From IMG/VR virus record IMGVR_UViG_3300024346_000012: a DNA stretch of 64,000 bases; one strand, 5' to 3'. The number at the start of each line of letters is the position of its first letter. The first letter of the stretch is position 1. Source of the stretch: a virus. Below the pieces are notes generated by a model. It had not been told where the DNA came from. It did no database searches and saw only the letters and a list, made by a program, of their open reading frames with translations. Shown piece by piece: positions 1 through 64,000 of the stretch. Made by a program: the position numbers and the translations under genes.

Positions 1-288
1 TGGTTTCCACTCGTCAGTCTCTCTAAAAATATAACCAGTGGCATTAGCATTTTCATTCTGCACATGTACTGTTACCCATTCACCAGTTTCTTTCTGTATC
101 TTATAACTGTATATTACATTCTGTATATCTAATCCAGATGGATCAGGCAATATGTTTGGCATAGACCAAGCGAGAGATTGGTCCGTTATAGCATTTCCAG
201 TATACCCAAAGTACGGAGCAATACTTTCAGAGTAAGAGTAAGAGGGCGATAATACCAGCGCTAACGGCAGGAGCAGCTTTTTCAGCAT
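1..288 (-). CDS. Secreted hypothetical protein, partial (runs off the window start)
   Basis: Manual translation from ATG at 288: MLKKLLLPLALVLSPSYSYSESIAPYFGY...; signal-peptide-like N-terminus, open to position 1, overlaps the end of the upstream ORF. Confidence 0.6.
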   Translation of the reverse strand, partial: MLKKLLLPLALVLSPSYSYSESIAPYFGYTGNAITDQSLAWSMPNILPDPSGLDIQNVIYSYKIQKETGEWVTVHVQNENANATGYIFRETDEWKP

Positions 289-817
289 CTATAGGTCCCA
301 TCAAATTAAGTTCTTTTTCAGTTTCTTCAACGTGAGTTTCCCAACCCAACTTAGCAGCATCACCGATTAAACCATTATACGGGCATGGCGTACCAGCATT
401 CATCATTGCCTTAAACACGTTTTCATCTTGACACATAGTTGATACCGCAGCCACTTTCATTCCCATATCATATAAGACTTTTGCATTTTTTAATCTTTTA
501 CAATTCTCTTCAGTATAAGTGCCTCCTGCAGATATGCCTAAAATCTGAGTTTGTACTGAAGCAGAAGCTCCGATAGTACACAGATCAGAATTATTACCTG
601 CACTAAATTGTGGCGCAATCGCAGAAGGAGGAGGTTGTTTTATGGTTGTGGTCATTTGACCATCAGTTGTTATATTGGAATCAGTCCCTGATAATGTGCA
701 GACATACCCGACAGGACATTCTGCTGCATCTTGGGCTTTAACCTGAATAGCAACTATCAATAGCGTAAACAAACTTAATGCCATTAACAAAAATAATCTA
801 TGCAACTTTTTATACAT
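227..817 (-). CDS. Cys-containing exported/membrane-anchored hypothetical protein
   Basis: Signal peptide, several Cys, hydrophobic C-terminal tail; TATAAATA late promoter at 850-857. Confidence 0.65.
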   Translation of the reverse strand: MYKKLHRLFLLMALSLFTLLIVAIQVKAQDAAECPVGYVCTLSGTDSNITTDGQMTTTIKQPPPSAIAPQFSAGNNSDLCTIGASASVQTQILGISAGGTYTEENCKRLKNAKVLYDMGMKVAAVSTMCQDENVFKAMMNAGTPCPYNGLIGDAAKLGWETHVEETEKELNLMGPIDAEKAAPAVSAGIIALLLLL

Positions 818-849
818 TTAAATACCACCAATCATTGTAAGTCATACAG

Positions 850-857
850 TATTTATA
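850..857 (-). promoter_or_regulatory. T4-type late promoter TATAAATA
   Basis: Exact match upstream of ORF 227..817; gp55 is encoded in the window. Confidence 0.7.
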
Positions 858-861
858 TACC

Positions 862-1236
862 TTATAGATCTTCTTTTGTTTTTATTTTATCCCACGGCTG
901 AGGTCCAGCATATGGCTCCCACTCTGCTCCAGCAATAATTAAGCATGACATTGGAGGCTTGTCTCCATTGGGAAAAGATAAGACAACAGCTAAAGTACCA
1001 GTGTCTTGGTTTAAGAATATTCCAGCTTCGGAAGTAAATGTCTTTCCATTTTTAGCAGATATTGTACCTGTTCCACTAAGCAATAAAGAGTTCTTATACT
1101 GTATCATTATTCTCATTACTTCGGGCGATGGATCGCATGGCACATTTATTTGTAACATATCAGCGTGCGCTGGAGCACAAGCAGTGATGAATCCTAAGGC
1201 CAATAATAGTTTTTTCATAGTATAGTCCTTTCTCAT
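862..1236 (-). CDS. Exported hypothetical protein
   Basis: Signal peptide MKKLLLALGFITACAPAHA (probable start at the second Met), two further Cys. Confidence 0.6.
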   Translation of the reverse strand: MRKDYTMKKLLLALGFITACAPAHADMLQINVPCDPSPEVMRIMIQYKNSLLLSGTGTISAKNGKTFTSEAGIFLNQDTGTLAVVLSFPNGDKPPMSCLIIAGAEWEPYAGPQPWDKIKTKEDL

Positions 1237-1266
1237 AAAAAAAAGGGGGGCTCACCATGGCCCCCC
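1237..1266 (-). terminator. Intrinsic terminator
   Basis: GGGGGGC-catggtga-GCCCCCC stem followed by a T-run on the minus strand. Confidence 0.75.
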
Positions 1267-1295
1267 GCGCACTTATTAAGTAAGTGACCCTATGG

Positions 1296-1303
1296 TATTT
1301 ATA
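1296..1303 (-). promoter_or_regulatory. T4-type late promoter TATAAATA
   Basis: Exact match immediately after the stop of the OMP-like gene. Confidence 0.6.
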
Positions 1304-1696
1304 TCAGAAGGCGAAAGTAGCACCTACTTTAGTAGCTACATTGTCTGATGCGTCAAAATCCCAAGTTGTTTCACCGAACAACTCAAAGCCGCCAAACACT
1401 TCATATGTGGCACCAAGATTGACTTTTGGGTCGTCAAACGCGTTGCTCAATTGAAACTCTTCATTGTTATAAACTGGCAAGTCCATATCAGCTGACAAGC
1501 CAATACCGAACATTGAATAACCGATTTCAGGAGTTACCTTTACACCGAAATCATCTACTGCGTTACCTGCAGCATCGTTAATTGTGTATGCTGCTTCTGA
1601 TGTTACACCCCAAGTGATGCCTGTTCCACCGATCTCATTGGCTGAGACTGATGTTGCCGTTACTAAAGCGGCTGCTGCGATTGCTGCGATTTTCAT
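1304..1696 (-). CDS. Small outer-membrane beta-barrel protein
   Basis: Signal peptide, alternating amphipathic strands, C-terminal BAM-type signature ...VGATFAF. Confidence 0.7.
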   Translation of the reverse strand: MKIAAIAAAALVTATSVSANEIGGTGITWGVTSEAAYTINDAAGNAVDDFGVKVTPEIGYSMFGIGLSADMDLPVYNNEEFQLSNAFDDPKVNLGATYEVFGGFELFGETTWDFDASDNVATKVGATFAF

Positions 1697-1731
1697 TTTC
1701 TTTTTTCCTAGATTAAATTAAACATTATAAA

Positions 1732-1950
1732 AGTTGCCACTTTTCTGTTGCTAGGTAAGTGGCCAACCCCCTGTGATCATGCCGCTAAGGCAAATCCAGA
1801 TGGTGCAAAATTGTCGTTTGCATTTGTGTTTGTAAACTTGAATACATGTCGATCCTAGTTCAGCCCCATCAGAAATACACCTTATGTACTTGTGGTGGAG
1901 CTGCTCGGTACTGCCCCGAGGTCCATACATCCGTTATTAACGCTTACATC
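1732..1950 (-). ncRNA. ssrA: tmRNA, circularly permuted two-piece (alphaproteobacterial type)
   Basis: On the minus strand the acceptor piece (GACCTCGGGGCAGTACCGAGCAGCTCCACCA, CCA end at 1893) precedes an intervening segment and the coding piece starting GGGGCTGAA at 1867; tag ORF 1821-1777 encodes ANDNFAPSGFALAA*. Confidence 0.93.
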
Positions 1951-1954
1951 TTAT

Positions 1955-1983
1955 ATATTACTTTATAGCCAATACTTTGTACA
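1955..1983 (-). promoter_or_regulatory. Sigma70-like promoter for tmRNA (TGTACA-17-TAATAT)
   Basis: Same -35 hexamer and spacing as other early promoters in the window. Confidence 0.55.
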
Positions 1984-2052
1984 TAGCTTTCAACAATGTA
2001 TCTGTCCTGTGATATAATTATTACACTTCCGTTCTCGGTATAAGCGTAATAC

Positions 2053-2349
2053 TTATTCTTCCTTTTCACTATCGTGGATATAGAGTTGGATGAGGGCATA
2101 GTGGAGAACTTTCATTAAATCTTTACGGGCGTCATCACGACTACCTTTTTTCCCATAACGATTTGAATACTTGTCGACATTTCCCATGCAAAAACCTGTG
2201 CCATGACCACGTTCAATGATTACTTCTGTTGATTGAAATTTATTTGTGGCGTAATGCCCATCATATGTAGCATCGATATACGCTTGAAACTCATTAATCA
2301 ATGCGCCTTCGTTAAATTTATATTCTACATTACTTATTTCTTTTGCCAT
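2053..2349 (-). CDS. DUF3310-like (T7 gp1.7-like nucleotide kinase family) protein
   Basis: HY...GFCMGNVDKYSNRYGKK...DLMKVLHY motif typical of the family. Confidence 0.7.
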   Translation of the reverse strand: MAKEISNVEYKFNEGALINEFQAYIDATYDGHYATNKFQSTEVIIERGHGTGFCMGNVDKYSNRYGKKGSRDDARKDLMKVLHYALIQLYIHDSEKEE

Positions 2350-2519
2350 AATTCAAGCTTCTCCATTATATTTATTCTTTGTTCTTCACTATAAGAAGAC
2401 CACTCAGTGATCTCCTGAGAAGTGCGTTTACACCCTATGCACGTACCAGTAAATGCATCAATTTTACATATCTGAGTACAAGGACTAGATGCTTTTACTA
2501 ATCCCAAGTGCCGTCCCAC
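2334..2519 (-). CDS. DUF1289 small Fe-S/Cys protein
   Basis: SPCTQICKID...CIGCKRTSQEITEW motif. Confidence 0.85.
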   Translation of the reverse strand: MGRHLGLVKASSPCTQICKIDAFTGTCIGCKRTSQEITEWSSYSEEQRINIMEKLELWQKK

Positions 2520-2983
2520 ACATAAAACACGTGTTTATCAATTATTTTACTTACTTCCATTTGATCTGCCCACACCGGATTCACATACGTAGCGTGATAA
2601 AATGTAGCTCCCTTTGTAGGATCATCTACGTTTCCTATCATCACATCTCTGGCAATAGCCCGAGCTTGCTTCCACGATTTGTTTTCTTTGGGCGTCTGAT
2701 CTTTAATCATAAACGTCCAACTAAACTGCTTTGGTTGGTAGACTACATCGCATATACTATTAGGCCATTCCTTATGCTCTACTCTATTCATGGTAACATG
2801 GGCAACAGCGATTTGGCCTTCAATGACCTCGCCGCGAGCCTCGTGATATATATTCATCGCCAAACAATTTTGGCTTTTAGGATCTATATCGGGTTGACCA
2901 CCCATAGAAAGAGTTATGACAAGTGCCCCAGTTAGTACTGACATAGTTAATAATCCGCTTGTTATGTTTAAAGTTCTTGACAT
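2498..2983 (-). CDS. Cell wall hydrolase, SleB/Hydrolase_2 family
   Basis: CLAMNIYHEARGE...AVAHVTMNRV...CDVVYQPKQFSW...GATFYHA...H.FY; N-terminal TM; true start may be downstream (TATAAATA at 2988-2995). Confidence 0.9.
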   Translation of the reverse strand: MSRTLNITSGLLTMSVLTGALVITLSMGGQPDIDPKSQNCLAMNIYHEARGEVIEGQIAVAHVTMNRVEHKEWPNSICDVVYQPKQFSWTFMIKDQTPKENKSWKQARAIARDVMIGNVDDPTKGATFYHATYVNPVWADQMEVSKIIDKHVFYVWDGTWD

Positions 2984-2999
2984 AGGATATTTATAAACC

Positions 3000-3215
3000 T
3001 TACAGTCCTAGAACACGACCTGCGTGTTCTTTTAAACCCTTATAGGGATTTTCAGTTAAAAACTCTGCAATCTGCTCGAAATAAAACGCAGATTTTTCCT
3101 CGCCTTCAAGTTCTAAAACTCCGGCGCATTCACTCATGAAATCAATAACTTCACGCAGAGCAACACGGCCATCGTTTCCCATGGCCGCTTTATGTGATTT
3201 ACCTTTACGCTGCAT
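3000..3215 (-). CDS. Hypothetical protein
   Basis: ORF with start adjusted to MQRKGK, overlapping the upstream gene. Confidence 0.55.
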   Translation of the reverse strand: MQRKGKSHKAAMGNDGRVALREVIDFMSECAGVLELEGEEKSAFYFEQIAEFLTENPYKGLKEHAGRVLGL

Positions 3216-3435
3216 TAGAAGGTTCCTCCATTGTAAGTTCAGTCCTCCAGAGATCATGTTGAAGTTCCATCTCAGCTTCCATCCTTTCAATGTTTTGCTG
3301 AAGATCGTCAACAATATCAAGCAGTTCAATTAAAACAGTGGCACGACTATGGCCAAAATTATGAGAACGACGAACAATGCTCATCAATTTCTTTCTCATC
3401 ATCAATGCATCTTGAATATCATTTACAATAATCAT
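3205..3435 (-). CDS. Hypothetical coiled-coil protein
   Basis: Translationally coupled ORF (TAATG overlap). Confidence 0.55.
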   Translation of the reverse strand: MIIVNDIQDALMMRKKLMSIVRRSHNFGHSRATVLIELLDIVDDLQQNIERMEAEMELQHDLWRTELTMEEPSNAA

Positions 3436-3836
3436 TACGCTACTTCCTCCATATTATAAACTAAATTAGCGGCTGACATTTCAGGCTTAAATCCGATTGC
3501 AACAAAACCATAGTTAGCTACAACCATTACATTACCTTCTACATCAACGATGATATCACCGACTGAAAGTGAAGACATACGTGAGAAACGCGTAATCGCT
3601 GACTCAGGGCCAATGTTACCGATTTCAAAGCAATGCTCAGGAGTTTCAGCACGAATGTCAGAAACATGAGTATAAAGACCATCTGTAAGAGCTTGATCAG
3701 CGATACCAGAAATGTTATTTCCGCTAAAATCAAAGTTCATCTCTGTTTTAGCTTCACGCTTAGCGTTAGTTTCGCCAGCATTGATGGCTGCGATATCTGC
3801 TTTAGAGTATTGAATTTGCCAAACTGTAAAAATCAT
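3435..3836 (-). CDS. Early protein, YodL-like motif
   Basis: FEIGN...RMSSLSVGDIIV resembles YodL-like domains; RBS GGAG and early promoter directly upstream. Confidence 0.55.
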   Translation of the reverse strand: MIFTVWQIQYSKADIAAINAGETNAKREAKTEMNFDFSGNNISGIADQALTDGLYTHVSDIRAETPEHCFEIGNIGPESAITRFSRMSSLSVGDIIVDVEGNVMVVANYGFVAIGFKPEMSAANLVYNMEEVA

Positions 3837-3861
3837 GTTATTATCTCCATTTGATAATACC

Positions 3862-3931
3862 ATCCTACAGCATATTAAAAGCAATGTACACAAAAAAGCG
3901 CCGATCGAAATCGTTTAAAAACAACAACTTG
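3862..3931 (-). promoter_or_regulatory. Early promoter TGTACA-17-TAGGAT with T-tract UP element and IHF-like site
   Basis: Near-identical context (AAAAGCAATGTACACAAAAAA) to the promoter at 10066-10145. Confidence 0.7.
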
Positions 3932-4024
3932 TAAAATAAATTTATTTAAACTGCTTTAATGCTTGTAGAATGTATCTTCTATGCAGTCTATATTCTGCCA
4001 CTATCTGAGCAAATGATTTTTCTG

Positions 4025-5095
4025 TCATACTAGAAACTCCGCTAAAGTTGCTTTTTGTTGTTTTGCTTCAAGCGCTTCAGGGCGCCAAATATCAGGATAC
4101 ATAGGCTTATCATTTTTATCCATCATATAATAACCTGAAGCATTTTTAAGACCTCGGCCAGAACGATCGAGATTATTTAAAAACCTGATATAGATGCATA
4201 AGGTATCTTCGTGTGCCACAGCATTTGTACCAAGGTTTTCTGTAAGATCTGCTAGTGCTCGATCGTGATATTCTACTTGACTCATCCCTTTTGGCTTTCG
4301 AAACATTTGTTCGATTGCTTGTCTAGCATTATTACCACAATATAAACTACTATTAGGATCTACATATTGTGGATGATACGTAGCAATGTCTGCAATGGCT
4401 TGTGCATATGGAAAGTTCCAACGACGAATCCCGTTGTCTATATTTTTCTGGTTAAGTCTATCAGTTAAACTCTTTTGTTCAAGCGGTGGATTACCTGCAT
4501 TATAGTTTTCTTTAAGATGTTCTGTCAGTTCGCCCATTAGTTCTAAACCAAAACTCGTTATATGTTCAGGAAGATTCATACCTTTCTTCGGAGTAGGGTT
4601 CTGGTTACCAATAGTAGAAAACATCTTTTTACCAGCTTTTTTCCACTGCTTCATAAGATTCGCCATCTCATCTGCAGTTTCATACATTCCGAAATGACTA
4701 ACTATGCTATGATGATATCCGTGCCATGGTTTGCCAGCATAAAATCCTGATCCAGTACTACGATGCGTATAATAAGCAAACACATATTCTCGAAGAGTCC
4801 ATTTATTTGTCACATATTTCTGAACTCGTTCTTGTACCTCTTTCGGCCTTTTCTTAAATACTACTTGATTAGTGCCGTGATTTAAATCTTGGTTTACGTT
4901 ATTGAATCCTTCATACGTTCTAGACACACAGTTGTAAGCAGGGATATTTTGCATTAACTCGTCGTTCACGTGTTCGTCAGCTTCAGGTCCAAGATAATCA
5001 GCATCGCCGATTAGGCAATTCTCTTCAAGCCATTTTGAACGAGGCCAGAAATAATCCACATAACAATCGTAATTTGGTCGTCTTTCTAATTCCAT
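4025..5095 (-). CDS. Putative hydroxymethyl-pyrimidine DNA modification enzyme (HMUDK helical / aGPT-Pplase1-like)
   Basis: Motifs YNCVSR, FPYAQAIADI, CGNNARQAI and EDTLCIYIRF parallel the F.NV.R, F.AYQ..D, GPGA..GI and N..CE..KY motifs remembered for the family; C-terminal clamp-like motif TLAEFL; nucleotide-modification context. Confidence 0.5.
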   Translation of the reverse strand: MELERRPNYDCYVDYFWPRSKWLEENCLIGDADYLGPEADEHVNDELMQNIPAYNCVSRTYEGFNNVNQDLNHGTNQVVFKKRPKEVQERVQKYVTNKWTLREYVFAYYTHRSTGSGFYAGKPWHGYHHSIVSHFGMYETADEMANLMKQWKKAGKKMFSTIGNQNPTPKKGMNLPEHITSFGLELMGELTEHLKENYNAGNPPLEQKSLTDRLNQKNIDNGIRRWNFPYAQAIADIATYHPQYVDPNSSLYCGNNARQAIEQMFRKPKGMSQVEYHDRALADLTENLGTNAVAHEDTLCIYIRFLNNLDRSGRGLKNASGYYMMDKNDKPMYPDIWRPEALEAKQQKATLAEFLV

Positions 5096-6030
5096 TACAT
5101 AAAACTTTCTAGTGTGTTTTCGCTCTCACCCCAATTCATACGGCGATAAAACATGGGATTAAGATGTACTGATTGGGGTCTTTCCATTTTATCTATAGCA
5201 TATTTTTCTTCATTCATATCATACCAAGCTTGAGGTGGTTTTACTAATTTCATTTCATATATTTTCATACAGCCTTCCATATCCCAAGCTGCTTTCATTC
5301 TTTCATCTCTTGAGCCCCAAAATGGTTGCTTCTTGTAATACCCGGTCTGAGGAAGTTTACGGCCTTCGAATTCAATTGGCCACGGCACCGCGTATTCTAC
5401 TTCAATGCCAAGACTCTTTCCGAAATCGCTATATGCTTCGACCATTTTATAGATGCTAGTTTCTACTCTGCATAAATGGTGACGTACATCAATATTGCCA
5501 AGAGATATGGTAACACCTTTATGATGCGGTTTGATATGAGACCTGATGTATGCAAAATCTTCATTGATTTGGCCAAACAATGTAGTACCATCTTGCTTGA
5601 CTACACTACTATTCTTCGGTGCATATGCGCACACGTGACTGTCACCGATTGCTAACCATTCGTGTGGTAAATCACTGCCTACAAGAGGCTTAGCTTCAGA
5701 AAGCTTCTCAGTTATTGCATCGCACCAATCTTTGTCAGTTACGTCTTTTCGCTTCTTTAACTGCGCACCGTAGTCAACTGGAGAGCCGTCCAGTACTGTT
5801 ATTGTTTCTGAAGCGAGCAAGTTATCGATCCAAACCTTAATAACTTCGTTAAACCCACCCATAAGATTAATAGTACCACCAAAATTAGCACCAGGCAAAA
5901 GATAAACATCTTTGTGCTTTCCATTCGTATGGTCAATGGGTACATTAAGATTTTCTGACCAAGTTCTGGCATAGCCATAACTGTGGCTTGATGTCTTCTT
6001 AGGTATTTTACTAAAGGTTCCGACTATCAT
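5095..6030 (-). CDS. SGNH/GDSL-fold hydrolase or acyltransferase
   Basis: Block I IGDSH, block III LGNID, block V SVHL; C-terminal TLESFM clamp-like motif. Confidence 0.65.
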   Translation of the reverse strand: MIVGTFSKIPKKTSSHSYGYARTWSENLNVPIDHTNGKHKDVYLLPGANFGGTINLMGGFNEVIKVWIDNLLASETITVLDGSPVDYGAQLKKRKDVTDKDWCDAITEKLSEAKPLVGSDLPHEWLAIGDSHVCAYAPKNSSVVKQDGTTLFGQINEDFAYIRSHIKPHHKGVTISLGNIDVRHHLCRVETSIYKMVEAYSDFGKSLGIEVEYAVPWPIEFEGRKLPQTGYYKKQPFWGSRDERMKAAWDMEGCMKIYEMKLVKPPQAWYDMNEEKYAIDKMERPQSVHLNPMFYRRMNWGESENTLESFM

Positions 6031-6467
6031 TCTATAAACTCATAATCAACACCAGCTTCACTAAAGAGTTCCGATGAATATGCAAACGACTCGATCCATC
6101 GTTGTGGGTATTCTGCTAGCGGCATAACAACTCTCTTAATTCCAACCTGAATAATACCCTTTGCGCAATCAGAGCAGACAGGTAATCCATGAACATAGAG
6201 AGTTGCACCGTCAAGTGATACACCATTATATGTAGCATTGTATATGCAGTTCATTTCAGCATGAACTACAAACTTATACTTAACATCTTTGTTTGCATAT
6301 CGATCAAAACTATCACTAATTCCTCTTGGAAATCCGTTGTAGCCTTGAGCAAGCACTTGTCCTTTTGATCCTACAGCAATCGCACCGATTTTAGATGAAG
6401 GATCTTTCGACCAATTAGCGACTCCAGATGCTAGATCAAGATATCGCTTATCCCATTTATTAACCAT
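6027..6467 (-). CDS. cd: dCMP deaminase
   Basis: HAEMN and PCxxC-type (LPVCSDC) zinc motifs, SKDPS, GYNGFPRG; start reset to MVNKWDKRY. Confidence 0.92.
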   Translation of the reverse strand: MVNKWDKRYLDLASGVANWSKDPSSKIGAIAVGSKGQVLAQGYNGFPRGISDSFDRYANKDVKYKFVVHAEMNCIYNATYNGVSLDGATLYVHGLPVCSDCAKGIIQVGIKRVVMPLAEYPQRWIESFAYSSELFSEAGVDYEFIE

Positions 6468-6515
6468 AATATAAACCTTTTTTTGTGTCGAGTAGGACTT
6501 TCGCCCTACTCGTTT

Positions 6516-6544
6516 ATTATACACTATTTTTTCATGATTGTAAA
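6516..6544 (-). promoter_or_regulatory. Sigma70-like promoter TTTACA-17-TATAAT
   Basis: Near-consensus hexamers overlapping the NCS1 stop, followed by a GAAA-tetraloop hairpin in the leader. Confidence 0.7.
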
Positions 6545-7915
6545 ATAAATAATTCCACCGAGTGCGGCACCAATTACCCATCCGAATCCTGATAAGAAGC
6601 CAAGAACTGGCAACCATACCGTTCCAAGAGAGAACGCTGCAGGCAATGCCCAAGCTGCGAGTGCTTTCTTGTTCCAACCATTGTCATAATAGTATTCACC
6701 ATCTTCAGATGCATTAAATAGTTCATCAATATCTAGTGCTTCTTTCTTGATCATATAGTGATCGACCATCATAATACCATAGATCGGAGCGAGTACAGCG
6801 CCAAAGGTATTTACAAAATTGAAGATACCCATTTGACTTACTACTGAAACCCAAAGACCACCAATTACGAGAGCAAATGCCGATGTAATCAAACCACCAA
6901 GTCTAAAGTCGATCTTAGCTGGTGCTAGATTGGCAAGATCATAAGCAGGTGGAATAAAGTTAGCCACCATATTAATGCCAACAGTCGCAAAGAAGAACGC
7001 GATAGCAGCTACAATAGTAAGTGGTAAAGATCCGACAGCTGCCACAATATCAGTAGGATTTGTCATTGGTTCACCGAAGACTACAATAGTACCAGCAGTA
7101 ACTACTAAAGCGATTAACGAAAAGAAAGCAATGTTTAATGGCAAGCCAAGTAGATTGCCCTTTCTCATTTCCTTTTGTGATTTTACAAATCTAGAGAAAT
7201 CACCGTAGTTAATTACAACAGCCGCAAAGTATGCAATCATTGTACCAACTACTGCGAACCACGCACTGAGTGCTGTTCCACTATAATCACCTACGCCTTG
7301 AAAGATAGTACCTACTTCTGTCATGAGTCCTGATCCGGCCGCATTCCAAATAAGAAGAGCAAGAACAATCATAACAGCATATACAAACACTCCCGCAAAA
7401 TTTAAGAACTTAGCGATAGTATCAATGCCTTTCATAAACAAGAAGATCTGAAAACCCCACACAATTAAGAACGATACCCAATCAATGCCAGTCATACCAA
7501 GCCACATACTCGATGGCTCAATTCCTAAAAGAGATTTAATTAAGAGAGACAAAGCTGTTGATGCAAAATAAGTTTGCGCGCCATACCAGAAGATGGCTAC
7601 AACAGCTCGTAATACAGCCGGAAAGTTAGCGCCCTTTACACCCATACTCGCTCGAGCCATAACTGGAAATGGAATGCCATGCTGTACAGAAGGTTTACCC
7701 ATTAGGTTTACCAGCACCATAACAAAAAGTCCTGCTACCAAAATAGCAGAAAAGACAGACCAGCCAGAAAGGCCATATGATAAGAATAGTGATGCTGCTA
7801 AAGTATATCCAAAGAGTGATTGAATATCGTTAGACCATACATTGAAAATTTCAAACCAACCCCATGTTTTTTTATCCTCGGTTACAGGGCCGAGGTCTTC
7901 ATTATGAAGTTCCAT
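6524..7915 (-). CDS. NCS1 family nucleobase:cation symporter (allantoin/uracil/cytosine permease)
   Basis: About 12 TM helices; HNEDLGP, GIPFPVMARASMG, WYGAQT, NYGDFSRF and INMVANF motifs. Confidence 0.92.
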   Translation of the reverse strand: MELHNEDLGPVTEDKKTWGWFEIFNVWSNDIQSLFGYTLAASLFLSYGLSGWSVFSAILVAGLFVMVLVNLMGKPSVQHGIPFPVMARASMGVKGANFPAVLRAVVAIFWYGAQTYFASTALSLLIKSLLGIEPSSMWLGMTGIDWVSFLIVWGFQIFLFMKGIDTIAKFLNFAGVFVYAVMIVLALLIWNAAGSGLMTEVGTIFQGVGDYSGTALSAWFAVVGTMIAYFAAVVINYGDFSRFVKSQKEMRKGNLLGLPLNIAFFSLIALVVTAGTIVVFGEPMTNPTDIVAAVGSLPLTIVAAIAFFFATVGINMVANFIPPAYDLANLAPAKIDFRLGGLITSAFALVIGGLWVSVVSQMGIFNFVNTFGAVLAPIYGIMMVDHYMIKKEALDIDELFNASEDGEYYYDNGWNKKALAAWALPAAFSLGTVWLPVLGFLSGFGWVIGAALGGIIYFTIMKK

Positions 7916-7958
7916 ATTAAGTTCCTTGTTTTGTTGTTGTGTAGTAGATATAGCAGTT

Positions 7959-8672
7959 TTAAACTACTATATCAAAATGCCGTTCATAAACGTGCAAATT
8001 TTGTACTTGCCACGTCATCAAGGCTGGTTCAATAGCCTCGCCACTGCCGCTTGCAGTGCGTTCAAAACGTCGGAAGTTATAATCGTCGCATAGTTTTTGT
8101 ACTACATGCATTTGCCATGCGTAATCATTTTTGTAACCAAAGACTACGTCATTAGAACGCATTTGGACTACAGCATGAAGCAGACCATCACGAATATAAT
8201 AAGTGACAGCGTTGGTACAGATGAAATCATTTTTGCCGTTATCTTTATAATCAAGCCAAATGCTAGGGCGATTATAAACCATGGTAGCACGTCTTCCATC
8301 AGGATTCTCTAGCAGTTCTGTTAATACATTATCGTACTGTTTATTGTAAGTATCACTGAAGATAAGTTTGCCATAGTTAGAGTTAATCTCACCATGTGAA
8401 TTGGAAGCATACTTCCATGCTGCTGGAGGATCACGATGTTCACCAAAAATGTCATTGATATTAGTCGACATGTTATGGTACCATAGCAGTTCTTGGTTAA
8501 TGTAATCCTGGTTGGGTACACCAAATATAGACTTTTCGGTTGCAATAAAAGATGCACCGATTAATTCAATAGTTTTAGCGCCAGTTTTATCTATAGTGAA
8601 TGCTTCATCTTTAAGTTCATTAATAAAGAATTGCCGTACGTCGTTTACGCTATTTGCTTTCATATCTATCAT
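7959..8672 (-). CDS. gp42: dCMP hydroxymethylase (T4 gp42 orthologue)
   Basis: End-to-end resemblance to T4 gp42: DKTG.KTIE.IGASF, ELLWY (catalytic Glu), GEINSNYG, DFICTN (catalytic Cys), MRSNDVVFGYKNDY (Asp specifying dCMP), LHVY.RHF. Confidence 0.9.
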   Translation of the reverse strand: MIDMKANSVNDVRQFFINELKDEAFTIDKTGAKTIELIGASFIATEKSIFGVPNQDYINQELLWYHNMSTNINDIFGEHRDPPAAWKYASNSHGEINSNYGKLIFSDTYNKQYDNVLTELLENPDGRRATMVYNRPSIWLDYKDNGKNDFICTNAVTYYIRDGLLHAVVQMRSNDVVFGYKNDYAWQMHVVQKLCDDYNFRRFERTASGSGEAIEPALMTWQVQNLHVYERHFDIVV

Positions 8673-8958
8673 CCATATCTTTACCTTCTTCGTATGCTAC
8701 ACGAAGAATCATAAGTTGCGTTAAAGCGTGATCGAGATGGAGAAGACCAGACTCAGGATCAGTATCTTCTTTATTCCAATATGCCATTAAGTGACGCTGA
8801 AGAGAAGAATAAGATCTACTCCACTCAGTCGTGTTTATGTCATCACGCCAGTTGTTTTCACCGTATTTCTTTGCACCAAATTCTAGTACTCTCGCTGCAG
8901 ATTCAATAGCGAGAGTTGGTACAAGGTGAATCGGGGGTTTGCCATTATCGTATTTCAT
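8650..8958 (-). CDS. DUF5664 / dATP-dGTP diphosphohydrolase-like protein
   Basis: KYD.GKP..HL.P, VL.FGAKKY..NNW, RHL.AY...E..DPESGL.HL.HA. Confidence 0.85.
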   Translation of the reverse strand: MKYDNGKPPIHLVPTLAIESAARVLEFGAKKYGENNWRDDINTTEWSRSYSSLQRHLMAYWNKEDTDPESGLLHLDHALTQLMILRVAYEEGKDMDDRYESK

Positions 8959-8975
8959 AATTGTATTCTACCATA

Positions 8976-9404
8976 TTATAGAGGATATGTAAATCTATTA
9001 TTTTCATCTATGTGTTTTAATGCTTCTTTTGCGTCAACATAATCGATGACTGTATATTCTACTACTTGATTTTCTTCGAGCGGACCACCCCAGGGCCTCG
9101 ACCACATCCAAATTCCAAGCTGATCGATTTTACCAGCTTTAATTTGTTTTTGAATATACTCAGATACATGAACACCAGACTTAGAGTACATTTTATAATC
9201 AATGGCTCCAAGTATCTGATGATATGTATCATATTCATAGCCATCATATAAAGTCTGAAATTGATCAACCTTTGCTTGATGGAATTCTACAAATTCAGAA
9301 TCCCATCTAAAATAGGGGTTTGGTCGATTATCTTTATTGACCTTTTCGTCACGCTGAATAATAAAAGCTTTATCGACCTTAGCTTTAAAGTGAGTCATTA
9401 ACAA
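8976..9404 (-). CDS. Hypothetical protein, possible PD-(D/E)xK nuclease
   Basis: E...YD-x8-IDYK pattern only. Confidence 0.45.
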   Translation of the reverse strand: MLMTHFKAKVDKAFIIQRDEKVNKDNRPNPYFRWDSEFVEFHQAKVDQFQTLYDGYEYDTYHQILGAIDYKMYSKSGVHVSEYIQKQIKAGKIDQLGIWMWSRPWGGPLEENQVVEYTVIDYVDAKEALKHIDENNRFTYPL

Positions 9405-9667
9405 TAATCTCTTGTATACACGTCAAAGTGAGTGGCATTTTCAATTGGTGTGTCGTGAGCATATGTAGAAAGGCGAGGGCCGCGAGGACGAATACGAAGA
9501 CCTTTTGTAGAATATTTTTTGTAGCCAATAGCTTTATTAAATTTATTAAGATATTTGTTTTGGTTGCGAATCAGTAGTTTTAATTCTGAAATCGCAGGAT
9601 CATCAATATCAGAACAAGAAAAACGATAGCTATCAGAAGAACGATTTTTAAAAGTTACGAATACCAT
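9398..9667 (-). CDS. Hypothetical early protein
   Basis: ORF in early operon; GPR...A..FDVY motif. Confidence 0.55.
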   Translation of the reverse strand: MVFVTFKNRSSDSYRFSCSDIDDPAISELKLLIRNQNKYLNKFNKAIGYKKYSTKGLRIRPRGPRLSTYAHDTPIENATHFDVYTRDYC

Positions 9668-9668
9668 A

Positions 9669-9839
9669 TTATATTACTCCATTTTCCATAAGTTGAAAGA
9701 TTTCAGTTGCAGTTGCATTGAACTCTTCTTGCGAAGATTGAGAGAAGTCAAAGCCAAGACCACCCATGTTATCAAAGATTTTTTCTGCATAGTCGAATGT
9801 GCAGTTGAACATTTTTTCGATTTCACGAATATAAAGCAT
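9669..9839 (-). CDS. Hypothetical early protein
   Basis: Start reset to MLYIREIE (TAATG coupling). Confidence 0.55.
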   Translation of the reverse strand: MLYIREIEKMFNCTFDYAEKIFDNMGGLGFDFSQSSQEEFNATATEIFQLMENGVI

Positions 9840-10042
9840 TACCAGATTACCTCCTCGGTTACAATCATGCGACGACCTAAGTTTTGTTCTACGCAATTTT
9901 CGGTGTAAGTTTTCACGGCACCATCGTCGTACATAACGCTAATAAGTGTTTCGCCATCCGCATCATCGTGAATAGAAGTGATTTCACCTTTTGCAGTATA
10001 ATCTCTATATTGACGAATAATTCCCATTCCAACTTCAAACAT
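9839..10042 (-). CDS. Hypothetical early protein (SH3-like beta pattern)
   Basis: First gene after the early promoter, strong RBS AAGGAG. Confidence 0.6.
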   Translation of the reverse strand: MFEVGMGIIRQYRDYTAKGEITSIHDDADGETLISVMYDDGAVKTYTENCVEQNLGRRMIVTEEVIW

Positions 10043-10065
10043 TGTTTTCTCCTTTTGTTATAACC

Positions 10066-10145
10066 TTTATAACACGTTTAAAAAGCAATGTACACAAAAA
10101 AATGCGCCGAAGCGCATTTTTGTTTTGTTTGTAATCAATGACTTA
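10066..10145 (-). promoter_or_regulatory. Early promoter TGTACA-17-TATAAA with upstream terminator and IHF consensus site
   Basis: -35 at 10089-10094; AATCAATGACTTA (10133-10145) matches WATCAANNNNTTR. Confidence 0.7.
10096..10121 (-). terminator. Intrinsic terminator (TTCG loop)
   Basis: AAAATGCGC-TTCG-GCGCATTTT followed by a T-run. Confidence 0.8.
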
Positions 10146-10151
10146 GAATTT

Positions 10152-10634
10152 TTATCCAAATCTAGCTAAATACTGCGCTATTCGTCCAACAAAAGGTAGT
10201 AGCATAAGAGCCATAAGTAGGTTCATTCCAGTATGTGCCATTGCAATTCGTAGCGTATCACCTTTAGGCATTCCATCAGAGACAAATAAACCAGCCAGCC
10301 ATATTGTACCTGTCGTACCAATATTAGCACCAAGAACGCATGCAATAGCTGCAGGCAGCGGTAAAGCACCAGAAGCAACTAATGCAATAATAGCAGTAGT
10401 AGATAGTGAAGATGATTGCCATAGCAATGTCATGATAATTCCACCAAAAAACATATAGATCGGACTACCTAGAAACCAGTTAAGGTGTTCCATATTCCCC
10501 ATAGATTTCATTCCACCTGAGAATGTCTTAAGTCCAATATAAAAAATGACCAGCCCAACAAGGGCTGTTATCATCGGGTTTCCTAGATCCATTTTCTTCA
10601 CCTTTTTCCAAAGTTTTTCACCTTCATTTTTCAT
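10152..10634 (-). CDS. Na+/phosphate cotransporter, single-repeat (half-size) form
   Basis: QSSSLSTT and VLGANIGTT signature motifs of the Na_Pi_cotrans/NptA family; start at 10634 or 10592. Confidence 0.85.
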   Translation of the reverse strand: MKNEGEKLWKKVKKMDLGNPMITALVGLVIFYIGLKTFSGGMKSMGNMEHLNWFLGSPIYMFFGGIIMTLLWQSSSLSTTAIIALVASGALPLPAAIACVLGANIGTTGTIWLAGLFVSDGMPKGDTLRIAMAHTGMNLLMALMLLPFVGRIAQYLARFG

Positions 10635-11044
10635 TAGACGATACTCGGCAGATCGCCATGATTGCCTTCGTGTGATGGCCCTTGCCAACCACTTGGCTTT
10701 AGTAAATCGGGCAATCCAAAACGATTAGGGCGACCAGGCTTTACGCCTGGCTCTTTTGCCATATTAGCTTGGTATATAGCATCCCATGCTTTATTAGCAT
10801 CAACACCCATAATATCAAGAGTGCCGATAGCAAATACGCACATATCAATTAGACCATCAACGACTTCCTCTGCATCAGAATTATTAATAGCAGACAATGT
10901 CTCTTGGTATTCTTCACCGATCATAAGCATACGAAACATGAGATATTTCTGCATAAGATCTTTATTTTCTTTATTGGCTTCAAACCACTCACGTACGCCG
11001 AATTTGTTATGCATCATGTACATGTCATTAGCAAAATCACTCAT
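10634..11044 (-). CDS. MazG/PRA-PH-like NTP pyrophosphohydrolase (candidate dCTPase)
   Basis: EEYQE...EEVVDGLIDM...ANMAK...KP.GW motifs. Confidence 0.8.
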   Translation of the reverse strand: MSDFANDMYMMHNKFGVREWFEANKENKDLMQKYLMFRMLMIGEEYQETLSAINNSDAEEVVDGLIDMCVFAIGTLDIMGVDANKAWDAIYQANMAKEPGVKPGRPNRFGLPDLLKPSGWQGPSHEGNHGDLPSIV

Positions 11045-11070
11045 TTTATTCTCCATATTTAATATAATTT

Positions 11071-11099
11071 ATTCTACAATATTTTACAAGCATTGTACA
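11071..11099 (-). promoter_or_regulatory. Early promoter TGTACA-17-TAGAAT
   Basis: Same motif and spacing as other promoters. Confidence 0.65.
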
Positions 11100-11101
11100 T
11101 A

Positions 11102-11344
11102 CTATAATAATCCAAGCTGAAAGTTTCCATCAAGTTTTTTAATTCCTAACGCCCAATTCTGCGCAGCGTCTTCAACATAGCGTGTGGTCTTATTGGGGAA
11201 ATCCTCTTCGAAAAACTTAACATCATTATCATCAAAGTATTTTATAAAAGCCACTTCTTCTTTAAAGTCCATCCATACTTCCGCATATCCCTTTCCGCTA
11301 TCTGCGTGAAAGGTGCTAATCTTTCTTTGACGACCGTGAAACAT
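11102..11344 (-). CDS. Hypothetical protein
   Basis: ORF with RBS; YVEDAAQNWALG motif. Confidence 0.6.
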   Translation of the reverse strand: MFHGRQRKISTFHADSGKGYAEVWMDFKEEVAFIKYFDDNDVKFFEEDFPNKTTRYVEDAAQNWALGIKKLDGNFQLGLL

Positions 11345-11347
11345 ATT

Positions 11348-12034
11348 TTACTCCTTTATAAAGTCTATGATACTAGGATATATTATACTTATGGCGTTCG
11401 CTATTTCTTTTGCCAGGTCCATGTGCTCTTGTTGTGTACCATTTGAGGATCTTAGATCAATATAGTGAATCCATGACCTAATAGTACCATTTACGTAGAG
11501 CCGAGAGACAGTATTTCCTTCTGGTAAAACTGCACGGGCTTGCTCTTTCGCAATACCGTTTGCTAGTGCCCAGCTGTATGCCGCCTTTGAGCAGGCGATC
11601 ACATCGGCTTGCATCTCAGCCCAACGTTCTTGTAGATCGGCATCATCTGTTACGACAGAGTTTTGACGATTTTTAGGATCTTGCATTCGAGCATCACGAA
11701 TTACAAAATTATCATTAAGATCACGGATGTCAGCATACCGCTGAGAAAACTCTTGAAACGAAAATGATCGGTGACGTAGAAACTGTCTAGCGATATCTCT
11801 TGTTGTTTCAATTTCCATGGTAACAGAAGCCATTTCAAACGGAGACCAATGCTTATGCTCAATAAGATAATTAAGAAGTTTTGCTGTAGTTTTTGTATTA
11901 CTTTGATTATTTGGATTTGATACTCGAGCGCAATACGCAATCAAATCTTGAATGTTATCTAAACCCATAATACCAAGATCACCTGAGTGAACATGTCTTA
12001 CTGGTTGAGTATATGATAGGAGACGAGTTTTCAT
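11348..12034 (-). CDS. thyX: Flavin-dependent thymidylate synthase
   Basis: HWSPFE, RQFLRHRSFSFQEFSQRY ThyX motif, EQARAVLP. Confidence 0.96.
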   Translation of the reverse strand: MKTRLLSYTQPVRHVHSGDLGIMGLDNIQDLIAYCARVSNPNNQSNTKTTAKLLNYLIEHKHWSPFEMASVTMEIETTRDIARQFLRHRSFSFQEFSQRYADIRDLNDNFVIRDARMQDPKNRQNSVVTDDADLQERWAEMQADVIACSKAAYSWALANGIAKEQARAVLPEGNTVSRLYVNGTIRSWIHYIDLRSSNGTQQEHMDLAKEIANAISIIYPSIIDFIKE

Positions 12035-12150
12035 TACTTACCTTGACCTCTGTACTTTTTAAAACTTCTTTTCTTTGATTTGTTCATAGAAGACGTTTTA
12101 ACATTACGACTTCCGATACTTGTCTTTTTATTTTTTTCTATTACAGCCAT
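12034..12150 (-). CDS. Small basic peptide (38 aa)
   Basis: Manual translation MAVIEKNKKTSIGSRNVKTSSMNKSKKRSFKKYRGQGK; RBS and TAATG coupling to thyX. Confidence 0.65.
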   Translation of the reverse strand: MAVIEKNKKTSIGSRNVKTSSMNKSKKRSFKKYRGQGK

Positions 12151-12163
12151 TATTTATTTCCTT

Positions 12164-13531
12164 TCATTGTATTTTAAAGTCCTTAAACCTTTGGTTCATT
12201 TCAGTTTTATCAAAAGTGGGAACATCATTTACTACACCTTCAGTTCCATTTTCTTCATCTATCAGCCTCATACGAGATTTATCAATTCCAATAACAAATC
12301 TCTTATTGTTATTAGGATCGTTATATCTATTCTTTAATTGTTTAACCATTATTTGGCCTTGAGCTTCAAGCTCTTCTGAAGATATAAGGGCAAACATTAG
12401 ATCTGCCGTTGCGGGTAATCCAAAAGACTCGCTCGTATCTTCAAGCCCAGGATCCGAGCTACCAAAACCACTACGCGTCGTTTGCGTTGCAGATACAAGC
12501 GGGACGTTAAACTCAACTGCAAGTCCTCGTAATTCTTCAGCAATTGCTTTGATATAAGTGTAAGAGTTAATTGCACCACCCATTCCTTTCATTCGAGAAG
12601 AAGAACATATATTAAGGTAATCAATAAATATCATTTCTGGCACAAAGTTCTTCTTGAGTTTAAGCTCATTTAACAGTGCTCTAAAATGGCCTGTATGAGC
12701 AGAACCAGTGGGATATTCTTTGATAATGAGCTTGCCGTTTGTTCTAGATGCGAGCTTATCTACCTTCGAAGTTAGCATCTCTTTAGTGATATGCTGTAGC
12801 TGGTCAAGAGGGATATTTAGCAGATTGGCATCAATCCGTTCTGCAATACGTTCTTCTGCCATTTCCATAGTTATGTATAATACGTTTTTACCTTGAGTTA
12901 AAACATTACCTGCCATGTGGCACATAAACAATGATTTACCTACACCTGTACCAGCAAGAGCAATGTTAAGAGTTTTGTTAGGTAATCCGCCTTTTGTGAT
13001 TTGATTAAAGTATTCTAAATCAAAAGGAATACGCTCTTCATCTTCATGATAAAAATCATATCGTTTTTCAACATCTTCAATATAGTCGTGACCTACTGAA
13101 GGATCAAAGGTTACTGCTAAAGCTTTTGTTAGGAGATCTGGCATAGCATTCTTAGTAAGAGACTTATGCTTCCCATCAATAATACTTATTGATTCCATGA
13201 CAGCATTATGAATAGCCCTATCTTGACACCATTTTTCAGTAGTGCTCATAAGCCATTCTTGATCAGCATTATCCTTTTCAAACAGCACTGGAATAATCTC
13301 CATGGCTGCACCATACATATCTTGATTAAACCTATCAGATCCATCGACTTCAATCTTAAGAGAATCTTTAGTCGGCAGTGTATTGAATTTTGCTACATAT
13401 GCTGCAGCTTCTTTAAAAAGAAGATTGTAAACTCCTTGAAAATAATCTGGCTGAATAAACGGTAGAACCTTACGCATATAAGATTCGTTATTCAACACAT
13501 TTCGTAATATTACTTGTTCTACGTTACTCAT
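12164..13531 (-). CDS. gp41: Replicative helicase (T4 gp41)
   Basis: Walker A AGTGVGKS, YITMEMAEE, IFIDYL, SESFGLPATAD, KNRY. Confidence 0.95.
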   Translation of the reverse strand: MSNVEQVILRNVLNNESYMRKVLPFIQPDYFQGVYNLLFKEAAAYVAKFNTLPTKDSLKIEVDGSDRFNQDMYGAAMEIIPVLFEKDNADQEWLMSTTEKWCQDRAIHNAVMESISIIDGKHKSLTKNAMPDLLTKALAVTFDPSVGHDYIEDVEKRYDFYHEDEERIPFDLEYFNQITKGGLPNKTLNIALAGTGVGKSLFMCHMAGNVLTQGKNVLYITMEMAEERIAERIDANLLNIPLDQLQHITKEMLTSKVDKLASRTNGKLIIKEYPTGSAHTGHFRALLNELKLKKNFVPEMIFIDYLNICSSSRMKGMGGAINSYTYIKAIAEELRGLAVEFNVPLVSATQTTRSGFGSSDPGLEDTSESFGLPATADLMFALISSEELEAQGQIMVKQLKNRYNDPNNNKRFVIGIDKSRMRLIDEENGTEGVVNDVPTFDKTEMNQRFKDFKIQ

Positions 13532-13796
13532 TTTGCCCCATCGCGCTAGCCTGTTCTAATACATCATATAGTATACTGCCTACGTTCTTTTGTAAACCAA
13601 TATCTTCATCAGGAACTAAATCTTCTATAGGTGAGGAGATTACTTCAAAATTAAAGCTTAAAGACTCATCTCCTTCATTTACTGCTAAAGCTCCGAACTG
13701 AAACACAGTCTCTATATAATCTCCTGTTTTTATTCTTATATTCCAGTTATCTTGACCCTCAACTGGAATAAATTCATAATCAGTGTTTTCTTTCAT
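13524..13796 (-). CDS. gp40-like head vertex assembly chaperone / hypothetical
   Basis: Syntenic with T4 gp40 between uvsX and gp41. Confidence 0.5.
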   Translation of the reverse strand: MKENTDYEFIPVEGQDNWNIRIKTGDYIETVFQFGALAVNEGDESLSFNFEVISSPIEDLVPDEDIGLQKNVGSILYDVLEQASAMGQNE

Positions 13797-14842
13797 TATG
13801 CTTCTTCCACAATCTTATCCATATCTACTAGAGATTGATGACCAATACTGTATTGTTTTTTCAAGAAGTCTTTAAAATCTGTATTAGCAAAGATTGGACT
13901 CCAGAAGGATTCATCAAGAGTGTCAGCGTGCCGAACCTTATGTCCAATTTCTCCAGTACTTTGATCAACCGCAGCATACCAGCCATTGGAAGGCTTAGTG
14001 ACATAATTACCAGCAAGAGCACAATCGAGCAAGCCAGAGTACTTACGGACACCACCATCCCAAGAGACAGTGATAGGAATTTTAGATTTTTCTTTAACAT
14101 AACGGCTTTTCTCCACGTTAATTACGAAATGATAACCTTGTATTTCTGTACCCTTTTTATCTTGTTGACGACCTAAGATCCAAATATTATCTGCAGAATA
14201 ATAAATTCCGGTGCCACCACCTACAATGGCTTTTGGAAACAAGCCAATTTCCATATACGTATGGTTAACAGCAATCAGAGGAATATTCTTCATTGTAAGA
14301 TATGGTGTCGACATACGAAATAAACCTTTTAAAGCTTTCGCACGTGACATATCTGCTACTGATTTTTCATTGATTGCATCATCTAGCTCTTTCTTAGAAG
14401 CTAAGTTACCAATAGAATCAATTACAACAATTACTTTGTCATCTCTCGAAATTTCTTCTAATTGAGAAATAAGATCAAATTTAAGCTCTTCTACATTTGT
14501 AATTGGTGTATGTAAAATGCGGGTTGTATCAATATCAAACTGCTCGAAATAAGCTTGAGGAGAACCAAACTCTGAATCATAAAATAGCATAACAGCTTCT
14601 GGGTGCTTTTTCAGATACGATGCTGCCATCAGTAAAGCAAACGATGTTTTAAAATGTTTTGAAGGCCCAGCCAGTACTGTAAGTCCAGGTGCCAGTCCTC
14701 CATCGACAGAACCTGAAAGTGCTACGTTAATCATAGGTACATCAGTTGGTGTCATATCTACTTCTGTAAAGAATTTTGAGTCCGCAAGAACTTCAGAAGT
14801 TTTGATTTTACTGTTTTTCTTCAGTTTGTCCATAATCGACAT
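13796..14842 (-). CDS. uvsX: RecA-like recombinase UvsX
   Basis: AGPSKHFKT Walker A, FYDSEFG, DSIGNLASKKE. Confidence 0.95.
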   Translation of the reverse strand: MSIMDKLKKNSKIKTSEVLADSKFFTEVDMTPTDVPMINVALSGSVDGGLAPGLTVLAGPSKHFKTSFALLMAASYLKKHPEAVMLFYDSEFGSPQAYFEQFDIDTTRILHTPITNVEELKFDLISQLEEISRDDKVIVVIDSIGNLASKKELDDAINEKSVADMSRAKALKGLFRMSTPYLTMKNIPLIAVNHTYMEIGLFPKAIVGGGTGIYYSADNIWILGRQQDKKGTEIQGYHFVINVEKSRYVKEKSKIPITVSWDGGVRKYSGLLDCALAGNYVTKPSNGWYAAVDQSTGEIGHKVRHADTLDESFWSPIFANTDFKDFLKKQYSIGHQSLVDMDKIVEEA

Positions 14843-15656
14843 GTTGTTCTATTTCCCTTTGGTCTAATTCATATTGAGATCTGTATTCATTATTAATTCT
14901 AACACATTCTCCTAGTAATGTAAACCCTTTATCTAAATTAAATAACGCGCTTGTATCCTTTGGAAAGCAAGCTCCTCCGTATCCTCGCTTATTATCAAGC
15001 CCAGGAACTGCAGAATGAGATCTACCTATTCTACTATCCGATGTTATAGCATTCACTATCTTATTATAAGCTGCTTCGTTATTTTCTACTACATCATATA
15101 GCTGATTAAAAAACAGAACTTTCATAGCTAAGAAAGAGTTAATTCCATATTTTACAAAACTAGCGTCTACCGCAGACATTCGATGTACTGGACAAGGTCT
15201 ACAAAGGCTATATTCTTTATAGTAGAATTCTAGGTTGTCGATAAATCCGTCGTTTCCGCCAAAGATATGCTTATCAGGATTTATGAAATCATCTATAGCA
15301 TTCTTTTCTGTTAAAAACTCTGGGTTATATACGATTCTAGTACCGCCCGAACCTACTACGAGTTTTTTAATTATATCAGGAGTTACCGTAGATTTGATAA
15401 CAATTATTCCGGACATTCGTTCTTTTAGCTCTTTAACTGTATCTACCAGAATGGTGGAATCTATAGAACCGTCTTTATTCATAGGAGTTGGTACACAAAC
15501 AAACGTTATATTTTCTTCTAGATTAACGTCCTTTAAACTGTTATAGCAGGTTTTACCGTATTTAGGATCAACAATTTGCATTCTTACTTTAGGAGTTCTA
15601 AATCCATACTCTACAGCTCTACCCACAAAACCATAGCCAACTATAGTTATTTTCAT
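14808..15656 (-). CDS. ugd: UDP-glucose/GDP-mannose 6-dehydrogenase family (short form)
   Basis: GYGFVG, CVPTP, IKSTV, NPEFL, K...N, GYGGACFPKD. Confidence 0.88.
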   Translation of the reverse strand: MKITIVGYGFVGRAVEYGFRTPKVRMQIVDPKYGKTCYNSLKDVNLEENITFVCVPTPMNKDGSIDSTILVDTVKELKERMSGIIVIKSTVTPDIIKKLVVGSGGTRIVYNPEFLTEKNAIDDFINPDKHIFGGNDGFIDNLEFYYKEYSLCRPCPVHRMSAVDASFVKYGINSFLAMKVLFFNQLYDVVENNEAAYNKIVNAITSDSRIGRSHSAVPGLDNKRGYGGACFPKDTSALFNLDKGFTLLGECVRINNEYRSQYELDQREIEQHVDYGQTEEKQ

Positions 15657-16090
15657 GTAAGACCTCCAATGTCTTTTTTAAGTTCTTCTCCATACACTCT
15701 ATCGCGTAAATCGCTAGTGGAGAATCTATGGTCTCTTTTATTAAAATAAATTTCTATTCCTCGGGCAGAGCAAGTAGCTCTTCCAGTAAATTTTCCGTCT
15801 TTATATTCTTGACCTATAATTCTAACATCTATATCAAACATTTTTAAAATATCTTCTATGTCTGTTTCGGTCTCATAGGGTATAATTTCATTTACATATT
15901 TTACAGCTTGTAGTTGCATCCATCTTTCTACTAGTGTTTGAACTGGTGTGTTTTTTTCAGATCTTTCCGCGGCAGGATTTACTTGTAAACCACAGATTAG
16001 ATAATCACATTGATTTTTTGCTTCTCTTAGCATAGCGATATGACCTGCGTGTAACAAATCAAAAGTGCTAAATGTTATTCCTATAGCCAT
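15653..16090 (-). CDS. tagD: Glycerol-3-phosphate cytidylyltransferase-like (TagD family)
   Basis: TFDLLHAGH HxGH motif, ER...L..VKYV.EII, RDHRFSTS. Confidence 0.85.
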   Translation of the reverse strand: MAIGITFSTFDLLHAGHIAMLREAKNQCDYLICGLQVNPAAERSEKNTPVQTLVERWMQLQAVKYVNEIIPYETETDIEDILKMFDIDVRIIGQEYKDGKFTGRATCSARGIEIYFNKRDHRFSTSDLRDRVYGEELKKDIGGLT

Positions 16091-16123
16091 AGCTCTTTTA
16101 AGACCTTCCATGTTGCTTGCCAA

Positions 16124-16300
16124 TTAGTCAATTGATATTTCCTCATCTTCTTCAAACTGAACAAACAATTTTAGTGTTCTCATATCGTCTTGAAGCTGTA
16201 CTTTCACCTCACCTACTCGGTTTTTAGTGTATGAGCGACCATTGTTATCAATAACTTCTACTCTATTTACATCTAAAAACAGCTTATCAAGTACCATCAT
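16124..16300 (-). CDS. Hypothetical protein
   Basis: RVEVID..GR.Y...LQDD.RTLK.F motif. Confidence 0.55.
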   Translation of the reverse strand: MMVLDKLFLDVNRVEVIDNNGRSYTKNRVGEVKVQLQDDMRTLKLFVQFEEDEEISID

Positions 16301-16655
16301 GCTCAATCTCATCTTGGTGAAATCCAACACTTTCTCGTTCAATATCGTTATGATTAAACTCGGCCCAATATAGTTCATATGCTATACCATCTTCAACACA
16401 CTCAAATTGATGATAAAGACCAGGTTTAACTTTATGATAATCGCCTTCTTCTAGAATAGTAACATCAACTAAATCGTAGTCGCGTTGCCATGTACGAATA
16501 AGCATTCTGCCTGACTCTACATAGAACCCATTCCACTTGTAGCGGTGCAAATGCTTCGAGCATACACCGCCTTCAAACATTTCAATACGGTGAAACTCTA
16601 AAGCGCCATTTGCTTCAATCAGTTCTGTCGTACCCCATACTTTTCCAGCTTTCAT
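16287..16655 (-). CDS. Cupin-fold protein (sugar isomerase-like)
   Basis: KVWG, CSKHLH..K.N.F.V.SG, PG.YHQF cupin motifs. Confidence 0.8.
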   Translation of the reverse strand: MKAGKVWGTTELIEANGALEFHRIEMFEGGVCSKHLHRYKWNGFYVESGRMLIRTWQRDYDLVDVTILEEGDYHKVKPGLYHQFECVEDGIAYELYWAEFNHNDIERESVGFHQDEIEHDGT

Positions 16656-17320
16656 TTTTCATTCCACTTCTTTGCATCTTCTGGTGTGTTGATTTCTACT
16701 CCGTTAAACTCACATGGAAATACACCGATATCCCATCCATTTTTTAACCAGCGGAGTTGTTCTAGTTCTTCAATACGCTCTTCACGTGTGCCTGTCAAAC
16801 CAGGATACATTTCTAACGCATTCCTCTTGTATCCATAAATTCCCAAGTGCCAATCACCATACCCAGTCATGCCTCTACCAAACCATAAACACTTATCTGC
16901 AGCTCTTACTAGTTTAACTGTATTAGGATCATTCTGTTGTTCCTCTGGCATCATAGCACACATAGTAGTAACAGGATAGTTTTTTAAATGCCAAATCGTC
17001 TTTTCGATCATTTCCTCTGTCACATCAGGCATATCACCTTGAACATTAATATACTGGTCATACTTACGAATTAGATTTATTGCGCCAGCACATCTTTCAG
17101 TTCCATTTTGGTAATCAGTATTATCTATCCTACAATCATTATCATTAAATAGATGCGCAATAGACATATCGTCTGTTAGTACATATGTGTCGTAGCCAGT
17201 TGCTACACACTTATCATATACTCGTTTAACCATAGGAACACCATCTAAAAGTGTTAGTGGCTTACCAGGAAAACGTGTGCTGCCGTATCTAGCCGGTATA
17301 AGAATAGCGGTGGATGTCAT
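16652..17320 (-). CDS. kdsB: CMP-KDO synthetase (3-deoxy-manno-octulosonate cytidylyltransferase)
   Basis: IPARYGSTRFPGKPL, GTERC, INVQGD, HLGIYGY, LEQLRWL. Confidence 0.92.
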   Translation of the reverse strand: MTSTAILIPARYGSTRFPGKPLTLLDGVPMVKRVYDKCVATGYDTYVLTDDMSIAHLFNDNDCRIDNTDYQNGTERCAGAINLIRKYDQYINVQGDMPDVTEEMIEKTIWHLKNYPVTTMCAMMPEEQQNDPNTVKLVRAADKCLWFGRGMTGYGDWHLGIYGYKRNALEMYPGLTGTREERIEELEQLRWLKNGWDIGVFPCEFNGVEINTPEDAKKWNEK

Positions 17321-18062
17321 CTACGGTCCTTTCAAAATCTTCTAGTTTTAACATATTAGGACCATCGCTTGGTGCTAGATCAGGTTCAGGATGGACTTCC
17401 AAGAAAAAAGATTTAATCCCAAGAGCAGCCCCGCTACGAGCCAGCCCAGGCACGTAATCCCTATTACCGCCTGAACTATTGCCCTGTCCTCCGGGTTTTT
17501 GGGCAGAGTGCGTACAATCGAAAACAATATCATGTTTAAAATTGTCGAGCATATACATAAGCCCAGTATAGTCAACGACAAGAGTGTTATAGCCAAAACT
17601 AGTTCCTCGCTCAGTTATCCAAACGTCTTTAGCGCCTTCAGTCTTACTTATCACTCCTTTCATATCCCAAGGGGCCATGAACTGACCTTTTTTTATATTT
17701 ACTATCTTGTCTGTGGCACAGGCTGCTTGGATTAAATCAGTCTGCCTGCACAAAAATGCAGGTATCTGATAGACATCAACAGCATCTTTAAACTGTCGTT
17801 CAATGCGCCTAACTTGTACGTGGTCGTGCACATCAGTAAGTGTCTTTATACCTAACTCTGTTTTTATTGCAAGAAAGTCAGTAAGTGTTGCTTCTAGGCC
17901 CGTGCCACGTTTGCCTTGCATACTTGAGCGGTTTGCTTTATCGAAGCTTGCTTTGAAATAATACTCAAAGCCGTACTTATCGCACACTCGTTTACACTCT
18001 CGTGCAATATCTGCTGACTCAGCTAACGACTCATGTTGACAAGGTCCTGCTATAATTCTCAC
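17289..18062 (-). CDS. kdsA: KDO-8-phosphate synthase
   Basis: IAGPC, KASFDKANRSS, QIPAFLCRQTDL, NIKKGQF, ERGTSFGY, FDCTHS, EVHP.P..A.SDG. Confidence 0.95.
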   Translation of the reverse strand: MRIIAGPCQHESLAESADIARECKRVCDKYGFEYYFKASFDKANRSSMQGKRGTGLEATLTDFLAIKTELGIKTLTDVHDHVQVRRIERQFKDAVDVYQIPAFLCRQTDLIQAACATDKIVNIKKGQFMAPWDMKGVISKTEGAKDVWITERGTSFGYNTLVVDYTGLMYMLDNFKHDIVFDCTHSAQKPGGQGNSSGGNRDYVPGLARSGAALGIKSFFLEVHPEPDLAPSDGPNMLKLEDFERTVDDIHRYSYTG

Positions 18063-18250
18063 CCTTCAAATCCTTTATGATTGCGGACAATAAATTCAGT
18101 TTCTTCAGGAGTCAATTGAGTAATACGCTTATGCGCAGCATTCAATTGTTCTTGTAACTCTCTCACGTTCTGTTGAAGAATCTCGATTGTATTTGACTGT
18201 GATACAATTATCTTGCGGTTCTTTTCGGCTTCCATTTCATCTGGTAACAC
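18059..18250 (-). CDS. Small coiled-coil protein
   Basis: Heptad pattern, coupled to flanking genes. Confidence 0.55.
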   Translation of the reverse strand: MLPDEMEAEKNRKIIVSQSNTIEILQQNVRELQEQLNAAHKRITQLTPEETEFIVRNHKGFEG

Positions 18251-19197
18251 TATTGTATAACTCCATTTTTATATGCGTATTCAAGCGCATTATTAGCTTC
18301 GGTATCTAATGGCCTATTTTCGTATATATTAGCAGTATCTTTATCAAGCTGTCTTACTAGATCAACTATCTGGCTTGCAGTAATAGGATATTGCTTTTCA
18401 ATAGCGTTTCCAGCAATAGAGATCATCATCTTATAAATCATTCTATATCTTCCAGTGCCATCAATGTTAGCGATGCTCATATACTCACGTAGAAGGGTTT
18501 TATTTACAAACGGGCAATCGCTATAGCTTGACCACACATAACTAGTATTATCTAGTTTAGATTTTCTGTAATCAATAATTTGTTCTTTCCAAGCATCTGG
18601 TAATCTGTCTAAAAAGTCTTTACTATTTTGTTTTTCGCTGTATTCCCATTTAGCCATAAGCGCTGATGGATCTATATCTACTCCATCGTCATTAGAGAAT
18701 ATGAAGTTATTAGCTTTATTGTAAGCTGCAGGCACATAATACATACGAGATAGGTCTTTAGTCTGTTTATCTCCAAGAGAATTAATCTCTGAGTTTAGAG
18801 CAAACCAAAAGTGTTTAATTCTATCCGCTTCAAGCCTTTCTGTAAGAGGAAATACAATACGAAACTTAGGTAGAGTATCATTGCTGCTAGCAGTAGAATA
18901 AACTATAAATCTATAGTTTCCAAATTTACCTATAAGATCACTCTCTAAGTCTCCTTGTGGCTCATAGTCGTCAACATCTACAGCAGCCCAACCTCCCCAA
19001 TCTAGAACATTTTTATTAGCGCGTGTGGTATTCTTAACATAAGAAGAAGGAGAGATTAGCTCAGCATCTAGCTTATCATTTAATGGCCGTTCGGATAACT
19101 TGTATAGAAACTTCTTAAACTTATCCCATGAGTCAAAGTCTAGACGCCTATGAGTTTTATTATCATATCTATTTTTAAAAACAGTAAGAGAGTACAT
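18250..19197 (-). CDS. Archaeo-eukaryotic primase (AEP)/primase-polymerase with PriCT-like C-terminus
   Basis: AAVDVDD (DxD), YSTASS...KFRIVFPL, D..TKDLSRMYYVP; coupled to DNA polymerase. Confidence 0.65.
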   Translation of the reverse strand: MYSLTVFKNRYDNKTHRRLDFDSWDKFKKFLYKLSERPLNDKLDAELISPSSYVKNTTRANKNVLDWGGWAAVDVDDYEPQGDLESDLIGKFGNYRFIVYSTASSNDTLPKFRIVFPLTERLEADRIKHFWFALNSEINSLGDKQTKDLSRMYYVPAAYNKANNFIFSNDDGVDIDPSALMAKWEYSEKQNSKDFLDRLPDAWKEQIIDYRKSKLDNTSYVWSSYSDCPFVNKTLLREYMSIANIDGTGRYRMIYKMMISIAGNAIEKQYPITASQIVDLVRQLDKDTANIYENRPLDTEANNALEYAYKNGVIQ

Positions 19198-21779
19198 TAC
19201 ATAAAAAATTCTTCTAAGGTTGCAACAGGTTCAGGTTTCCAATCGACCGCATCTAGAATAGGTAGAAGAGGGTCAATGAATGTCTTCTGAAACATTATAC
19301 CATAGTCTACATACTTATGTAAACCAATTTCTTTTGGTAAAACGCCTGGAAACGAAATAACATTTTCTTTTATAGGGTTAGGGAGTTTAAGATACAAAAA
19401 CTTGATCTTTTCTCCAGTTTTAACTAACTCATATCTTTTATCTAGCTTATAGTCTTTGACAGTTTTATTGTACAAAATAGAACCTCGTACATGGATAGGA
19501 GTACCTTTAGCATATATGGTACGCCTATCTTTCCACTTGTCAAGTTGAGTTACGCCACGAGGAAACGCTACCTTTTCAGGATCTAAAGAGCTAAACTCGT
19601 TTTTAAAGTCAGATATAAATTTCTGTGTAGTTCTTTCGTCACTATTTATAATTACCTTAAATATTTCTTTAAACTTATCGCGTACAACCTCAGGAGTAGA
19701 AGACTTAATAGCTTCGATACCCATCATCTTAAGTTTAGGCTCAGCAAACTGCACGCCTTCAGAATTGTGTACATTTAGAATATACCTTTTCTTAGCCGTC
19801 CAGATGCCACGATCTGCAATAACTTCACGAGCCATTTCCATACGAGGTATATAGCCATTCATAACAAAGAAGAACTGGTCGTAGGATTTTGCCATGACTG
19901 GTTCAAAATGGTCTTTACATATTTTGTCTAAGAATTTGACAGGATCTTTTGGTTCGAACTTCTTAACAAGGGGACCCATATTGACATAGATTGAATCAGT
20001 ATCAATAGCGACTATATAATCCTTATTTGCTTGTGTGATATCGTTCATAGCTTTGTTCATACACTGCTCAGCCCACTTGATAACAGTCTGGCCAGTAAGT
20101 GTAACAGATTCTGCTAGAGCGTTATCGAAGTACTTAAAGTACTTGTTAGCAAGAGCGCCATATAAAGAGTTAAGTAAGATTTTAATAGCCATCTGGTTAT
20201 TTTCAAGCTGATTGATCTTAGACTCTAGTTTTTTATCTTTAGTTTTTTCATATTCAGATTGAGTGGCAAGCATTTCTTTTTTAATAGTGCTTCTTTCTGC
20301 ATAATAATCTACAATCAACTCTGGAATAATACCCTGTTTAGAGCGCTCAAACGGTACACCAGAAGCACACACGGCATACTTGTCGTCTATAGTTGTAGAT
20401 CTATCATGCTTGGAAAGATAGTAATCAACTCCTTGTGGGAACCGAATAGTGTGATCTCTACATATAGTTTCTGGTGATATATTATGTTGAACAATTATAT
20501 TAGGATATAGAGAGTTAAGGTCGAATGATACAACCCAGTCATGAGATCCGACATGAGGATCTTTTACGTAACCACCAGCAATTGCATGCGACTTACCTTT
20601 TTCTCTGGCTTCAGAACCAGGCTTTGCTACTGAAGTTTCTGTAGCACCAACTATTGCATATGGTACCTTTTGAATTTGTTTAGCTGGACATATCACATTG
20701 TTATTAAGTAGTCTGCGATAAATGATAGACTCCCATATGCCAACAACACCAAATGTATCGCTCACGTTTACACCACCACGATATGCCATAGTTAAGGCAA
20801 GAGAGATAAGACCCATCTTTTGGTCAATGCGATCTACGAGTTGAACATCTTTAATGTTATAGTCAATAAACTTTTGATGATCTTCTTTATATAGAGTATA
20901 AAGATTACCATGCTCTTCGTACGATAACTTCTTTTCACCAAGGACTGTATAAGCAATGTGGTCAAGCTTAAAGGATTCTTGATTGCCGTATGAGTAACCA
21001 AACTTTTTAAATAGTTCAAGGTAATCTGCCTGCTGAATACCTACTAACTCAAAGGCCAAAAGCTCACGATTTAGAGATTTAACAGTGCGTTCATTTACTG
21101 AACCCCAAGGTGAGAGTCTTTTCATAGCAGCTTCGGAGCCAAGCATAGAAATGCGGTTTACTATATAAGGGATATCAAAGAAGCGTGAATTCCAACCAGT
21201 AATAACATCTGGATAGTTTTTAGTCCAATATCCTAAAAATTTGGCAAGCAGATCTTCTTCTGAATTGCAATGATGGTATTGAATTAAATCTCCATGCATA
21301 TCAATTTCGGTTTTAGAAGAGTCATAAGTATCTAAACCCCACACTTGGTAAACAGAAGACTTACTTGACTTAAGTGCTATAGAAATAATAGGGTATGCAG
21401 CTTCTTCAGGTGTAGGAAATCCATTATCAGATGCAACCTCGATATCAAAGTTAACGACATTCACATCGCTAATGTTAAATTTTATATCTTTTGGAAACTT
21501 GTCAGTAATAAATTGGTGAATATAATTGGTGGTGCCATGTACAGCAAAATTAGGTACGCCTTCATATTTTTCTGCGAATTCCTTTGCCTCGCGCATAGAA
21601 TCAAATTGTATGGGTTGTAATGGTTTACCAAATAAAGAATGGTATCTAGAATCTTCTCTGGATTCCATATACAATGTAGGTTTAAATTTGTATTTTTGAG
21701 ATATTGCTGCTCCGCTATCGTTATAGCCTCGGTACAATATTGAATTACCGTATCTGTTTACGGATGTATAAAAAGCCAT
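19197..21779 (-). CDS. gp43: Family B DNA polymerase (T4 gp43)
   Basis: Exo DIE, GWNS.FFD, YNIKD; [22 protein letters not shown]; C-terminal clamp motif TLEEFF. Confidence 0.97.
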
Positions 21780-21801
21780 GGGTTCTCCTATCAACAATAC
21801 C

Positions 21802-21843
21802 ATTCTAACACGAAAAAGGGGAGTTGTAAACCCCCCTTTTTAA
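21802..21843 (-). promoter_or_regulatory. Promoter TTTACA-17-TAGAAT for gp43 overlapping a terminator hairpin
   Basis: AAAAAGGGG...CCCCTTTTT inverted repeat contains the -35 hexamer. Confidence 0.65.
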
Positions 21844-21875
21844 AAATCTTTACTTTAGCTGTTATATCTTGGCTA

Positions 21876-22055
21876 TCATGAAGATCTGGTCCGATAGTAC
21901 GAACGATATATCTCGGTCAGCTCTTGTTGATCAGTAGATTCTTGTACAATATAATCTTCTTTATCTACTCTATGACCGTCTGCAATAGACATAGCGTCTT
22001 CTAAACGCGATGCTATAGCCAATATCTCTCCATCTTTTTTTCTGACTATATGCAC
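21876..22055 (-). CDS. Hypothetical protein (59 aa)
   Basis: Manual translation from GTG: MHIVRKKDGEILAIASRLEDA... Confidence 0.5.
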   Translation of the reverse strand: MHIVRKKDGEILAIASRLEDAMSIADGHRVDKEDYIVQESTDQQELTEIYRSYYRTRSS

Positions 22056-22213
22056 TATTCTAAACCTATACAGGGAATAAGAATAGACTGCTTGCAGTTA
22101 TCTGGATAAGCAATGGCTGAGCCGAGTATAGGCAGACCTACCATACCAATGATAATAATTAAAAAGGCCCAACCTAGACCTTTTGTGGTGCAATAGTTTG
22201 TTTGCTCACTCAT
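22055..22213 (-). CDS. Small single-TM protein (52 aa)
   Basis: MSEQTNYCTTKGLGWAFLIIIIGMVGLPILGSAIAYPDNCKQSILIPCIGLE; RBS GGAG. Confidence 0.6.
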   Translation of the reverse strand: MSEQTNYCTTKGLGWAFLIIIIGMVGLPILGSAIAYPDNCKQSILIPCIGLE

Positions 22214-22214
22214 A

Positions 22215-22517
22215 TTAACGCTCCGCCAGTACTATAGTACTTTGAGAATCATGATAGTCCCCGCTTTCATAGTAGTCTCGGAATGCCATTTCCTTTATCA
22301 TCGTACCATCTTTTACACGATACGTTACGATTTCCCTGCGAACAACATTCTTGATGTCTGCATCAAATGCAGATTTAAAAGGTCCTTCATCACTCATTTT
22401 TATAAAGTCTCCAGCACTAGTAAATTTCAAGTCTTGCATATCATTATTCATGTTCGCCGCCATCACCTCTGCCGCTATAGCTACCAAATACATTTGGTTT
22501 ACGATTAGCAGTTTCAA
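22215..22517 (-). CDS. Hypothetical protein
   Basis: ORF track; true start probably near 22450 (MNNDMQ). Confidence 0.55.
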   Translation of the reverse strand: MKLLIVNQMYLVAIAAEVMAANMNNDMQDLKFTSAGDFIKMSDEGPFKSAFDADIKNVVRREIVTYRVKDGTMIKEMAFRDYYESGDYHDSQSTIVLAER

Positions 22518-22740
22518 ATGTTGCTACCGTAATAGCAACAGCGCCCAATAGCAATGTATGTAACATCATACTGAATACTCCAGCCCACATGCTTCCTACA
22601 ATAATTGCGAATACGATACACCACATCCATGCAAGAACTTGCATAATCATGTGGCGAGTGCTAAAATCTGGAATATTGCTTAAAGGATTTTTTTCATGGT
22701 CCATTACTACATTCCAGCAGTTAATAACAAAAGCTCTCAT
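22444..22740 (-). CDS. Two-TM membrane protein
   Basis: NPLSNIPD...HMIMQVLAWMWC, two hydrophobic helices. Confidence 0.65.
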   Translation of the reverse strand: MRAFVINCWNVVMDHEKNPLSNIPDFSTRHMIMQVLAWMWCIVFAIIVGSMWAGVFSMMLHTLLLGAVAITVATFETANRKPNVFGSYSGRGDGGEHE

Positions 22741-22952
22741 TATTTTTTATCCGATACAAAAGAATACATTTCCTTTGCTTTTTCTTGAAGTTCTTCCATA
22801 GTATACATTGCTGGGACTTCTTCAATAGTTTTCTTACCAGCTTCTACCATTTGGGCAAACAAAGCTGTATTTAATTCTACTTGTTTATCCATGTAGTCTT
22901 TTGCCATAGCAAGAATGTCTGCACGGATTTCGAATGGATTTTTATTAGTCAT
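22740..22952 (-). CDS. Hypothetical protein
   Basis: KNPFEIR..IL.MAKDY motif; RBS AGGAG; late promoter at 23037-23044. Confidence 0.65.
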   Translation of the reverse strand: MTNKNPFEIRADILAMAKDYMDKQVELNTALFAQMVEAGKKTIEEVPAMYTMEELQEKAKEMYSFVSDKK

Positions 22953-22983
22953 AATAGACTCCTATATGTTGTGTGTGTGACTA

Positions 22984-23005
22984 AGAGGGCGATCTCCCGC
23001 CCTCT
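22984..23005. terminator. Stem-loop (possible terminator or processing hairpin)
   Basis: AGAGGGCG-6nt-CGCCCTCT inverted repeat. Confidence 0.5.
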
Positions 23006-23025
23006 AGCTTTTTAAAGCATTCTCA

Positions 23026-23175
23026 TTATAATGAGGTATTTATAATACATTCGCTTGACTGACTATATGTATCGAATACTGCATAAAATCCTATCAGTAT
23101 GCAAACAACAGTTAGTGTCGACATTACTATAAAAGAAGCTAGTCCAAGCTTCTCTACCAACTCTGATGCTACCAT
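23026..23175 (-). CDS. Small single-TM protein (49 aa) coupled to atpE
   Basis: [37 protein letters not shown]...; TAATG overlap with the atpE stop. Confidence 0.55.
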   Translation of the reverse strand: MVASELVEKLGLASFIVMSTLTVVCILIGFYAVFDTYSQSSECIINTSL

Positions 23176-23396
23176 TATACGGCAAACATTAATAGAAGTG
23201 AAATAAGAAATGCAAAGATTCCTAATGCTTCTGCAAATGCTATACCGACAAACATCGTTGAATTGTCAGCTTTTTTAGGCATGTGCTTTAATACACTACC
23301 TACTACCATCGAAACTCCAATAGCCGCTCCGCCCATTGCAAAAGTTGCTAGGCCAGCGCCTATATATGCGCCCATTGTTGCAATATCACCGGTCAT
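23175..23396 (-). CDS. atpE: ATP synthase Fo subunit c homologue with divergent polar loop
   Basis: GDIA.MG.YIGAGLA N-helix and [24 protein letters not shown]-helix closely resemble Rhodobacteraceae subunit c; loop is KHMPKKADN instead of the conserved R(N/Q)P loop. Confidence 0.9.
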
Positions 23397-23565
23397 CGTG
23401 TAATTCCCGTATTTGCATCATACAACGTTTGGCTTCCTCGGTGTAACCCATTCTTGCGAGTTCCGCAGCCGCTCTCGAGTATCCCACCGTCTGGGTGAAA
23501 CGATCTAGAGAAGACCACAAACCCGACAATGGCGAGAAGACATAGTTTGCTACTAAAGTCGTCAT
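23386..23565 (-). CDS. Hypothetical protein ([13 protein letters not shown] motif)
   Basis: Coupled ORF in the hsp20 operon. Confidence 0.65.
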
Positions 23566-23819
23566 TAGACCCATCCTCGCAAATTTTTGTTTGCTTTGAC
23601 GTGTGATATTGACGATTTTAATCGAGCAACATCATAGATGTCACCTCGACATAGACCAATGTCTGCTAAGTCATAGTCAGATAGGTTGCCTAAAGCTTTT
23701 TCAGTTTCACGAATTGCTTTACGTTCAATCCGATTATTGTAAACACTTTTCAGCGTTTCAATGATTAGTTCAAGTGCTTTCGTTGAGTAGCTGTGCGCTA
23801 CTAGTATTGCTTGTGTCAT
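23565..23819 (-). CDS. DUF1127 (YjiS-like) protein
   Basis: L..LSDYDLADIGLCRGDI signature; start reset to MTQAIL (RBS GAGGA). Confidence 0.85.
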   Translation of the reverse strand: MTQAILVAHSYSTKALELIIETLKSVYNNRIERKAIRETEKALGNLSDYDLADIGLCRGDIYDVARLKSSISHVKANKNLRGWV

Positions 23820-24240
23820 TTTGTTTCCTCGTTTGACCAATATTGATTTTACGAGGACGCATTTCTTCTGGAATGACATACTGCAATTCAATTGCCAGAA
23901 TACCATCCTGAATATCTGCTCCGTTTACATTTACATGTTCGGACAGCCTAAAGGTTCGTTTAAATTTCTTTGTCGAAATGCCACGATGGATAAACTCTCT
24001 ACCTTTAGAGACGTGCTCTCCCTTTACTGTTAAAGTCCTGTCTTTGACTTCAATATTAATTTCATCCTTTGAAAACCCCGCAATAGCAAGTTCAATCAGA
24101 TAATCAGATTCTGATGTCTTAATAATGTTATGTGGGGGATAGTGGTCTTGAGCATGTTTTGCAGTGAACTCTAGTTCATTAAACAAATGGTCAAAACCAA
24201 CAAAAGATGAACGCGGGAAAAGTGTTTGTAAGCCTGTCAT
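23770..24240 (-). CDS. hsp20: Small heat-shock protein Hsp20/IbpA
   Basis: GFDHLF, YPPHNI, IELAIAGF, HRGIS...F.R.F.L, DGIL.I.L...IPEE.RPRKI. Confidence 0.95.
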   Translation of the reverse strand: MTGLQTLFPRSSFVGFDHLFNELEFTAKHAQDHYPPHNIIKTSESDYLIELAIAGFSKDEINIEVKDRTLTVKGEHVSKGREFIHRGISTKKFKRTFRLSEHVNVNGADIQDGILAIELQYVIPEEMRPRKINIGQTRKQNDTSNTSSAQLLNEST

Positions 24241-24296
24241 TGTTATCTCCTTTTGAGCAAGCAAGATTAAAAATGGACCCAGTTAACTGGCATCCG
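24241..24296 (-). promoter_or_regulatory. ROSE-like RNA thermometer in hsp20 leader
   Basis: AUCUU(G)CUU pairs with the SD AAGGAGAU with a bulged G; upstream hairpin GGAUGCCAG-UUAA-CUGGGUCC. Confidence 0.7.
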
Positions 24297-24300
24297 TAGT

Positions 24301-24353
24301 TATTTATATATCTATTATATAATACTTTTATGCAAAATGTACATAGCCAATAT
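24301..24353 (-). promoter_or_regulatory. Tandem late (TATAAATA) and early (TGTACA-18-TATAAT) promoters for the hsp20 operon
   Basis: TATTTATA at 24301-24308; TGTACA near 24348-24353. Confidence 0.6.
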
Positions 24354-24360
24354 GTATTTT

Positions 24361-24633
24361 TTACACTTCTAAGTCAATTAATTGACCCTGTGGAATTGGG
24401 CTCGGATCTACCGAGCCACTGCCGTTATATCGGAGAGCAGCTTGCTCTCTTAGAGTTTGAATTTCTTCAGCTCTGGCTATAACTTCTTTGCGGCTGTTAA
24501 TTCTAATTTCAGCCCGCGTGGCTGCTTCAACCACGCGGAGCCTTTCTTTTTTTAGATGCGCATCAATGTTTTCTGAATTCGGATATACTGGCACGTATGG
24601 TACAAATTTAGAATTTGATACTGCGCTTGTCAT
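24361..24633 (-). CDS. Hypothetical protein
   Basis: ORF coupled to regA. Confidence 0.55.
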   Translation of the reverse strand: MTSAVSNSKFVPYVPVYPNSENIDAHLKKERLRVVEAATRAEIRINSRKEVIARAEEIQTLREQAALRYNGSGSVDPSPIPQGQLIDLEV

Positions 24634-25043
24634 TGAGACCTATTTCCTATATTATATTTAGGACAAAGCTCCCAGTTATTCTTTTCTTTAAATGGGATTA
24701 TTTTAATAAGCCTTAAAGGAGCACAATCTAGTTCTCTCTTTGTTTCGAACTCAATTAATCCCCAATCACTTAGTAGTTGTGCAATCGTATTACGTCTTTG
24801 TATATCGCTTTTTTCTAAATTAGCTTTCTTACCGTCAAGCAAAAATAGCTCTTTAAAATGTACTATGAAGTATCTACCTTGCTTATGTAATATATGACAT
24901 GATTGAAATAGTTTCTTATCTTTACGTGAAGCCACTCCAATACGAGTAAGTGTTTCTCTCACCTTTAAGAAATCATCTGGTTCGTTTAAATGGATCTCGA
25001 ACATATCAGTCGGGCTCCATTCTATTAAATTACTTTCTTCCAC
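24630..25043 (-). CDS. regA: Translational repressor RegA
   Basis: PDDFLKVRETLTRIG, QSCHILHKQGRY.IVHFKELF, RRNTIA.LL.DWGL. Confidence 0.96.
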   Translation of the reverse strand: MEESNLIEWSPTDMFEIHLNEPDDFLKVRETLTRIGVASRKDKKLFQSCHILHKQGRYFIVHFKELFLLDGKKANLEKSDIQRRNTIAQLLSDWGLIEFETKRELDCAPLRLIKIIPFKEKNNWELCPKYNIGNRSQ

Positions 25044-25407
25044 CTTTGCTCACCTTCTTTTTTATTACAGTTATCTGCTCTGGTGATAGGAGAGGTAAAA
25101 CTTGTCTAGCTTTTTCATTGCTGTATGCATAGTACTCTTTAACCGCTTCAATATCACTGTGTGTTTCAGGTTTTATCCATTTAGAAAAACGCTTGCGTTT
25201 TCTGATTGTATTTATAAGAAAGTGATATTGCAGTTTTTTGTCGATATGGTGGTATTGGTTTACCACATTAGCCAGACCAACAGTGTCATTAAAATAAGAA
25301 AGACTACGATTAACAATATAAGAGTTGTATCCTCGCTCATCTATATCGTCCTCCATTATGTCTTTTTTTGTAAAGTTAATACTATTTAAATAATCAAACG
25401 GGTTCAT
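25030..25407 (-). CDS. gp62: Clamp loader small subunit (gp62)
   Basis: FDYLNSIN, NRSLSYF.D, RKRKRFSKW, YY.YS.EKA; synteny. Confidence 0.92.
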   Translation of the reverse strand: MNPFDYLNSINFTKKDIMEDDIDERGYNSYIVNRSLSYFNDTVGLANVVNQYHHIDKKLQYHFLINTIRKRKRFSKWIKPETHSDIEAVKEYYAYSNEKARQVLPLLSPEQITVIKKKVSKGGRK

Positions 25408-25700
25408 AAGGATCCTTCAATACCGCTATCTTGCCAAGGCCAGACAGAAGCTTTTTCTTCATCAATAAGAGTTTTTAGTTCTTCAGCTGTATAATCACGC
25501 GTGTTGGGCTTCTTATTAATATGTGTAGACCCGACATATAGCTGAGGCACAGTTTTATGGCCTTCGTAATACAAAAATTCTTTTGCTGCTGGTCTTTCTT
25601 TTATATCGTATGTTTCGTACTCGACTCCAGCTTCATTCAGCATTTCTTTCATAATATCGCAGTACGGACACATAGGTTGTGTGTATAAAAATACTTTCAT
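25404..25700 (-). CDS. Glutaredoxin
   Basis: CPYC active site and TVPQ. Confidence 0.9.
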   Translation of the reverse strand: MKVFLYTQPMCPYCDIMKEMLNEAGVEYETYDIKERPAAKEFLYYEGHKTVPQLYVGSTHINKKPNTRDYTAEELKTLIDEEKASVWPWQDSGIEGSL

Positions 25701-25708
25701 TTATTTTC

Positions 25709-25810
25709 CTAACCTACTAAGCTAATAATAAAATTATGAAGAGCTTTAAACAGTACTGCGTTATCATATATTAACAACCATAATATAACTATTCCAACAG
25801 CAAGTCTCAT
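25709..25810 (-). CDS. Small hydrophobic peptide (33 aa)
   Basis: MRLAVGIVIIWLLIYDNAVLFKALHNFIISLVG; ATGA overlap with the gp44 stop; fills the intergenic gap. Confidence 0.45.
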   Translation of the reverse strand: MRLAVGIVILWLLIYDNAVLFKALHNFIISLVG

Positions 25811-26745
25811 TTAAAATTAACCTGAGCCATAATTTCTGTTAGGCATGCTACAATATTTAATTCGTGATCAGCGACAAAAGCATCTTTATATTGGTAGTCT
25901 GCAAGTATTAGCACAAGCTGAGGAATACTTTGCGTTTGTACTGTTTCTTGCATATTGTCATACAGACCTCTAAATATAGAAGAAGTATCAATATCCATAT
26001 GATTTACTACCCACTTACGCATACTTTTAAAATCTTTACCTTTTAAGTACTGCGTAAGATCGTTAAAGTTCCCAGTGTTTGACTCAGTATCACTCATAAT
26101 ATTAGATCCGCCGATAGACAGGCGCTGACACTCATTTAAAACTCTACGCCAGTCGGGCGCGTGCTTCATAATAAGTTTTACCAGACCAGGAACCTGATAA
26201 TCAACTGACTCCTGATCTAAAATATATATAAGATTTTTAAGGAATGATTCGCATAACTGAGCTAAATCTTTTTTAGAAGTATTGAATTCATATACTCCAC
26301 AACGTGAGTGTAGAGGCTCAATAATTCTATTCTTGAAGTTACAAGTTAAGATAAACCGGCAGTTGTTTGAGAACTCTTCAATGAATCCTCGAAGAGCTGG
26401 TTGAGTAGATTGTGGGTTAAGATAATCTGCTTCGTCAAGAATACATACTTTGTATCCGCCCGATAAAGAAACCGTGGATGCAAATTGCTTTATTTTCCCT
26501 CTGAGAGTGTCGATGTTACCTTCTTCAGACCCGTTAATAAGAATATAATCTAGGCCTAGTTCATTGCATAAGGCTTTGGCTACTGTGGTTTTACCTAAAC
26601 CTGCAGAGCCGGTGAACAACATGTTAGGAAGTTCACCGGTCTCTACAATACTCTGAAACGTTTTCATAAGAGAAGGAGGGAGGATTGTTTCAGAGATTTT
26701 AGTTGGACGATATTTTTCACACCAAAGAAATTGATCTTTGTTCAT
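25807..26745 (-). CDS. gp44: Clamp loader large subunit (gp44)
   Basis: W.EKYRP, GSAGLGKTT, ILDEAD, SRC motif. Confidence 0.95.
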   Translation of the reverse strand: MNKDQFLWCEKYRPTKISETILPPSLMKTFQSIVETGELPNMLFTGSAGLGKTTVAKALCNELGLDYILINGSEEGNIDTLRGKIKQFASTVSLSGGYKVCILDEADYLNPQSTQPALRGFIEEFSNNCRFILTCNFKNRIIEPLHSRCGVYEFNTSKKDLAQLCESFLKNLIYILDQESVDYQVPGLVKLIMKHAPDWRRVLNECQRLSIGGSNIMSDTESNTGNFNDLTQYLKGKDFKSMRKWVVNHMDIDTSSIFRGLYDNMQETVQTQSIPQLVLILADYQYKDAFVADHELNIVACLTEIMAQVNFK

Positions 26746-26762
26746 AATATAATAATACCTTT

Positions 26763-26993
26763 TTATTCAGACTCAGCTGCCTGATCTTGTTGGAATGTTT
26801 CACACATCTGGATCATTTGTACACCTTGATCTCGTAACTGACCGAGTGTAGATAGTTCTTCACCCTTTACAGCTCCACGCTGTACCATTGTATCAATTAC
26901 TGCAATAGTTGAACGACAGATACGATTTGCTAGATCGTATGTCGGTGCATGACTTTCATGCGCTAGTTTTACTTTATCTTCTTTAGACATCAT
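26763..26993 (-). CDS. Hypothetical protein
   Basis: Coupled to gp45; start reset to MMSKED. Confidence 0.6.
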   Translation of the reverse strand: MMSKEDKVKLAHESHAPTYDLANRICRSTIAVIDTMVQRGAVKGEELSTLGQLRDQGVQMIQMCETFQQDQAAESE

Positions 26994-27667
26994 TGTTCTC
27001 CATATGTAGATGTTTTTTCGAGAGCAACCCAATAAGTAACATTGGTATTTTGCCCTTTAAATTCTGATATTAGTTTGGATGATACTCTTACATCATATGT
27101 ATCGGTAATCATTTTTAAGTTAGCTATATTTAAAATAAATCTAAAGTCTTCTTCTTTATAACCTCCATCAACTTCAATTGAGTATTCATTGGCTGTAGCG
27201 TTTTCTGGGTCGAATACGGACAGTTTGATGGCTCCACTAGATGGTTCAATACAGAACTGACTAGTTCCAAGAGCAGCTGAAGCTCTTTTTAAGGAGTTAA
27301 GCGTATTTTCATCTAGGGTAAACCATACATCTTCATCGGGCATGTTAATAGGCTTAGTGGGCTGAGTTAGCATCTCAATATCTGCGTAGTAGTACCTTAG
27401 GTTTTCTCTGCCGCTTTGGCTTTTAATGACCATATGATTTTCTTCAAACTTGACATTTGGGTTATCAACCAATCCTAACACATTTAGAAACTCTTGTAAA
27501 TCATAAATTCCTATACAGTTTTCAAATGTTTCGGGTAACTCCGCTTTGGCTAGAATGTTTTTGGCCGGAGATATAGTCATTAAGCTATTTCCGGGTTTGA
27601 TTACTATATTACTATTGATTGCAGCGAAGTTCTTAAGAACGCTGACGGTATTTCCACTTATTTCCAT
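26990..27667 (-). CDS. gp45: Sliding clamp (gp45)
   Basis: LKNFA.IN, IYDL.EFL, YWVALE; synteny. Confidence 0.93.
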   Translation of the reverse strand: MEISGNTVSVLKNFAAINSNIVIKPGNSLMTISPAKNILAKAELPETFENCIGIYDLQEFLNVLGLVDNPNVKFEENHMVIKSQSGRENLRYYYADIEMLTQPTKPINMPDEDVWFTLDENTLNSLKRASAALGTSQFCIEPSSGAIKLSVFDPENATANEYSIEVDGGYKEEDFRFILNIANLKMITDTYDVRVSSKLISEFKGQNTNVTYWVALEKTSTYGEQ

Positions 27668-27669
27668 AA

Positions 27670-29391
27670 TTAATTACCTTTAATTTTACTAAAATTCTTT
27701 TCTTTGTAGACTTCGATCTTATTATCAAATCTACTGTCTAACATTTCACCCTTATGGGATATCACAAAGACATTGGTATCATCACCAAGTGTCTGAATAA
27801 TTTTCATTAGGTTATCTACTCCTTCATAGTCAAGGGACGAGTCGAATGTCTCATCCAGCATCAACAAGTTAGTTGATACGCTGTTTTTCATTTTAGCTAT
27901 TTGGCGCCAAGTAAATAGTAAGGCCAAATCAATACGCTGCTTTTCACCTTCAGAAAAGGAATCATAAGAGAAATTATCTCTATGACGTGATCTAATTGTC
28001 TCGGAAAATGCTTCGTCTAAATAGAATGAAACGAAGAAGTCAAGCACCTGCAAGTACTTGTTTACGAGGTTATTTATAACAGGCAGATACTGCTTTATGA
28101 TTTTTGTTTTGATGCCAGTATCTTTTAGCATCTCTAGTATAACAGTATTATAACTCAAACTTTCATTAATGTACAATCTTTTTTCAAACAAATCATCTTT
28201 TAATTTTTTAAGAGATTCTAAGTCGCTGCGAGATTTACTTAGATCTCCGCTAGATCCACGTATTTGTTCAATAGAACTGCTAATAGTTGTAATCTGTTCC
28301 TGTAGACGCCCTATCGATTTGTTATTAGAAGTAATAGTAGAAGTTTTATCTCTGATTTGGTTTGCAGTATCAGTAAGTTTCTCAATGTTTGACTCTACTG
28401 TAACTGATCTCTCGTTAACATCTTGCACAGCATTATTCAGTACAGAGGCTTTCTCTTTAGCGGTTGCTAACTTTACGGCTTTAACTTCTTGATCTATGTC
28501 TTGAGTACATGTGGGACACGTGTCATTCTCTTCATAAAACTTTGTTTCTTTGACTAATGTTTTAATCTTTTGGCTGAACTCGGCTTGGTAGTGTAACAAA
28601 CTTTGCCTTTTATCATGATTTTCTTTAAGACTTTCTTGCAGGCCAACAGACCTTTCCTCGATCTCAGCTGATAATGAAACATTTTCACGTTGAAAGGAAT
28701 TAATTTCTTCCTGTGCATCGCTGATGTTTGATTCTTTTTGATTGATTTGCTCAACTGATAAAGCCTCTACTTCTTTGATATACCGGTTTTGAAGATCGAT
28801 CTTTTCTTTATTGAGATCTGCATCATAGTCAATAACTTTAAGATCATCTTTTAGTACACTATTTTTTTCTTTAAGTATTTGGTTCATTTTTGAAAAGACA
28901 TTAATGTCCAGAAGATCCTCAATAACATCACGCCTATGCTGTGCAGGGAGCTGCATGAAAGGAATGAAGGAGGAAGATCCAAGCACAACAATTTGGTGAA
29001 ACGACTTATGATTCAACTTAATGATGTTTTGTTCGAGGATCTTCTGGTACTCTTTGGCATGAGATGACTGGTTAATCATCGTGCCGTCTTTCCATATTTC
29101 AAACTTATTTGGTTTAATACCGCGTACAACTTTGTAGGCCGAGCCTGATACGGCAAACTCAATAGCTACTACGCAATCTTTATTATTAATTGTATTAACT
29201 AATTGAGGTTTACTAATATTTCGGTGCGCTTTACCGAATAATGCAAACGATAACGCGTCTAACATTGTAGATTTACCAGAACCATTATCTCCAACTATTA
29301 AGTTAGATTTATGCTTGGTAAAGTTAATACTGCTATATGAATTTCCAGTTGATAGGAAATTTTTCCACTTTAGGTTTTCAAATATAATCAT
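27670..29391 (-). CDS. gp46: Recombination endonuclease subunit, SMC/Rad50-like (gp46)
   Basis: GDNGSGKST, CPTC hook, FSEGEKQRIDL, LDETFD. Confidence 0.96.
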   Translation of the reverse strand: MIIFENLKWKNFLSTGNSYSSINFTKHKSNLIVGDNGSGKSTMLDALSFALFGKAHRNISKPQLVNTINNKDCVVAIEFAVSGSAYKVVRGIKPNKFEIWKDGTMINQSSHAKEYQKILEQNIIKLNHKSFHQIVVLGSSSFIPFMQLPAQHRRDVIEDLLDINVFSKMNQILKEKNSVLKDDLKVIDYDADLNKEKIDLQNRYIKEVEALSVEQINQKESNISDAQEEINSFQRENVSLSAEIEERSVGLQESLKENHDKRQSLLHYQAEFSQKIKTLVKETKFYEENDTCPTCTQDIDQEVKAVKLATAKEKASVLNNAVQDVNERSVTVESNIEKLTDTANQIRDKTSTITSNNKSIGRLQEQITTISSSIEQIRGSSGDLSKSRSDLESLKKLKDDLFEKRLYINESLSYNTVILEMLKDTGIKTKIIKQYLPVINNLVNKYLQVLDFFVSFYLDEAFSETIRSRHRDNFSYDSFSEGEKQRIDLALLFTWRQIAKMKNSVSTNLLMLDETFDSSLDYEGVDNLMKIIQTLGDDTNVFVISHKGEMLDSRFDNKIEVYKEKNFSKIKGN

Positions 29392-30449
29392 GCTATTTCT
29401 AAGGTTTGTGCCTCAATCATAAGATCATGCATTTCTTTTTTAATGCGATCTTTATCCAACTCAGTCTCTACATTATCAACGTAAGAATTAAGCAACGTAC
29501 TCGTATCATCCATCGAGATATTATCATCCTCGACATTTTGACCTATGAACTCTGAAAAATTCTCTTGTATTTTTAGTTCGTGTATATTCTTATTCTGTAT
29601 TCTATCAACAAATCGGTCAAATGTAAACAGATCATTTTTATTTATTACAACTATTTTAACAAATTTATTATCGAGTGTGCTAGTATCATAATCGCCATAA
29701 TTAGTGCTTCTGTCATCATAGATAATTTTATGATACAGTACATGAGGATTTTGTATAGCTTCCAGCTGCCTATTTTCTGTATTAAGTATGTGAAAGTATT
29801 TTTTATCGTGCGCATCATTCCAGAAAAACTCCATTTGAGAACCGAGATAGGTAATATTATTCTGAGAAGACTTAGTATGAAAATGTCCTGAAAGTACCGA
29901 TTCAAACCTTTTAAAAATTTCAGGATCTAAACCATGCTCGTTCTTAATACCTTTTGCCATATCATATCCTGATATTTCAAAGTGACCTCCTAACCAATCG
30001 CACTTAGCATTGGCTATAAAGTCTAAAGAATCTTTCTCATTCGTGTTAGAGATCCACGGAACTAATCCTAACTTAAACCCATCATAATCCATAACTCGAG
30101 GCTCATGAATAATATTCACTTCATTCATGTAATGACCCAATAGCTCTTTTAAACTGTTTAAATCATTTGTATTTTTATAGTAAGTGTCATGATTACCACA
30201 GATAATATCCATAGTAATACCATTGTCTCTTAACGGTTTAAGAAAGTGATGGCGGTTACGGTTAAGAGCACGGAAGTTGATAAACTTCCGGTTATCGTAG
30301 TAATCACCAAGATGCACAATATGCTTAATATTATGTTCCAAAAGATAAGGAAAGAATACATCGCTATAAAATTTCTCTGCATTATCGAGAAATACGTCAG
30401 AGCTATTGCGGATACCACAATGAGTGTCATTAATTATGGCTATCTTCAT
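29388..30449 (-). CDS. gp47: Recombination endonuclease subunit, Mre11-like (gp47)
   Basis: DTH, LGDYYD, GNHD, GHFH. Confidence 0.95.
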   Translation of the reverse strand: MKIAIINDTHCGIRNSSDVFLDNAEKFYSDVFFPYLLEHNIKHIVHLGDYYDNRKFINFRALNRNRHHFLKPLRDNGITMDIICGNHDTYYKNTNDLNSLKELLGHYMNEVNIIHEPRVMDYDGFKLGLVPWISNTNEKDSLDFIANAKCDWLGGHFEISGYDMAKGIKNEHGLDPEIFKRFESVLSGHFHTKSSQNNITYLGSQMEFFWNDAHDKKYFHILNTENRQLEAIQNPHVLYHKIIYDDRSTNYGDYDTSTLDNKFVKIVVINKNDLFTFDRFVDRIQNKNIHELKIQENFSEFIGQNVEDDNISMDDTSTLLNSYVDNVETELDKDRIKKEMHDLMIEAQTLEIA

Positions 30450-31182
30450 CTAGTATAGACCTTTTCGGTGACCAACCAAGCCGATACAAGTAGTCAACAT
30501 TTGCCTGCGTTTTAATTCTTTCACCTTTAGGATTTTCATCTCTAATTTCTCCTTCATAATTAAATATATTTTGAGCCATGTCTAAAACTCTAAATGCTTT
30601 TCCTGTACCAATATCTAAAACTGTTTCGTCTATCATAGACCAGTTAATAGATATCGTCCATATAGCAGCACATAAATCGTCAATGTGAATCCAGTCTCTA
30701 TAATGCTGAGAGTTTATATAAGTTACTTCTTTCTTTTCTAGCTTTTTGTATAGCATATCATCTCGACCAGGCCACACGGTATGAAACCTCATACCCTTTG
30801 CGTTACTTGACTTAGTAGCTAGTAGCTCACACATTTTTTTAGTAGCAGCATATGGATTACCCCACCACTCATATGCGTTAGAAGATGAAGCATATAAAAC
30901 CTTTTTACAGAATAAATCTCCAAACTTTAAAGCGTTTTCTGTACCTACAACATTATTCTCATAGTAGAATTCAGGTTCCTCGAACGAACGCCGTACGCCA
31001 GGAATAGCAGCAAGATGAATTAACATATCCCATTTATCACCGGTATATTTATTATATTTGTGCCATTCACTCCATTGTACTATATCTCCATCGAAATGTA
31101 CAACAGTATTTCCTTTATTTTCTAAGAATTTAGATAGATTAGATCCTACACAACCTTCCCAACCAGTTAACAATATTTTCAT
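30430..31182 (-). CDS. NAD-dependent nucleotide-sugar epimerase/dehydratase
   Basis: TGWEGCVG, HLAA, YASSS, YAATK (YxxxK), RDWIHIDD. Confidence 0.88.
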   Translation of the reverse strand: MKILLTGWEGCVGSNLSKFLENKGNTVVHFDGDIVQWSEWHKYNKYTGDKWDMLIHLAAIPGVRRSFEEPEFYYENNVVGTENALKFGDLFCKKVLYASSSNAYEWWGNPYAATKKMCELLATKSSNAKGMRFHTVWPGRDDMLYKKLEKKEVTYINSQHYRDWIHIDDLCAAIWTISINWSMIDETVLDIGTGKAFRVLDMAQNIFNYEGEIRDENPKGERIKTQANVDYLYRLGWSPKRSILDEDSHN

Positions 31183-31187
31183 ACTAA

Positions 31188-31784
31188 TTAGTTTCCCATA
31201 AATTTAGTAAGGTCTGAATCTACCATCACTTCTCTTTTCTTTCGAACTACTTTTTCTTTCTTAATAAATTTTTTAATCTTAGTATCTTTTTCTTTTATCT
31301 TATCCATTCGATCTTTTAGTTGATCTAGAAAAGTATTCAGTACGGCTGTAGAACCAACATCTTCATTTCCTCCATGTACATATTGATCGATACCAGACTG
31401 AGCAAGATAACGCATTTTTAATTCTTGTTGCTTTTTTTCTTTTTCGATTCTTCGAAGAAAGGCATACCAACTAATCTGAGTAAAATAAGCAAAAGCGTTT
31501 GGCTTGCCAGTTCGAGTAGCTGCATCAACATTATAGTTGTTAATAGCTTTTAGACAGTTTTCTACAGCATCCATAACCATTTCTTCACGATATGTATATC
31601 GAATAAAATTAGATTTATGCGACAAACCTTCAGCTATTTTTAGAAAGCATTGAGCTATATAATCTGGAACAAGAGGAAGCTCTAACTCCTTTGATTTTGA
31701 TTCGCTTAGTTCTCTACAATAATCAACTACAGCTTGAGAAAACTCAGCGTTATTTACGTAGTGAATGCTTTTCTTTTTTGCCAT
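31188..31784 (-). CDS. gp55: Late sigma factor (gp55)
   Basis: HYVNNAEF, IAEGLSHKSNF..YTYREEM..DA.ENC, NAFAYFTQI...AFLRRI.KEKKQ. Confidence 0.95.
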   Translation of the reverse strand: MAKKKSIHYVNNAEFSQAVVDYCRELSESKSKELELPLVPDYIAQCFLKIAEGLSHKSNFIRYTYREEMVMDAVENCLKAINNYNVDAATRTGKPNAFAYFTQISWYAFLRRIEKEKKQQELKMRYLAQSGIDQYVHGGNEDVGSTAVLNTFLDQLKDRMDKIKEKDTKIKKFIKKEKVVRKKREVMVDSDLTKFMGN

Positions 31785-31810
31785 AACAAAATCCTTCATG
31801 TAATGTTTAT

Positions 31811-31839
31811 ATTCTACTGCATTTTTCGTAGTATGTAAA
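31811..31839 (-). promoter_or_regulatory. Promoter TTTACA-17-TAGAAT for the gp55 operon
   Basis: Same architecture as the gp43 promoter. Confidence 0.65.
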
Positions 31840-31933
31840 TAGCATATTTTTTTTTATTTTTATGCGTTTTATGGTGTACAAACCCGCCCAGGTGTGTATA
31901 ATAAATTAAGAGCTTTTTGGTGGGAGTAGTATA

Positions 31934-32380
31934 CTAATGTAATTTATCTGGTTTTGGAAATGAAAGCACGTTATTGGTTAATTCATCTAACTCATCTTCG
32001 CCGATGTCATCTTCTCCTTGACCACTTAATAAAGCTTTTATCTTTAAAGCTACTTCTTCGTGAGTAAGATTTTCGTCTTCAAGACCTTCGTTTCCTAAAA
32101 CGGCCTCTTTATAATACCCTAACATTTTGATGGAAGGGTTAGCTTCTGCTATTATACTAAAACCATTAAGTGATATAATTCCATCTGTATCATCTACCAT
32201 AGTTAACCATGGCTTAAGAGTATAGTACCTATAACCTCTCATGTCGTCATCATGAGCTACAATTAAGAGAGACTTTCTTACAATAATATCTGAAGCGCCC
32301 ATTTCTTCATCTGGCCATTCAACTACTTCGCAAACTATCTCTTCACCGGTACTAAGTTTAAATTGCTTAATGTCATACAT
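31934..32380 (-). CDS. Conserved T4-like hypothetical protein (Sm-like N-terminus)
   Basis: KL.TGEEIVC.V...LKPW motif; position between uvsW and gp55. Confidence 0.65.
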   Translation of the reverse strand: MYDIKQFKLSTGEEIVCEVVEWPDEEMGASDIIVRKSLLIVAHDDDMRGYRYYTLKPWLTMVDDTDGIISLNGFSIIAEANPSIKMLGYYKEAVLGNEGLEDENLTHEEVALKIKALLSGQGEDDIGEDELDELTNNVLSFPKPDKLH

Positions 32381-33869
32381 TGATGTCTACCTTAATTATT
32401 TTATAGTTAAACTCTTCTTTTTCGTAAATCTTTACTCTCTCTGCTCCATGCATTAGAGTGTAGTTTTTCCTTCCTCTCCAGTGCAAATCATCTGTGATAT
32501 CATATAGGGTTGTTTTTCTTCCATCGTCTGAGACTCTAAGACCACGGCCAATACTCTGCAGAACTTTGATTTGGGACTTGCTTGGTGAAGCGAATATGAT
32601 ATTATGCAGATTGCGAATGTTAATACCAGTGCTGAATGTTCCCAAGGAGGCGACGATGATTGCATCTTTCTGTTTCTCTACTATTTTTCTTATAGATTCT
32701 CGGTCCGCAGTATCAACTTCTCCTGAAACAAAAAACACCTTTCTATCCTCGCTTACTTTATTATTTATCATCTCATAGAGTGGCTTTCCATGAGCATCCA
32801 CACGTAAAAATAAGACAAGAGTATTTCCCTTAGAGCTAACAGCCAAATTACGAATAAGGCGATTCCTAGCGTCATTTCTAATAATAAAGTCAATCTCATC
32901 TTGATAGGTTTGTTTTCCAAAGTTTTTCCTTATTTCTTCTGAGTAGTTTAGCAATAACACATTAATATCAAGAGGAGCTAAAGTTTCATTATCTTGTAAA
33001 GCCTTGGTAGTCGTAACTTGATATACTGGCCCAAACAATCCTTCAAGGACAAGCTTATGTGTTTGTGTACCATCTAAAGTTCCCGTTGTACCAAACCGGT
33101 ATTTTGCTTCAGTGGCTTTATTCATAATCGATGATAGCGACTTTGATTTAAATCCGTGACACTCATCACCTATAACCATACCAAACTGTTCAAACCATTT
33201 CTTAGGGTATTTATATATGCTTTGCCATGTAGATATTATAACTGCTTTATCTGTAACTTTGTCTTTACCCGAATAAATACGATGCATCATTTCTTTAGTA
33301 CCTCCATAATCAATGAAGTCTTGATGCATCTGTTCAACTAAAGATGTAGTTGGAACAATGATAAGCACTCTTCCACCTCTGGGGTCGTTAAACCCGTTTG
33401 ATAAATAGTGCAACCAGTACTTAACTAACAAATAAATTATAAATGATTTACCACTACCAGTTGGAGATAATAATATTGCTCGAGTTCTTTTTAGGGCTGT
33501 TTCAAGCGCATCGTATTGATAATCTCGAGGTTGAAATGGAAGTGTTGCGTCAGCTAGTAGATCAGGTAGTTGTTGAAGAGGTTGTGGATCATAATGAGGA
33601 AAACCATAAGAAGATTCTTCAGTGTCAACAGCATATGATCTCTGAGATGCAAACTCTAACAAATACGCATATAGCCCAGCATTTAGCTCACCGTTCATGC
33701 GATTAAATAACCTAATTTTACCGTCCCATATCTTGTTTTTATAGGCAGGCATAAATTTATAGCCTGGTACAAAAAATGAAAAGTAGTCGGATAATTCTGC
33801 GGCATGCCCTGCTTCGCAATCAACATACAGCATGCTATAATCTTTTAATCTTACAGTAAAGTCAGCCAT
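32373..33869 (-). CDS. uvsW: RNA-DNA/DNA helicase UvsW
   Basis: PRDYQ, SPTGSGKS, DECH, QSIGRGLR. Confidence 0.95.
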   Translation of the reverse strand: MADFTVRLKDYSMLYVDCEAGHAAELSDYFSFFVPGYKFMPAYKNKIWDGKIRLFNRMNGELNAGLYAYLLEFASQRSYAVDTEESSYGFPHYDPQPLQQLPDLLADATLPFQPRDYQYDALETALKRTRAILLSPTGSGKSFIIYLLVKYWLHYLSNGFNDPRGGRVLIIVPTTSLVEQMHQDFIDYGGTKEMMHRIYSGKDKVTDKAVIISTWQSIYKYPKKWFEQFGMVIGDECHGFKSKSLSSIMNKATEAKYRFGTTGTLDGTQTHKLVLEGLFGPVYQVTTTKALQDNETLAPLDINVLLLNYSEEIRKNFGKQTYQDEIDFIIRNDARNRLIRNLAVSSKGNTLVLFLRVDAHGKPLYEMINNKVSEDRKVFFVSGEVDTADRESIRKIVEKQKDAIIVASLGTFSTGINIRNLHNIIFASPSKSQIKVLQSIGRGLRVSDDGRKTTLYDITDDLHWRGRKNYTLMHGAERVKIYEKEEFNYKIIKVDINV

Positions 33870-34533
33870 TCTCTTTTAATTCTTTATATTTTTGTCTCAC
33901 ATCAATAAACTGTGATAGGTAGTCATGAGTTTTTATCTTAAACACCTGAGGAGCATCATGGTCAACCGCTACAAGGATTACACCTTGTTTTATAGGAACC
34001 CCGGTTATCTCATAAAATGCTGCAGCATAGAACGATGCTTGTATAAAATAGTTAGTAATCCATTCTTTTTTCTTTGGTTTTCTAGCTGTCTTAAAGTCTA
34101 CGATAGAAAGCTCGCCGTCGAATTCTGCAATACAGTCTACTTGGCCAGCACATTTAAGTTTATCACTATATAAAAACTCTTCTTGAAACCATACGTTGTT
34201 TAATCTCGTATCAATAATGCTTTTGATATGACTAAACGTATATAGGTTGTTAGGCATCGCGCCCTTATCCCAATCACTAATGTTATCTATATAATCCTCA
34301 GCAAGCTTGTGTACAGCAGTACCTCTTGTTGCTGCTTGATGAGATATTTTATTAGCCTCTTCTTCGCCTACTCTTTTACGCCATTTCATAATACCGTCTT
34401 TACTTAGAATGCCAAGAACAGTTGTAATAGATGGATATGAATTACCTTCAGGTGTAAAATACTTACGACTCTTTTCAGTAGTTTTACGAGTCACTTTCGG
34501 TAGTATTACCCCATGATCAAAGTGTGTAAACAT
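33862..34533 (-). CDS. PD-(D/E)xK exonuclease
   Basis: YPSITTVL, RGT.VH, AGQVDC...IVDFKT, YF.Q...YA. Confidence 0.88.
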   Translation of the reverse strand: MFTHFDHGVILPKVTRKTTEKSRKYFTPEGNSYPSITTVLGILSKDGIMKWRKRVGEEEANKISHQAATRGTAVHKLAEDYIDNISDWDKGAMPNNLYTFSHIKSIIDTRLNNVWFQEEFLYSDKLKCAGQVDCIAEFDGELSIVDFKTARKPKKKEWITNYFIQASFYAAAFYEITGVPIKQGVILVAVDHDAPQVFKIKTHDYLSQFIDVRQKYKELKENG

Positions 34534-34976
34534 TATGTGCCAGCCTCAAATTGTTTCCATCTTATAATATTACCTATAGTCTGATGCCTCCAATTGAGAT
34601 TAGTGATAATTTCTGTAAGAGTTTCAACTATAGTTTTCCAATACTGCACCTTTTCTTCGCTTTTTTGTATTTCTGGGTCACTGTCGTAATAGTAATCCAT
34701 TTCACCTTTCATGATTTTTAAACCATCAAGTGGATCATAGTCCCAGCCCAACTGTCGTATTTGCTCTTCAGACATTTTACCGTTATACCAAAGCCATTTG
34801 TGCTTGAGCAAGGTTTTTTGTTTGAATTCTTCACGCTTCTTTGCAAGTTTAGCTTCTGCTAACCACTGTAGATATTTTGCGTGTAATTTTGGTGTATCTC
34901 GAGATGTCTCATCTAATTTATGATCATCTATTTTTGAGTCGACAGACCACTCATCTAATATAGCCTTTAAGTCCAT
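34533..34976 (-). CDS. uvsY: Recombination mediator UvsY
   Basis: W..DS.ID, P.LHAKYL, W.WYNGK, R...I.N.I.W..F.AG. Confidence 0.9.
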   Translation of the reverse strand: MDLKAILDEWSVDSKIDDHKLDETSRDTPKLHAKYLQWLAEAKLAKKREEFKQKTLLKHKWLWYNGKMSEEQIRQLGWDYDPLDGLKIMKGEMDYYYDSDPEIQKSEEKVQYWKTIVETLTEIITNLNWRHQTIGNIIRWKQFEAGT

Positions 34977-35002
34977 AGTATCTCCATAATATATAGTGTT
35001 AT

Positions 35003-35551
35003 TTATCTTAGTTCAAAGTATGAGAATCTAAACGATGCAGGATAAGTAATGTACTGCTGAGCGCCTGAGGTAGCCTCAAGTGACATATCACCTAGACTTA
35101 CTGGCATGCAATCAATATAACGTATTTGCCTCGTTGAATTATTGTGGGAGCTTAGAATATTTACCGTGATATCCGCATAAGCCGGCGGCTTGCCTTCTAT
35201 TTTATCTGTTGGATTTGTAGTATTATTTTCCACAAGCCTATGCATCCAATTATACATCTCTGTATAAGAATTTAGATTTTCATCTACTAAAATAATAGCT
35301 GTTAGCTCACTGAATGTAAGTTTGTCTCCAACAAATGGAACAGAACTAATCTTTCTAAATGGCTGTTCTACAGAATTCATATTTAAAGAAGGGTGTAAAA
35401 TAGCTTGACAGAAGAATTGCAAATTCGCATAATGTTTTCTATCTATAACCATGCTAAATGCACTTGGCTGCAAGTAGTTAAGGCCGTTTAAACCAGAACT
35501 ACTTATATCGTTACTAACACTAACATCAACGTTAGGATTTAAGGTCGCCAT
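35003..35551 (-). CDS. gp3: Tail completion / tube terminator (gp3)
   Basis: NYLQP..F, GDKL.F..L....LVDE.L..Y.E.YNW; late promoter at 35575-35582. Confidence 0.85.
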   Translation of the reverse strand: MATLNPNVDVSVSNDISSSGLNGLNYLQPSAFSMVIDRKHYANLQFFCQAILHPSLNMNSVEQPFRKISSVPFVGDKLTFSELTAIILVDENLNSYTEMYNWMHRLVENNTTNPTDKIEGKPPAYADITVNILSSHNNSTRQIRYIDCMPVSLGDMSLEATSGAQQYITYPASFRFSYFELR

Positions 35552-35623
35552 AACTATTCTCCATAACTTTATCCTATTTATACTACCACATTCTGAAGGT
35601 AATGTACACCTTTATTAAAACAT

Positions 35624-35649
35624 AAAAAAAGGGCGCCGAAGCGCCCTTA
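35624..35649 (-). terminator. Intrinsic terminator after major capsid gene
   Basis: AAGGGCGC-TTCG-GCGCCCTT followed by T-run. Confidence 0.85.
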
Positions 35650-35674
35650 GTTATTGGAGAGTTAAATCTCTCTC

Positions 35675-37009
35675 TTATGTAAGGATATTGTCTACGCGGA
35701 AGATTCTGTAGTACTGGTTTGTACGTGCAGTCGCAAGACCATCAGAACCATCTACGTATGGGTTTGAAGCCATGCCGTAACGTGTTTTGAACCCGATGCG
35801 TGGCTGGAAGTCATTCTCACCAACGGCACGGACCATAGTCAACGGTACATATGGGCAATAGAATACACCAGCGTCATATGGGTTAGTACCCTTATAGCCT
35901 ACGTTGATATAATCAGTTGTTGCATATGGATCGATGTACACTCTCATGCGACCGTTCATAACACCAGCAAATGTGTTGCCTGTGTCATCTACGTTCAAGT
36001 TAGTTGAAAGCGCAGGTGAATAGTCCAACATGCCTGAAGCTGCAAGAGCAGAAGCAACATCTGAAGAACATACGATAAAGTTACCTTTACCTCTACGTGT
36101 TTCTTTTGCAATTACGTTTGCTTCACGATCAAGTTGTACACCAAGACCTTTGAACTTCTCAGCTGACCAACGACCATCTGCATCTGTTGACAAGTCAAAG
36201 ATACCTTTAGTTGTTACGTTAGCTTGAAGTGCACCGACTTTAGCTTGTGAGTTAATTGTACGAACTACTTCGCGGTTGATTTCTGCAAGAATTTCTGTTG
36301 ACAAGATATTCGCCAACTCTGATTCTGCGTCAAGACCATGAATTGCTTTCAAGTCTTGTGCAAGTTCCAGAGTATATTCTGCTTTCAACGCACGTGATTT
36401 AGCAGTCACAGTGGATTTTTCAATACTGAAACCCATTTCTGCGAATGCGCCACCAGTGTTACCCAGTGCTTCAGCATCTGCTGTATCATAACCAGCACCA
36501 GTACGTGGACCTGCAACTACTGAAGCTTCGTCAGCAATTGAAGAATCTGTATCAGCATCAGTTACGCCGGCCAAGCCAGATGGCGAACCGTTTGCAACGA
36601 CATCTGAGTCTCCTGAGTAACCAACTGCAGCTTCGTTAAACAGTGCTTCGTCATTAGCTAGAACACCTGATTTTATAGATTTATACTTCGATTTCATTGC
36701 GAAGATCAAGCCTGTTGGGCCTGACATTGGCTGAACACCGCAAATGTCATATGCCATCATGTTTGGCATTGCACGGCGTACAAGTGAAATCAGTACTGGA
36801 TTCCAGTTATCAGCTGCACCTGTTGCGGCTGTACCTGCACCAGCAGCGTTAGCTGCGGTTTCTTGTAAACCTTGCTCACGCAAAGCTTTTTCAGTGTTTT
36901 CAAGAACAACGGCTGTTACATTGCGACGATGTTGGTCCTCGATTTTACCAGCTGTTTCTTCGTTAAGAACTGGAGCCCATTTCTCCACGATCCGATCATA
37001 AGTATCCAT
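35675..37009 (-). CDS. gp23: Major capsid protein (gp23)
   Basis: KW.PVL, GVQPMSGPTGLIFAM, AKSRALKAEYTLELAQDLKAIHGLDAE, FQPRIGFKTRYG. Confidence 0.98.
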   Translation of the reverse strand: MDTYDRIVEKWAPVLNEETAGKIEDQHRRNVTAVVLENTEKALREQGLQETAANAAGAGTAATGAADNWNPVLISLVRRAMPNMMAYDICGVQPMSGPTGLIFAMKSKYKSIKSGVLANDEALFNEAAVGYSGDSDVVANGSPSGLAGVTDADTDSSIADEASVVAGPRTGAGYDTADAEALGNTGGAFAEMGFSIEKSTVTAKSRALKAEYTLELAQDLKAIHGLDAESELANILSTEILAEINREVVRTINSQAKVGALQANVTTKGIFDLSTDADGRWSAEKFKGLGVQLDREANVIAKETRRGKGNFIVCSSDVASALAASGMLDYSPALSTNLNVDDTGNTFAGVMNGRMRVYIDPYATTDYINVGYKGTNPYDAGVFYCPYVPLTMVRAVGENDFQPRIGFKTRYGMASNPYVDGSDGLATARTNQYYRIFRVDNILT

Positions 37010-37027
37010 TTAGGATCTCCTTTTTTA

Positions 37028-37969
37028 TTATTTACCGCCTTTGCGGATTGCTTGTAGATATGATTCCATCATTGATGAAGTTACAACAGAGTCATCAGCT
37101 GATTCTGATTCAGTATCTTCTTCGATAATAGAGGTTGCAGTTTTTTCTTGCTTGAAATATGACTCTTTCAAAGTTGCAACTTTCGCTGCGAAATCTTCTT
37201 CTGATTCAAAAGCAATTGATTCTGCTAGGTTAGAAAGCTTTTCTACTTGAGTTTCTGCAAGGCCACGTGACGCTTCACGAATAATCGAATCGCGCTTGTA
37301 AACTTCCAGTTCTTCTTGTAGGCTAATGCTTTTAGCTACTGCAGTGTTGAACTCTTCTTCAAGTTCTTCATGCGCAGTCGCCAGTTCATCTACTAGGTCA
37401 ACTTTAGACTCTGGTACATCAATGTAAGATTCGGTGAATACTTCTTTCAGTTTATTCATGAATCCTTCTGCGATCTCAGTACGTAAACCGGACTGTACCG
37501 CTACTTTGTTGTCATCCATCCATTGCTCAACCACATAGTCGAGGTAGCTGTCAACTTTTTCTACGAGATCTGTTTTAACAGAAGCTACTTCCTCATCAAG
37601 CTGAGTAGCATATGCTTCTTCTAAACGGTTGATCTCTTCAACAAGTTTTGACTTTACCGCTGCTTCAAAAATTACTGCTGTTTTGGCTTTGAACTCTTCT
37701 GAAAGAGTTGCCTCAGATTCTACTAGAGCATCTAAGTCTTCACTAAAATCTCCATCAAATTTAATTGACTCGGCTTTAGTAGTTCCACCAGACATTTTTT
37801 GCATTGGTTCGCTTGTTCCTTTATCTCCCTTGCGCTTCTTAGCTTTAGGGCCTTTTTCTTCGGCAGCATCTACAGATGCAACTGAATCGGCTTCAGCATT
37901 CTTTGGATCGTGAGCTTCTTCGATATCCTCGTCGAGCTCTACATCCTGGTCTTCTATTTGATCAGTCAT
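37028..37969 (-). CDS. gp22: Prohead core scaffold (gp22)
   Basis: LSEEFK.K...IFEAAV, KVDSYLDYVVEQW. Confidence 0.92.
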   Translation of the reverse strand: MTDQIEDQDVELDEDIEEAHDPKNAEADSVASVDAAEEKGPKAKKRKGDKGTSEPMQKMSGGTTKAESIKFDGDFSEDLDALVESEATLSEEFKAKTAVIFEAAVKSKLVEEINRLEEAYATQLDEEVASVKTDLVEKVDSYLDYVVEQWMDDNKVAVQSGLRTEIAEGFMNKLKEVFTESYIDVPESKVDLVDELATAHEELEEEFNTAVAKSISLQEELEVYKRDSIIREASRGLAETQVEKLSNLAESIAFESEEDFAAKVATLKESYFKQEKTATSIIEEDTESESADDSVVTSSMMESYLQAIRKGGK

Positions 37970-37983
37970 GTTTGACTCCTTTA

Positions 37984-38640
37984 TTAAGATTGTTTCAATA
38001 ACGAGAGGAAATTTTTAAACTCACGTACCTGTGTCTCATACAAATCTGTACGAGAAGCACGCTTAATTTCAGTCTCTATTTTTTCAATTTCTCGAGCTTC
38101 AATGATTCCATTATTCCAGATCCAATCAACACCTTCCATTATTCCATTAACAAAAGCATTTGGTGCTGATGGGTCTTGTACGATATCAACCGTATTAAGC
38201 ATAAAGTCATCTTTGACGTACATAGTACCGTTACGTTGCTCAAGGCTACCCATACCACGAGTTGAGACACCTAGTTGAACACCACCTTCAAGCAAACCTT
38301 TTACGATATTACCCATTGGAGTATCCAATATACGCGCCTTCCCCATAACATCATTTCCCTTAAAATTAAGTTCTGTGATTTTATGAGATACTTTATCCAA
38401 GTTAACAGTAGGTCCTTCAGGGTGATTTAATTCACCAACCGCTCTGTCCTTGGAAACTTGTTCAGAAACATATTTATTGACAGCAGCTTCCATTACTGCT
38501 TTGGGATAAATACGTCCGTTTCTATTCTTTGATTCAGCCTGCATGAAAACACCTTCAATCACATGTGACTTTGAACCGTCTTCTTTCTTTTCGACGACGC
38601 ATTGTACATCGGTCTCAGTGTATTCTGTAATTAGCTTCAT
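37984..38640 (-). CDS. gp21: Prohead protease (gp21)
   Basis: NRNGRIYP, GELNHP, GVSTRGMGS, DIV.DPSAP.A. Confidence 0.96.
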   Translation of the reverse strand: MKLITEYTETDVQCVVEKKEDGSKSHVIEGVFMQAESKNRNGRIYPKAVMEAAVNKYVSEQVSKDRAVGELNHPEGPTVNLDKVSHKITELNFKGNDVMGKARILDTPMGNIVKGLLEGGVQLGVSTRGMGSLEQRNGTMYVKDDFMLNTVDIVQDPSAPNAFVNGIMEGVDWIWNNGIIEAREIEKIETEIKRASRTDLYETQVREFKNFLSLLKQS

Positions 38641-38643
38641 CTT

Positions 38644-38859
38644 TTAACCTTTAGCCTGTTTAATAAATTCTTTACCCATTTTTTCAGCCTCTCCTTGAGA
38701 GCGATAAGAATCTAACTTTTCGTTATCTATATAGGTAGTAAACATACCTTTTTCTTTATGTATCATTAAAACAGCGCCATTTATCTTTTTGTCGTAAACA
38801 TGCTTACCAGGAGGCATCCCAGTTGCTTTTTTTTCTCTTAACTGTTTAAATGTTTTCAT
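38644..38859 (-). CDS. Small prohead-region protein (gp68-like position)
   Basis: MKTFKQLRE start; late promoter at 38880-38887. Confidence 0.55.
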   Translation of the reverse strand: MKTFKQLREKKATGMPPGKHVYDKKINGAVLMIHKEKGMFTTYIDNEKLDSYRSQGEAEKMGKEFIKQAKG

Positions 38860-38911
38860 ATTTATTCTTCTTTAACTGTTATTTATACTTTTTAAAAATT
38901 CAATAATTTAG

Positions 38912-39175
38912 TTAAACTGGAACACCTTCGACATCGTCCATATCTAATTCGTCGATAGCAGCTTCAATATCTTCATCATCAGGATCCTCTTCTCCGTCAT
39001 CAATATATTCAGCATCTTCTTCGCTTTCATCTTCATCGTAGACAGCTCTTGCAACAGCTACTTTCTCTTGCTCTAAAGAATCTTGGATTTTATTATTCAT
39101 AATATCCGCAAATGTAACACCAGCTTTTGCAAAATCTTGGTCACTTACATTGTTAATTAAATCTTCAATTTCCAT
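38912..39175 (-). CDS. Acidic prohead core protein (gp67-like)
   Basis: Highly acidic C-terminus, directly after portal. Confidence 0.65.
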   Translation of the reverse strand: MEIEDLINNVSDQDFAKAGVTFADIMNNKIQDSLEQEKVAVARAVYDEDESEEDAEYIDDGEEDPDDEDIEAAIDELDMDDVEGVPV

Positions 39176-40688
39176 CTTCTTCTCCATTATTATCTTGAGG
39201 CCCATCAGGCTCTTCAGTTGGTTCCATATCTTTTATTTGATCAGTCATATTTTGTATATCATCATCATCGAACTGTAAAACGTTTTTCATCACCCATTCT
39301 TTTGAGAAGTACTCTCCTACATACTGCTGCATGTTATCTAAAGTTTGCAGTCTATTTTGTAGCAGTTCTGCATCCTTTAGCTCAGAGAAATGATTGTCTC
39401 TCTTATAGTCTACAACAATATCGTTTTTCCAGCTATCCCAATCTTCATCTACAATAATACCTTTCATAACTAGCTGCTTTTTAAGAATATCAGTAAACAA
39501 AGTAGAAAATCTATTGCGAAGTCTATCTATAAACTTTTGAAACTTTATTTCGTCTCTGTTTATTTCAGTAGATCTTCCAAGAGAAAACTGCGATTCTTGC
39601 TCTAGTCTATTAATAGGTACGTTTAACGATCTATATAATCTTTTTTGGAAGTAGACAATATCGTCTATTTGTCCAAGATTTTCACCGCCTGGAAGTGTAG
39701 AGATTTCTGTTCCACGGCCACCTTCTCGACGAGGGAGCCAAAAATCTTCAAGCATCGACATATGTTTGCGATCATCTCTAATTGCTCCTGTATTAGCATC
39801 ATATACAAGCTTGTTACGATAGCGAGCCATGATATCTTTCATATATGTTTCAGCTTTACCTCTTGGCAAGTTACCAACATCAATGTAAAAAATTCTACGC
39901 TCTGGCGCTCTAGCTAGTCTGTATATGACTAACGAGTCTTCCATCATGCGCAACTGGTTAATTGGCTTTAGTGCTTTATGTAGGTGTGATACTACTCTTT
40001 TGCGATCAACATCTAATAAACCGGAAGTAACATAGCTTACGGAATCATTAGATAGTTTAACACCCTGGTTTGTTCCGCCTGGCTTTTCTTGATATATGTA
40101 GAATTCGTTTACGTTTTCAACAACAGAAGCTCCGCTAACAGGATCTTTTTTCTTTTTTATTTCTTTTACTTTACGAATTTTAGTAGCATCAATATTACGG
40201 ATTTCTTGAATTCCGCTCTTTAAATTCTTTTCATCAACTACTAAATGATGGTAAACTCTACCGTCTATATACCATCTTCTAAAAATGTCATGACCTAGAT
40301 TGGTAAAATCCAGCATAGAGCATATGTTTTCAAATTCTTCTTGAATCTGTTTTTTTACACTATCGCTTGTTTTAACTTTATCTAATACAAGACCTACTGG
40401 AGATTCATTTTCGTTTGATGTAATCGATTCGTTAATAATATCTTCGATCGCAGCATCTACCTCTGGGTGTATCGATACTGCTCGGTATTGTCTTACACTT
40501 TGTAAATTATCTTTTACAAAATTATCATCACCAATGTTTACGTAAGTGCCATAATGTGCACCTGCAGCCGTGACATAGCCTGCACCGTCTTGATCTGTCG
40601 GCGGTACAATAGATTGCAGCTTTTCACCTGCCTTATCCTGCTTCCGCTTAATTTCAAAACCAAATAATGTTATACCTGTATCAGCCAT
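39165..40688 (-). CDS. gp20: Portal vertex protein (gp20)
   Basis: FRRWYIDGR, NQLRMMEDSLVIYRLARAPERRIFYIDVGNLP, EDFWLPRREGGRGTEI. Confidence 0.97.
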   Translation of the reverse strand: MADTGITLFGFEIKRKQDKAGEKLQSIVPPTDQDGAGYVTAAGAHYGTYVNIGDDNFVKDNLQSVRQYRAVSIHPEVDAAIEDIINESITSNENESPVGLVLDKVKTSDSVKKQIQEEFENICSMLDFTNLGHDIFRRWYIDGRVYHHLVVDEKNLKSGIQEIRNIDATKIRKVKEIKKKKDPVSGASVVENVNEFYIYQEKPGGTNQGVKLSNDSVSYVTSGLLDVDRKRVVSHLHKALKPINQLRMMEDSLVIYRLARAPERRIFYIDVGNLPRGKAETYMKDIMARYRNKLVYDANTGAIRDDRKHMSMLEDFWLPRREGGRGTEISTLPGGENLGQIDDIVYFQKRLYRSLNVPINRLEQESQFSLGRSTEINRDEIKFQKFIDRLRNRFSTLFTDILKKQLVMKGIIVDEDWDSWKNDIVVDYKRDNHFSELKDAELLQNRLQTLDNMQQYVGEYFSKEWVMKNVLQFDDDDIQNMTDQIKDMEPTEEPDGPQDNNGEEDGN

Positions 40689-40747
40689 ATTACTTTCCAA
40701 TATTAAATTTAGGAGGGCATCTCTGCCCTCCCACTATTTATATCTAC

Positions 40748-41275
40748 TTAAGAAGTAGTATTTGATTCCCAGTACTGTACCTGGAACTCCACTGTAAATC
40801 TTTCGATTTCATTTTCAGAAGCATAGCTTAAATCAATTGCTGAAATAGCAGTTGGAAAACAGCTTCTAAAGTTATAAGTCTTTAGAACCAAACCTTCTCT
40901 ATCGAGTTGATCCACTACTAGATCAGCTTCGTAGTCGACTGGGTTCGTAAGACCAGTGTTATTGGAATGAGCATTAATCCCATTCATCCAACGTTCCATC
41001 GCATCTCTGACATTAAAGTCAACGTCATTGATAATAGTAGCATTCCATGTATCAAATACACGGTCGCCAGCCATTTTCAAACGTCTGCCACGGAATGGCA
41101 TTTCGATAACACTTACTGTTGATGCAGGCAACTGTGCTGCCTCGCATAAAAATGATGTTAATTCCACATCGCCATTTGCATAGCCTGGGAAATTGATAGT
41201 AGCTTTAAAGAGATTTGGACGTGCGCCGCCACCTCTTAATTTTGCCTTAAAATCATCAACGCCTAATATTGCCAT
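40748..41275 (-). CDS. gp19: Tail tube protein (gp19)
   Basis: GGARPNLF, PFRGR.LK.AGDR.F..W, F.VEFQVQYWE. Confidence 0.95.
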   Translation of the reverse strand: MAILGVDDFKAKLRGGGARPNLFKATINFPGYANGDVELTSFLCEAAQLPASTVSVIEMPFRGRRLKMAGDRVFDTWNATIINDVDFNVRDAMERWMNGINAHSNNTGLTNPVDYEADLVVDQLDREGLVLKTYNFRSCFPTAISAIDLSYASENEIERFTVEFQVQYWESNTTS

Positions 41276-41287
41276 TTTTTATCTCCT

Positions 41288-42937
41288 TTATACCGAAAGT
41301 CCGGCGACTTCTTCGAAGTCAACACCAGATCTTACAGCTACAAAGTTAAGAGTAATGTAGTTGATTGACCGAGCTGGCTTAATGAAGATATTCGCAATAA
41401 ATTCATTTCTATCTATAATAGCTGCTGTGTTATTAGTTTCATCGCATACTACTCTAAAATCTGTAATGCCTCTCCGGCCTTTGATTTCTCTCAGGAACGG
41501 TTCAACTATATTAACAAATTCTGCTCTTGTAAACTCATCATTCAATTCGAACAATGTGTTTCTTGCTGCCAACGCTATCGCTCTTTCTACAACATTAAAC
41601 AATCTTCTTACATTGATTCTATCAAATGCTGAAGGTCTGTTCATGTGAGTTTTATCGCCGTAAAGCAAAATACCTTGACCAGGTAGATTAGCAATGGGAT
41701 TAACTCCAGCTTTATAAAGAGTATCTCTTTGGCTTTTCGTTGGAGTATATGCCAAGCTTGTTACACCCAGGTATCCACCTCTTCTAGAACCTGCGGGAGA
41801 AAACCATGGAGCTGAGTTAGCATCAGAAGCTGCCATGATACCTGCAGTTGAAGATGCGGCTGGAATCCAAGAATATACGTCATTATACTTATCGTATACT
41901 TTCAACCAGTTATTATCCATAAACTGATAAGATGTATATGCAAAATTGTTTGCCTCACCATTTGTTTTAGATACTGGATCGGATTGACCTATAACGCTAT
42001 TATATGCAGGAGAATTAACTACAACACAATCTTTACGGGTCGAGCTTGCGGTAGTAATAAGACTATCTACAATAGTTTTGTTATCAGCGCTGTCAGTCGA
42101 GCCTGGCGCAACTAAAAAATCTACCTGAACTGTATCTTTATCACTAAAGAGGTCATATCCAGTTATGTAATTTGCCGCGGTTGGACTACTGTCTCCGTCT
42201 GAACCTTTCGAAAGAGTTGCAGAATCAGTTTGTCCGATATTAGAGCTATCCACCCAAACCCAATTTGATGCTCTGTTAATAACGGTAGCTATACTCTTCG
42301 ATGATCCATCTGCACTAACAGCACTATCTGAAGTAGAAAGATATTCGTATTTTTCTAAAACAGTACCAGTAGTTCCAGTAATAGTTCCGTCAGCATCCAT
42401 CACAAGAATATGTCTTTCGTTTCCTGCGGGTGCATCATCAAAATTCGATTTATAAGCAGCAGGCCAGGTGCCCCAAGCGCCCGAATCTGCATATGCTATT
42501 TTAATAGAATTTCCAAGACCTCCAGGATATCTAGCTACAAACTTACGATTAATATTAGTAGTGTCTATATTATCGTTGTCAAAGTTTTGTATGATACCAG
42601 ACGCTGCTAATGAATCTTCTGACAGCAACTCATCGGCTGCAGTCAGCCAAGTTGCATTTTTTCTACCCGTTTCTCCTACTCTTACCACTTGTAAAGCATT
42701 TGAATACTTTAAAAAGTAAGATGCAGTTAAAAAGTCTCGGGATTTAGTTGTTGTGGGAGCAGTAAAAGTTGATACCAAACCAGCCTCATTTGACGTGAGA
42801 GTTGGATCATTTACTGGTCCCCAATTAAAGTCGCCTACAAATGCCGCAGTTGTAGATTGTACATTGGGCACTCCGCCCGTAAGATCTACTTCTTTGACAA
42901 TAATTGCTGGTGACTCTGATGGTACGCCAATTGCCAT
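41288..42937 (-). CDS. gp18: Tail sheath protein (gp18)
   Basis: SP....KEVDLT, F.WGP, PWFSPAG..RG, FDRINVRRLF, IKPARSINYITLNFVA; late promoter at 43000-43007. Confidence 0.96.
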   Translation of the reverse strand: MAIGVPSESPAIIVKEVDLTGGVPNVQSTTAAFVGDFNWGPVNDPTLTSNEAGLVSTFTAPTTTKSRDFLTASYFLKYSNALQVVRVGETGRKNATWLTAADELLSEDSLAASGIIQNFDNDNIDTTNINRKFVARYPGGLGNSIKIAYADSGAWGTWPAAYKSNFDDAPAGNERHILVMDADGTITGTTGTVLEKYEYLSTSDSAVSADGSSKSIATVINRASNWVWVDSSNIGQTDSATLSKGSDGDSSPTAANYITGYDLFSDKDTVQVDFLVAPGSTDSADNKTIVDSLITTASSTRKDCVVVNSPAYNSVIGQSDPVSKTNGEANNFAYTSYQFMDNNWLKVYDKYNDVYSWIPAASSTAGIMAASDANSAPWFSPAGSRRGGYLGVTSLAYTPTKSQRDTLYKAGVNPIANLPGQGILLYGDKTHMNRPSAFDRINVRRLFNVVERAIALAARNTLFELNDEFTRAEFVNIVEPFLREIKGRRGITDFRVVCDETNNTAAIIDRNEFIANIFIKPARSINYITLNFVAVRSGVDFEEVAGLSV

Positions 42938-43018
42938 TTGTGTTTCCTTTTCCAGTAATCTAATTATATGTTTTCATAATACGTGATTTCAATTACTAGT
43001 ATTTATAATAAATTGATT

Positions 43019-44614
43019 TTACCACATTGTACCTACGTCTTCGTACCATGGCTTTACATTTTCTATTATGTTGTCATCTTCTACTACATCATCTAAGCCG
43101 TCGTCTATGAATCCAAATGGAAGAACATCAGCTTCTATTTCTTGCATTCTTTGCTTAAACATCATATCTTTTAGACTTACATCTGTTATTTCCTCAAATG
43201 AATTACCTACTGCAAAATAACCGAACATCACTAGATTCATCATTAAGTCATCGTGGTTACCCTCTGAGGCTTCATAGGATTGCCCTCTAGCTACAAACGT
43301 TGACATTTCTAATATAGTCTGCGTATCTTTTATTATAAGTTTGTCTTCTTCTAGTATATCTTTAATGCCAGAACACCCGATGCGCTTAGTTTTTCTTGTC
43401 ATCTCCACGCCGATCCTGTCAGCCTTAACAAGAGAATCCATATGCAGATTTTCATATTCTAACTCTTGATAAAGACCATTCGTAACTAAAGTACCCTGAT
43501 CGTTTGCTTCTACGATAACATATGCCTCGTTATACACGTTAGCAAATTTATAAATAACATTAGGGAAGAGTAATGGAGAGATAGTGTTATTGCGATAAAC
43601 AGCAACCTGTTCAAACGGGCGAACGCTAATATCGATCAAATTAAAAGTTGAGTAGTCCTGTCCTCTTCCCTTCGACACATCTACCGTCATAATGTACTGA
43701 TGGCCTTTTTCAGGTTCTTTGTATACTAAGCAATGGCCGTTTTCTACTATACGAATTGGCTCAGATGATCTTTGTCTTAATAAGCACTCTGGGTTAATAA
43801 GTGTATCACCTGTTCCGAAAAAGGTATTACCAAATTCTTGATCAAACTGCAACTGAGAAGTGTTTGATATAGTCTGCTTTTTCCAAGCTTCATCTCTTCC
43901 AGGTACATCCCACCAATCAACTCTGAAAGGTATATATTCATTTGTACCTTGGGTGGCACCTTCCCACAACTTATGATAGATGTTTCCTAGGCCATTAGCA
44001 GTAGATGTAATAATAACTTTAGTATTTTTACCTGATGATACAACAGGGTATGTAGATGTATAAAATTCAGATGCTCTTTCGACAAACGCGAACTCGTCGA
44101 GATAGAGTAAGTTTACTGACATACCACGAATAGAAGATCCTGATGTAGCAGCAGCAATAATCCTACTGTTATTTGAAAATTCTATAGATCTTTTATTTAA
44201 AGCTCTACATCCAGGTTGCAGGAAGAAGGGTAGATTCTCAAGCATAAGAGTAATACGAGACAACATCTCTCCAGCTGTAGCACCCTTATTAGCTAATATA
44301 GCTACTGTTTTTTCTGGGTGGAATACTGCAAACCATAAAAGATAAGCTACGCTTGAAATAGATTTTCCTGATTGGCGGCAAGCTAATACAATATTAAACC
44401 TATTAGAATTAAAAGTTTCAAACATTTTTTCTTGATAAGGATATAATTCAAAAGGAACTAAACCTCTATCTAGAGAAATTATTTTACAATAATGCGTAGC
44501 AAAATATCCAGGATCTTTTAAGCACCTAGAGTATTCTTTTATTTCTTCTTTGGCAAAATTGTGAGTGACACCGTCTCGCTTGACGTTCATATTGCCTAAA
44601 TATGTGTCATTCAT
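43019..44614 (-). CDS. gp17: Terminase large subunit (gp17)
   Basis: CRQSGKS, YLDEFAF, ITSTANG, DVSKGRGQDYS, HDDLMM. Confidence 0.96.
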   Translation of the reverse strand: MNDTYLGNMNVKRDGVTHNFAKEEIKEYSRCLKDPGYFATHYCKIISLDRGLVPFELYPYQEKMFETFNSNRFNIVLACRQSGKSISSVAYLLWFAVFHPEKTVAILANKGATAGEMLSRITLMLENLPFFLQPGCRALNKRSIEFSNNSRIIAAATSGSSIRGMSVNLLYLDEFAFVERASEFYTSTYPVVSSGKNTKVIITSTANGLGNIYHKLWEGATQGTNEYIPFRVDWWDVPGRDEAWKKQTISNTSQLQFDQEFGNTFFGTGDTLINPECLLRQRSSEPIRIVENGHCLVYKEPEKGHQYIMTVDVSKGRGQDYSTFNLIDISVRPFEQVAVYRNNTISPLLFPNVIYKFANVYNEAYVIVEANDQGTLVTNGLYQELEYENLHMDSLVKADRIGVEMTRKTKRIGCSGIKDILEEDKLIIKDTQTILEMSTFVARGQSYEASEGNHDDLMMNLVMFGYFAVGNSFEEITDVSLKDMMFKQRMQEIEADVLPFGFIDDGLDDVVEDDNIIENVKPWYEDVGTMW

Positions 44615-44963
44615 CCTTCTTATAGTCTGTAATGTCAACTACTTTATCATCCTCATTATCATCTAATAGCATTCGCTGCAAGTCACTGGTAGAACCAATA
44701 AACACATTGTTAGTTGTTTGGTTAGCTAATTCCTTAGCTTCATCTGTTTTATCGAAGTCTTTTTTCTTTTTATGAAGGTCCATAAGAGAACCGTTTATAT
44801 CCGCTATGTTTTTCATCATATTAGACAAAACTTCAAAAGCCCGAGGATGCTCAGTCGCTCTCGCAACTTCCATCATCTCTTCCATAGACTCAGAACCTTT
44901 GGCTAGAAGATCATGGTAGATCTGTCTAGAATACTCAAAATCATTATTAACATTATCTGTCAT
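44607..44963 (-). CDS. gp16: Terminase small subunit (gp16)
   Basis: DFEYSR, HPRAFEV, TTNNVFIGST.DLQ. Confidence 0.92.
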   Translation of the reverse strand: MTDNVNNDFEYSRQIYHDLLAKGSESMEEMMEVARATEHPRAFEVLSNMMKNIADINGSLMDLHKKKKDFDKTDEAKELANQTTNNVFIGSTSDLQRMLLDDNEDDKVVDITDYKKDE

Positions 44964-45100
44964 TATCTTTTATCCGGAAATTCCATAGCACAACCACCAC
45001 AGGTGCACGATTCACAGTCGCAATCATCTACGTTGCACGCATAGCTTTCTTCGTGACAGTCATGACCACAATTAGGACACTTAGCAATTTCTTCAGCCAT
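44963..45100 (-). CDS. Metallothionein-like Cys-rich peptide (45 aa)
   Basis: Manual translation MAEEIAKCPNCGHDCHEESYACNVDDCDCESCTCGGCAMEFPDKR; RBS AGGAG; TAATG coupling to gp16. Confidence 0.7.
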   Translation of the reverse strand: MAEEIAKCPNCGHDCHEESYACNVDDCDCESCTCGGCAMEFPDKR

Positions 45101-45115
45101 CTTTTTCTCCTATGT

Positions 45116-45886
45116 TCACGGATATGTTATAACAGTATTAAATCCAAAATCACTATCTGCCAGACCTATAACTCCGCTAGGATCCGGTGTAGTAGTTAAA
45201 GTCTCCATCAGTAGATCGCTATCGCTCAAACCAGCGTTCTGATCGAATACATTTGTAATTGATGTTCGAATAACGCCTCTATTATTGATAGGTCCATAAA
45301 AATTGATGTACATTTGGAAGGAAAGAGTGTATGTTATAATCCTTCTCTGCTCTAGCGCACCTTCATAGTCATCTGCAAAGTCTACTCCAACTAAAGATAT
45401 TGGCACGTCTTCTTTTATGTCAGTGTGTTCATCGAAAGGTTTTACAGTAAGAGTATACTGAGGATTAAAATACGGCAAAATCTGCTCAACTACTTGCAAA
45501 GCATCATCTTGCGTTTTTGCAAAAATACTTAATTGAAATCCGATGTTGTACGGAACTGCAGATGTAAAATTATCTCTTAGAGATCCGCCAGTAGATACAG
45601 TTTGAAAATTATTATTTTTTGGTAACTGTCTTCCTGCGTCGTAATCTATCGAAGTAATTTCAAAAGCCATTCTCGGCAATTTAATAGCTACATTTGTATC
45701 ATCGATTAGTGTGGGGTTTTCCCTAATACGATCTAGATATTTACGACTAGGAGCATAAGATAGTGGAACCTTAACCTGGCTATAAGATCTTGTCGATCCT
45801 TGTCTAATAACGTATATGTTATTAAATAAAGTACCGAATATGGCCACACTTTTTCTTATTCTCTGGTGATAAAAATAACTAAACAT
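45116..45886 (-). CDS. gp15: Tail sheath stabiliser / terminator (gp15)
   Basis: FG.LFNNI, VPLSYAP, LPRMAFE, EQILPYF.P. Confidence 0.93.
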   Translation of the reverse strand: MFSYFYHQRIRKSVAIFGTLFNNIYVIRQGSTRSYSQVKVPLSYAPSRKYLDRIRENPTLIDDTNVAIKLPRMAFEITSIDYDAGRQLPKNNNFQTVSTGGSLRDNFTSAVPYNIGFQLSIFAKTQDDALQVVEQILPYFNPQYTLTVKPFDEHTDIKEDVPISLVGVDFADDYEGALEQRRIITYTLSFQMYINFYGPINNRGVIRTSITNVFDQNAGLSDSDLLMETLTTTPDPSGVIGLADSDFGFNTVITYP

Positions 45887-46134
45887 TAATTAAGTGTACC
45901 TTTATAAATCTGTTGTAAATGAGTTTCAAACTGTTCTACTTTTTCATATCTATTAGGCCAAAGAATGTAATCTTTTTCTGGGTTCTTTTTAAGGTTATTC
46001 AAAAGAGGAATAACAGCGTTATATAAATCGTTCAGCCGTTCTTCAGTTGACGTTGCTTCACTCGCAACTTTTTGAACTGCTTCGAGCTCATCTTCATCTA
46101 CTGCAGTAAATCCGAAATCAAAAATTTCTGTCAT
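45886..46134 (-). CDS. Conserved hypothetical protein
   Basis: FDFGFTAVDE...LL.NL.KNPEKDYI.WPNR. Confidence 0.7.
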   Translation of the reverse strand: MTEIFDFGFTAVDEDELEAVQKVASEATSTEERLNDLYNAVIPLLNNLKKNPEKDYILWPNRYEKVEQFETHLQQIYKGTLN

Positions 46135-47006
46135 GATGGATCACCAAATGGATTAGATTCTGAGAAATCTAAGAAACCATCTCCAATTGTATCGAAGTCT
46201 GAGTTTTGTTCATTGTTAGATATATTATTTTCTTCTGTCACAGCTTCAATCAAAACACTACCATTTATACTGTTAATACTTCTTCCACTTACGAATGTAT
46301 GCAAATTACCTGGATCATTTGATCCTACACCTACAAGTGAAAGTGATCGAGTAGATTCTTTCCAATACGATACTTCGCCATACATTACAGTTCCGTCTGC
46401 CAATGTCTGAGTTACTTCTTCTCCTACCTCAAAATTAACATCGGTATTTGCAGTTCTTACATTGTATGTATAAGAATATTCTCTTTCTATATCGTCAATT
46501 TCTTCAACACCAGTGTCCATAATTTCGCCTGAATATTCGAATAGTTCACACCTCAGTTTAAAAACCGGTAGATTGCTCAACTGATAAAACGGCGATTCGT
46601 GTTCTACAGCCATCACTTGAAACAATTTTTTAGTTAGTCCTAAATATATGAGGTCTCCTTCAAAGGGCCTTGAGCCCTCAACCTCATTATCATATCTAGC
46701 TACAAGCTGTTTCCATCTTCTTCGAGATACCACAAACGTGGCTTGATCTCTAATTTCTACACCAAATTTTGTAAAAAGATCACCTTCTCCGTCAAAGCCC
46801 TCAATGTTTTCAATGTACATTTCAATTCTATGAGATGAATTAAACTGAGAAGGTATATCGTCGCTAAGAATCCTATCTTCTTCAAGAATATCTCTGGGTA
46901 TATAATACACGTCTTGACCGTACATCCTAAGAGATTCTATTACTAGATCCTCATAAAGATTTTGTTCCGATCTTACTTTTTGACTAAAATAAAAATTAGT
47001 TGCCAT
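46131..47006 (-). CDS. gp14: Neck protein (gp14)
   Basis: EQ.L.EDL.IES..YG, KFG.EIRD, RP.EGDLIY, DFSE.NPFG. Confidence 0.93.
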   Translation of the reverse strand: MATNFYFSQKVRSEQNLYEDLVIESLRMYGQDVYYIPRDILEEDRILSDDIPSQFNSSHRIEMYIENIEGFDGEGDLFTKFGVEIRDQATFVVSRRRWKQLVARYDNEVEGSRPFEGDLIYLGLTKKLFQVMAVEHESPFYQLSNLPVFKLRCELFEYSGEIMDTGVEEIDDIEREYSYTYNVRTANTDVNFEVGEEVTQTLADGTVMYGEVSYWKESTRSLSLVGVGSNDPGNLHTFVSGRSINSINGSVLIEAVTEENNISNNEQNSDFDTIGDGFLDFSESNPFGDPS

Positions 47007-47009
47007 GAG

Positions 47010-47762
47010 TTATCCTACGAAAAAATCTGCAGGAAGCTCGTGTTCTAATCTAATTCTTTCTCTTAGTTTTTCTATTTCTTGCATAGCGTCTTCATATATC
47101 TGTCTACCGTTGATCTGTACTCCGCCAGGCAACTGCATCCCATCAAACTTCATTAAGTTAGTACCCCACTGCCTTTTAACCAGAGCTACAGCATATTCTT
47201 TTAGCCAAATATCATTCCATATACTTGAAAATGTATTTTCATCTATATAGGCATATGCCTCTAAAATTATATAATCTCCTTCAAGAAGATCTTTATCTTC
47301 AATTTCTCCACGTATATAGAGTCTATACTGTCTACGAACAAAATTTACTTGAGGCGTTCCAGTTAGTTGCATATCTAAAAGCGATAGGTACTGCTGCATC
47401 TGCTCATAATATCCAAGATCTCCGATATAAGAATGCAAATCAGCAATGTCATTCAGATGCATCTGGTATTTTATATCAAAGAAATTTCTTGATGAAGTAG
47501 TGCTTGACCCTGGACTAAACATTCGAACGACATGAAGAGTATCACTTGGTACAGTAACAAACTTGTTGGTAATATCTTCTGCTGTTAACTGATGTTTGAT
47601 ATAAGTTCTATGGACAGCATCAGAGTGGTACTCTCTCCAATACGCAAGAGCTTCATCTATGCGGTCATCTAGCTGCTGTTCTTCAACATTTATCTCGATT
47701 ACAGGATCGCCTAAATCTCTTTTTATATAGTCTATAAATTCGTCTCTGCTATTAATTGCCAT
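47010..47762 (-). CDS. gp13: Neck protein (gp13)
   Basis: LG.PVIEINV, WLKEY..AL.K.QWG.NL.KF.G.QLPGGV..NG; late promoter at 47793-47800. Confidence 0.94.
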   Translation of the reverse strand: MAINSRDEFIDYIKRDLGDPVIEINVEEQQLDDRIDEALAYWREYHSDAVHRTYIKHQLTAEDITNKFVTVPSDTLHVVRMFSPGSSTTSSRNFFDIKYQMHLNDIADLHSYIGDLGYYEQMQQYLSLLDMQLTGTPQVNFVRRQYRLYIRGEIEDKDLLEGDYIILEAYAYIDENTFSSIWNDIWLKEYAVALVKRQWGTNLMKFDGMQLPGGVQINGRQIYEDAMQEIEKLRERIRLEHELPADFFVG

Positions 47763-47804
47763 CGCGACCTCTGAAGCTAAAATTCTTAGTGTTATTTATA
47801 ATAG

Positions 47805-50801
47805 TTATAATCTACTAAAGTAATAGTCTTTGTCAAATTCATTTTCTACTTTAGAAATAAGCTTAAATTCCATATCAACTAGATGTTGAAGTATGTTATC
47901 CGTATCAGGTTGGTCATTTAAAATTCTAACTACAACTTCTTCGCATTTTTCTAACACCAGTGTTGATCCATTTAGTATTTCTAACTCCTTTTTTCGTGAG
48001 TCAATTCTAATACATTTAGGGAATTCGATGAGATGCTGAGGAATAAGTATGTCTAGAGACGCGTCATTGCAATTTTCTAGTAGCAAAGTCTTTTGATCAT
48101 TAGATGTACTATATAAGTTATCTCCTTCAATATCATATGTAAGTTTTTTAACTTCTAGTGCTTCTTTTTCTTCAGAAGCCATCATAGACCCTACCTTAAA
48201 ATTGTGCTTGCCAATATGGTCACATATAATACTTGTATCTGCGTATAATTTAAACCTATTCTCTTTTGCCTTCATGCAAAAATATACATCTTCAGATAAA
48301 GTTTGTGAGTGATCTAATGCAGAAGAATACACAAAATGCGGATAATCTATATTTTTAAATACCTCACTCTTTATAAGAGCGCACCCTAAACCAAATGCAT
48401 CAACCTCAATTACACTATTCTGGGGTAGTTCATTTGTTTGGTAGTTTAAATGACGTCCATCTTTCAAGTAATATAATTCACTAGTTTGCTTATCATGGAA
48501 TCTTTGAATATAAACACCACTTACCGCATCTTTATTGTAGGATAGCATTTTAGTAAGGGCATCTTTAGGCACAATAATATCGCTATCAATGCTAAATAGG
48601 TAATCAAACTTTTTAGCCCAGTCCGCAATTAGATTCCTAATTTGATCTATTTGATAGCCATAGAAAAACTCAAAGTGCGTTTCATATCCTTCGGGGACAG
48701 ACATATTATAGATTGATCTAAATGTGTCGGGCTCAATTCCAGCATTAGTAGGAATTGCTATCAGTATTTTTTTAGTTTCATTCATTGTTGTATTATTCTC
48801 TATAAGAGGAATCTTTTCATAAGACCGATTAGCGTTTATATTTTGTTCTTCGGAATTCACTTTATAATCATTCAGCGGGTTTAGATCATTGTAGTAGCAG
48901 AATATCTCTTTAACTGCCTTTATTCTTTGCCACTCGACTTTTTCAATTAGCTCATAAAATAACGGATTATCAGCTCCGCTGGTAATGTAATTTCCATCAT
49001 CATCTTTAAATCGGCTAGTAGGAATATCCCAAAAATATTCTGCTGCGCATGTTCTTAAGTGGGTATAAGGAATTTTCCAATTAAATAGATGGTCTCTATA
49101 TGTTCTTTCCTTCTTAACTTCTACAGGATAGTCCTGCGCTATTAGCGGAATACCGTCAGCAAGACTCCAGCATGACCCATAAGTAAATCTAAACCCTTGA
49201 TGATATACCTCGTTATAGTAATTAAAAATACTATTATTACTTACTAGAAAATCATCACCATCCAATAGCATTACAATATCACCACGCTTACAGTGTTTAC
49301 TAATAACATGAAGCTGATTAGCGATGCATCCCTTTCTAACTACGTTATCTATTATAATCCTTTGGTCATTCTCAAACTTTTTAAGAACATCGGCGCTTCC
49401 ATCATCAGAAGCATCATTTATCATAATATGCAGATAGTTATCATAATCTTGTTGATCAATAGATTCGCAGTGAGTTTGTAAATATCTTTCAGCGTTTCTA
49501 AAAGGAGAAATTATAACTATTCTTTTTTCAACACTTGTTTTTCTTAATACTTGCCTTTCAATTTCATTTAAAAATGTTTTATTAAAAACTCTGTTCACTT
49601 TATCGTTAATATACTGCGCTTTTTTATATTCATTTACATTTAGATATTTTTCTAATTTAAAATATATTTGCTGTTTCCATTGTATAGCTACGCTGCTCCA
49701 ACTATGAATATCATCAAGTACACCGCAATAGGATCTTTTTTGAGATAACAAGTAGTCGTCGCTGTAAGCATTAATTACTAAATCTACAAAAAGATCTGAC
49801 TGCGCTTCTTCATTAATATTAGGAAATAAGCTATTTGGTACCGAAGCATAATCTATTTTATAACATGCTAAGTCTAAAGCCGTAGATTCTAAAGCACCAA
49901 AGTTACACGTAATAACAGGCGTATTATATAACAAACTTTCTAAAGTTGATATACCGAATGTTTCAGGAAAGTCAGTGGGATATAACATAAATCCAGCTTT
50001 TTGTAGTATATTAGCTATTAGATTTTGATTAATAACGCCAGTAAATGTAACATCTAATGCTGGATCTATACTTTCTTTAAATGCTTCTAGATCTTTTTCT
50101 TGAGCATCAGGCTCAGCACCCTCTCTAAATCTATAGTAACCACCTATCACTGTTAGCTTGGCTTCAGGTATTTTTTCTTTTACTTTGGGCCAGATGTGAT
50201 TTAGTAAAGGCTTTAATCCTTTTGTTACAGAAGCATTATAAACGAAATGATTTTTTTCTTTATGTGCTAAACTATCGTTATCTTCGATTCTTTTGACAGC
50301 ACCGTTTCTTGTTTGGAATATTTTATTTTTTAATACTTCAAAATTTCTTTTAGCGCCATGTTCACAGTTTAAAACATAGTTAGTGTGAAAATCTGATAAG
50401 GTAAATAGCTGGTCTACTATTCCTTGATTAAGCATCGTTTCAATGTGCTCATCACCCTCACAAAAGGTATCATGCATCCATATTACTTTATAGCTCGCCC
50501 GGCTACACATTTCTGCGTACTTATGACCAGCAAAAAATGGAAAAACTGATCTAGAAGATATTACTACGTCGTAAAACTCAGTAGCATCTGCTGAATCGTG
50601 GTCTACATATTTTACACCACTATAAGTGCCAGGGCTAGCTTGAGAATCTTCACAGTTGTTAAAAACTGTAACATCAAAACCTAGTCTTTGTAACTCTGCA
50701 GACATAAGAATTACAGCAGATTCAGAACCACCTAATCCTCTAGATCCGAGAGTATATCCATCATAAGTTAAACCTAATAAATCAATAATCGCAATTTTCA
50801 T
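47805..50801 (-). CDS. Multidomain glycosyltransferase (GT-B/GT4 + GT-A/GT2 + GT-A + degenerate C-terminal domain)
   Basis: GLGGSE, WMHD, ETFGISTLE (GT4); LDGDD (GT2); IDSD, G.GCALIK, SEDVYFC (second GT-A); late promoter TATAAATA at 50834-50841. Confidence 0.88.
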   Translation of the reverse strand: MKIAIIDLLGLTYDGYTLGSRGLGGSESAVILMSAELQRLGFDVTVFNNCEDSQASPGTYSGVKYVDHDSADATEFYDVVISSRSVFPFFAGHKYAEMCSRASYKVIWMHDTFCEGDEHIETMLNQGIVDQLFTLSDFHTNYVLNCEHGAKRNFEVLKNKIFQTRNGAVKRIEDNDSLAHKEKNHFVYNASVTKGLKPLLNHIWPKVKEKIPEAKLTVIGGYYRFREGAEPDAQEKDLEAFKESIDPALDVTFTGVINQNLIANILQKAGFMLYPTDFPETFGISTLESLLYNTPVITCNFGALESTALDLACYKIDYASVPNSLFPNINEEAQSDLFVDLVINAYSDDYLLSQKRSYCGVLDDIHSWSSVAIQWKQQIYFKLEKYLNVNEYKKAQYINDKVNRVFNKTFLNEIERQVLRKTSVEKRIVIISPFRNAERYLQTHCESIDQQDYDNYLHIMINDASDDGSADVLKKFENDQRIIIDNVVRKGCIANQLHVISKHCKRGDIVMLLDGDDFLVSNNSIFNYYNEVYHQGFRFTYGSCWSLADGIPLIAQDYPVEVKKERTYRDHLFNWKIPYTHLRTCAAEYFWDIPTSRFKDDDGNYITSGADNPLFYELIEKVEWQRIKAVKEIFCYYNDLNPLNDYKVNSEEQNINANRSYEKIPLIENNTTMNETKKILIAIPTNAGIEPDTFRSIYNMSVPEGYETHFEFFYGYQIDQIRNLIADWAKKFDYLFSIDSDIIVPKDALTKMLSYNKDAVSGVYIQRFHDKQTSELYYLKDGRHLNYQTNELPQNSVIEVDAFGLGCALIKSEVFKNIDYPHFVYSSALDHSQTLSEDVYFCMKAKENRFKLYADTSIICDHIGKHNFKVGSMMASEEKEALEVKKLTYDIEGDNLYSTSNDQKTLLLENCNDASLDILIPQHLIEFPKCIRIDSRKKELEILNGSTLVLEKCEEVVVRILNDQPDTDNILQHLVDMEFKLISKVENEFDKDYYFSRL

Positions 50802-50849
50802 AATTAATCCTACATTGTAAAAAATATCAGTGTTATTTATATGGTCTTT

Positions 50850-52040
50850 TTATGGATTACCATAGTACTGGTTTGCTGTGGTTCCAGAAGGTAGACTATT
50901 GACCGTTTCATAGAGAGGCGCGGTAAAGCTACTTGGATAGCCGCCTGCTATTTGAGTCGCTATAACTACTGCGCCTGATCCGCCATATCCGTTATAGCTA
51001 GAACCTGAGGTAAAATCGTCATCGTCAGCTCCTCCTCCGCCGCCATAGTTTCCTCCGTCAGATGTAGCTGAGCCATTAAATCCATTCGCCCCGCCTGAAC
51101 CTCCTGCCCCGGGGTTCCCAGCTGACCCAGCAGAACCAGAGCTGCCTTGACCGTATATACCTACTCCGCCACCGCCACCGCAATTCGAATTCGTACTACC
51201 GCCTCCGCCTCCGCCACCTCCACCGCCACTGGTACCGTCTGTGTTGTTATTCCCATACGCACCAATCCCTCCGTTGCCTGAATATCCAGCTGCTCCTCCT
51301 CCGGCTCCTCCAGCATTATTATATGCCCATCTGCCTCCCCGGCCGCCAGTTGCGCCGCCCTGCGAAAAACCACTACTAGACATATTTACTGAACTAAAAG
51401 AAAATGACAACGGCAGTCTTGCCCCGCCCTGGGCCGCTTGAGTAGTAGTTCCGGTACCGCTGCTGCCAGCAGGCGTTCCGCCTTGGCCACCTTCGGCTGC
51501 ACATGCGTTAACTCCATTTAATTTGATACCGCTCGATCCTCCACAACTACCTGCGCTTGTAGTACCAGCATTTATCGTAATTCCAGGCATTCCTACAAAT
51601 ATTTGGCACGATGTAGCAGCTGTAAGAGTAAAATTGATATATGCAAGGACGCCTCCACCACCTCCGCCGCCTCCACGGTTTGATCCAGTTCCTGCTGCCC
51701 CTCCTCCGGCGCCTATACATAAAACCATATAACTAGCAGGTTCAAGCGTAACAGTTTGGGTATAAGACCATCCAATGTTGGCAGTAATAGTTCCAGCGGC
51801 CTGTAAAGCTTGATGTCTAGTATTACGTGGATCGGCTACATCATACACGGTGAAGGACAGACTAGAACCTGCATAAGAAGCGAACCTGTCTGCGTAGTCA
51901 AAGTCAGAAATAAATTTAGTATTAAACGACCCGCCAATTTCACCGCGGTTCATAGTATAGTGAGGATTTAAATCTTGTCTTAAGCTATCTATTGCAGAAA
52001 TAACATTTCCGCGTGAGCCCCATCTATAATTAACTGTCAT
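50850..52040 (-). CDS. Glycine-rich tail fibre/adhesin-like protein
   Basis: VLCIGAGGG...GGGGG, GGGAAGYSG, YGGGG, GGSGAVVI glycine-rich domain pattern. Confidence 0.75.
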   Translation of the reverse strand: MTVNYRWGSRGNVISAIDSLRQDLNPHYTMNRGEIGGSFNTKFISDFDYADRFASYAGSSLSFTVYDVADPRNTRHQALQAAGTITANIGWSYTQTVTLEPASYMVLCIGAGGGAAGTGSNRGGGGGGGGVLAYINFTLTAATSCQIFVGMPGITINAGTTSAGSCGGSSGIKLNGVNACAAEGGQGGTPAGSSGTGTTTQAAQGGARLPLSFSFSSVNMSSSGFSQGGATGGRGGRWAYNNAGGAGGGAAGYSGNGGIGAYGNNNTDGTSGGGGGGGGGGSTNSNCGGGGGVGIYGQGSSGSAGSAGNPGAGGSGGANGFNGSATSDGGNYGGGGGADDDDFTSGSSYNGYGGSGAVVIATQIAGGYPSSFTAPLYETVNSLPSGTTANQYYGNP

Positions 52041-52063
52041 TTTCTATTCCTTATTATGATACT

Positions 52064-52831
52064 CTAAGATATTACTCTAAGATATATATCAAGAGTGCCT
52101 ATTGTCGCGCCATACATACCAAGCACTGCATTAAAGGTGCCGTTATCTACAACAAAAGTAGGAGAATCGCAAATAAAGTCTTTGCTGGGGTACCCTGAAC
52201 CAGAAACCTCTGCGTAAAGATACTGGCTTCCGGCGGCTCCATTGCCGACAAGGCCAGTACCTCCAGAACCTGTACCACCTGCGTCTCGGTTCCAGCGGTT
52301 TGCTGAAGTGCCATTTTGAATAAGGTTGAAAGCAAAGTTTCCTTGATCATAGTTGTCTTTATCCATAGCTGAACTATTCGATTGCGTAGTACGCCAACCT
52401 TCAGCGTTACTTTCAAAACTATAGTTAGTAGAGCCTATAGTGACATTTCCTATTTGGGCATCACCGGTATAACTAGAGCCGCCCGTGTAGTGAAAAATAA
52501 GTCTACAAGTATTACCAATGTAAGTAGTAGCATCATAGGTTTTAGTAAGCCAGGAGGTACCTTGATTACCGGATATTGTATCTATTGTATAATCACCGGG
52601 CGGTGCACCGGTTTTCTGACCGTCGTTATTATTGTACCAATATCCTGCTCCAGAAACATTAGCCGCCATATGAACGCCACCTTCAATAGTCTTATATGCT
52701 ATATTAGACTTATAATTTGTTATACTATGTCTTTGGTCGTCGTCCCAAGGCATTTGGTTCTCGCGCTCGGCCTGCGTCACCTGAGAACCCAAATTAGGCC
52801 TTAGACTTCCTCTTTCAAAATTTACGCTCAT
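52064..52831 (-). CDS. Virion protein with MAM-like domain
   Basis: WNR..GGTGS.GTG....YLYAEVSG...SP...MYGATIGTL motif. Confidence 0.6.
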   Translation of the reverse strand: MSVNFERGSLRPNLGSQVTQAERENQMPWDDDQRHSITNYKSNIAYKTIEGGVHMAANVSGAGYWYNNNDGQKTGAPPGDYTIDTISGNQGTSWLTKTYDATTYIGNTCRLIFHYTGGSSYTGDAQIGNVTIGSTNYSFESNAEGWRTTQSNSSAMDKDNYDQGNFAFNLIQNGTSANRWNRDAGGTGSGGTGLVGNGAAGSQYLYAEVSGSGYPSKDFICDSPTFVVDNGTFNAVLGMYGATIGTLDIYLRVIS

Positions 52832-52841
52832 CTAACTATCC

Positions 52842-53345
52842 TTACTCGACATTATTTACAAGCCCAATTGAATTTTTCGTGAATGTATCAAAATTTATAT
52901 TTCTATAGTATTTATAAACTACAAGCATGTGAGGCAAGACCGCCGTATTATTACTATTAGTAGAAACAGATATATTAGCAGTAACAGTGTTTTGCCCGCC
53001 TTGGCCTAGACCTGGACCTTGGCCTCCACGGAGCCATAACGGAGTATCTCTATCAATTATTTCTATTATCGACCCACCTGGGTGTTCATAGGTACCAAAT
53101 CTATATTCACTTCCGAAATTAGGAGATGGTGAAGAGCCAACGACCTCCAAACCACTTTTTATTTTGTAATCAGCTGAGAAACTAGAGTTTCCTGTAGGGT
53201 TAACAACTCTTACACTCTGAATTTCAAATATACCGCCAAAGGTATTCGATACACCGCGGGATGCAGCATAAAAATACGCCGAAGCTGAAGAATTTCCAGG
53301 AATCAAAACCATTTGAGTTCCAGGTGCAAAATTTACGTTTCCCAT
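52842..53345 (-). CDS. Tail-fibre-associated beta-sandwich protein, paralogue 6
   Basis: HPGGSIIEIIDRDTPLWL; start reset to MGNVNF. Confidence 0.6.
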   Translation of the reverse strand: MGNVNFAPGTQMVLIPGNSSASAYFYAASRGVSNTFGGIFEIQSVRVVNPTGNSSFSADYKIKSGLEVVGSSPSPNFGSEYRFGTYEHPGGSIIEIIDRDTPLWLRGGQGPGLGQGGQNTVTANISVSTNSNNTAVLPHMLVVYKYYRNINFDTFTKNSIGLVNNVE

Positions 53346-53361
53346 TTTTAATTTATCCTTA

Positions 53362-53814
53362 CTACCAGGTTTGCGCGCCGGCGGCGTCTGTAAACTCAAT
53401 AAAACTACAAACAAAATCAAATCGCCTGGAGAAACTCGGCTCACTTTTTTCATTATGCGTAAATACTAGATTATTATATGAATTCGTCGACGCTACATTT
53501 AAATATACTGGACTTCTTCTATCAATTATTATAGCTGTTGTGTCAGGGTATATTTTTACACTCTGTATTATTCTTGTCGAGTTTCCGGTACCGTAGCCCG
53601 CAGACGAGGCTAGGCCAATGCCAATATCAATTACATCATACTGATCATTAGTGTTTGTAGAGGTACCAGTTACGAATAAAGACAGTATACACCTGCTCCT
53701 ATTAGGGTCGCAATTTAAAATTGTTGTCGATGTTGTATTAGCCGCAGTATCGTCATAACTTACTCCAAACGTGGAAAGTTTCATCTGCTTAGCTGCGTAA
53801 AAATTATTTGCCAC
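53362..53814 (-). CDS. Tail-fibre-associated beta-sandwich protein, paralogue 5
   Basis: IYPDTTAIIIDRRSPVYL. Confidence 0.6.
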   Translation of the reverse strand: MANNFYAAKQMKLSTFGVSYDDTAANTTSTTILNCDPNRSRCILSLFVTGTSTNTNDQYDVIDIGIGLASSAGYGTGNSTRIIQSVKIYPDTTAIIIDRRSPVYLNVASTNSYNNLVFTHNEKSEPSFSRRFDFVCSFIEFTDAAGAQTW

Positions 53815-53832
53815 TTAATTATCTTCCTTTAA

Positions 53833-54276
53833 TCAGCCGTTGTACAGTCTTTGAAACGTGTAATTAACATAAAAGTTTGACCAGAGTGAAGTTATTCGCA
53901 TAGATTGAAATTCAGTCATAACTAAAGGCGTTTTCCTATCATTGAGAACTATCTGATCTCCTCCTTGACCAGAGGATGTAGCATACTTAACAATCAAATT
54001 ATTAAACCCATCTTCAATTTCCAAGTCGGCATACGGGGTGTCCAGGCCTACTGATCCCGTTAGATGAGGGTAGTTGCCTGGTTGGGTCACAATTGATCTT
54101 GTGTAGTTTCTGGTTATAGCTATTCTAGAAATAACCCATGTTTCGTTAGATGGTATCATCTTTAAATAATAGCCGCTTGCTGTTCGATAGCCAGCAAAAG
54201 TTTGCATGATAAATGACTTGTTGATGCCAAGACCGTAATTACCAACACTATTTGGTGATGTAACATATTCTGTCAT
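53833..54276 (-). CDS. Tail-fibre-associated beta-sandwich protein, paralogue 4
   Basis: GGDQIVLNDRKTPLVM. Confidence 0.6.
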   Translation of the reverse strand: MTEYVTSPNSVGNYGLGINKSFIMQTFAGYRTASGYYLKMIPSNETWVISRIAITRNYTRSIVTQPGNYPHLTGSVGLDTPYADLEIEDGFNNLIVKYATSSGQGGDQIVLNDRKTPLVMTEFQSMRITSLWSNFYVNYTFQRLYNG

Positions 54277-54800
54277 GTTGATGATGCCCTACTTATCTTT
54301 AAATACGAGCAATGGAAATGCAGCTCTGCAATACCGCCTCCTATATTGTCTTGTACATTTCCTACATACATAGTCCACATTCTTGCGTTAGAACCGCCAA
54401 ATTCGCCACCGAATGTACCATCCATCACATAACCCATTACAATAGGCGCATCTTTTGATATAAGCTGCACAGTTTGATTAGGTCCTATAGTCATCTCTTT
54501 GCACAAAAAACCTTTAGTACTACCTGCATCGCTAACAGTATTAGTGGTACCCACATAAGTTGAAAGCCATACACTCACACCGCCATAAAAATTATTATCG
54601 TCATGATTAAAATTAGTAACAGTAAGATTATTTATTATATACTGATAATTCCAGGAATTAGTACTACCAAAGTCTAATAATCTAGTGCTATTGGTAGTTA
54701 CTAATCGTAAGTTTGTAGACAGCATTTCCGCACTTGCACTGCCAACATTGTAAGTGCCATAGTCAGTAGAAAAGTCGGACTGAGATATAAAATTCGTCAA
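54273..54800 (-). CDS. Tail-fibre-associated beta-sandwich protein, paralogue 3
   Basis: IGPNQTVQLISKDAPIVM. Confidence 0.6.
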   Translation of the reverse strand: MTNFISQSDFSTDYGTYNVGSASAEMLSTNLRLVTTNSTRLLDFGSTNSWNYQYIINNLTVTNFNHDDNNFYGGVSVWLSTYVGTTNTVSDAGSTKGFLCKEMTIGPNQTVQLISKDAPIVMGYVMDGTFGGEFGGSNARMWTMYVGNVQDNIGGGIAELHFHCSYLKISRASST

Positions 54801-55195
54801 TTAGTACTCCTAAACCTATTTGCACATATTGTGTAATTCATAGTTGCAGTTCCGCTTTTTTCAATGTATATAGCTGTACCGTCATGAACAAATATCCTTG
54901 AATCTGTGGTAACTGGTGAGTAACTACCATATACAGGAACCCTTACCTTATAGCACAGATAAGCTCCCGAGCCAGTTGTGAATGCAGAAGTTCCAATAAA
55001 TACTGATATATCTACCTCACTTCCAGACTCATTGTAGATAGTCATATTGAATATATCATATCCGTAATGTATGGTAGCGTTCGATGTAAAGGCTGTAAAA
55101 CTATTACTTGAACTTCTTTCAGCTATCAATACTGGCTTCATATGGTAATTTAACTGATCATTACCGTAGCCATAAAATTCTTGTTTTAACGGCAT
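54797..55195 (-). CDS. Tail-fibre-associated beta-sandwich protein, paralogue 2
   Basis: VPVYGSYSPVTTDSRIFV. Confidence 0.55.
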   Translation of the reverse strand: MPLKQEFYGYGNDQLNYHMKPVLIAERSSSNSFTAFTSNATIHYGYDIFNMTIYNESGSEVDISVFIGTSAFTTGSGAYLCYKVRVPVYGSYSPVTTDSRIFVHDGTAIYIEKSGTATMNYTICANRFRSTN

Positions 55196-55777
55196 TTAAC
55201 CCTCGTTTTCTTGATCTACTATAGCATAACTGCACACTAGATCTACTGAATTCGCGTTATTCATAGTTTTAAACCTCATATATCTAGCGAAACCGACTTT
55301 TTCTCTAGTTACGTATAGCGGAGACATCTTGTTATATAGCACAAAACTTGTTCCTTTAGGTATCCAAAAACTAGTAGGCATTACACTTTTGTCTGTGCCT
55401 CCGGCAAGGCTTGGGCCATTAATGGTAGTACTTATACTTTCTTGTGACGCTGCTTGTTTTTCCCATACCGCATCTATTTCTACCTGTTCGTCAAAATCGC
55501 TGATATTAGTCAGAGTTAAATTTAAAATAACTAGATCAAAATTAACGGATCCTGTATTATGAGAACCATCTACCGGTGAAGCATTTCTATCAGTCGCAAT
55601 GTGTGCTATATTATTTGACGTGCCTCCATGAAATAAATACTTATCGTACGAAGTAGTCAACCTTTGATATACCATATTTAGCCCAATAGCGTGCCTTGTG
55701 GTACTCCCGGGATCAGGCATTGTATAGCCTTCATACCCGGCAAAGTTCCCGGCTTGGTTATATATCGTATGACTCAT
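55196..55777 (-). CDS. Tail-fibre-associated beta-sandwich protein, paralogue 1
   Basis: IPKGTSFVLYNKMSPLYV. Confidence 0.6.
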   Translation of the reverse strand: MSHTIYNQAGNFAGYEGYTMPDPGSTTRHAIGLNMVYQRLTTSYDKYLFHGGTSNNIAHIATDRNASPVDGSHNTGSVNFDLVILNLTLTNISDFDEQVEIDAVWEKQAASQESISTTINGPSLAGGTDKSVMPTSFWIPKGTSFVLYNKMSPLYVTREKVGFARYMRFKTMNNANSVDLVCSYAIVDQENEG

Positions 55778-55787
55778 AACTTATATC

Positions 55788-57623
55788 CTATCCAAAAACC
55801 AAACCTGCAGCCCAATGTAAACCCCAAGCTACAAATCCTGATGACCCGGTATAACCACGTGCACCACCTGGACCTGGTCCCCCTGCAGGACCTGGTCCTC
55901 CCGTATTACCTTTAGAGCCAGTGTAGCCGCGAGGACCTGCTCCTCCGCCAGGCCCCGGTCCTCCTGTATCGCCTTTAGAACCGGTATAACCGCGTGGTCC
56001 ACCTGGACCGCCTGGTCCGCCTGGTCCTGGCCCTCCTGTATCACCTTTAGAGCCTGTGTAACCGCGTGGACCTCCTCCGCCGGTATCACCTTTTGAACCA
56101 GTATAACCACGTGGGCCGCCAGGACCGCCAGGACCGGCAGGACCTCCTCCGCCGGTATCACCTTTTGAACCCGTATAACCTCGTGGACCGCCCGGACCGC
56201 CTGGTCCGCCTGGACCTGCTCCTCCGGTATCGCCTTTTGATCCGGTATAGCCGATGGGCCCTTGCCCCCCGGTATTACCTTTAGAGCCGGTGTAACCGAT
56301 AGGACCCTGCCCACCGGTGTTACCTCTTGAACCAGTGTAACCGATAGGACCGATAGGTCCCTGAATACCTTGAGATCCAGTATATCCTGCAAATTGTCCA
56401 GCATCAGTCCAAGAAGATCCAGTCCACACGTAAAGATTACCATTTGCTGTCACAATATACGCATCACCTGGAGTATTACCACTTGATGGTAATGCTGCAA
56501 CGGTTGCAACAGTTCCTTGAATAGCGATGGATGTACCATCAGATCCTCTTGATCCAGTAAACCCTCTAGAACCTGTAAAACCAATAACGCCTTGATCGCC
56601 TTTTGATCCGGTATAGCCGATGGGCCCTTGAGGACCAGTTCCTCCGGTATCGCCTTTAGAGCCTGTAAAACCAATAATGCCTTGATTACCTTGAGATCCA
56701 GTGTAACCAATGATTCCTTGGGAGCCTGTAAAACCAATAACGCCTTGAGGACCGGTACTACCTTCAGAACCAGTATAGCCGATAATTCCTTGAGAGCCCG
56801 TAAAACCAATAACGCCTTGAGGACCGGTGCTACCTTCAGAACCGGTATATCCTATAGGACCGATATCTCCGGTATCGCCTTTAGAACCGGTATAACCAAT
56901 GATTCCTTGAGATCCAGTGTAACCTATAATACCCTGTGATCCGGTATAACCAATAATTCCTTGAGATCCAGTAAAACCGATAGGACCGTTAGTTAAGAAA
57001 CTAACTACTAGATTTGAATCATTACCTATTGACCCAAGTTGACCAGAAACATAAGTCACTGTAAAAAACTTACCGTTTCCAGCAGTTTGAACACTGCCAG
57101 TTATTTCATATATTAAATAATCGCCAGAATTTACATCGTCACTTTTCAGTAGTAGCTTACCTCTACTAGCACTAGTTCCGCTATCATCCCACGTATCAAT
57201 ATAAGATCCCCAAGAAGCTCCGTTATTAGCATTTTGATGTAAACCAATTTGTGTTGCACTCGCAAGTGTTACATTATTAAACAGAAGTTGTCCCGCAACT
57301 GTATAAGATCCACCGGTAGAAGTTGCTGTGGTACCTGTATCTACCTGATAAACGTTTCCAGAATTAGCACCAGAGCCAGTAAATCCTCTAGAACCCGTAA
57401 ACCCTAATGAGCCATCATCCCCTTTAGAACCTACAAACCCTAATTCACCTCTTGAACCAGTAAAACCTGATCCTTTAGAACCAGTAAAACCTTGCGATCC
57501 AGAATATCCAAAGTTTGCTTGAGTTACCCATGAGGTGCTTGCAGAATCATAAACCCAATCTACAGAGTTTTGAGAATATGTATCACCGTTTGCTGGATTA
57601 GGTGGAAAATTTAGAAATGCCAT
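55788..57623 (-). CDS. Collagen-like fibre protein with G(F/Y)TGS repeats
   Basis: Long Gly-X-Y runs (GYT-GSQ-GII, GYT-GSK-GDT, GPG-GPG-GPR) interrupted by two globular knobs; N-terminal NFP..P..GD.Y...W.YD domain. Confidence 0.88.
   Translation of the reverse strand: MAFLNFPPNPANGDTYSQNSVDWVYDSASTSWVTQANFGYSGSQGFTGSKGSGFTGSRGELGFVGSKGDDGSLGFTGSRGFTGSGANSGNVYQVDTGTTATSTGGSYTVAGQLLFNNVTLASATQIGLHQNANNGASWGSYIDTWDDSGTSASRGKLLLKSDDVNSGDYLIYEITGSVQTAGNGKFFTVTYVSGQLGSIGNDSNLVVSFLTNGPIGFTGSQGIIGYTGSQGIIGYTGSQGIIGYTGSKGDTGDIGPIGYTGSEGSTGPQGVIGFTGSQGIIGYTGSEGSTGPQGVIGFTGSQGIIGYTGSQGNQGIIGFTGSKGDTGGTGPQGPIGYTGSKGDQGVIGFTGSRGFTGSRGSDGTSIAIQGTVATVAALPSSGNTPGDAYIVTANGNLYVWTGSSWTDAGQFAGYTGSQGIQGPIGPIGYTGSRGNTGGQGPIGYTGSKGNTGGQGPIGYTGSKGDTGGAGPGGPGGPGGPRGYTGSKGDTGGGGPAGPGGPGGPRGYTGSKGDTGGGGPRGYTGSKGDTGGPGPGGPGGPGGPRGYTGSKGDTGGPGPGGGAGPRGYTGSKGNTGGPGPAGGPGPGGARGYTGSSGFVAWGLHWAAGLVFG
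55830..56990. repeat. Imperfect tandem DNA repeats encoding collagen triplets
   Basis: Recurrent ccggtatcgccttt, gtgtaaccg and ggaccgcc units. Confidence 0.8.
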
Positions 57624-57626
57624 ATA

Positions 57627-60600
57627 TTAAGTCCCCGCGACTTTGCCTTTAAAGTTTCTTTCAGGATCGAATTCTACAAAAACGCCAGAAACGTCTTTAT
57701 CCCAAGTTGCTTCTGAGTATCCTGTTACTAAGAAACTAGAACCGTTATTATCTATACTGTATGAAAAGTCAGAAGAACCAGAACCAACTTGGTACTTAGA
57801 CCAACCTTGGTAATTACCTAATCCATCAGAATCAAAATCAAATATACCTAGACCCATATCTTTTAATCCAAACGTATTCGCATCATCAGCAAATGCACCA
57901 GCAGTATTACAAACAACTCCGATTCTACCATCTAGTAGCTTAGAACTAGCTTTTCCGTTTTGTTCTATTTCTTCAGACGTTTCTGAACCTGTTTGAAAGC
58001 CGTTAGACCAAATATCACTATCATAGTTGAAAGTAATAATACCAATATCTTCAGATCCAAATGTTTGTGCATTGTTTACTGAGCCAAAAGTAGTATATGA
58101 AATGGCTAATGAATTAGGTAGAATTTCATTTATATCATGTAGATTCATACCTTTGTCATTGAAACCAGAACCTATGTTATAGTATTCAGCATTCCAAGCC
58201 CTAGGATTAAATATTCCTAAAAATATATCATAGCCGCCAAATTGTGTTCCGCCTGCTAAATTACCTGTTGTTCTACCAGTAAAGGCAATGTGACCTTTTT
58301 TGGCTCCGCCTGATCCTGTTGAAGTCTGAATCCAGAATGGATGTGCTCTATTATACACAGTGAAATTAATTGTGTCACCCGTATCTATAGTTATAGTTGG
58401 GTTATTTACTGCAGGATTAATGTTACCTACTCTATCTGTTCCAGAGAATCTAAATGCAAGAGGTACATTATCGTACATAGCAGTAATGTCAATTGATGAT
58501 GTAGATCCTTGTACGTCTTGGACTACAATTTGTCCATTCATAGAACTATGATTACCACATTGATAGTAGTAAGTACCTGCTACGGTTGGTGTCCAACTTA
58601 CTGTACCTGCAAACCCGCCGTTGTTTACTGCTTCTGGGTCTGTGACTGCTTTAGATGTTCCTTCTAGCTCTGTAAGGGCATAGATTTCTTCATCACCGTC
58701 ATCACCGTTTTGCCATAATCTAAACTCACTGCTTGCGATATCCCACTGAGCTAAGTAGTAGTCATAAACTCCTGATAAGCCTGTGTTTGTTTTAGCTATA
58801 TTACCAGAAACCTGACCACCAATATAGTAGTATTCTCCGTCTGAAGATTTTATGACATCGTAAGCAAATACGTTACCATCATCTGCAGTCGCATCGCCTA
58901 CAGTAGAAATCTGGTGTATTTGAAACAGATTATCTGCTCTATGAATAATATTACCTGCGGCTTTTTCTTTTCTATATGTTTCAGTATTCAGGAATTCTTG
59001 TAAATCATCTTTATCTACAATAGCCATAAATCCAGTGAATAGACCGTTTGCGCCGTAAGACCCGTTATATTCTAAACCGTAGTATGATCCATCTATCAGT
59101 GACGTTCCTATATCACTAGAAGTGTATAATGCATCATTGTATGTTGGATTTGAAACTTCTACCTTAGTAGTTTCTATAGCAGTTTCGTTAATAGTATTAA
59201 TAGTAGCTGAATCATAATAATATGCATTGGAAGTAGAAGCTGTAGTGTGATAAACACCTGTTCCCCAACCTTCTTTATCACCTCTAAACAATACTCCGTC
59301 TTTACCCTGTGAGTGAGATGTTGAACCTCCTACTGTAACAAAATTACGAGTAAGATGATCCCAGACAATATCTTTCCCTATATTATCTTCACCCATGTGG
59401 CCCAAAGTATTATTAAAATATATTGATCCATCATTAGTGTTAATGCCGCCAAGGAGAGTATCAGCCCTCATAAGAGTCCCGCCGTCACTGTCCATATTTA
59501 AACCAGTACCAGTAAAGATTACTCTATGATTTCCATTATGAAACTCTTCATCTTCAAAGAACCACCACGGCCTGCTGTCAGAATCTTCTACTAGCAAGCT
59601 ATTAACTTCTTCAAAATAACCCAATGGAGAATTAATTTGTTTTGACCATTCAACGTCAACAACATAGCTTGCGCTATCAGCTATTTTTACTTTTTGCATT
59701 ATTGCAAAAGAACTATGTCCTCTTTCTAGCATCATAGCACCCATAGTACCGCTATAATCTTCTGCGCCTGAAGCTAGAGATGTGTCTTCTTTCTTACCAC
59801 CTAAAATTAGCTCGTGTGTTGACAAATCAGAATCGTATTTTATTAAAGCTATATCAAGCCATGCTGCCTCATACTCATCCCAACTTTGAGCATCTGATAG
59901 TGTATTGTTCGAATAGTTAATATATTTTACAAGATTAGCATCACTTATAGAAGCCATTCCCCATGCAGGACTTCTGTGAACACTTCCAGCACTGCCATTA
60001 GAAACTGAACCGCTAAAGAAGAATTTTCCGGTATCATCTCCACCAGCTACTACATTATTAACATACATGCTAATATCAATACCGATTTCACTCAAATCTC
60101 TAGTAGATGTAGTATTACCATCAGTGTCAATTACAACTAACGCACCGCCCTTAAAATCTCCAGTATCAGCAGCTGAGTTGTGTAGGAATGTCGCAATATA
60201 TAATGTGCCTGAATTTTTAACTAACGTAGCAGAGGTTGGTTTAATATATAAGTTAGACTGAGATAATTTTTTTGACCAAATAATAGTATCGCTTGAATCA
60301 ATTTTTACAATTATAGTTGAGCTATAAGGAAAGCTTTCATTATATGTGTATCCTACGACGTATTTGTCACCTGTGGCTTCATCGTGCAATATATCCACGC
60401 TGACATCATTTCTAAAACCAATATCTATTTTTTTAGATGAGCTTAACGTAAAATTCTTATCGTAGTTTGCTAAAAACAGTTTACCGTCTAAAGTGTCAGT
60501 TCCAGCTACAGTATAATCACCATTATTATCTCTTATGATAGATTCAAAACTACAACCTGAAGAATCAACAGTGTTGCTAAATCTTCTAGCCCAGCCATGC

Positions 60601-62837
60601 ACCCACTGTTTAGATTTGTCGGCTAGCTCACCTTTTGCATAACCTGATAATACTAGCTTATTATTTTCAACATCTTCTATAATACCTGTAACAAAGTCGT
60701 CACCTTCTAGTCCATAACTATAACTTACAGAGTTGTTTTCATTATCTACGATAGTAAGAACCATATCTCCAGATAATTCATTTCCTAAATTACCAGGAGC
60801 ATTTTCTACTCTGCCTACAAGAGCTTTTCTTCCATCTGATAAGTAAATACCTTGGAAGTAATATTCGGTCGATCCGGTATTAATTTCTTTTCTGTTATAG
60901 AATTGTGGAGAAGCTATATCCCATTGAAGAATGCTAGTACCATTTGGAATACCTTCTGGTTCTAACTGGTTTTTTCTAGTAACTATACCGGTTGCATTAT
61001 TGTATGATAAATGACCAGATGTATTGCTATTACGATTAATAAACCCACCTGTTGTCGTTTCATAGTCTAGATGTTCATAACCGGCAAAACTACCACCGGC
61101 CAAATCCCAACTGTATAAGCCATCGCCGCTGTAGGTTCCAACTCCATCGTCTCCGCTTAATAGTGTAAAGTATTTAGTATTTTCTGCATTGTATTTAAAA
61201 CCATGCACTCTTAGAGGGTTGCTTGGCGGATTCGTTACGATGTTACCTTCAAAACTGATGTCTCCGCTGGAATCAATCTGAGTATCAAAGCTGTACATCT
61301 GAGCGCCGCCGGATTGACCACCTGCAGCTGTGATATAACCGTTTGAACCCACAGATGTAATTAAAGCACTAGGATATACGTCTGTTCCTTCAAAAGGATA
61401 AGGCATATTAATACGTTCTAAAGTACCAGGAGAAATAGTATTAGCGTCTGTTACTCTCCATATCTGAAGATCGGACGCAGTAGAAAGTTCGGAGACAACA
61501 ATCTCGCCGTACATACCATTATGCACCGTACAGAAATAGTAATAAGTTCCTGCACTTTGCGGTGTAAATGTTACAGTATTAGTACCGTTACCTGAAGATC
61601 CTGGAGCATTAATTCCACTAGGGCTTCCGCCATTGTCTGTGAATACATTCATAGGATGCACGTTTAAAACTAGGTTAGTGAAAACCATAGTGTCGCCAAC
61701 CTTCATAAGAATATCAGGTTGAATTGCTACCCCATCAAGAGTTCCTGGTTCTTGTCTATCTGTACCTAATACTTTATACTTATTTGCCTGATTGTTTAGT
61801 TGAACTGTAAAACTTTTCGGTTGTGCCTGCATAACAACAGGCCAGTAGATATAAGATCCAAACGTATGTCCGCTACTTATAGAAAAAGTGTAATCTCTTT
61901 GTACGCCTTCAGCTTCTTCGTTACCTCCAGGATAAGGATTAAAGGTAGGTTTTTGTATTTTAAAATCACCATAATTAACTTGAGCAGTGAAAGAACCTGA
62001 AGAAGATGTAAATGTTCTAGAATAAACAGTCCATTCACTATCAGCGTTATTTGCATCTTCTAAATAAAATGCATGGAATCTATTTGAACTACCTTTTAAA
62101 ATTCCAGCTGGAAGATAATTAATTCCGGCCTGATTAGGAAGCGTAACGTCATTGTGTGAGTTATGTGCACCACCAACTGATGGAGTATGGATTCTTGCTA
62201 GAGGTACCGAGTAGGCCAAGCCGCCAGACTTAACTAGGATATTAATCATATATCCGTACTGTTTATCAGAAGGCCTAATAAACCCATCTGATCCCCAGGT
62301 TAATCTACCATCATCAAATTTAGAATAGTTAGAAGGTAAGTGCTTGTGATATTGGTAGTATTCCCACTCGTCGCCTTGATTTCTTTGATACATTCTATCC
62401 CAATAGAATGCGTCATCTTCGAGATCCCCGCCACCTCCAACGCCGTTGTTACCATATTGACCAATGTGCGAAAACATAAATGCATCGTTTTCAGAAACAC
62501 CTGTAATATCATTGGAACCAGTACCAATGTGCTGGCCAGCTCCACCATGATATTTTTTTGCGGTTCCGTCCCAAGTCTCGCTAATCCAAGCAAAAGTTCC
62601 ATCGGTTTCAGCATAAGTAGGCTCACTACTATTTAAATAATAAGAAGCATCTATATGTAAAGCCGAATCCCATTTATATAGTTCAATAGCATTACCAGTT
62701 TGCGTAGTATTATTAACTATATCGGCAGGATGATACACATACCAATAGCCATTATCAGCGATATGGTGCTGAACAGGTAAACCCAGAAAATCTGAATCTA
62801 CTAAGGAAACTTCTTGTGTTAGATTAGCAATAGCCAT
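57627..62837 (-). CDS. Large virion structural protein: beta-propeller repeats with two cupredoxin-like inserts
   Basis: SBBP-like repeats (G.T.G.L....G.YD..L...); HP...YYY.C..H..M.G.IVV type-1 Cu motifs. Confidence 0.75.
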   Translation of the reverse strand: MAIANLTQEVSLVDSDFLGLPVQHHIADNGYWYVYHPADIVNNTTQTGNAIELYKWDSALHIDASYYLNSSEPTYAETDGTFAWISETWDGTAKKYHGGAGQHIGTGSNDITGVSENDAFMFSHIGQYGNNGVGGGGDLEDDAFYWDRMYQRNQGDEWEYYQYHKHLPSNYSKFDDGRLTWGSDGFIRPSDKQYGYMINILVKSGGLAYSVPLARIHTPSVGGAHNSHNDVTLPNQAGINYLPAGILKGSSNRFHAFYLEDANNADSEWTVYSRTFTSSSGSFTAQVNYGDFKIQKPTFNPYPGGNEEAEGVQRDYTFSISSGHTFGSYIYWPVVMQAQPKSFTVQLNNQANKYKVLGTDRQEPGTLDGVAIQPDILMKVGDTMVFTNLVLNVHPMNVFTDNGGSPSGINAPGSSGNGTNTVTFTPQSAGTYYYFCTVHNGMYGEIVVSELSTASDLQIWRVTDANTISPGTLERINMPYPFEGTDVYPSALITSVGSNGYITAAGGQSGGAQMYSFDTQIDSSGDISFEGNIVTNPPSNPLRVHGFKYNAENTKYFTLLSGDDGVGTYSGDGLYSWDLAGGSFAGYEHLDYETTTGGFINRNSNTSGHLSYNNATGIVTRKNQLEPEGIPNGTSILQWDIASPQFYNRKEINTGSTEYYFQGIYLSDGRKALVGRVENAPGNLGNELSGDMVLTIVDNENNSVSYSYGLEGDDFVTGIIEDVENNKLVLSGYAKGELADKSKQWVHGWARRFSNTVDSSGCSFESIIRDNNGDYTVAGTDTLDGKLFLANYDKNFTLSSSKKIDIGFRNDVSVDILHDEATGDKYVVGYTYNESFPYSSTIIVKIDSSDTIIWSKKLSQSNLYIKPTSATLVKNSGTLYIATFLHNSAADTGDFKGGALVVIDTDGNTTSTRDLSEIGIDISMYVNNVVAGGDDTGKFFFSGSVSNGSAGSVHRSPAWGMASISDANLVKYINYSNNTLSDAQSWDEYEAAWLDIALIKYDSDLSTHELILGGKKEDTSLASGAEDYSGTMGAMMLERGHSSFAIMQKVKIADSASYVVDVEWSKQINSPLGYFEEVNSLLVEDSDSRPWWFFEDEEFHNGNHRVIFTGTGLNMDSDGGTLMRADTLLGGINTNDGSIYFNNTLGHMGEDNIGKDIVWDHLTRNFVTVGGSTSHSQGKDGVLFRGDKEGWGTGVYHTTASTSNAYYYDSATINTINETAIETTKVEVSNPTYNDALYTSSDIGTSLIDGSYYGLEYNGSYGANGLFTGFMAIVDKDDLQEFLNTETYRKEKAAGNIIHRADNLFQIHQISTVGDATADDGNVFAYDVIKSSDGEYYYIGGQVSGNIAKTNTGLSGVYDYYLAQWDIASSEFRLWQNGDDGDEEIYALTELEGTSKAVTDPEAVNNGGFAGTVSWTPTVAGTYYYQCGNHSSMNGQIVVQDVQGSTSSIDITAMYDNVPLAFRFSGTDRVGNINPAVNNPTITIDTGDTINFTVYNRAHPFWIQTSTGSGGAKKGHIAFTGRTTGNLAGGTQFGGYDIFLGIFNPRAWNAEYYNIGSGFNDKGMNLHDINEILPNSLAISYTTFGSVNNAQTFGSEDIGIITFNYDSDIWSNGFQTGSETSEEIEQNGKASSKLLDGRIGVVCNTAGAFADDANTFGLKDMGLGIFDFDSDGLGNYQGWSKYQVGSGSSDFSYSIDNNGSSFLVTGYSEATWDKDVSGVFVEFDPERNFKGKVAGT

Positions 62838-62840
62838 AAA

Positions 62841-63209
62841 TTATGATCCTGAAATTGGAATACCCGGGCGAAATACAATGTCTGTAGTGTTGATAGCAAA
62901 CCCAATAAATAAAGCTCTAGTTGAAGCAGTAGGTGTGGGAGGCGATGATTGTATATTACCGCTAGTTGAAAGATAGTAAGCCTGCCCTGGCGTTAGTCCA
63001 GTTAGTCCTGAAATTGTTCCAGCTGCGTAGTATTCATCACCTATTTTAAATAATACATTAAAAAGCTGTGAAGATGTATCAGTGTTTGCTGCATTTACTA
63101 CGGTATTAGATCCAGATATTCTAACCACCTTACCATTATCCCCGCCAGAAATACTGGGTACGGTAATAGCATCGGCCGAAAGTGTACTGGTTGATTTGAC
63201 GAATGCCAT
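62841..63209 (-). CDS. Virion structural protein (cement/decoration-like)
   Basis: GLTPG..YYLS..G motif common in phage structural proteins. Confidence 0.55.
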   Translation of the reverse strand: MAFVKSTSTLSADAITVPSISGGDNGKVVRISGSNTVVNAANTDTSSQLFNVLFKIGDEYYAAGTISGLTGLTPGQAYYLSTSGNIQSSPPTPTASTRALFIGFAINTTDIVFRPGIPISGS

Positions 63210-63210
63210 T

Positions 63211-64000
63211 TTATACTCCTTCTCTAACGAGTTCTAAATAAACGGTTGGGTTAATAGCACCAGTGTTATCTGAATTAGAAACTAAAAGTTCTAAAAACGT
63301 ATCTGCTGCTATGTATACTGTTTGATCAAGTTCTAACTGATCATTAGCTGACATGGTAGATGTACTAATTGAGGTTTGTACTGCGCCTGCTGTTGTTTGT
63401 CTTAAAGTTATAGTATAAGAATTTTTAGATCCTGCTGATGAAGTTTCAACTAGAGATCTAATCTTATAATACCCAGAAGCTCTTGCTGTTAAACGCTCTG
63501 GCTCAGTATTATACCAATATAGATCGCCAAGTACATTAGCGTTGGCGTTAAAATCCACATTTGAAAAATCAATTGCCGTAGGAGTCGAAGTCGTACTTAC
63601 TGCATTTGTTACAACACTTCTTACACCACTAAACGCATTATGGTTAGATATTCCTGTTCCCGGCGCGAACCCTATTCTATACATTGTAAAATTGGTATCA
63701 GTAGTTAAAGCTCCTAATCCAGTAGTCTCTTGACACTGTACAGTGATAAAATCGCCTTCTACTAGAGAAATAGTTTCATCAAAGTTAACATTTTGATTAG
63801 CGCCAAAGGATATTTCACCTAATAAAATAGTAGTATTTTTATAAATTCTAGCAGTATAGGAAGATCCTGTACCTGAAGAATCACTAAATAAAGAAGCTAG
63901 TACTCTATAGAATCCAGTACTAGGAGCTATAGATTTTATATTGTCATCTGAATAATAGTTATCAATATTAAATTCTACAGTGTTGAATGCCCCACTGCAA
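63211..64000 (-). CDS. Virion protein with repeated C1q/TNF-like modules, partial (begins upstream of the window end)
   Basis: Frame open to the window edge; repeated FNAN/FNID...SGYY.I / TGFYR modules. Confidence 0.55.
   Translation of the reverse strand, partial: CSGAFNTVEFNIDNYYSDDNIKSIAPSTGFYRVLASLFSDSSGTGSSYTARIYKNTTILLGEISFGANQNVNFDETISLVEGDFITVQCQETTGLGALTTDTNFTMYRIGFAPGTGISNHNAFSGVRSVVTNAVSTTSTPTAIDFSNVDFNANANVLGDLYWYNTEPERLTARASGYYKIRSLVETSSAGSKNSYTITLRQTTAGAVQTSISTSTMSANDQLELDQTVYIAADTFLELLVSNSDNTGAINPTVYLELVREGV

What the first reader, a model, noticed from the sequence alone, without database searches (positions are those of the whole stretch)
4025..8958. Candidate new DNA hypermodification pathway: dCMP hydroxymethylase plus HMUDK/aGPT-Pplase1-like and SGNH proteins
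Seen: one cluster encodes a close T4 gp42 orthologue with catalytic Glu/Cys and the dCMP-specifying Asp (KNDY), a dCMP deaminase, a DUF5664 pyrophosphatase, a nucleobase importer, an SGNH-fold enzyme and a 356-aa helical protein with motifs recalling aGPT-Pplase1/HMUDK. Known: gp42 makes hmdCMP, which T4 glucosylates via alpha/beta-gt; HMUDK-type enzymes are characterised in hmU phages, where they (pyro)phosphorylate the hydroxymethyl group in DNA before group transfer. No T4-like glucosyltransferase or dUMP hydroxymethylase is visible, and ThyX supplies ordinary T. Inference: hmC is activated and decorated by an hmU-style kinase route, with the SGNH protein adding or removing an acyl group, giving an undescribed cytosine modification. 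Alternative: hmdCMP is deaminated to hmdUMP.
Basis: partly seen in the sequence, partly recalled or inferred. Interest (0 to 1): 0.88.

Follow-up and report, generated by a model that had tools for sequence, protein, structure and literature searches.

The report
Kinase-less hydroxymethylcytosine DNA hypermodification cassette
A marine T4-like phage makes T4's hydroxymethylcytosine, but where T4 has sugar-adding enzymes it has a conserved, clamp-tethered pair (an esterase/acyltransferase-fold enzyme and a relative of the enzymes that graft amino acids onto thymine), so its DNA probably carries a cytosine decoration not yet described.

Summary
On the minus strand, 4025-8958 encodes a MazG-like DUF5664 pyrophosphatase, a T4 gp42-type dCMP hydroxymethylase, an NCS1 nucleobase permease, a dCMP deaminase, an SGNH-fold protein (P0002) and a 356-aa helical protein (P0001).

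P0001 has the fold of amino acid:DNA transferases (AADT/aGPT-Pplase). Its best solved match is PaMx11 gp46, and it keeps a Glu-x3-Cys motif like the catalytic pair of that enzyme. It is not a kinase, and no 5-hmU-DNA-kinase-like P-loop protein is in the 64 kb.

P0002 and P0001 are translationally coupled here and fused into one protein in seven other metagenomic clusters. In 85 related viral loci they sit beside gp42-type hydroxymethylases, all with the hydroxymethylase signature.

Both end in the same C-terminal tail as the phage DNA polymerase. A complex model supports binding of the P0001 tail to the gp45 clamp.

Best reading: replication-coupled, kinase-free hypermodification of 5-hmC in DNA. 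Acyl activation by the SGNH enzyme followed by group transfer is inferred, and the product is unknown.

This window is a rare variant that lacks the PLP enzyme present in 65 of 69 related loci that hold both genes.

The scan has flagged this cassette before on other DNA. I found no paper describing it.

The parts
8650..8958 (-). MazG-like all-alpha NTP pyrophosphatase (DUF5664/dGTP_diPhyd_N), 102 aa. Candidate dCTP-depleting enzyme, analogous to T4 gp56. It overlaps the hydroxymethylase gene.
   Evidence: Pfam PF18909 E 1.5e-29, phrog_801. The same gene precedes gp42 in relatives. The role is inferred.
7959..8672 (-). dCMP hydroxymethylase (T4 gp42 orthologue), 237 aa
   Evidence: E 1.5e-64 to 1b49. 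Asp at the ThyA N177, D169 and L143 equivalents, plus the catalytic Cys. Only 28% identical to the RB69 5hoC synthase, which has Asn at the D169 position.
6524..7915 (-). NCS1 nucleobase permease, 463 aa. A host-derived insertion between gp42 and the deaminase.
   Evidence: Pfam Transp_cyt_pur E 5.5e-79. 72-77% identical to marine alphaproteobacterial genes. Absent at this position in relatives.
6027..6467 (-). dCMP deaminase, 146 aa from ATG 6467. Its stop overlaps the P0002 start (ATGA).
   Evidence: Pfam dCMP_cyt_deam_1 E 7.8e-19, phrog_174. Start choice. Overlap read.
5095..6030 (-). P0002: N-terminal alpha/beta domain plus SGNH-fold catalytic domain, 311 aa. Proposed acyl-enzyme partner.
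   Evidence: AF2 pLDDT 89. SGNH matches Z about 10 over residues 120-303. Invariant G129-D130-S131-H132, G148 and H289, nearly invariant N179. phrog_13881.
4025..5095 (-). P0001: AADT/aGPT-Pplase-fold protein, 356 aa, with Glu296-x3-Cys300. Proposed C5 group transferase acting on hmC in DNA.
   Evidence: AF2 pLDDT 85. BFVD 'Amino acid:DNA transferase domain' TM 0.78, E 3.7e-13. PDB 8z2n PUGT Z 9.9. E296 invariant and C300 near-invariant in 68 sequences. 1-nt overlap with P0002 (TAATG).
4028..4048 (-). C-terminal tail of P0001 (TLAEFLV), a sliding-clamp-binding-like motif
   Evidence: Same tail type as the polymerase. Complex model with gp45: score 0.66 against best control 0.20, interface residues 347-356.
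5098..5118 (-). C-terminal tail of P0002 (TLESFM), a sliding-clamp-binding-like motif
   Evidence: Conserved as [ST]L-x-x-F-[FM] in most myophage homologues and absent in the podovirus homologue.
19197..21803 (-). B-family DNA polymerase (gp43) ending in TLEEFFM
   Evidence: 55% identical to Phage C48C1 pol. Tail read.
26990..27667 (-). gp45 sliding clamp, the proposed docking platform
   Evidence: Pfam gp45-slide_C E 1.3e-14. Complex model.
10634..11056 (-). MazG-like NTP pyrophosphohydrolase, a second candidate for dCTP depletion
   Evidence: phrog_671 E 6.4e-22. Present in 46 of 85 related loci.
11348..12034 (-). ThyX flavin-dependent thymidylate synthase. It supplies ordinary dTMP from the deaminase's dUMP.
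   Evidence: phrog_85 E 1.5e-74.
14808..18062 (-). Sugar-nucleotide gene block: UDP-Glc/GDP-Man dehydrogenase-like, CTP_transf_like, cupin, CMP-Kdo-synthetase-like, Kdo8P-synthase-like. Link to the cassette is possible but unproven.
   Evidence: Pfam hits. In some relatives these genes flank gp42-cd-SGNH-(PLP)-AADT-like on both sides.

Best explanation
The region is the core of a post-replicative, kinase-free pathway that hypermodifies 5-hydroxymethylcytosine.

Step 1, well supported by sequence: the gp42 orthologue turns dCMP into 5-hm-dCMP. The small MazG-like pyrophosphatases probably deplete dCTP. The deaminase plus ThyX make ordinary dTMP, as cd plus td do in T4. The polymerase then lays hmC into DNA.

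Step 2, inferred: two translationally coupled enzymes ride on the gp45 sliding clamp through polymerase-like C-terminal tails and act on hmC in the new duplex. P0002 (SGNH fold, Ser131/His289 with Gly148/Asn179) forms an acyl-enzyme and esterifies the 5-CH2OH group. That gives a carboxylate leaving group in place of the phosphate that 5-HMUDK installs on hmU. P0001 (AADT fold) flips the base. Cys300 adds to C6, Glu296 assists, the ester leaves, and a nucleophile (an amino acid or amine, identity unknown) adds to the exocyclic methylene. The product would be a 5-(X-methyl)cytosine.

This window is the two-enzyme variant without the PLP-dependent tailoring enzyme found in most relatives, so its end product should be the untailored adduct.

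My odds: the pair modifies hmC-derived DNA, about 0.65. This particular order and chemistry, about 0.3.
For: - The hydroxymethylase is 49% identical to T4 gp42 (E 1.5e-64) with the catalytic Cys and Glu. It and all 63 homologues in related loci carry Asp at the ThyA N177, D169 and L143 equivalents. PMC13326640 uses these residues to separate dCMP hydroxymethylases from 5hoC synthases and thymidylate synthases.
- P0001 fold: BFVD TM 0.78, E 3.7e-13 to 'Amino acid:DNA transferase domain' proteins, followed by 5-hmdU-DNA-kinase helical domains and Pplase1. The best solved chain is the 5-PmdU glycinyltransferase 8z2n, Z 9.9, rmsd 4.1 over 210 residues.
- Glu296 is invariant and Cys300 near-invariant across 68 diverse homologues. 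The Glu-x3-Cys spacing is that of PaMx11 gp46 Glu243/Cys247. Glu and Cys are essential in M6 gp51 and ViI gp247.
- P0002: SGNH fold with the Ser, Gly, Asn and His blocks conserved.
- Functional link between the two: 1-nt and 4-nt gene overlaps. Seven clusters of 639-790 aa proteins are SGNH-N/AADT-like-C fusions. The pair also occurs in a T7-like podovirus contig.
- Context: at least 547 relatives of P0001 in IMG/VR. Across 85 loci: AADT-like 85, SGNH 69, gp42 63, deaminase 51.
- No conserved P-loop kinase. Walker A motifs in the window occur only in DnaB, the clamp loader, the gp46-like ATPase and terminase, plus a non-conserved chance match in P0002.
- Tails: among 114 minus-strand ORFs only the polymerase, P0001, P0002 and one 203-aa ORF end in the L-x-x-[FWY]-[FLMIY] tail.
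- Complex model of gp45 with the P0001 tail: score 0.66 against best control 0.20. That mark was reached by 51 of 78 solved complexes and 2 of 108 mismatched pairs. Runs agree in at least 88% of contacts and partner pLDDT is at least 53.
Against: - No chemistry is shown. The product, the nucleophile, the acyl donor and the order of the two enzymes are all unknown.
- P0001 gives no Pfam hit. Only 1 of 68 family members touches ADDT, at E 1e-3. Sequence profiles do not reach PUGT. Equivalence of Glu296/Cys300 with Glu243/Cys247 rests on motif spacing and on the end points of the structural alignment, not on a residue-level superposition.
- The SGNH block V lacks the usual Asp (Q-S-V-H).
- SGNH enzymes are more often hydrolases than cytoplasmic acyltransferases, and no precedent exists for acyl activation of a DNA base.
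- The dNMP kinase needed for hm-dCDP was not found in the 64 kb. The rest of the genome is not held.
- A clamp-peptide complex has been solved for RB69 (from my own knowledge), so the complex score may reflect likeness to it.
- Nearby sugar-nucleotide genes leave room for a glycan.
Confidence: 0.55

Rival explanations
1. The SGNH enzyme is the only chemical actor. P0001 serves mainly as the DNA-binding, base-flipping module, as the HMUDK_hel domain does for the P-loop kinase in 5-HMUDK. The final modification is then a simple O-acyl-hmC, for example 5-acetoxymethylcytosine. Alternatively the order is reversed: P0001 transfers a group directly to hmC and the SGNH enzyme trims or acylates the adduct.
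For: The fusion architecture of a catalytic domain plus a helical HhH-like domain mirrors 5-HMUDK. 5-hmdU DNA kinase helical domains are among the structural matches. The Aeromonas 44RR ORF233c C-terminal half gives only a weak HMUDK_hel match, E 0.0036. Lee et al. describe methylene formation as dehydration 'possibly assisted' by phosphate, so unactivated hmC could be a substrate.
Against: Invariant Glu296 and near-invariant Cys300, with the AADT spacing, argue that P0001 is itself catalytic. Most relatives add a PLP enzyme, which implies an amino-acid-like adduct rather than a plain acyl ester.
Confidence: 0.2
2. The target is a glycan. The neighbouring sugar-nucleotide genes (Kdo8P synthase, CMP-Kdo synthetase, CTP_transf_like, UDP-Glc dehydrogenase, epimerase) supply an activated sugar acid that ends up on hmC. 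P0002 and P0001 would act as an unconventional transferase pair or as O-acyl tailoring enzymes of that glycan.
For: The sugar genes lie between the polymerase and uvsX, the slot that holds 42 and beta-gt in T4 and the arabinosylation cluster in RB69. In several relatives they flank the cassette on both sides. SGNH enzymes commonly act on sugar O-acetyl groups.
Against: Only 17-18 of 85 loci carry these genes, and many cassettes have none. No glycosyltransferase family was found in the window. The P0001 fold and motif are those of C5-methylene transferases. Marine T4-like phages may carry such genes as host-metabolism genes.
Confidence: 0.1
3. hm-dCMP is deaminated by the adjacent dCMP deaminase to hm-dUMP, hmU enters DNA, and the AADT-like enzyme modifies thymine positions as in M6 and ViI.
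For: The deaminase is translationally coupled to the pair. All characterised AADTs act on hmU-derived DNA.
Against: The deaminase plus ThyX is the ordinary T4-like dTMP route. All 64 associated TS homologues are dCMP-specific hydroxymethylases and none is dUMP-type. No 5-HMUDK is present. The phage keeps its own thymidylate synthase. The deaminase is missing from or distant in many cassettes.
Confidence: 0.07
4. The pair does not modify phage DNA at all. It might act on free nucleotides, RNA or a host metabolite, or serve as an anti-defence enzyme on host DNA.
For: No direct evidence for a DNA substrate. The 5hmC carbamoyltransferase also accepts hm-dCTP.
Against: HhH-glycosylase/AADT fold. 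Clamp-binding tails shared with the polymerase. Strict linkage to gp42.
Confidence: 0.05

Closest known systems
Thymidine hypermodification pathways of phages M6, ViI, PaMx11, PhiW-14 and SP10 (dUMP hydroxymethylase, 5-HMUDK P-loop kinase, clade 2 aGPT-Pplase/AADT, tailoring enzymes)
   Same: A TS-family hydroxymethylase supplies a 5-hydroxymethyl pyrimidine. P0001 is an HhH-glycosylase-like enzyme with the AADT fold and a Glu-x3-Cys motif. Most relatives of the cassette add a PLP-dependent enzyme. Action on polymer DNA is the likely mode.
   Different: The base is cytosine, since the hydroxymethylase is dCMP-specific. There is no P-loop DNA kinase. An SGNH-fold enzyme is the obligate, often fused, partner instead. 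P0001 is too diverged for the Pfam ADDT, aGPT-Pplase or HMUDK_hel models. Both enzymes carry clamp-binding tails. This window lacks the PLP enzyme.
T4 hmC glucosylation (gp42, gp56, gp1, alpha-gt, beta-gt)
   Same: An orthologous gp42 (49% identity). A T4-like replication module (gp43, gp45, gp41, UvsX, UvsY, UvsW). A dCMP deaminase. A follow-up enzyme gene downstream of gene 42.
   Different: No glucosyltransferase. The follow-up enzymes have SGNH and AADT folds. A beta-gt-like N-domain in P0002, suggested by earlier scan notes, could not be confirmed here (hhalign probability 1.4%, local motif only).
5-hydroxymethylcytosine carbamoyltransferase (MetaGPA, PMC8670742)
   Same: A non-sugar group placed on the hydroxyl of hmC, encoded beside a dCMP hydroxymethylase, a PRA-PH/MazG pyrophosphatase and a dCMP deaminase in uncultured phages.
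   Different: That is a single TobZ-like carbamoyltransferase. It has no SGNH or AADT-like proteins and its chemistry is different.
RB69/DLP3 arabinosyl-5-hydroxycytosine pathway (PMC13326640)
   Same: A TS homologue next to sugar-nucleotide genes between gp43 and uvsX in a T4-like genome.
   Different: The RB69 enzyme is a flavin-dependent 5hoC synthase with Asn at the ThyA D169 position. The window's enzyme has Asp there and is only 28% identical to it. RB69 uses glycosyltransferases.
Aeromonas phage 44RR2.8t ORF233c and homologues in phages 31, 25 and phiAS4 (phrog_17781)
   Same: The N-terminal 330 aa are homologous to P0002, 26-30% identity. These cultured phages carry genes 42 and 56 but no glucosyltransferase (PMC2993671). 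A transporter gene lies next to it, as here.
   Different: It is a 795-aa fusion. Its C-terminal half is not detectably homologous to P0001 and gives only a sub-threshold HMUDK_hel match.

Membership tests
T4 gp42-type dCMP hydroxymethylase (TS superfamily) | Full-length sequence similarity to solved gp42 | tested here: met
   E 1.5e-64, residues 8-236 against 7-225 of 1b49
T4 gp42-type dCMP hydroxymethylase (TS superfamily) | Catalytic Cys, and Asp in place of ThyA Asn177 (dCMP specificity) | tested here: met
   FICTN, and KNDY aligned to T4 RNDY and to the D179N mutant 6l18. Asp in 64 of 64 cassette homologues.
T4 gp42-type dCMP hydroxymethylase (TS superfamily) | Asp kept at ThyA D169 (Asn marks 5hoC synthases), and an acidic residue at the L143 equivalent (hydroxymethyl rather than methyl product) | tested here: met
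   The criterion comes from PMC13326640. SND and NDF in the window protein, 64 of 64 in relatives. RB69 gp48 has SQN.
T4 gp42-type dCMP hydroxymethylase (TS superfamily) | Enzymatic formation of 5-hm-dCMP | not testable with these tools
   Needs an assay
Amino acid:DNA transferase / clade 2 aGPT-Pplase (Pfam ADDT PF18724) | Match to the family HMM | tested here: not met
   P0001 has no Pfam family at E 0.01. 1 of 68 family members hits ADDT at E 1e-3.
Amino acid:DNA transferase / clade 2 aGPT-Pplase (Pfam ADDT PF18724) | HhH-glycosylase-like helical fold shared with solved PUGT (PaMx11 gp46) | tested here: met
   8z2n Z 9.9, rmsd 4.1, 210 residues. It ranks top, above AGOG and DUF2419. BFVD AADT-domain proteins TM 0.78. 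Z is middling for a helical protein, so this shows fold-level kinship only.
Amino acid:DNA transferase / clade 2 aGPT-Pplase (Pfam ADDT PF18724) | Essential Cys with a nearby essential Glu | tested here: inconclusive
   E296 is invariant and C300 near-invariant, in the motif E-D-x-x-C. The spacing equals gp46 E243-T-I-L-C247, and the alignment end points (311 to 258) fit the same offset. A residue-level superposition was not available.
Amino acid:DNA transferase / clade 2 aGPT-Pplase (Pfam ADDT PF18724) | Works with a 5-HMUDK P-loop kinase on phosphorylated hmU DNA | tested here: not met
   No such kinase in the window or in the conserved cassette of 85 loci. The associated hydroxymethylases are dCMP-specific.
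[quoted passage not shown] | P-loop kinase domain | tested here: not met
   P0001 has no Walker A. The P0002 match AYSDFGKS is not conserved, since the family consensus has Asp at the Lys position.
SGNH/GDSL hydrolase-acyltransferase superfamily | SGNH alpha/beta fold | tested here: met
   Residues 120-303. All 50 best chains of 48,161 are SGNH/GDSL, Z 8.1-10.6. Foldseek probability 1.0. Pfam SGNH/Lipase_GDSL hits are marginal, 5 and 2 of 51 members.
SGNH/GDSL hydrolase-acyltransferase superfamily | Block I Ser, block II Gly, block III Asn, block V His | tested here: met
   G129-D130-S131-H132, G148, D181 and H289 invariant, G178 and N179 nearly invariant in 51 sequences. The block V Asp is replaced (Q-S-V-H), so a Ser-His dyad is likely.
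T4-type sliding-clamp clients (C-terminal gp45-binding tail) | Extreme C-terminal hydrophobic tail like that of the cognate polymerase | tested here: met
   Polymerase TLEEFFM, P0001 TLAEFLV, P0002 TLESFM. Only 4 of 114 minus-strand ORFs carry the loose motif.
T4-type sliding-clamp clients (C-terminal gp45-binding tail) | Physical binding to gp45 | not testable with these tools
   The model supports binding but does not show it: score 0.66 against best control 0.20.
T4 alpha/beta-glucosyltransferases | GT-B fold or a Pfam glucosyltransferase match somewhere in the locus | tested here: not met
   No GT family among the scanned ORFs. The P0002 family profile against T4 beta-gt gave hhalign probability 1.4%. 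The rest of the genome is unseen.

The most novel reading that the evidence does not exclude
Phages have a second, phosphate-free way to activate a hydroxymethyl pyrimidine in DNA. A clamp-tethered SGNH acyl-enzyme esterifies 5-hmC just behind the replication fork. A diverged AADT-type Cys/Glu enzyme then displaces the ester with an amino acid or amine. The result is a family of 5-(aminoalkyl or aminoacyl)methylcytosines that are widespread in marine T4-like phages and unknown to chemistry. The PLP-less variant in this window would yield the simplest member.
Probability: 0.3. Interest if true: 0.88.

Novelty: new variant of a known kind. Interest (0 to 1): 0.74.

Why it matters
Every characterised non-sugar hypermodification built by AADT-type enzymes sits on thymine and begins with a DNA kinase. 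This would be a cytosine counterpart that uses a different activating enzyme and is coupled to the replisome. It would be a new DNA base and new nucleic-acid enzymology, with possible use in hmC-specific labelling or sequencing chemistry.

It would also answer an open question from Petrov et al. 2010: what T4 relatives that have gene 42 but no glucosyltransferase do with their hmC.

The cassette is common. P0001 has at least 547 relatives in IMG/VR, many in abundant marine myophages. It therefore bears on how a large share of ocean phages evade restriction and CRISPR, and on how well their DNA is recovered by standard sequencing.

Tried and rejected
- Megablast of the region and tblastn of P0001 against 50,697 phage records: no match.
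- phmmer of P0001 and a profile of its family against PDB sequences: nothing relevant.
- hhalign of the 68-sequence family against PaMx11 gp46: no signal.
- hhalign of the P0001 family against 44RR ORF233c, hmmsearch with the family model, and jackhmmer from the 44RR C-terminal half: no link. I therefore do not claim that the Aeromonas proteins carry a P0001-like domain. They give only a sub-threshold HMUDK_hel hit.
- Beta-glucosyltransferase-like N-domain of P0002, a lead from earlier scan notes: hhalign probability 1.4%, with a local S-I-N-F-F-G-G-like motif only. The Atlas feature search on residues 1-118 gave nothing.
- PLP enzyme family against PDB sequences: no hit. Its PLP assignment rests on a sub-threshold PALP match (31 bits against a cut-off of 35) and an invariant Lys in a G-S-K-V-R-G-G motif.
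- The whole genome is not held, so gp1-type dNMP kinase, gp56, alc, denB and any glycosyltransferase outside the window could not be sought.
- The promoter and terminator scan gave no more promoter-like sites than shuffles.
- The Walker-A-like AYSDFGKS in P0002 was rejected as chance, because the Lys is not conserved.

Full report
**What the window is.** All genes in the window run on the minus strand, and GC is about 0.37. The window holds a T4-type replication and structural module: DNA polymerase, primase, DnaB/gp41-like helicase, UvsX, UvsY, UvsW, gp44-like clamp loader, gp45 clamp, gp46-like ATPase, gp23, portal, gp15 and terminase. The polymerase is 55% identical to that of Phage C48C1 and about 45% to cyanomyophage polymerases. 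This is therefore an uncultured marine T4-like myophage. No whole genome is held.

**Checking the observation.**
- The TS homologue at 7959-8672 matches solved T4 dCMP hydroxymethylase at E 1.5e-64.
- A 2026 paper shows that some 'gp42-like' enzymes, such as RB69 gp48, are 5-hydroxycytosine synthases. They are diagnosed by Asn at the ThyA Asp169 position (PMC13326640), so I tested this.
- The window protein reads S-N-D...K-N-D-Y and N-D-F-I-C. That gives Asp at the D169, N177 and L143 equivalents.
- It is only 28% identical to RB69 gp48, which reads S-Q-N.
- All 63 TS homologues next to related cassettes carry the same three Asp residues and the Cys. The enzyme is a dCMP hydroxymethylase.
- The deaminase most likely starts at ATG 6467, not at the TTG inside the permease gene.

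**P0001 (4025-5095).** There is no Pfam, PHROG or PDB sequence hit, and only 15 close metagenomic clusters.
- The AlphaFold model built on their alignment is confident (pLDDT 85, pTM 0.81) and all-helical.
- Against predicted viral structures, the top matches are 'Amino acid:DNA transferase domain' proteins (TM 0.78/0.73, E 3.7e-13). Next come 5-hmdU DNA kinase helical domains and Pplase1 proteins.
- Against solved structures, the best chain is 8z2n, the 5-phosphomethyl-dU glycinyltransferase gp46/PUGT of PaMx11 (Z 9.9). Below it are archaeal AGOG and DUF2419 HhH-type enzymes.
- A profile search of 1.8 billion representatives found 149 relatives. Across 68 diverse ones, Glu296 is invariant and Cys300 near-invariant, in an E-D-x-x-C motif.
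- PaMx11 gp46 reads E243-T-I-L-C247. Cys247 is its proposed C6 nucleophile and Glu243 a metal ligand. The Cys and neighbouring Glu are essential in M6 gp51 and ViI gp247.
- The end points of the structural alignment (model 311 to chain 258) fit the same offset. I could not see the residue-level alignment.
- P0001 is thus a diverged member of the AADT/aGPT-Pplase fold superfamily that looks catalytically competent. It is not a kinase.

**P0002 (5095-6030).** The model is confident (pLDDT 89). Residues 120-303 are an SGNH domain with invariant GDS(H), Gly148 and His289 and nearly invariant Asn179. The N-terminal 115 residues form a separate alpha/beta domain that I could not classify.

**The two proteins work together.**
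- cd, P0002 and P0001 are translationally coupled through ATGA and TAATG overlaps.
- Seven independent clusters of 639-790 aa proteins have a P0002-like N-terminal half and a P0001-like C-terminal half.
- The pair also occurs, with a 70-aa ORF between them, in a T7-like podovirus contig.
- IMG/VR holds at least 547 relatives of P0001. Across 85 loci I count AADT-like 85, SGNH 69, gp42 63 and dCMP deaminase 51, usually as gp42-(cd)-SGNH-X-AADT-like or gp42-AADT-like-X-SGNH-UvsX.
- X is a conserved 295-aa protein with a sub-threshold PALP match and an invariant Lys in G-S-K-V-R-G-G. This is the look of a fold-type II PLP enzyme.
- X is present in 65 of 69 loci that hold both partners. It is absent from the window (tblastn and hmmsearch find nothing) and from L002/L003 and L004, the loci that carry P0001's close homologues.
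- The window is therefore a rarer two-enzyme variant.
- No P-loop kinase belongs to the cassette.

**Replisome coupling.** Earlier notes of this scan pointed to a shared tail, and I checked it.
- The polymerase ends in TLEEFFM, P0001 in TLAEFLV and P0002 in TLESFM.
- Only these three and one 203-aa ORF, out of 114 minus-strand ORFs, end in the loose motif.
- Most myophage homologues keep the tail. The podovirus homologues lack it.
- A complex model of gp45 with residues 318-356 of P0001 supports binding but does not show it. The score is 0.66 against a best control of 0.20, a mark reached by 51 of 78 solved complexes and 2 of 108 mismatched pairs. The runs agree in at least 88% of contacts, and partner pLDDT is at least 53.
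- The contacts are residues 347-356 of P0001 against the clamp's interdomain pocket.
- From my own knowledge, an RB69 clamp-peptide complex has been solved, so the pass may reflect likeness to it.

**Mechanism.** Sequence and fold show a dCMP hydroxymethylase, an SGNH enzyme with an intact Ser/His/oxyanion set, and an AADT-fold enzyme with the Glu/Cys motif. They also show genetic fusion and linkage and polymerase-like tails. The rest is inferred:
- hmC in DNA is esterified by the SGNH acyl-enzyme.
- The AADT-like enzyme then adds Cys300 to C6, expels the carboxylate and accepts a nucleophile at the exocyclic methylene.
- The ester would play the part that phosphate plays in 5-PmdU.

The order could be the reverse, or P0001 could be mainly a base-flipping partner (rival 1).

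**Sugar genes.** Five genes sit between the polymerase and uvsX at 14808-18062: Kdo8P-synthase-like, CMP-Kdo-synthetase-like, cupin, CTP_transf_like and UDP-Glc/GDP-Man dehydrogenase-like. An epimerase-family gene lies at 30430-31182. T4 keeps 42 and beta-gt in that slot, and RB69 its arabinosylation cluster. In some relatives these genes, plus an epimerase, PMM and once a PEP carboxykinase, flank the cassette on both sides. They occur in only 17-18 of 85 loci, and no glycosyltransferase was found, so I keep a glycan as a minority rival.

**Comparison with the literature.**
- Petrov et al. 2010 noted that Aeromonas phages 44RR, 31 and 25 have genes 42 and 56 but no glucosyltransferase, and left their modification open.
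- These phages carry a 795-aa protein whose N-terminal half is homologous to P0002. It lies next to a Na+/solute symporter. Its C-terminal half is not demonstrably P0001-like.
- Searches of the held literature found AADT enzymes only in thymidine pathways. The known non-sugar hmC derivative there is 5-carbamoyloxymethylcytosine.
- I found no description of this cassette.
- Earlier agents of this scan reached similar readings on other genomes. That is not independent evidence.

**Verdict.** It is a new variant of a known kind of system, and experiments can test it directly.

Noticed in passing
window 6524-7915 (-): The NCS1 nucleobase permease is 72-77% identical to genes of marine Alphaproteobacteria (Parvibaculaceae, Rhodospirillaceae, Paracoccaceae and Sulfitobacter MAGs) and 66-67% to Pelagibacteraceae. 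It looks like a recent host-derived insertion between gp42 and cd, and it hints at an alphaproteobacterial host. Aeromonas phage 44RR also has a transporter (SSF family) beside its SGNH fusion.
   Followed up: partly
window 14808-18062 (-) and 30430-31182 (-): Sugar-nucleotide genes: UDP-Glc/GDP-Man dehydrogenase-like, CTP_transf_like, cupin, CTP_transf_3 (CMP-Kdo/CMP-sialate synthetase type), DAHP_synth_1 (Kdo8P synthase type) and an NAD epimerase/dehydratase. Relatives add PMM and, in L044, a PEP carboxykinase next to the Kdo8P synthase.
   Followed up: partly
window 31188-31799 (-): A 203-aa ORF with no Pfam family ends in DLTKFMGN. It is the only other minus-strand ORF with a clamp-tail-like C-terminus, so it may be another gp45 client.
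   Followed up: no
window 10152-10688 (-): A 178-aa ORF with a Na+/Pi cotransporter domain (PF02690, E 2.5e-15), far shorter than cellular transporters, directly downstream of MazG. In relatives a conserved, family-less 307-319 aa protein occupies this position.
   Followed up: no
L005/L006 (IMG metagenome contigs), 10988-11263: The abundant relative (its SGNH protein is seen on 127 contigs) encodes ribosomal protein S21 between the cassette and uvsX, as reported for pelagimyophages (from my own knowledge). It also encodes a Cpn10 co-chaperonin.
   Followed up: no
L001 (Aeromonas phage 44RR2.8t) 5992-8379: ORF233c (795 aa) is an SGNH domain plus about 450 residues whose only hint is HMUDK_hel at E 0.0036. 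It is a cultured-phage handle for experiments on this enzyme class.
   Followed up: partly
window 55788-57623 (-) and 57627-62837 (-): A 611-aa protein with collagen triple-helix repeats (five stretches) next to a 1736-aa ORF. They are probably fibre or baseplate components.
   Followed up: no
window 2498-2983 (-) and 23770-24264 (-): A SleB-type cell-wall hydrolase (PF07486) and an HSP20 small heat-shock protein. Both recur in the relative L002.
   Followed up: no
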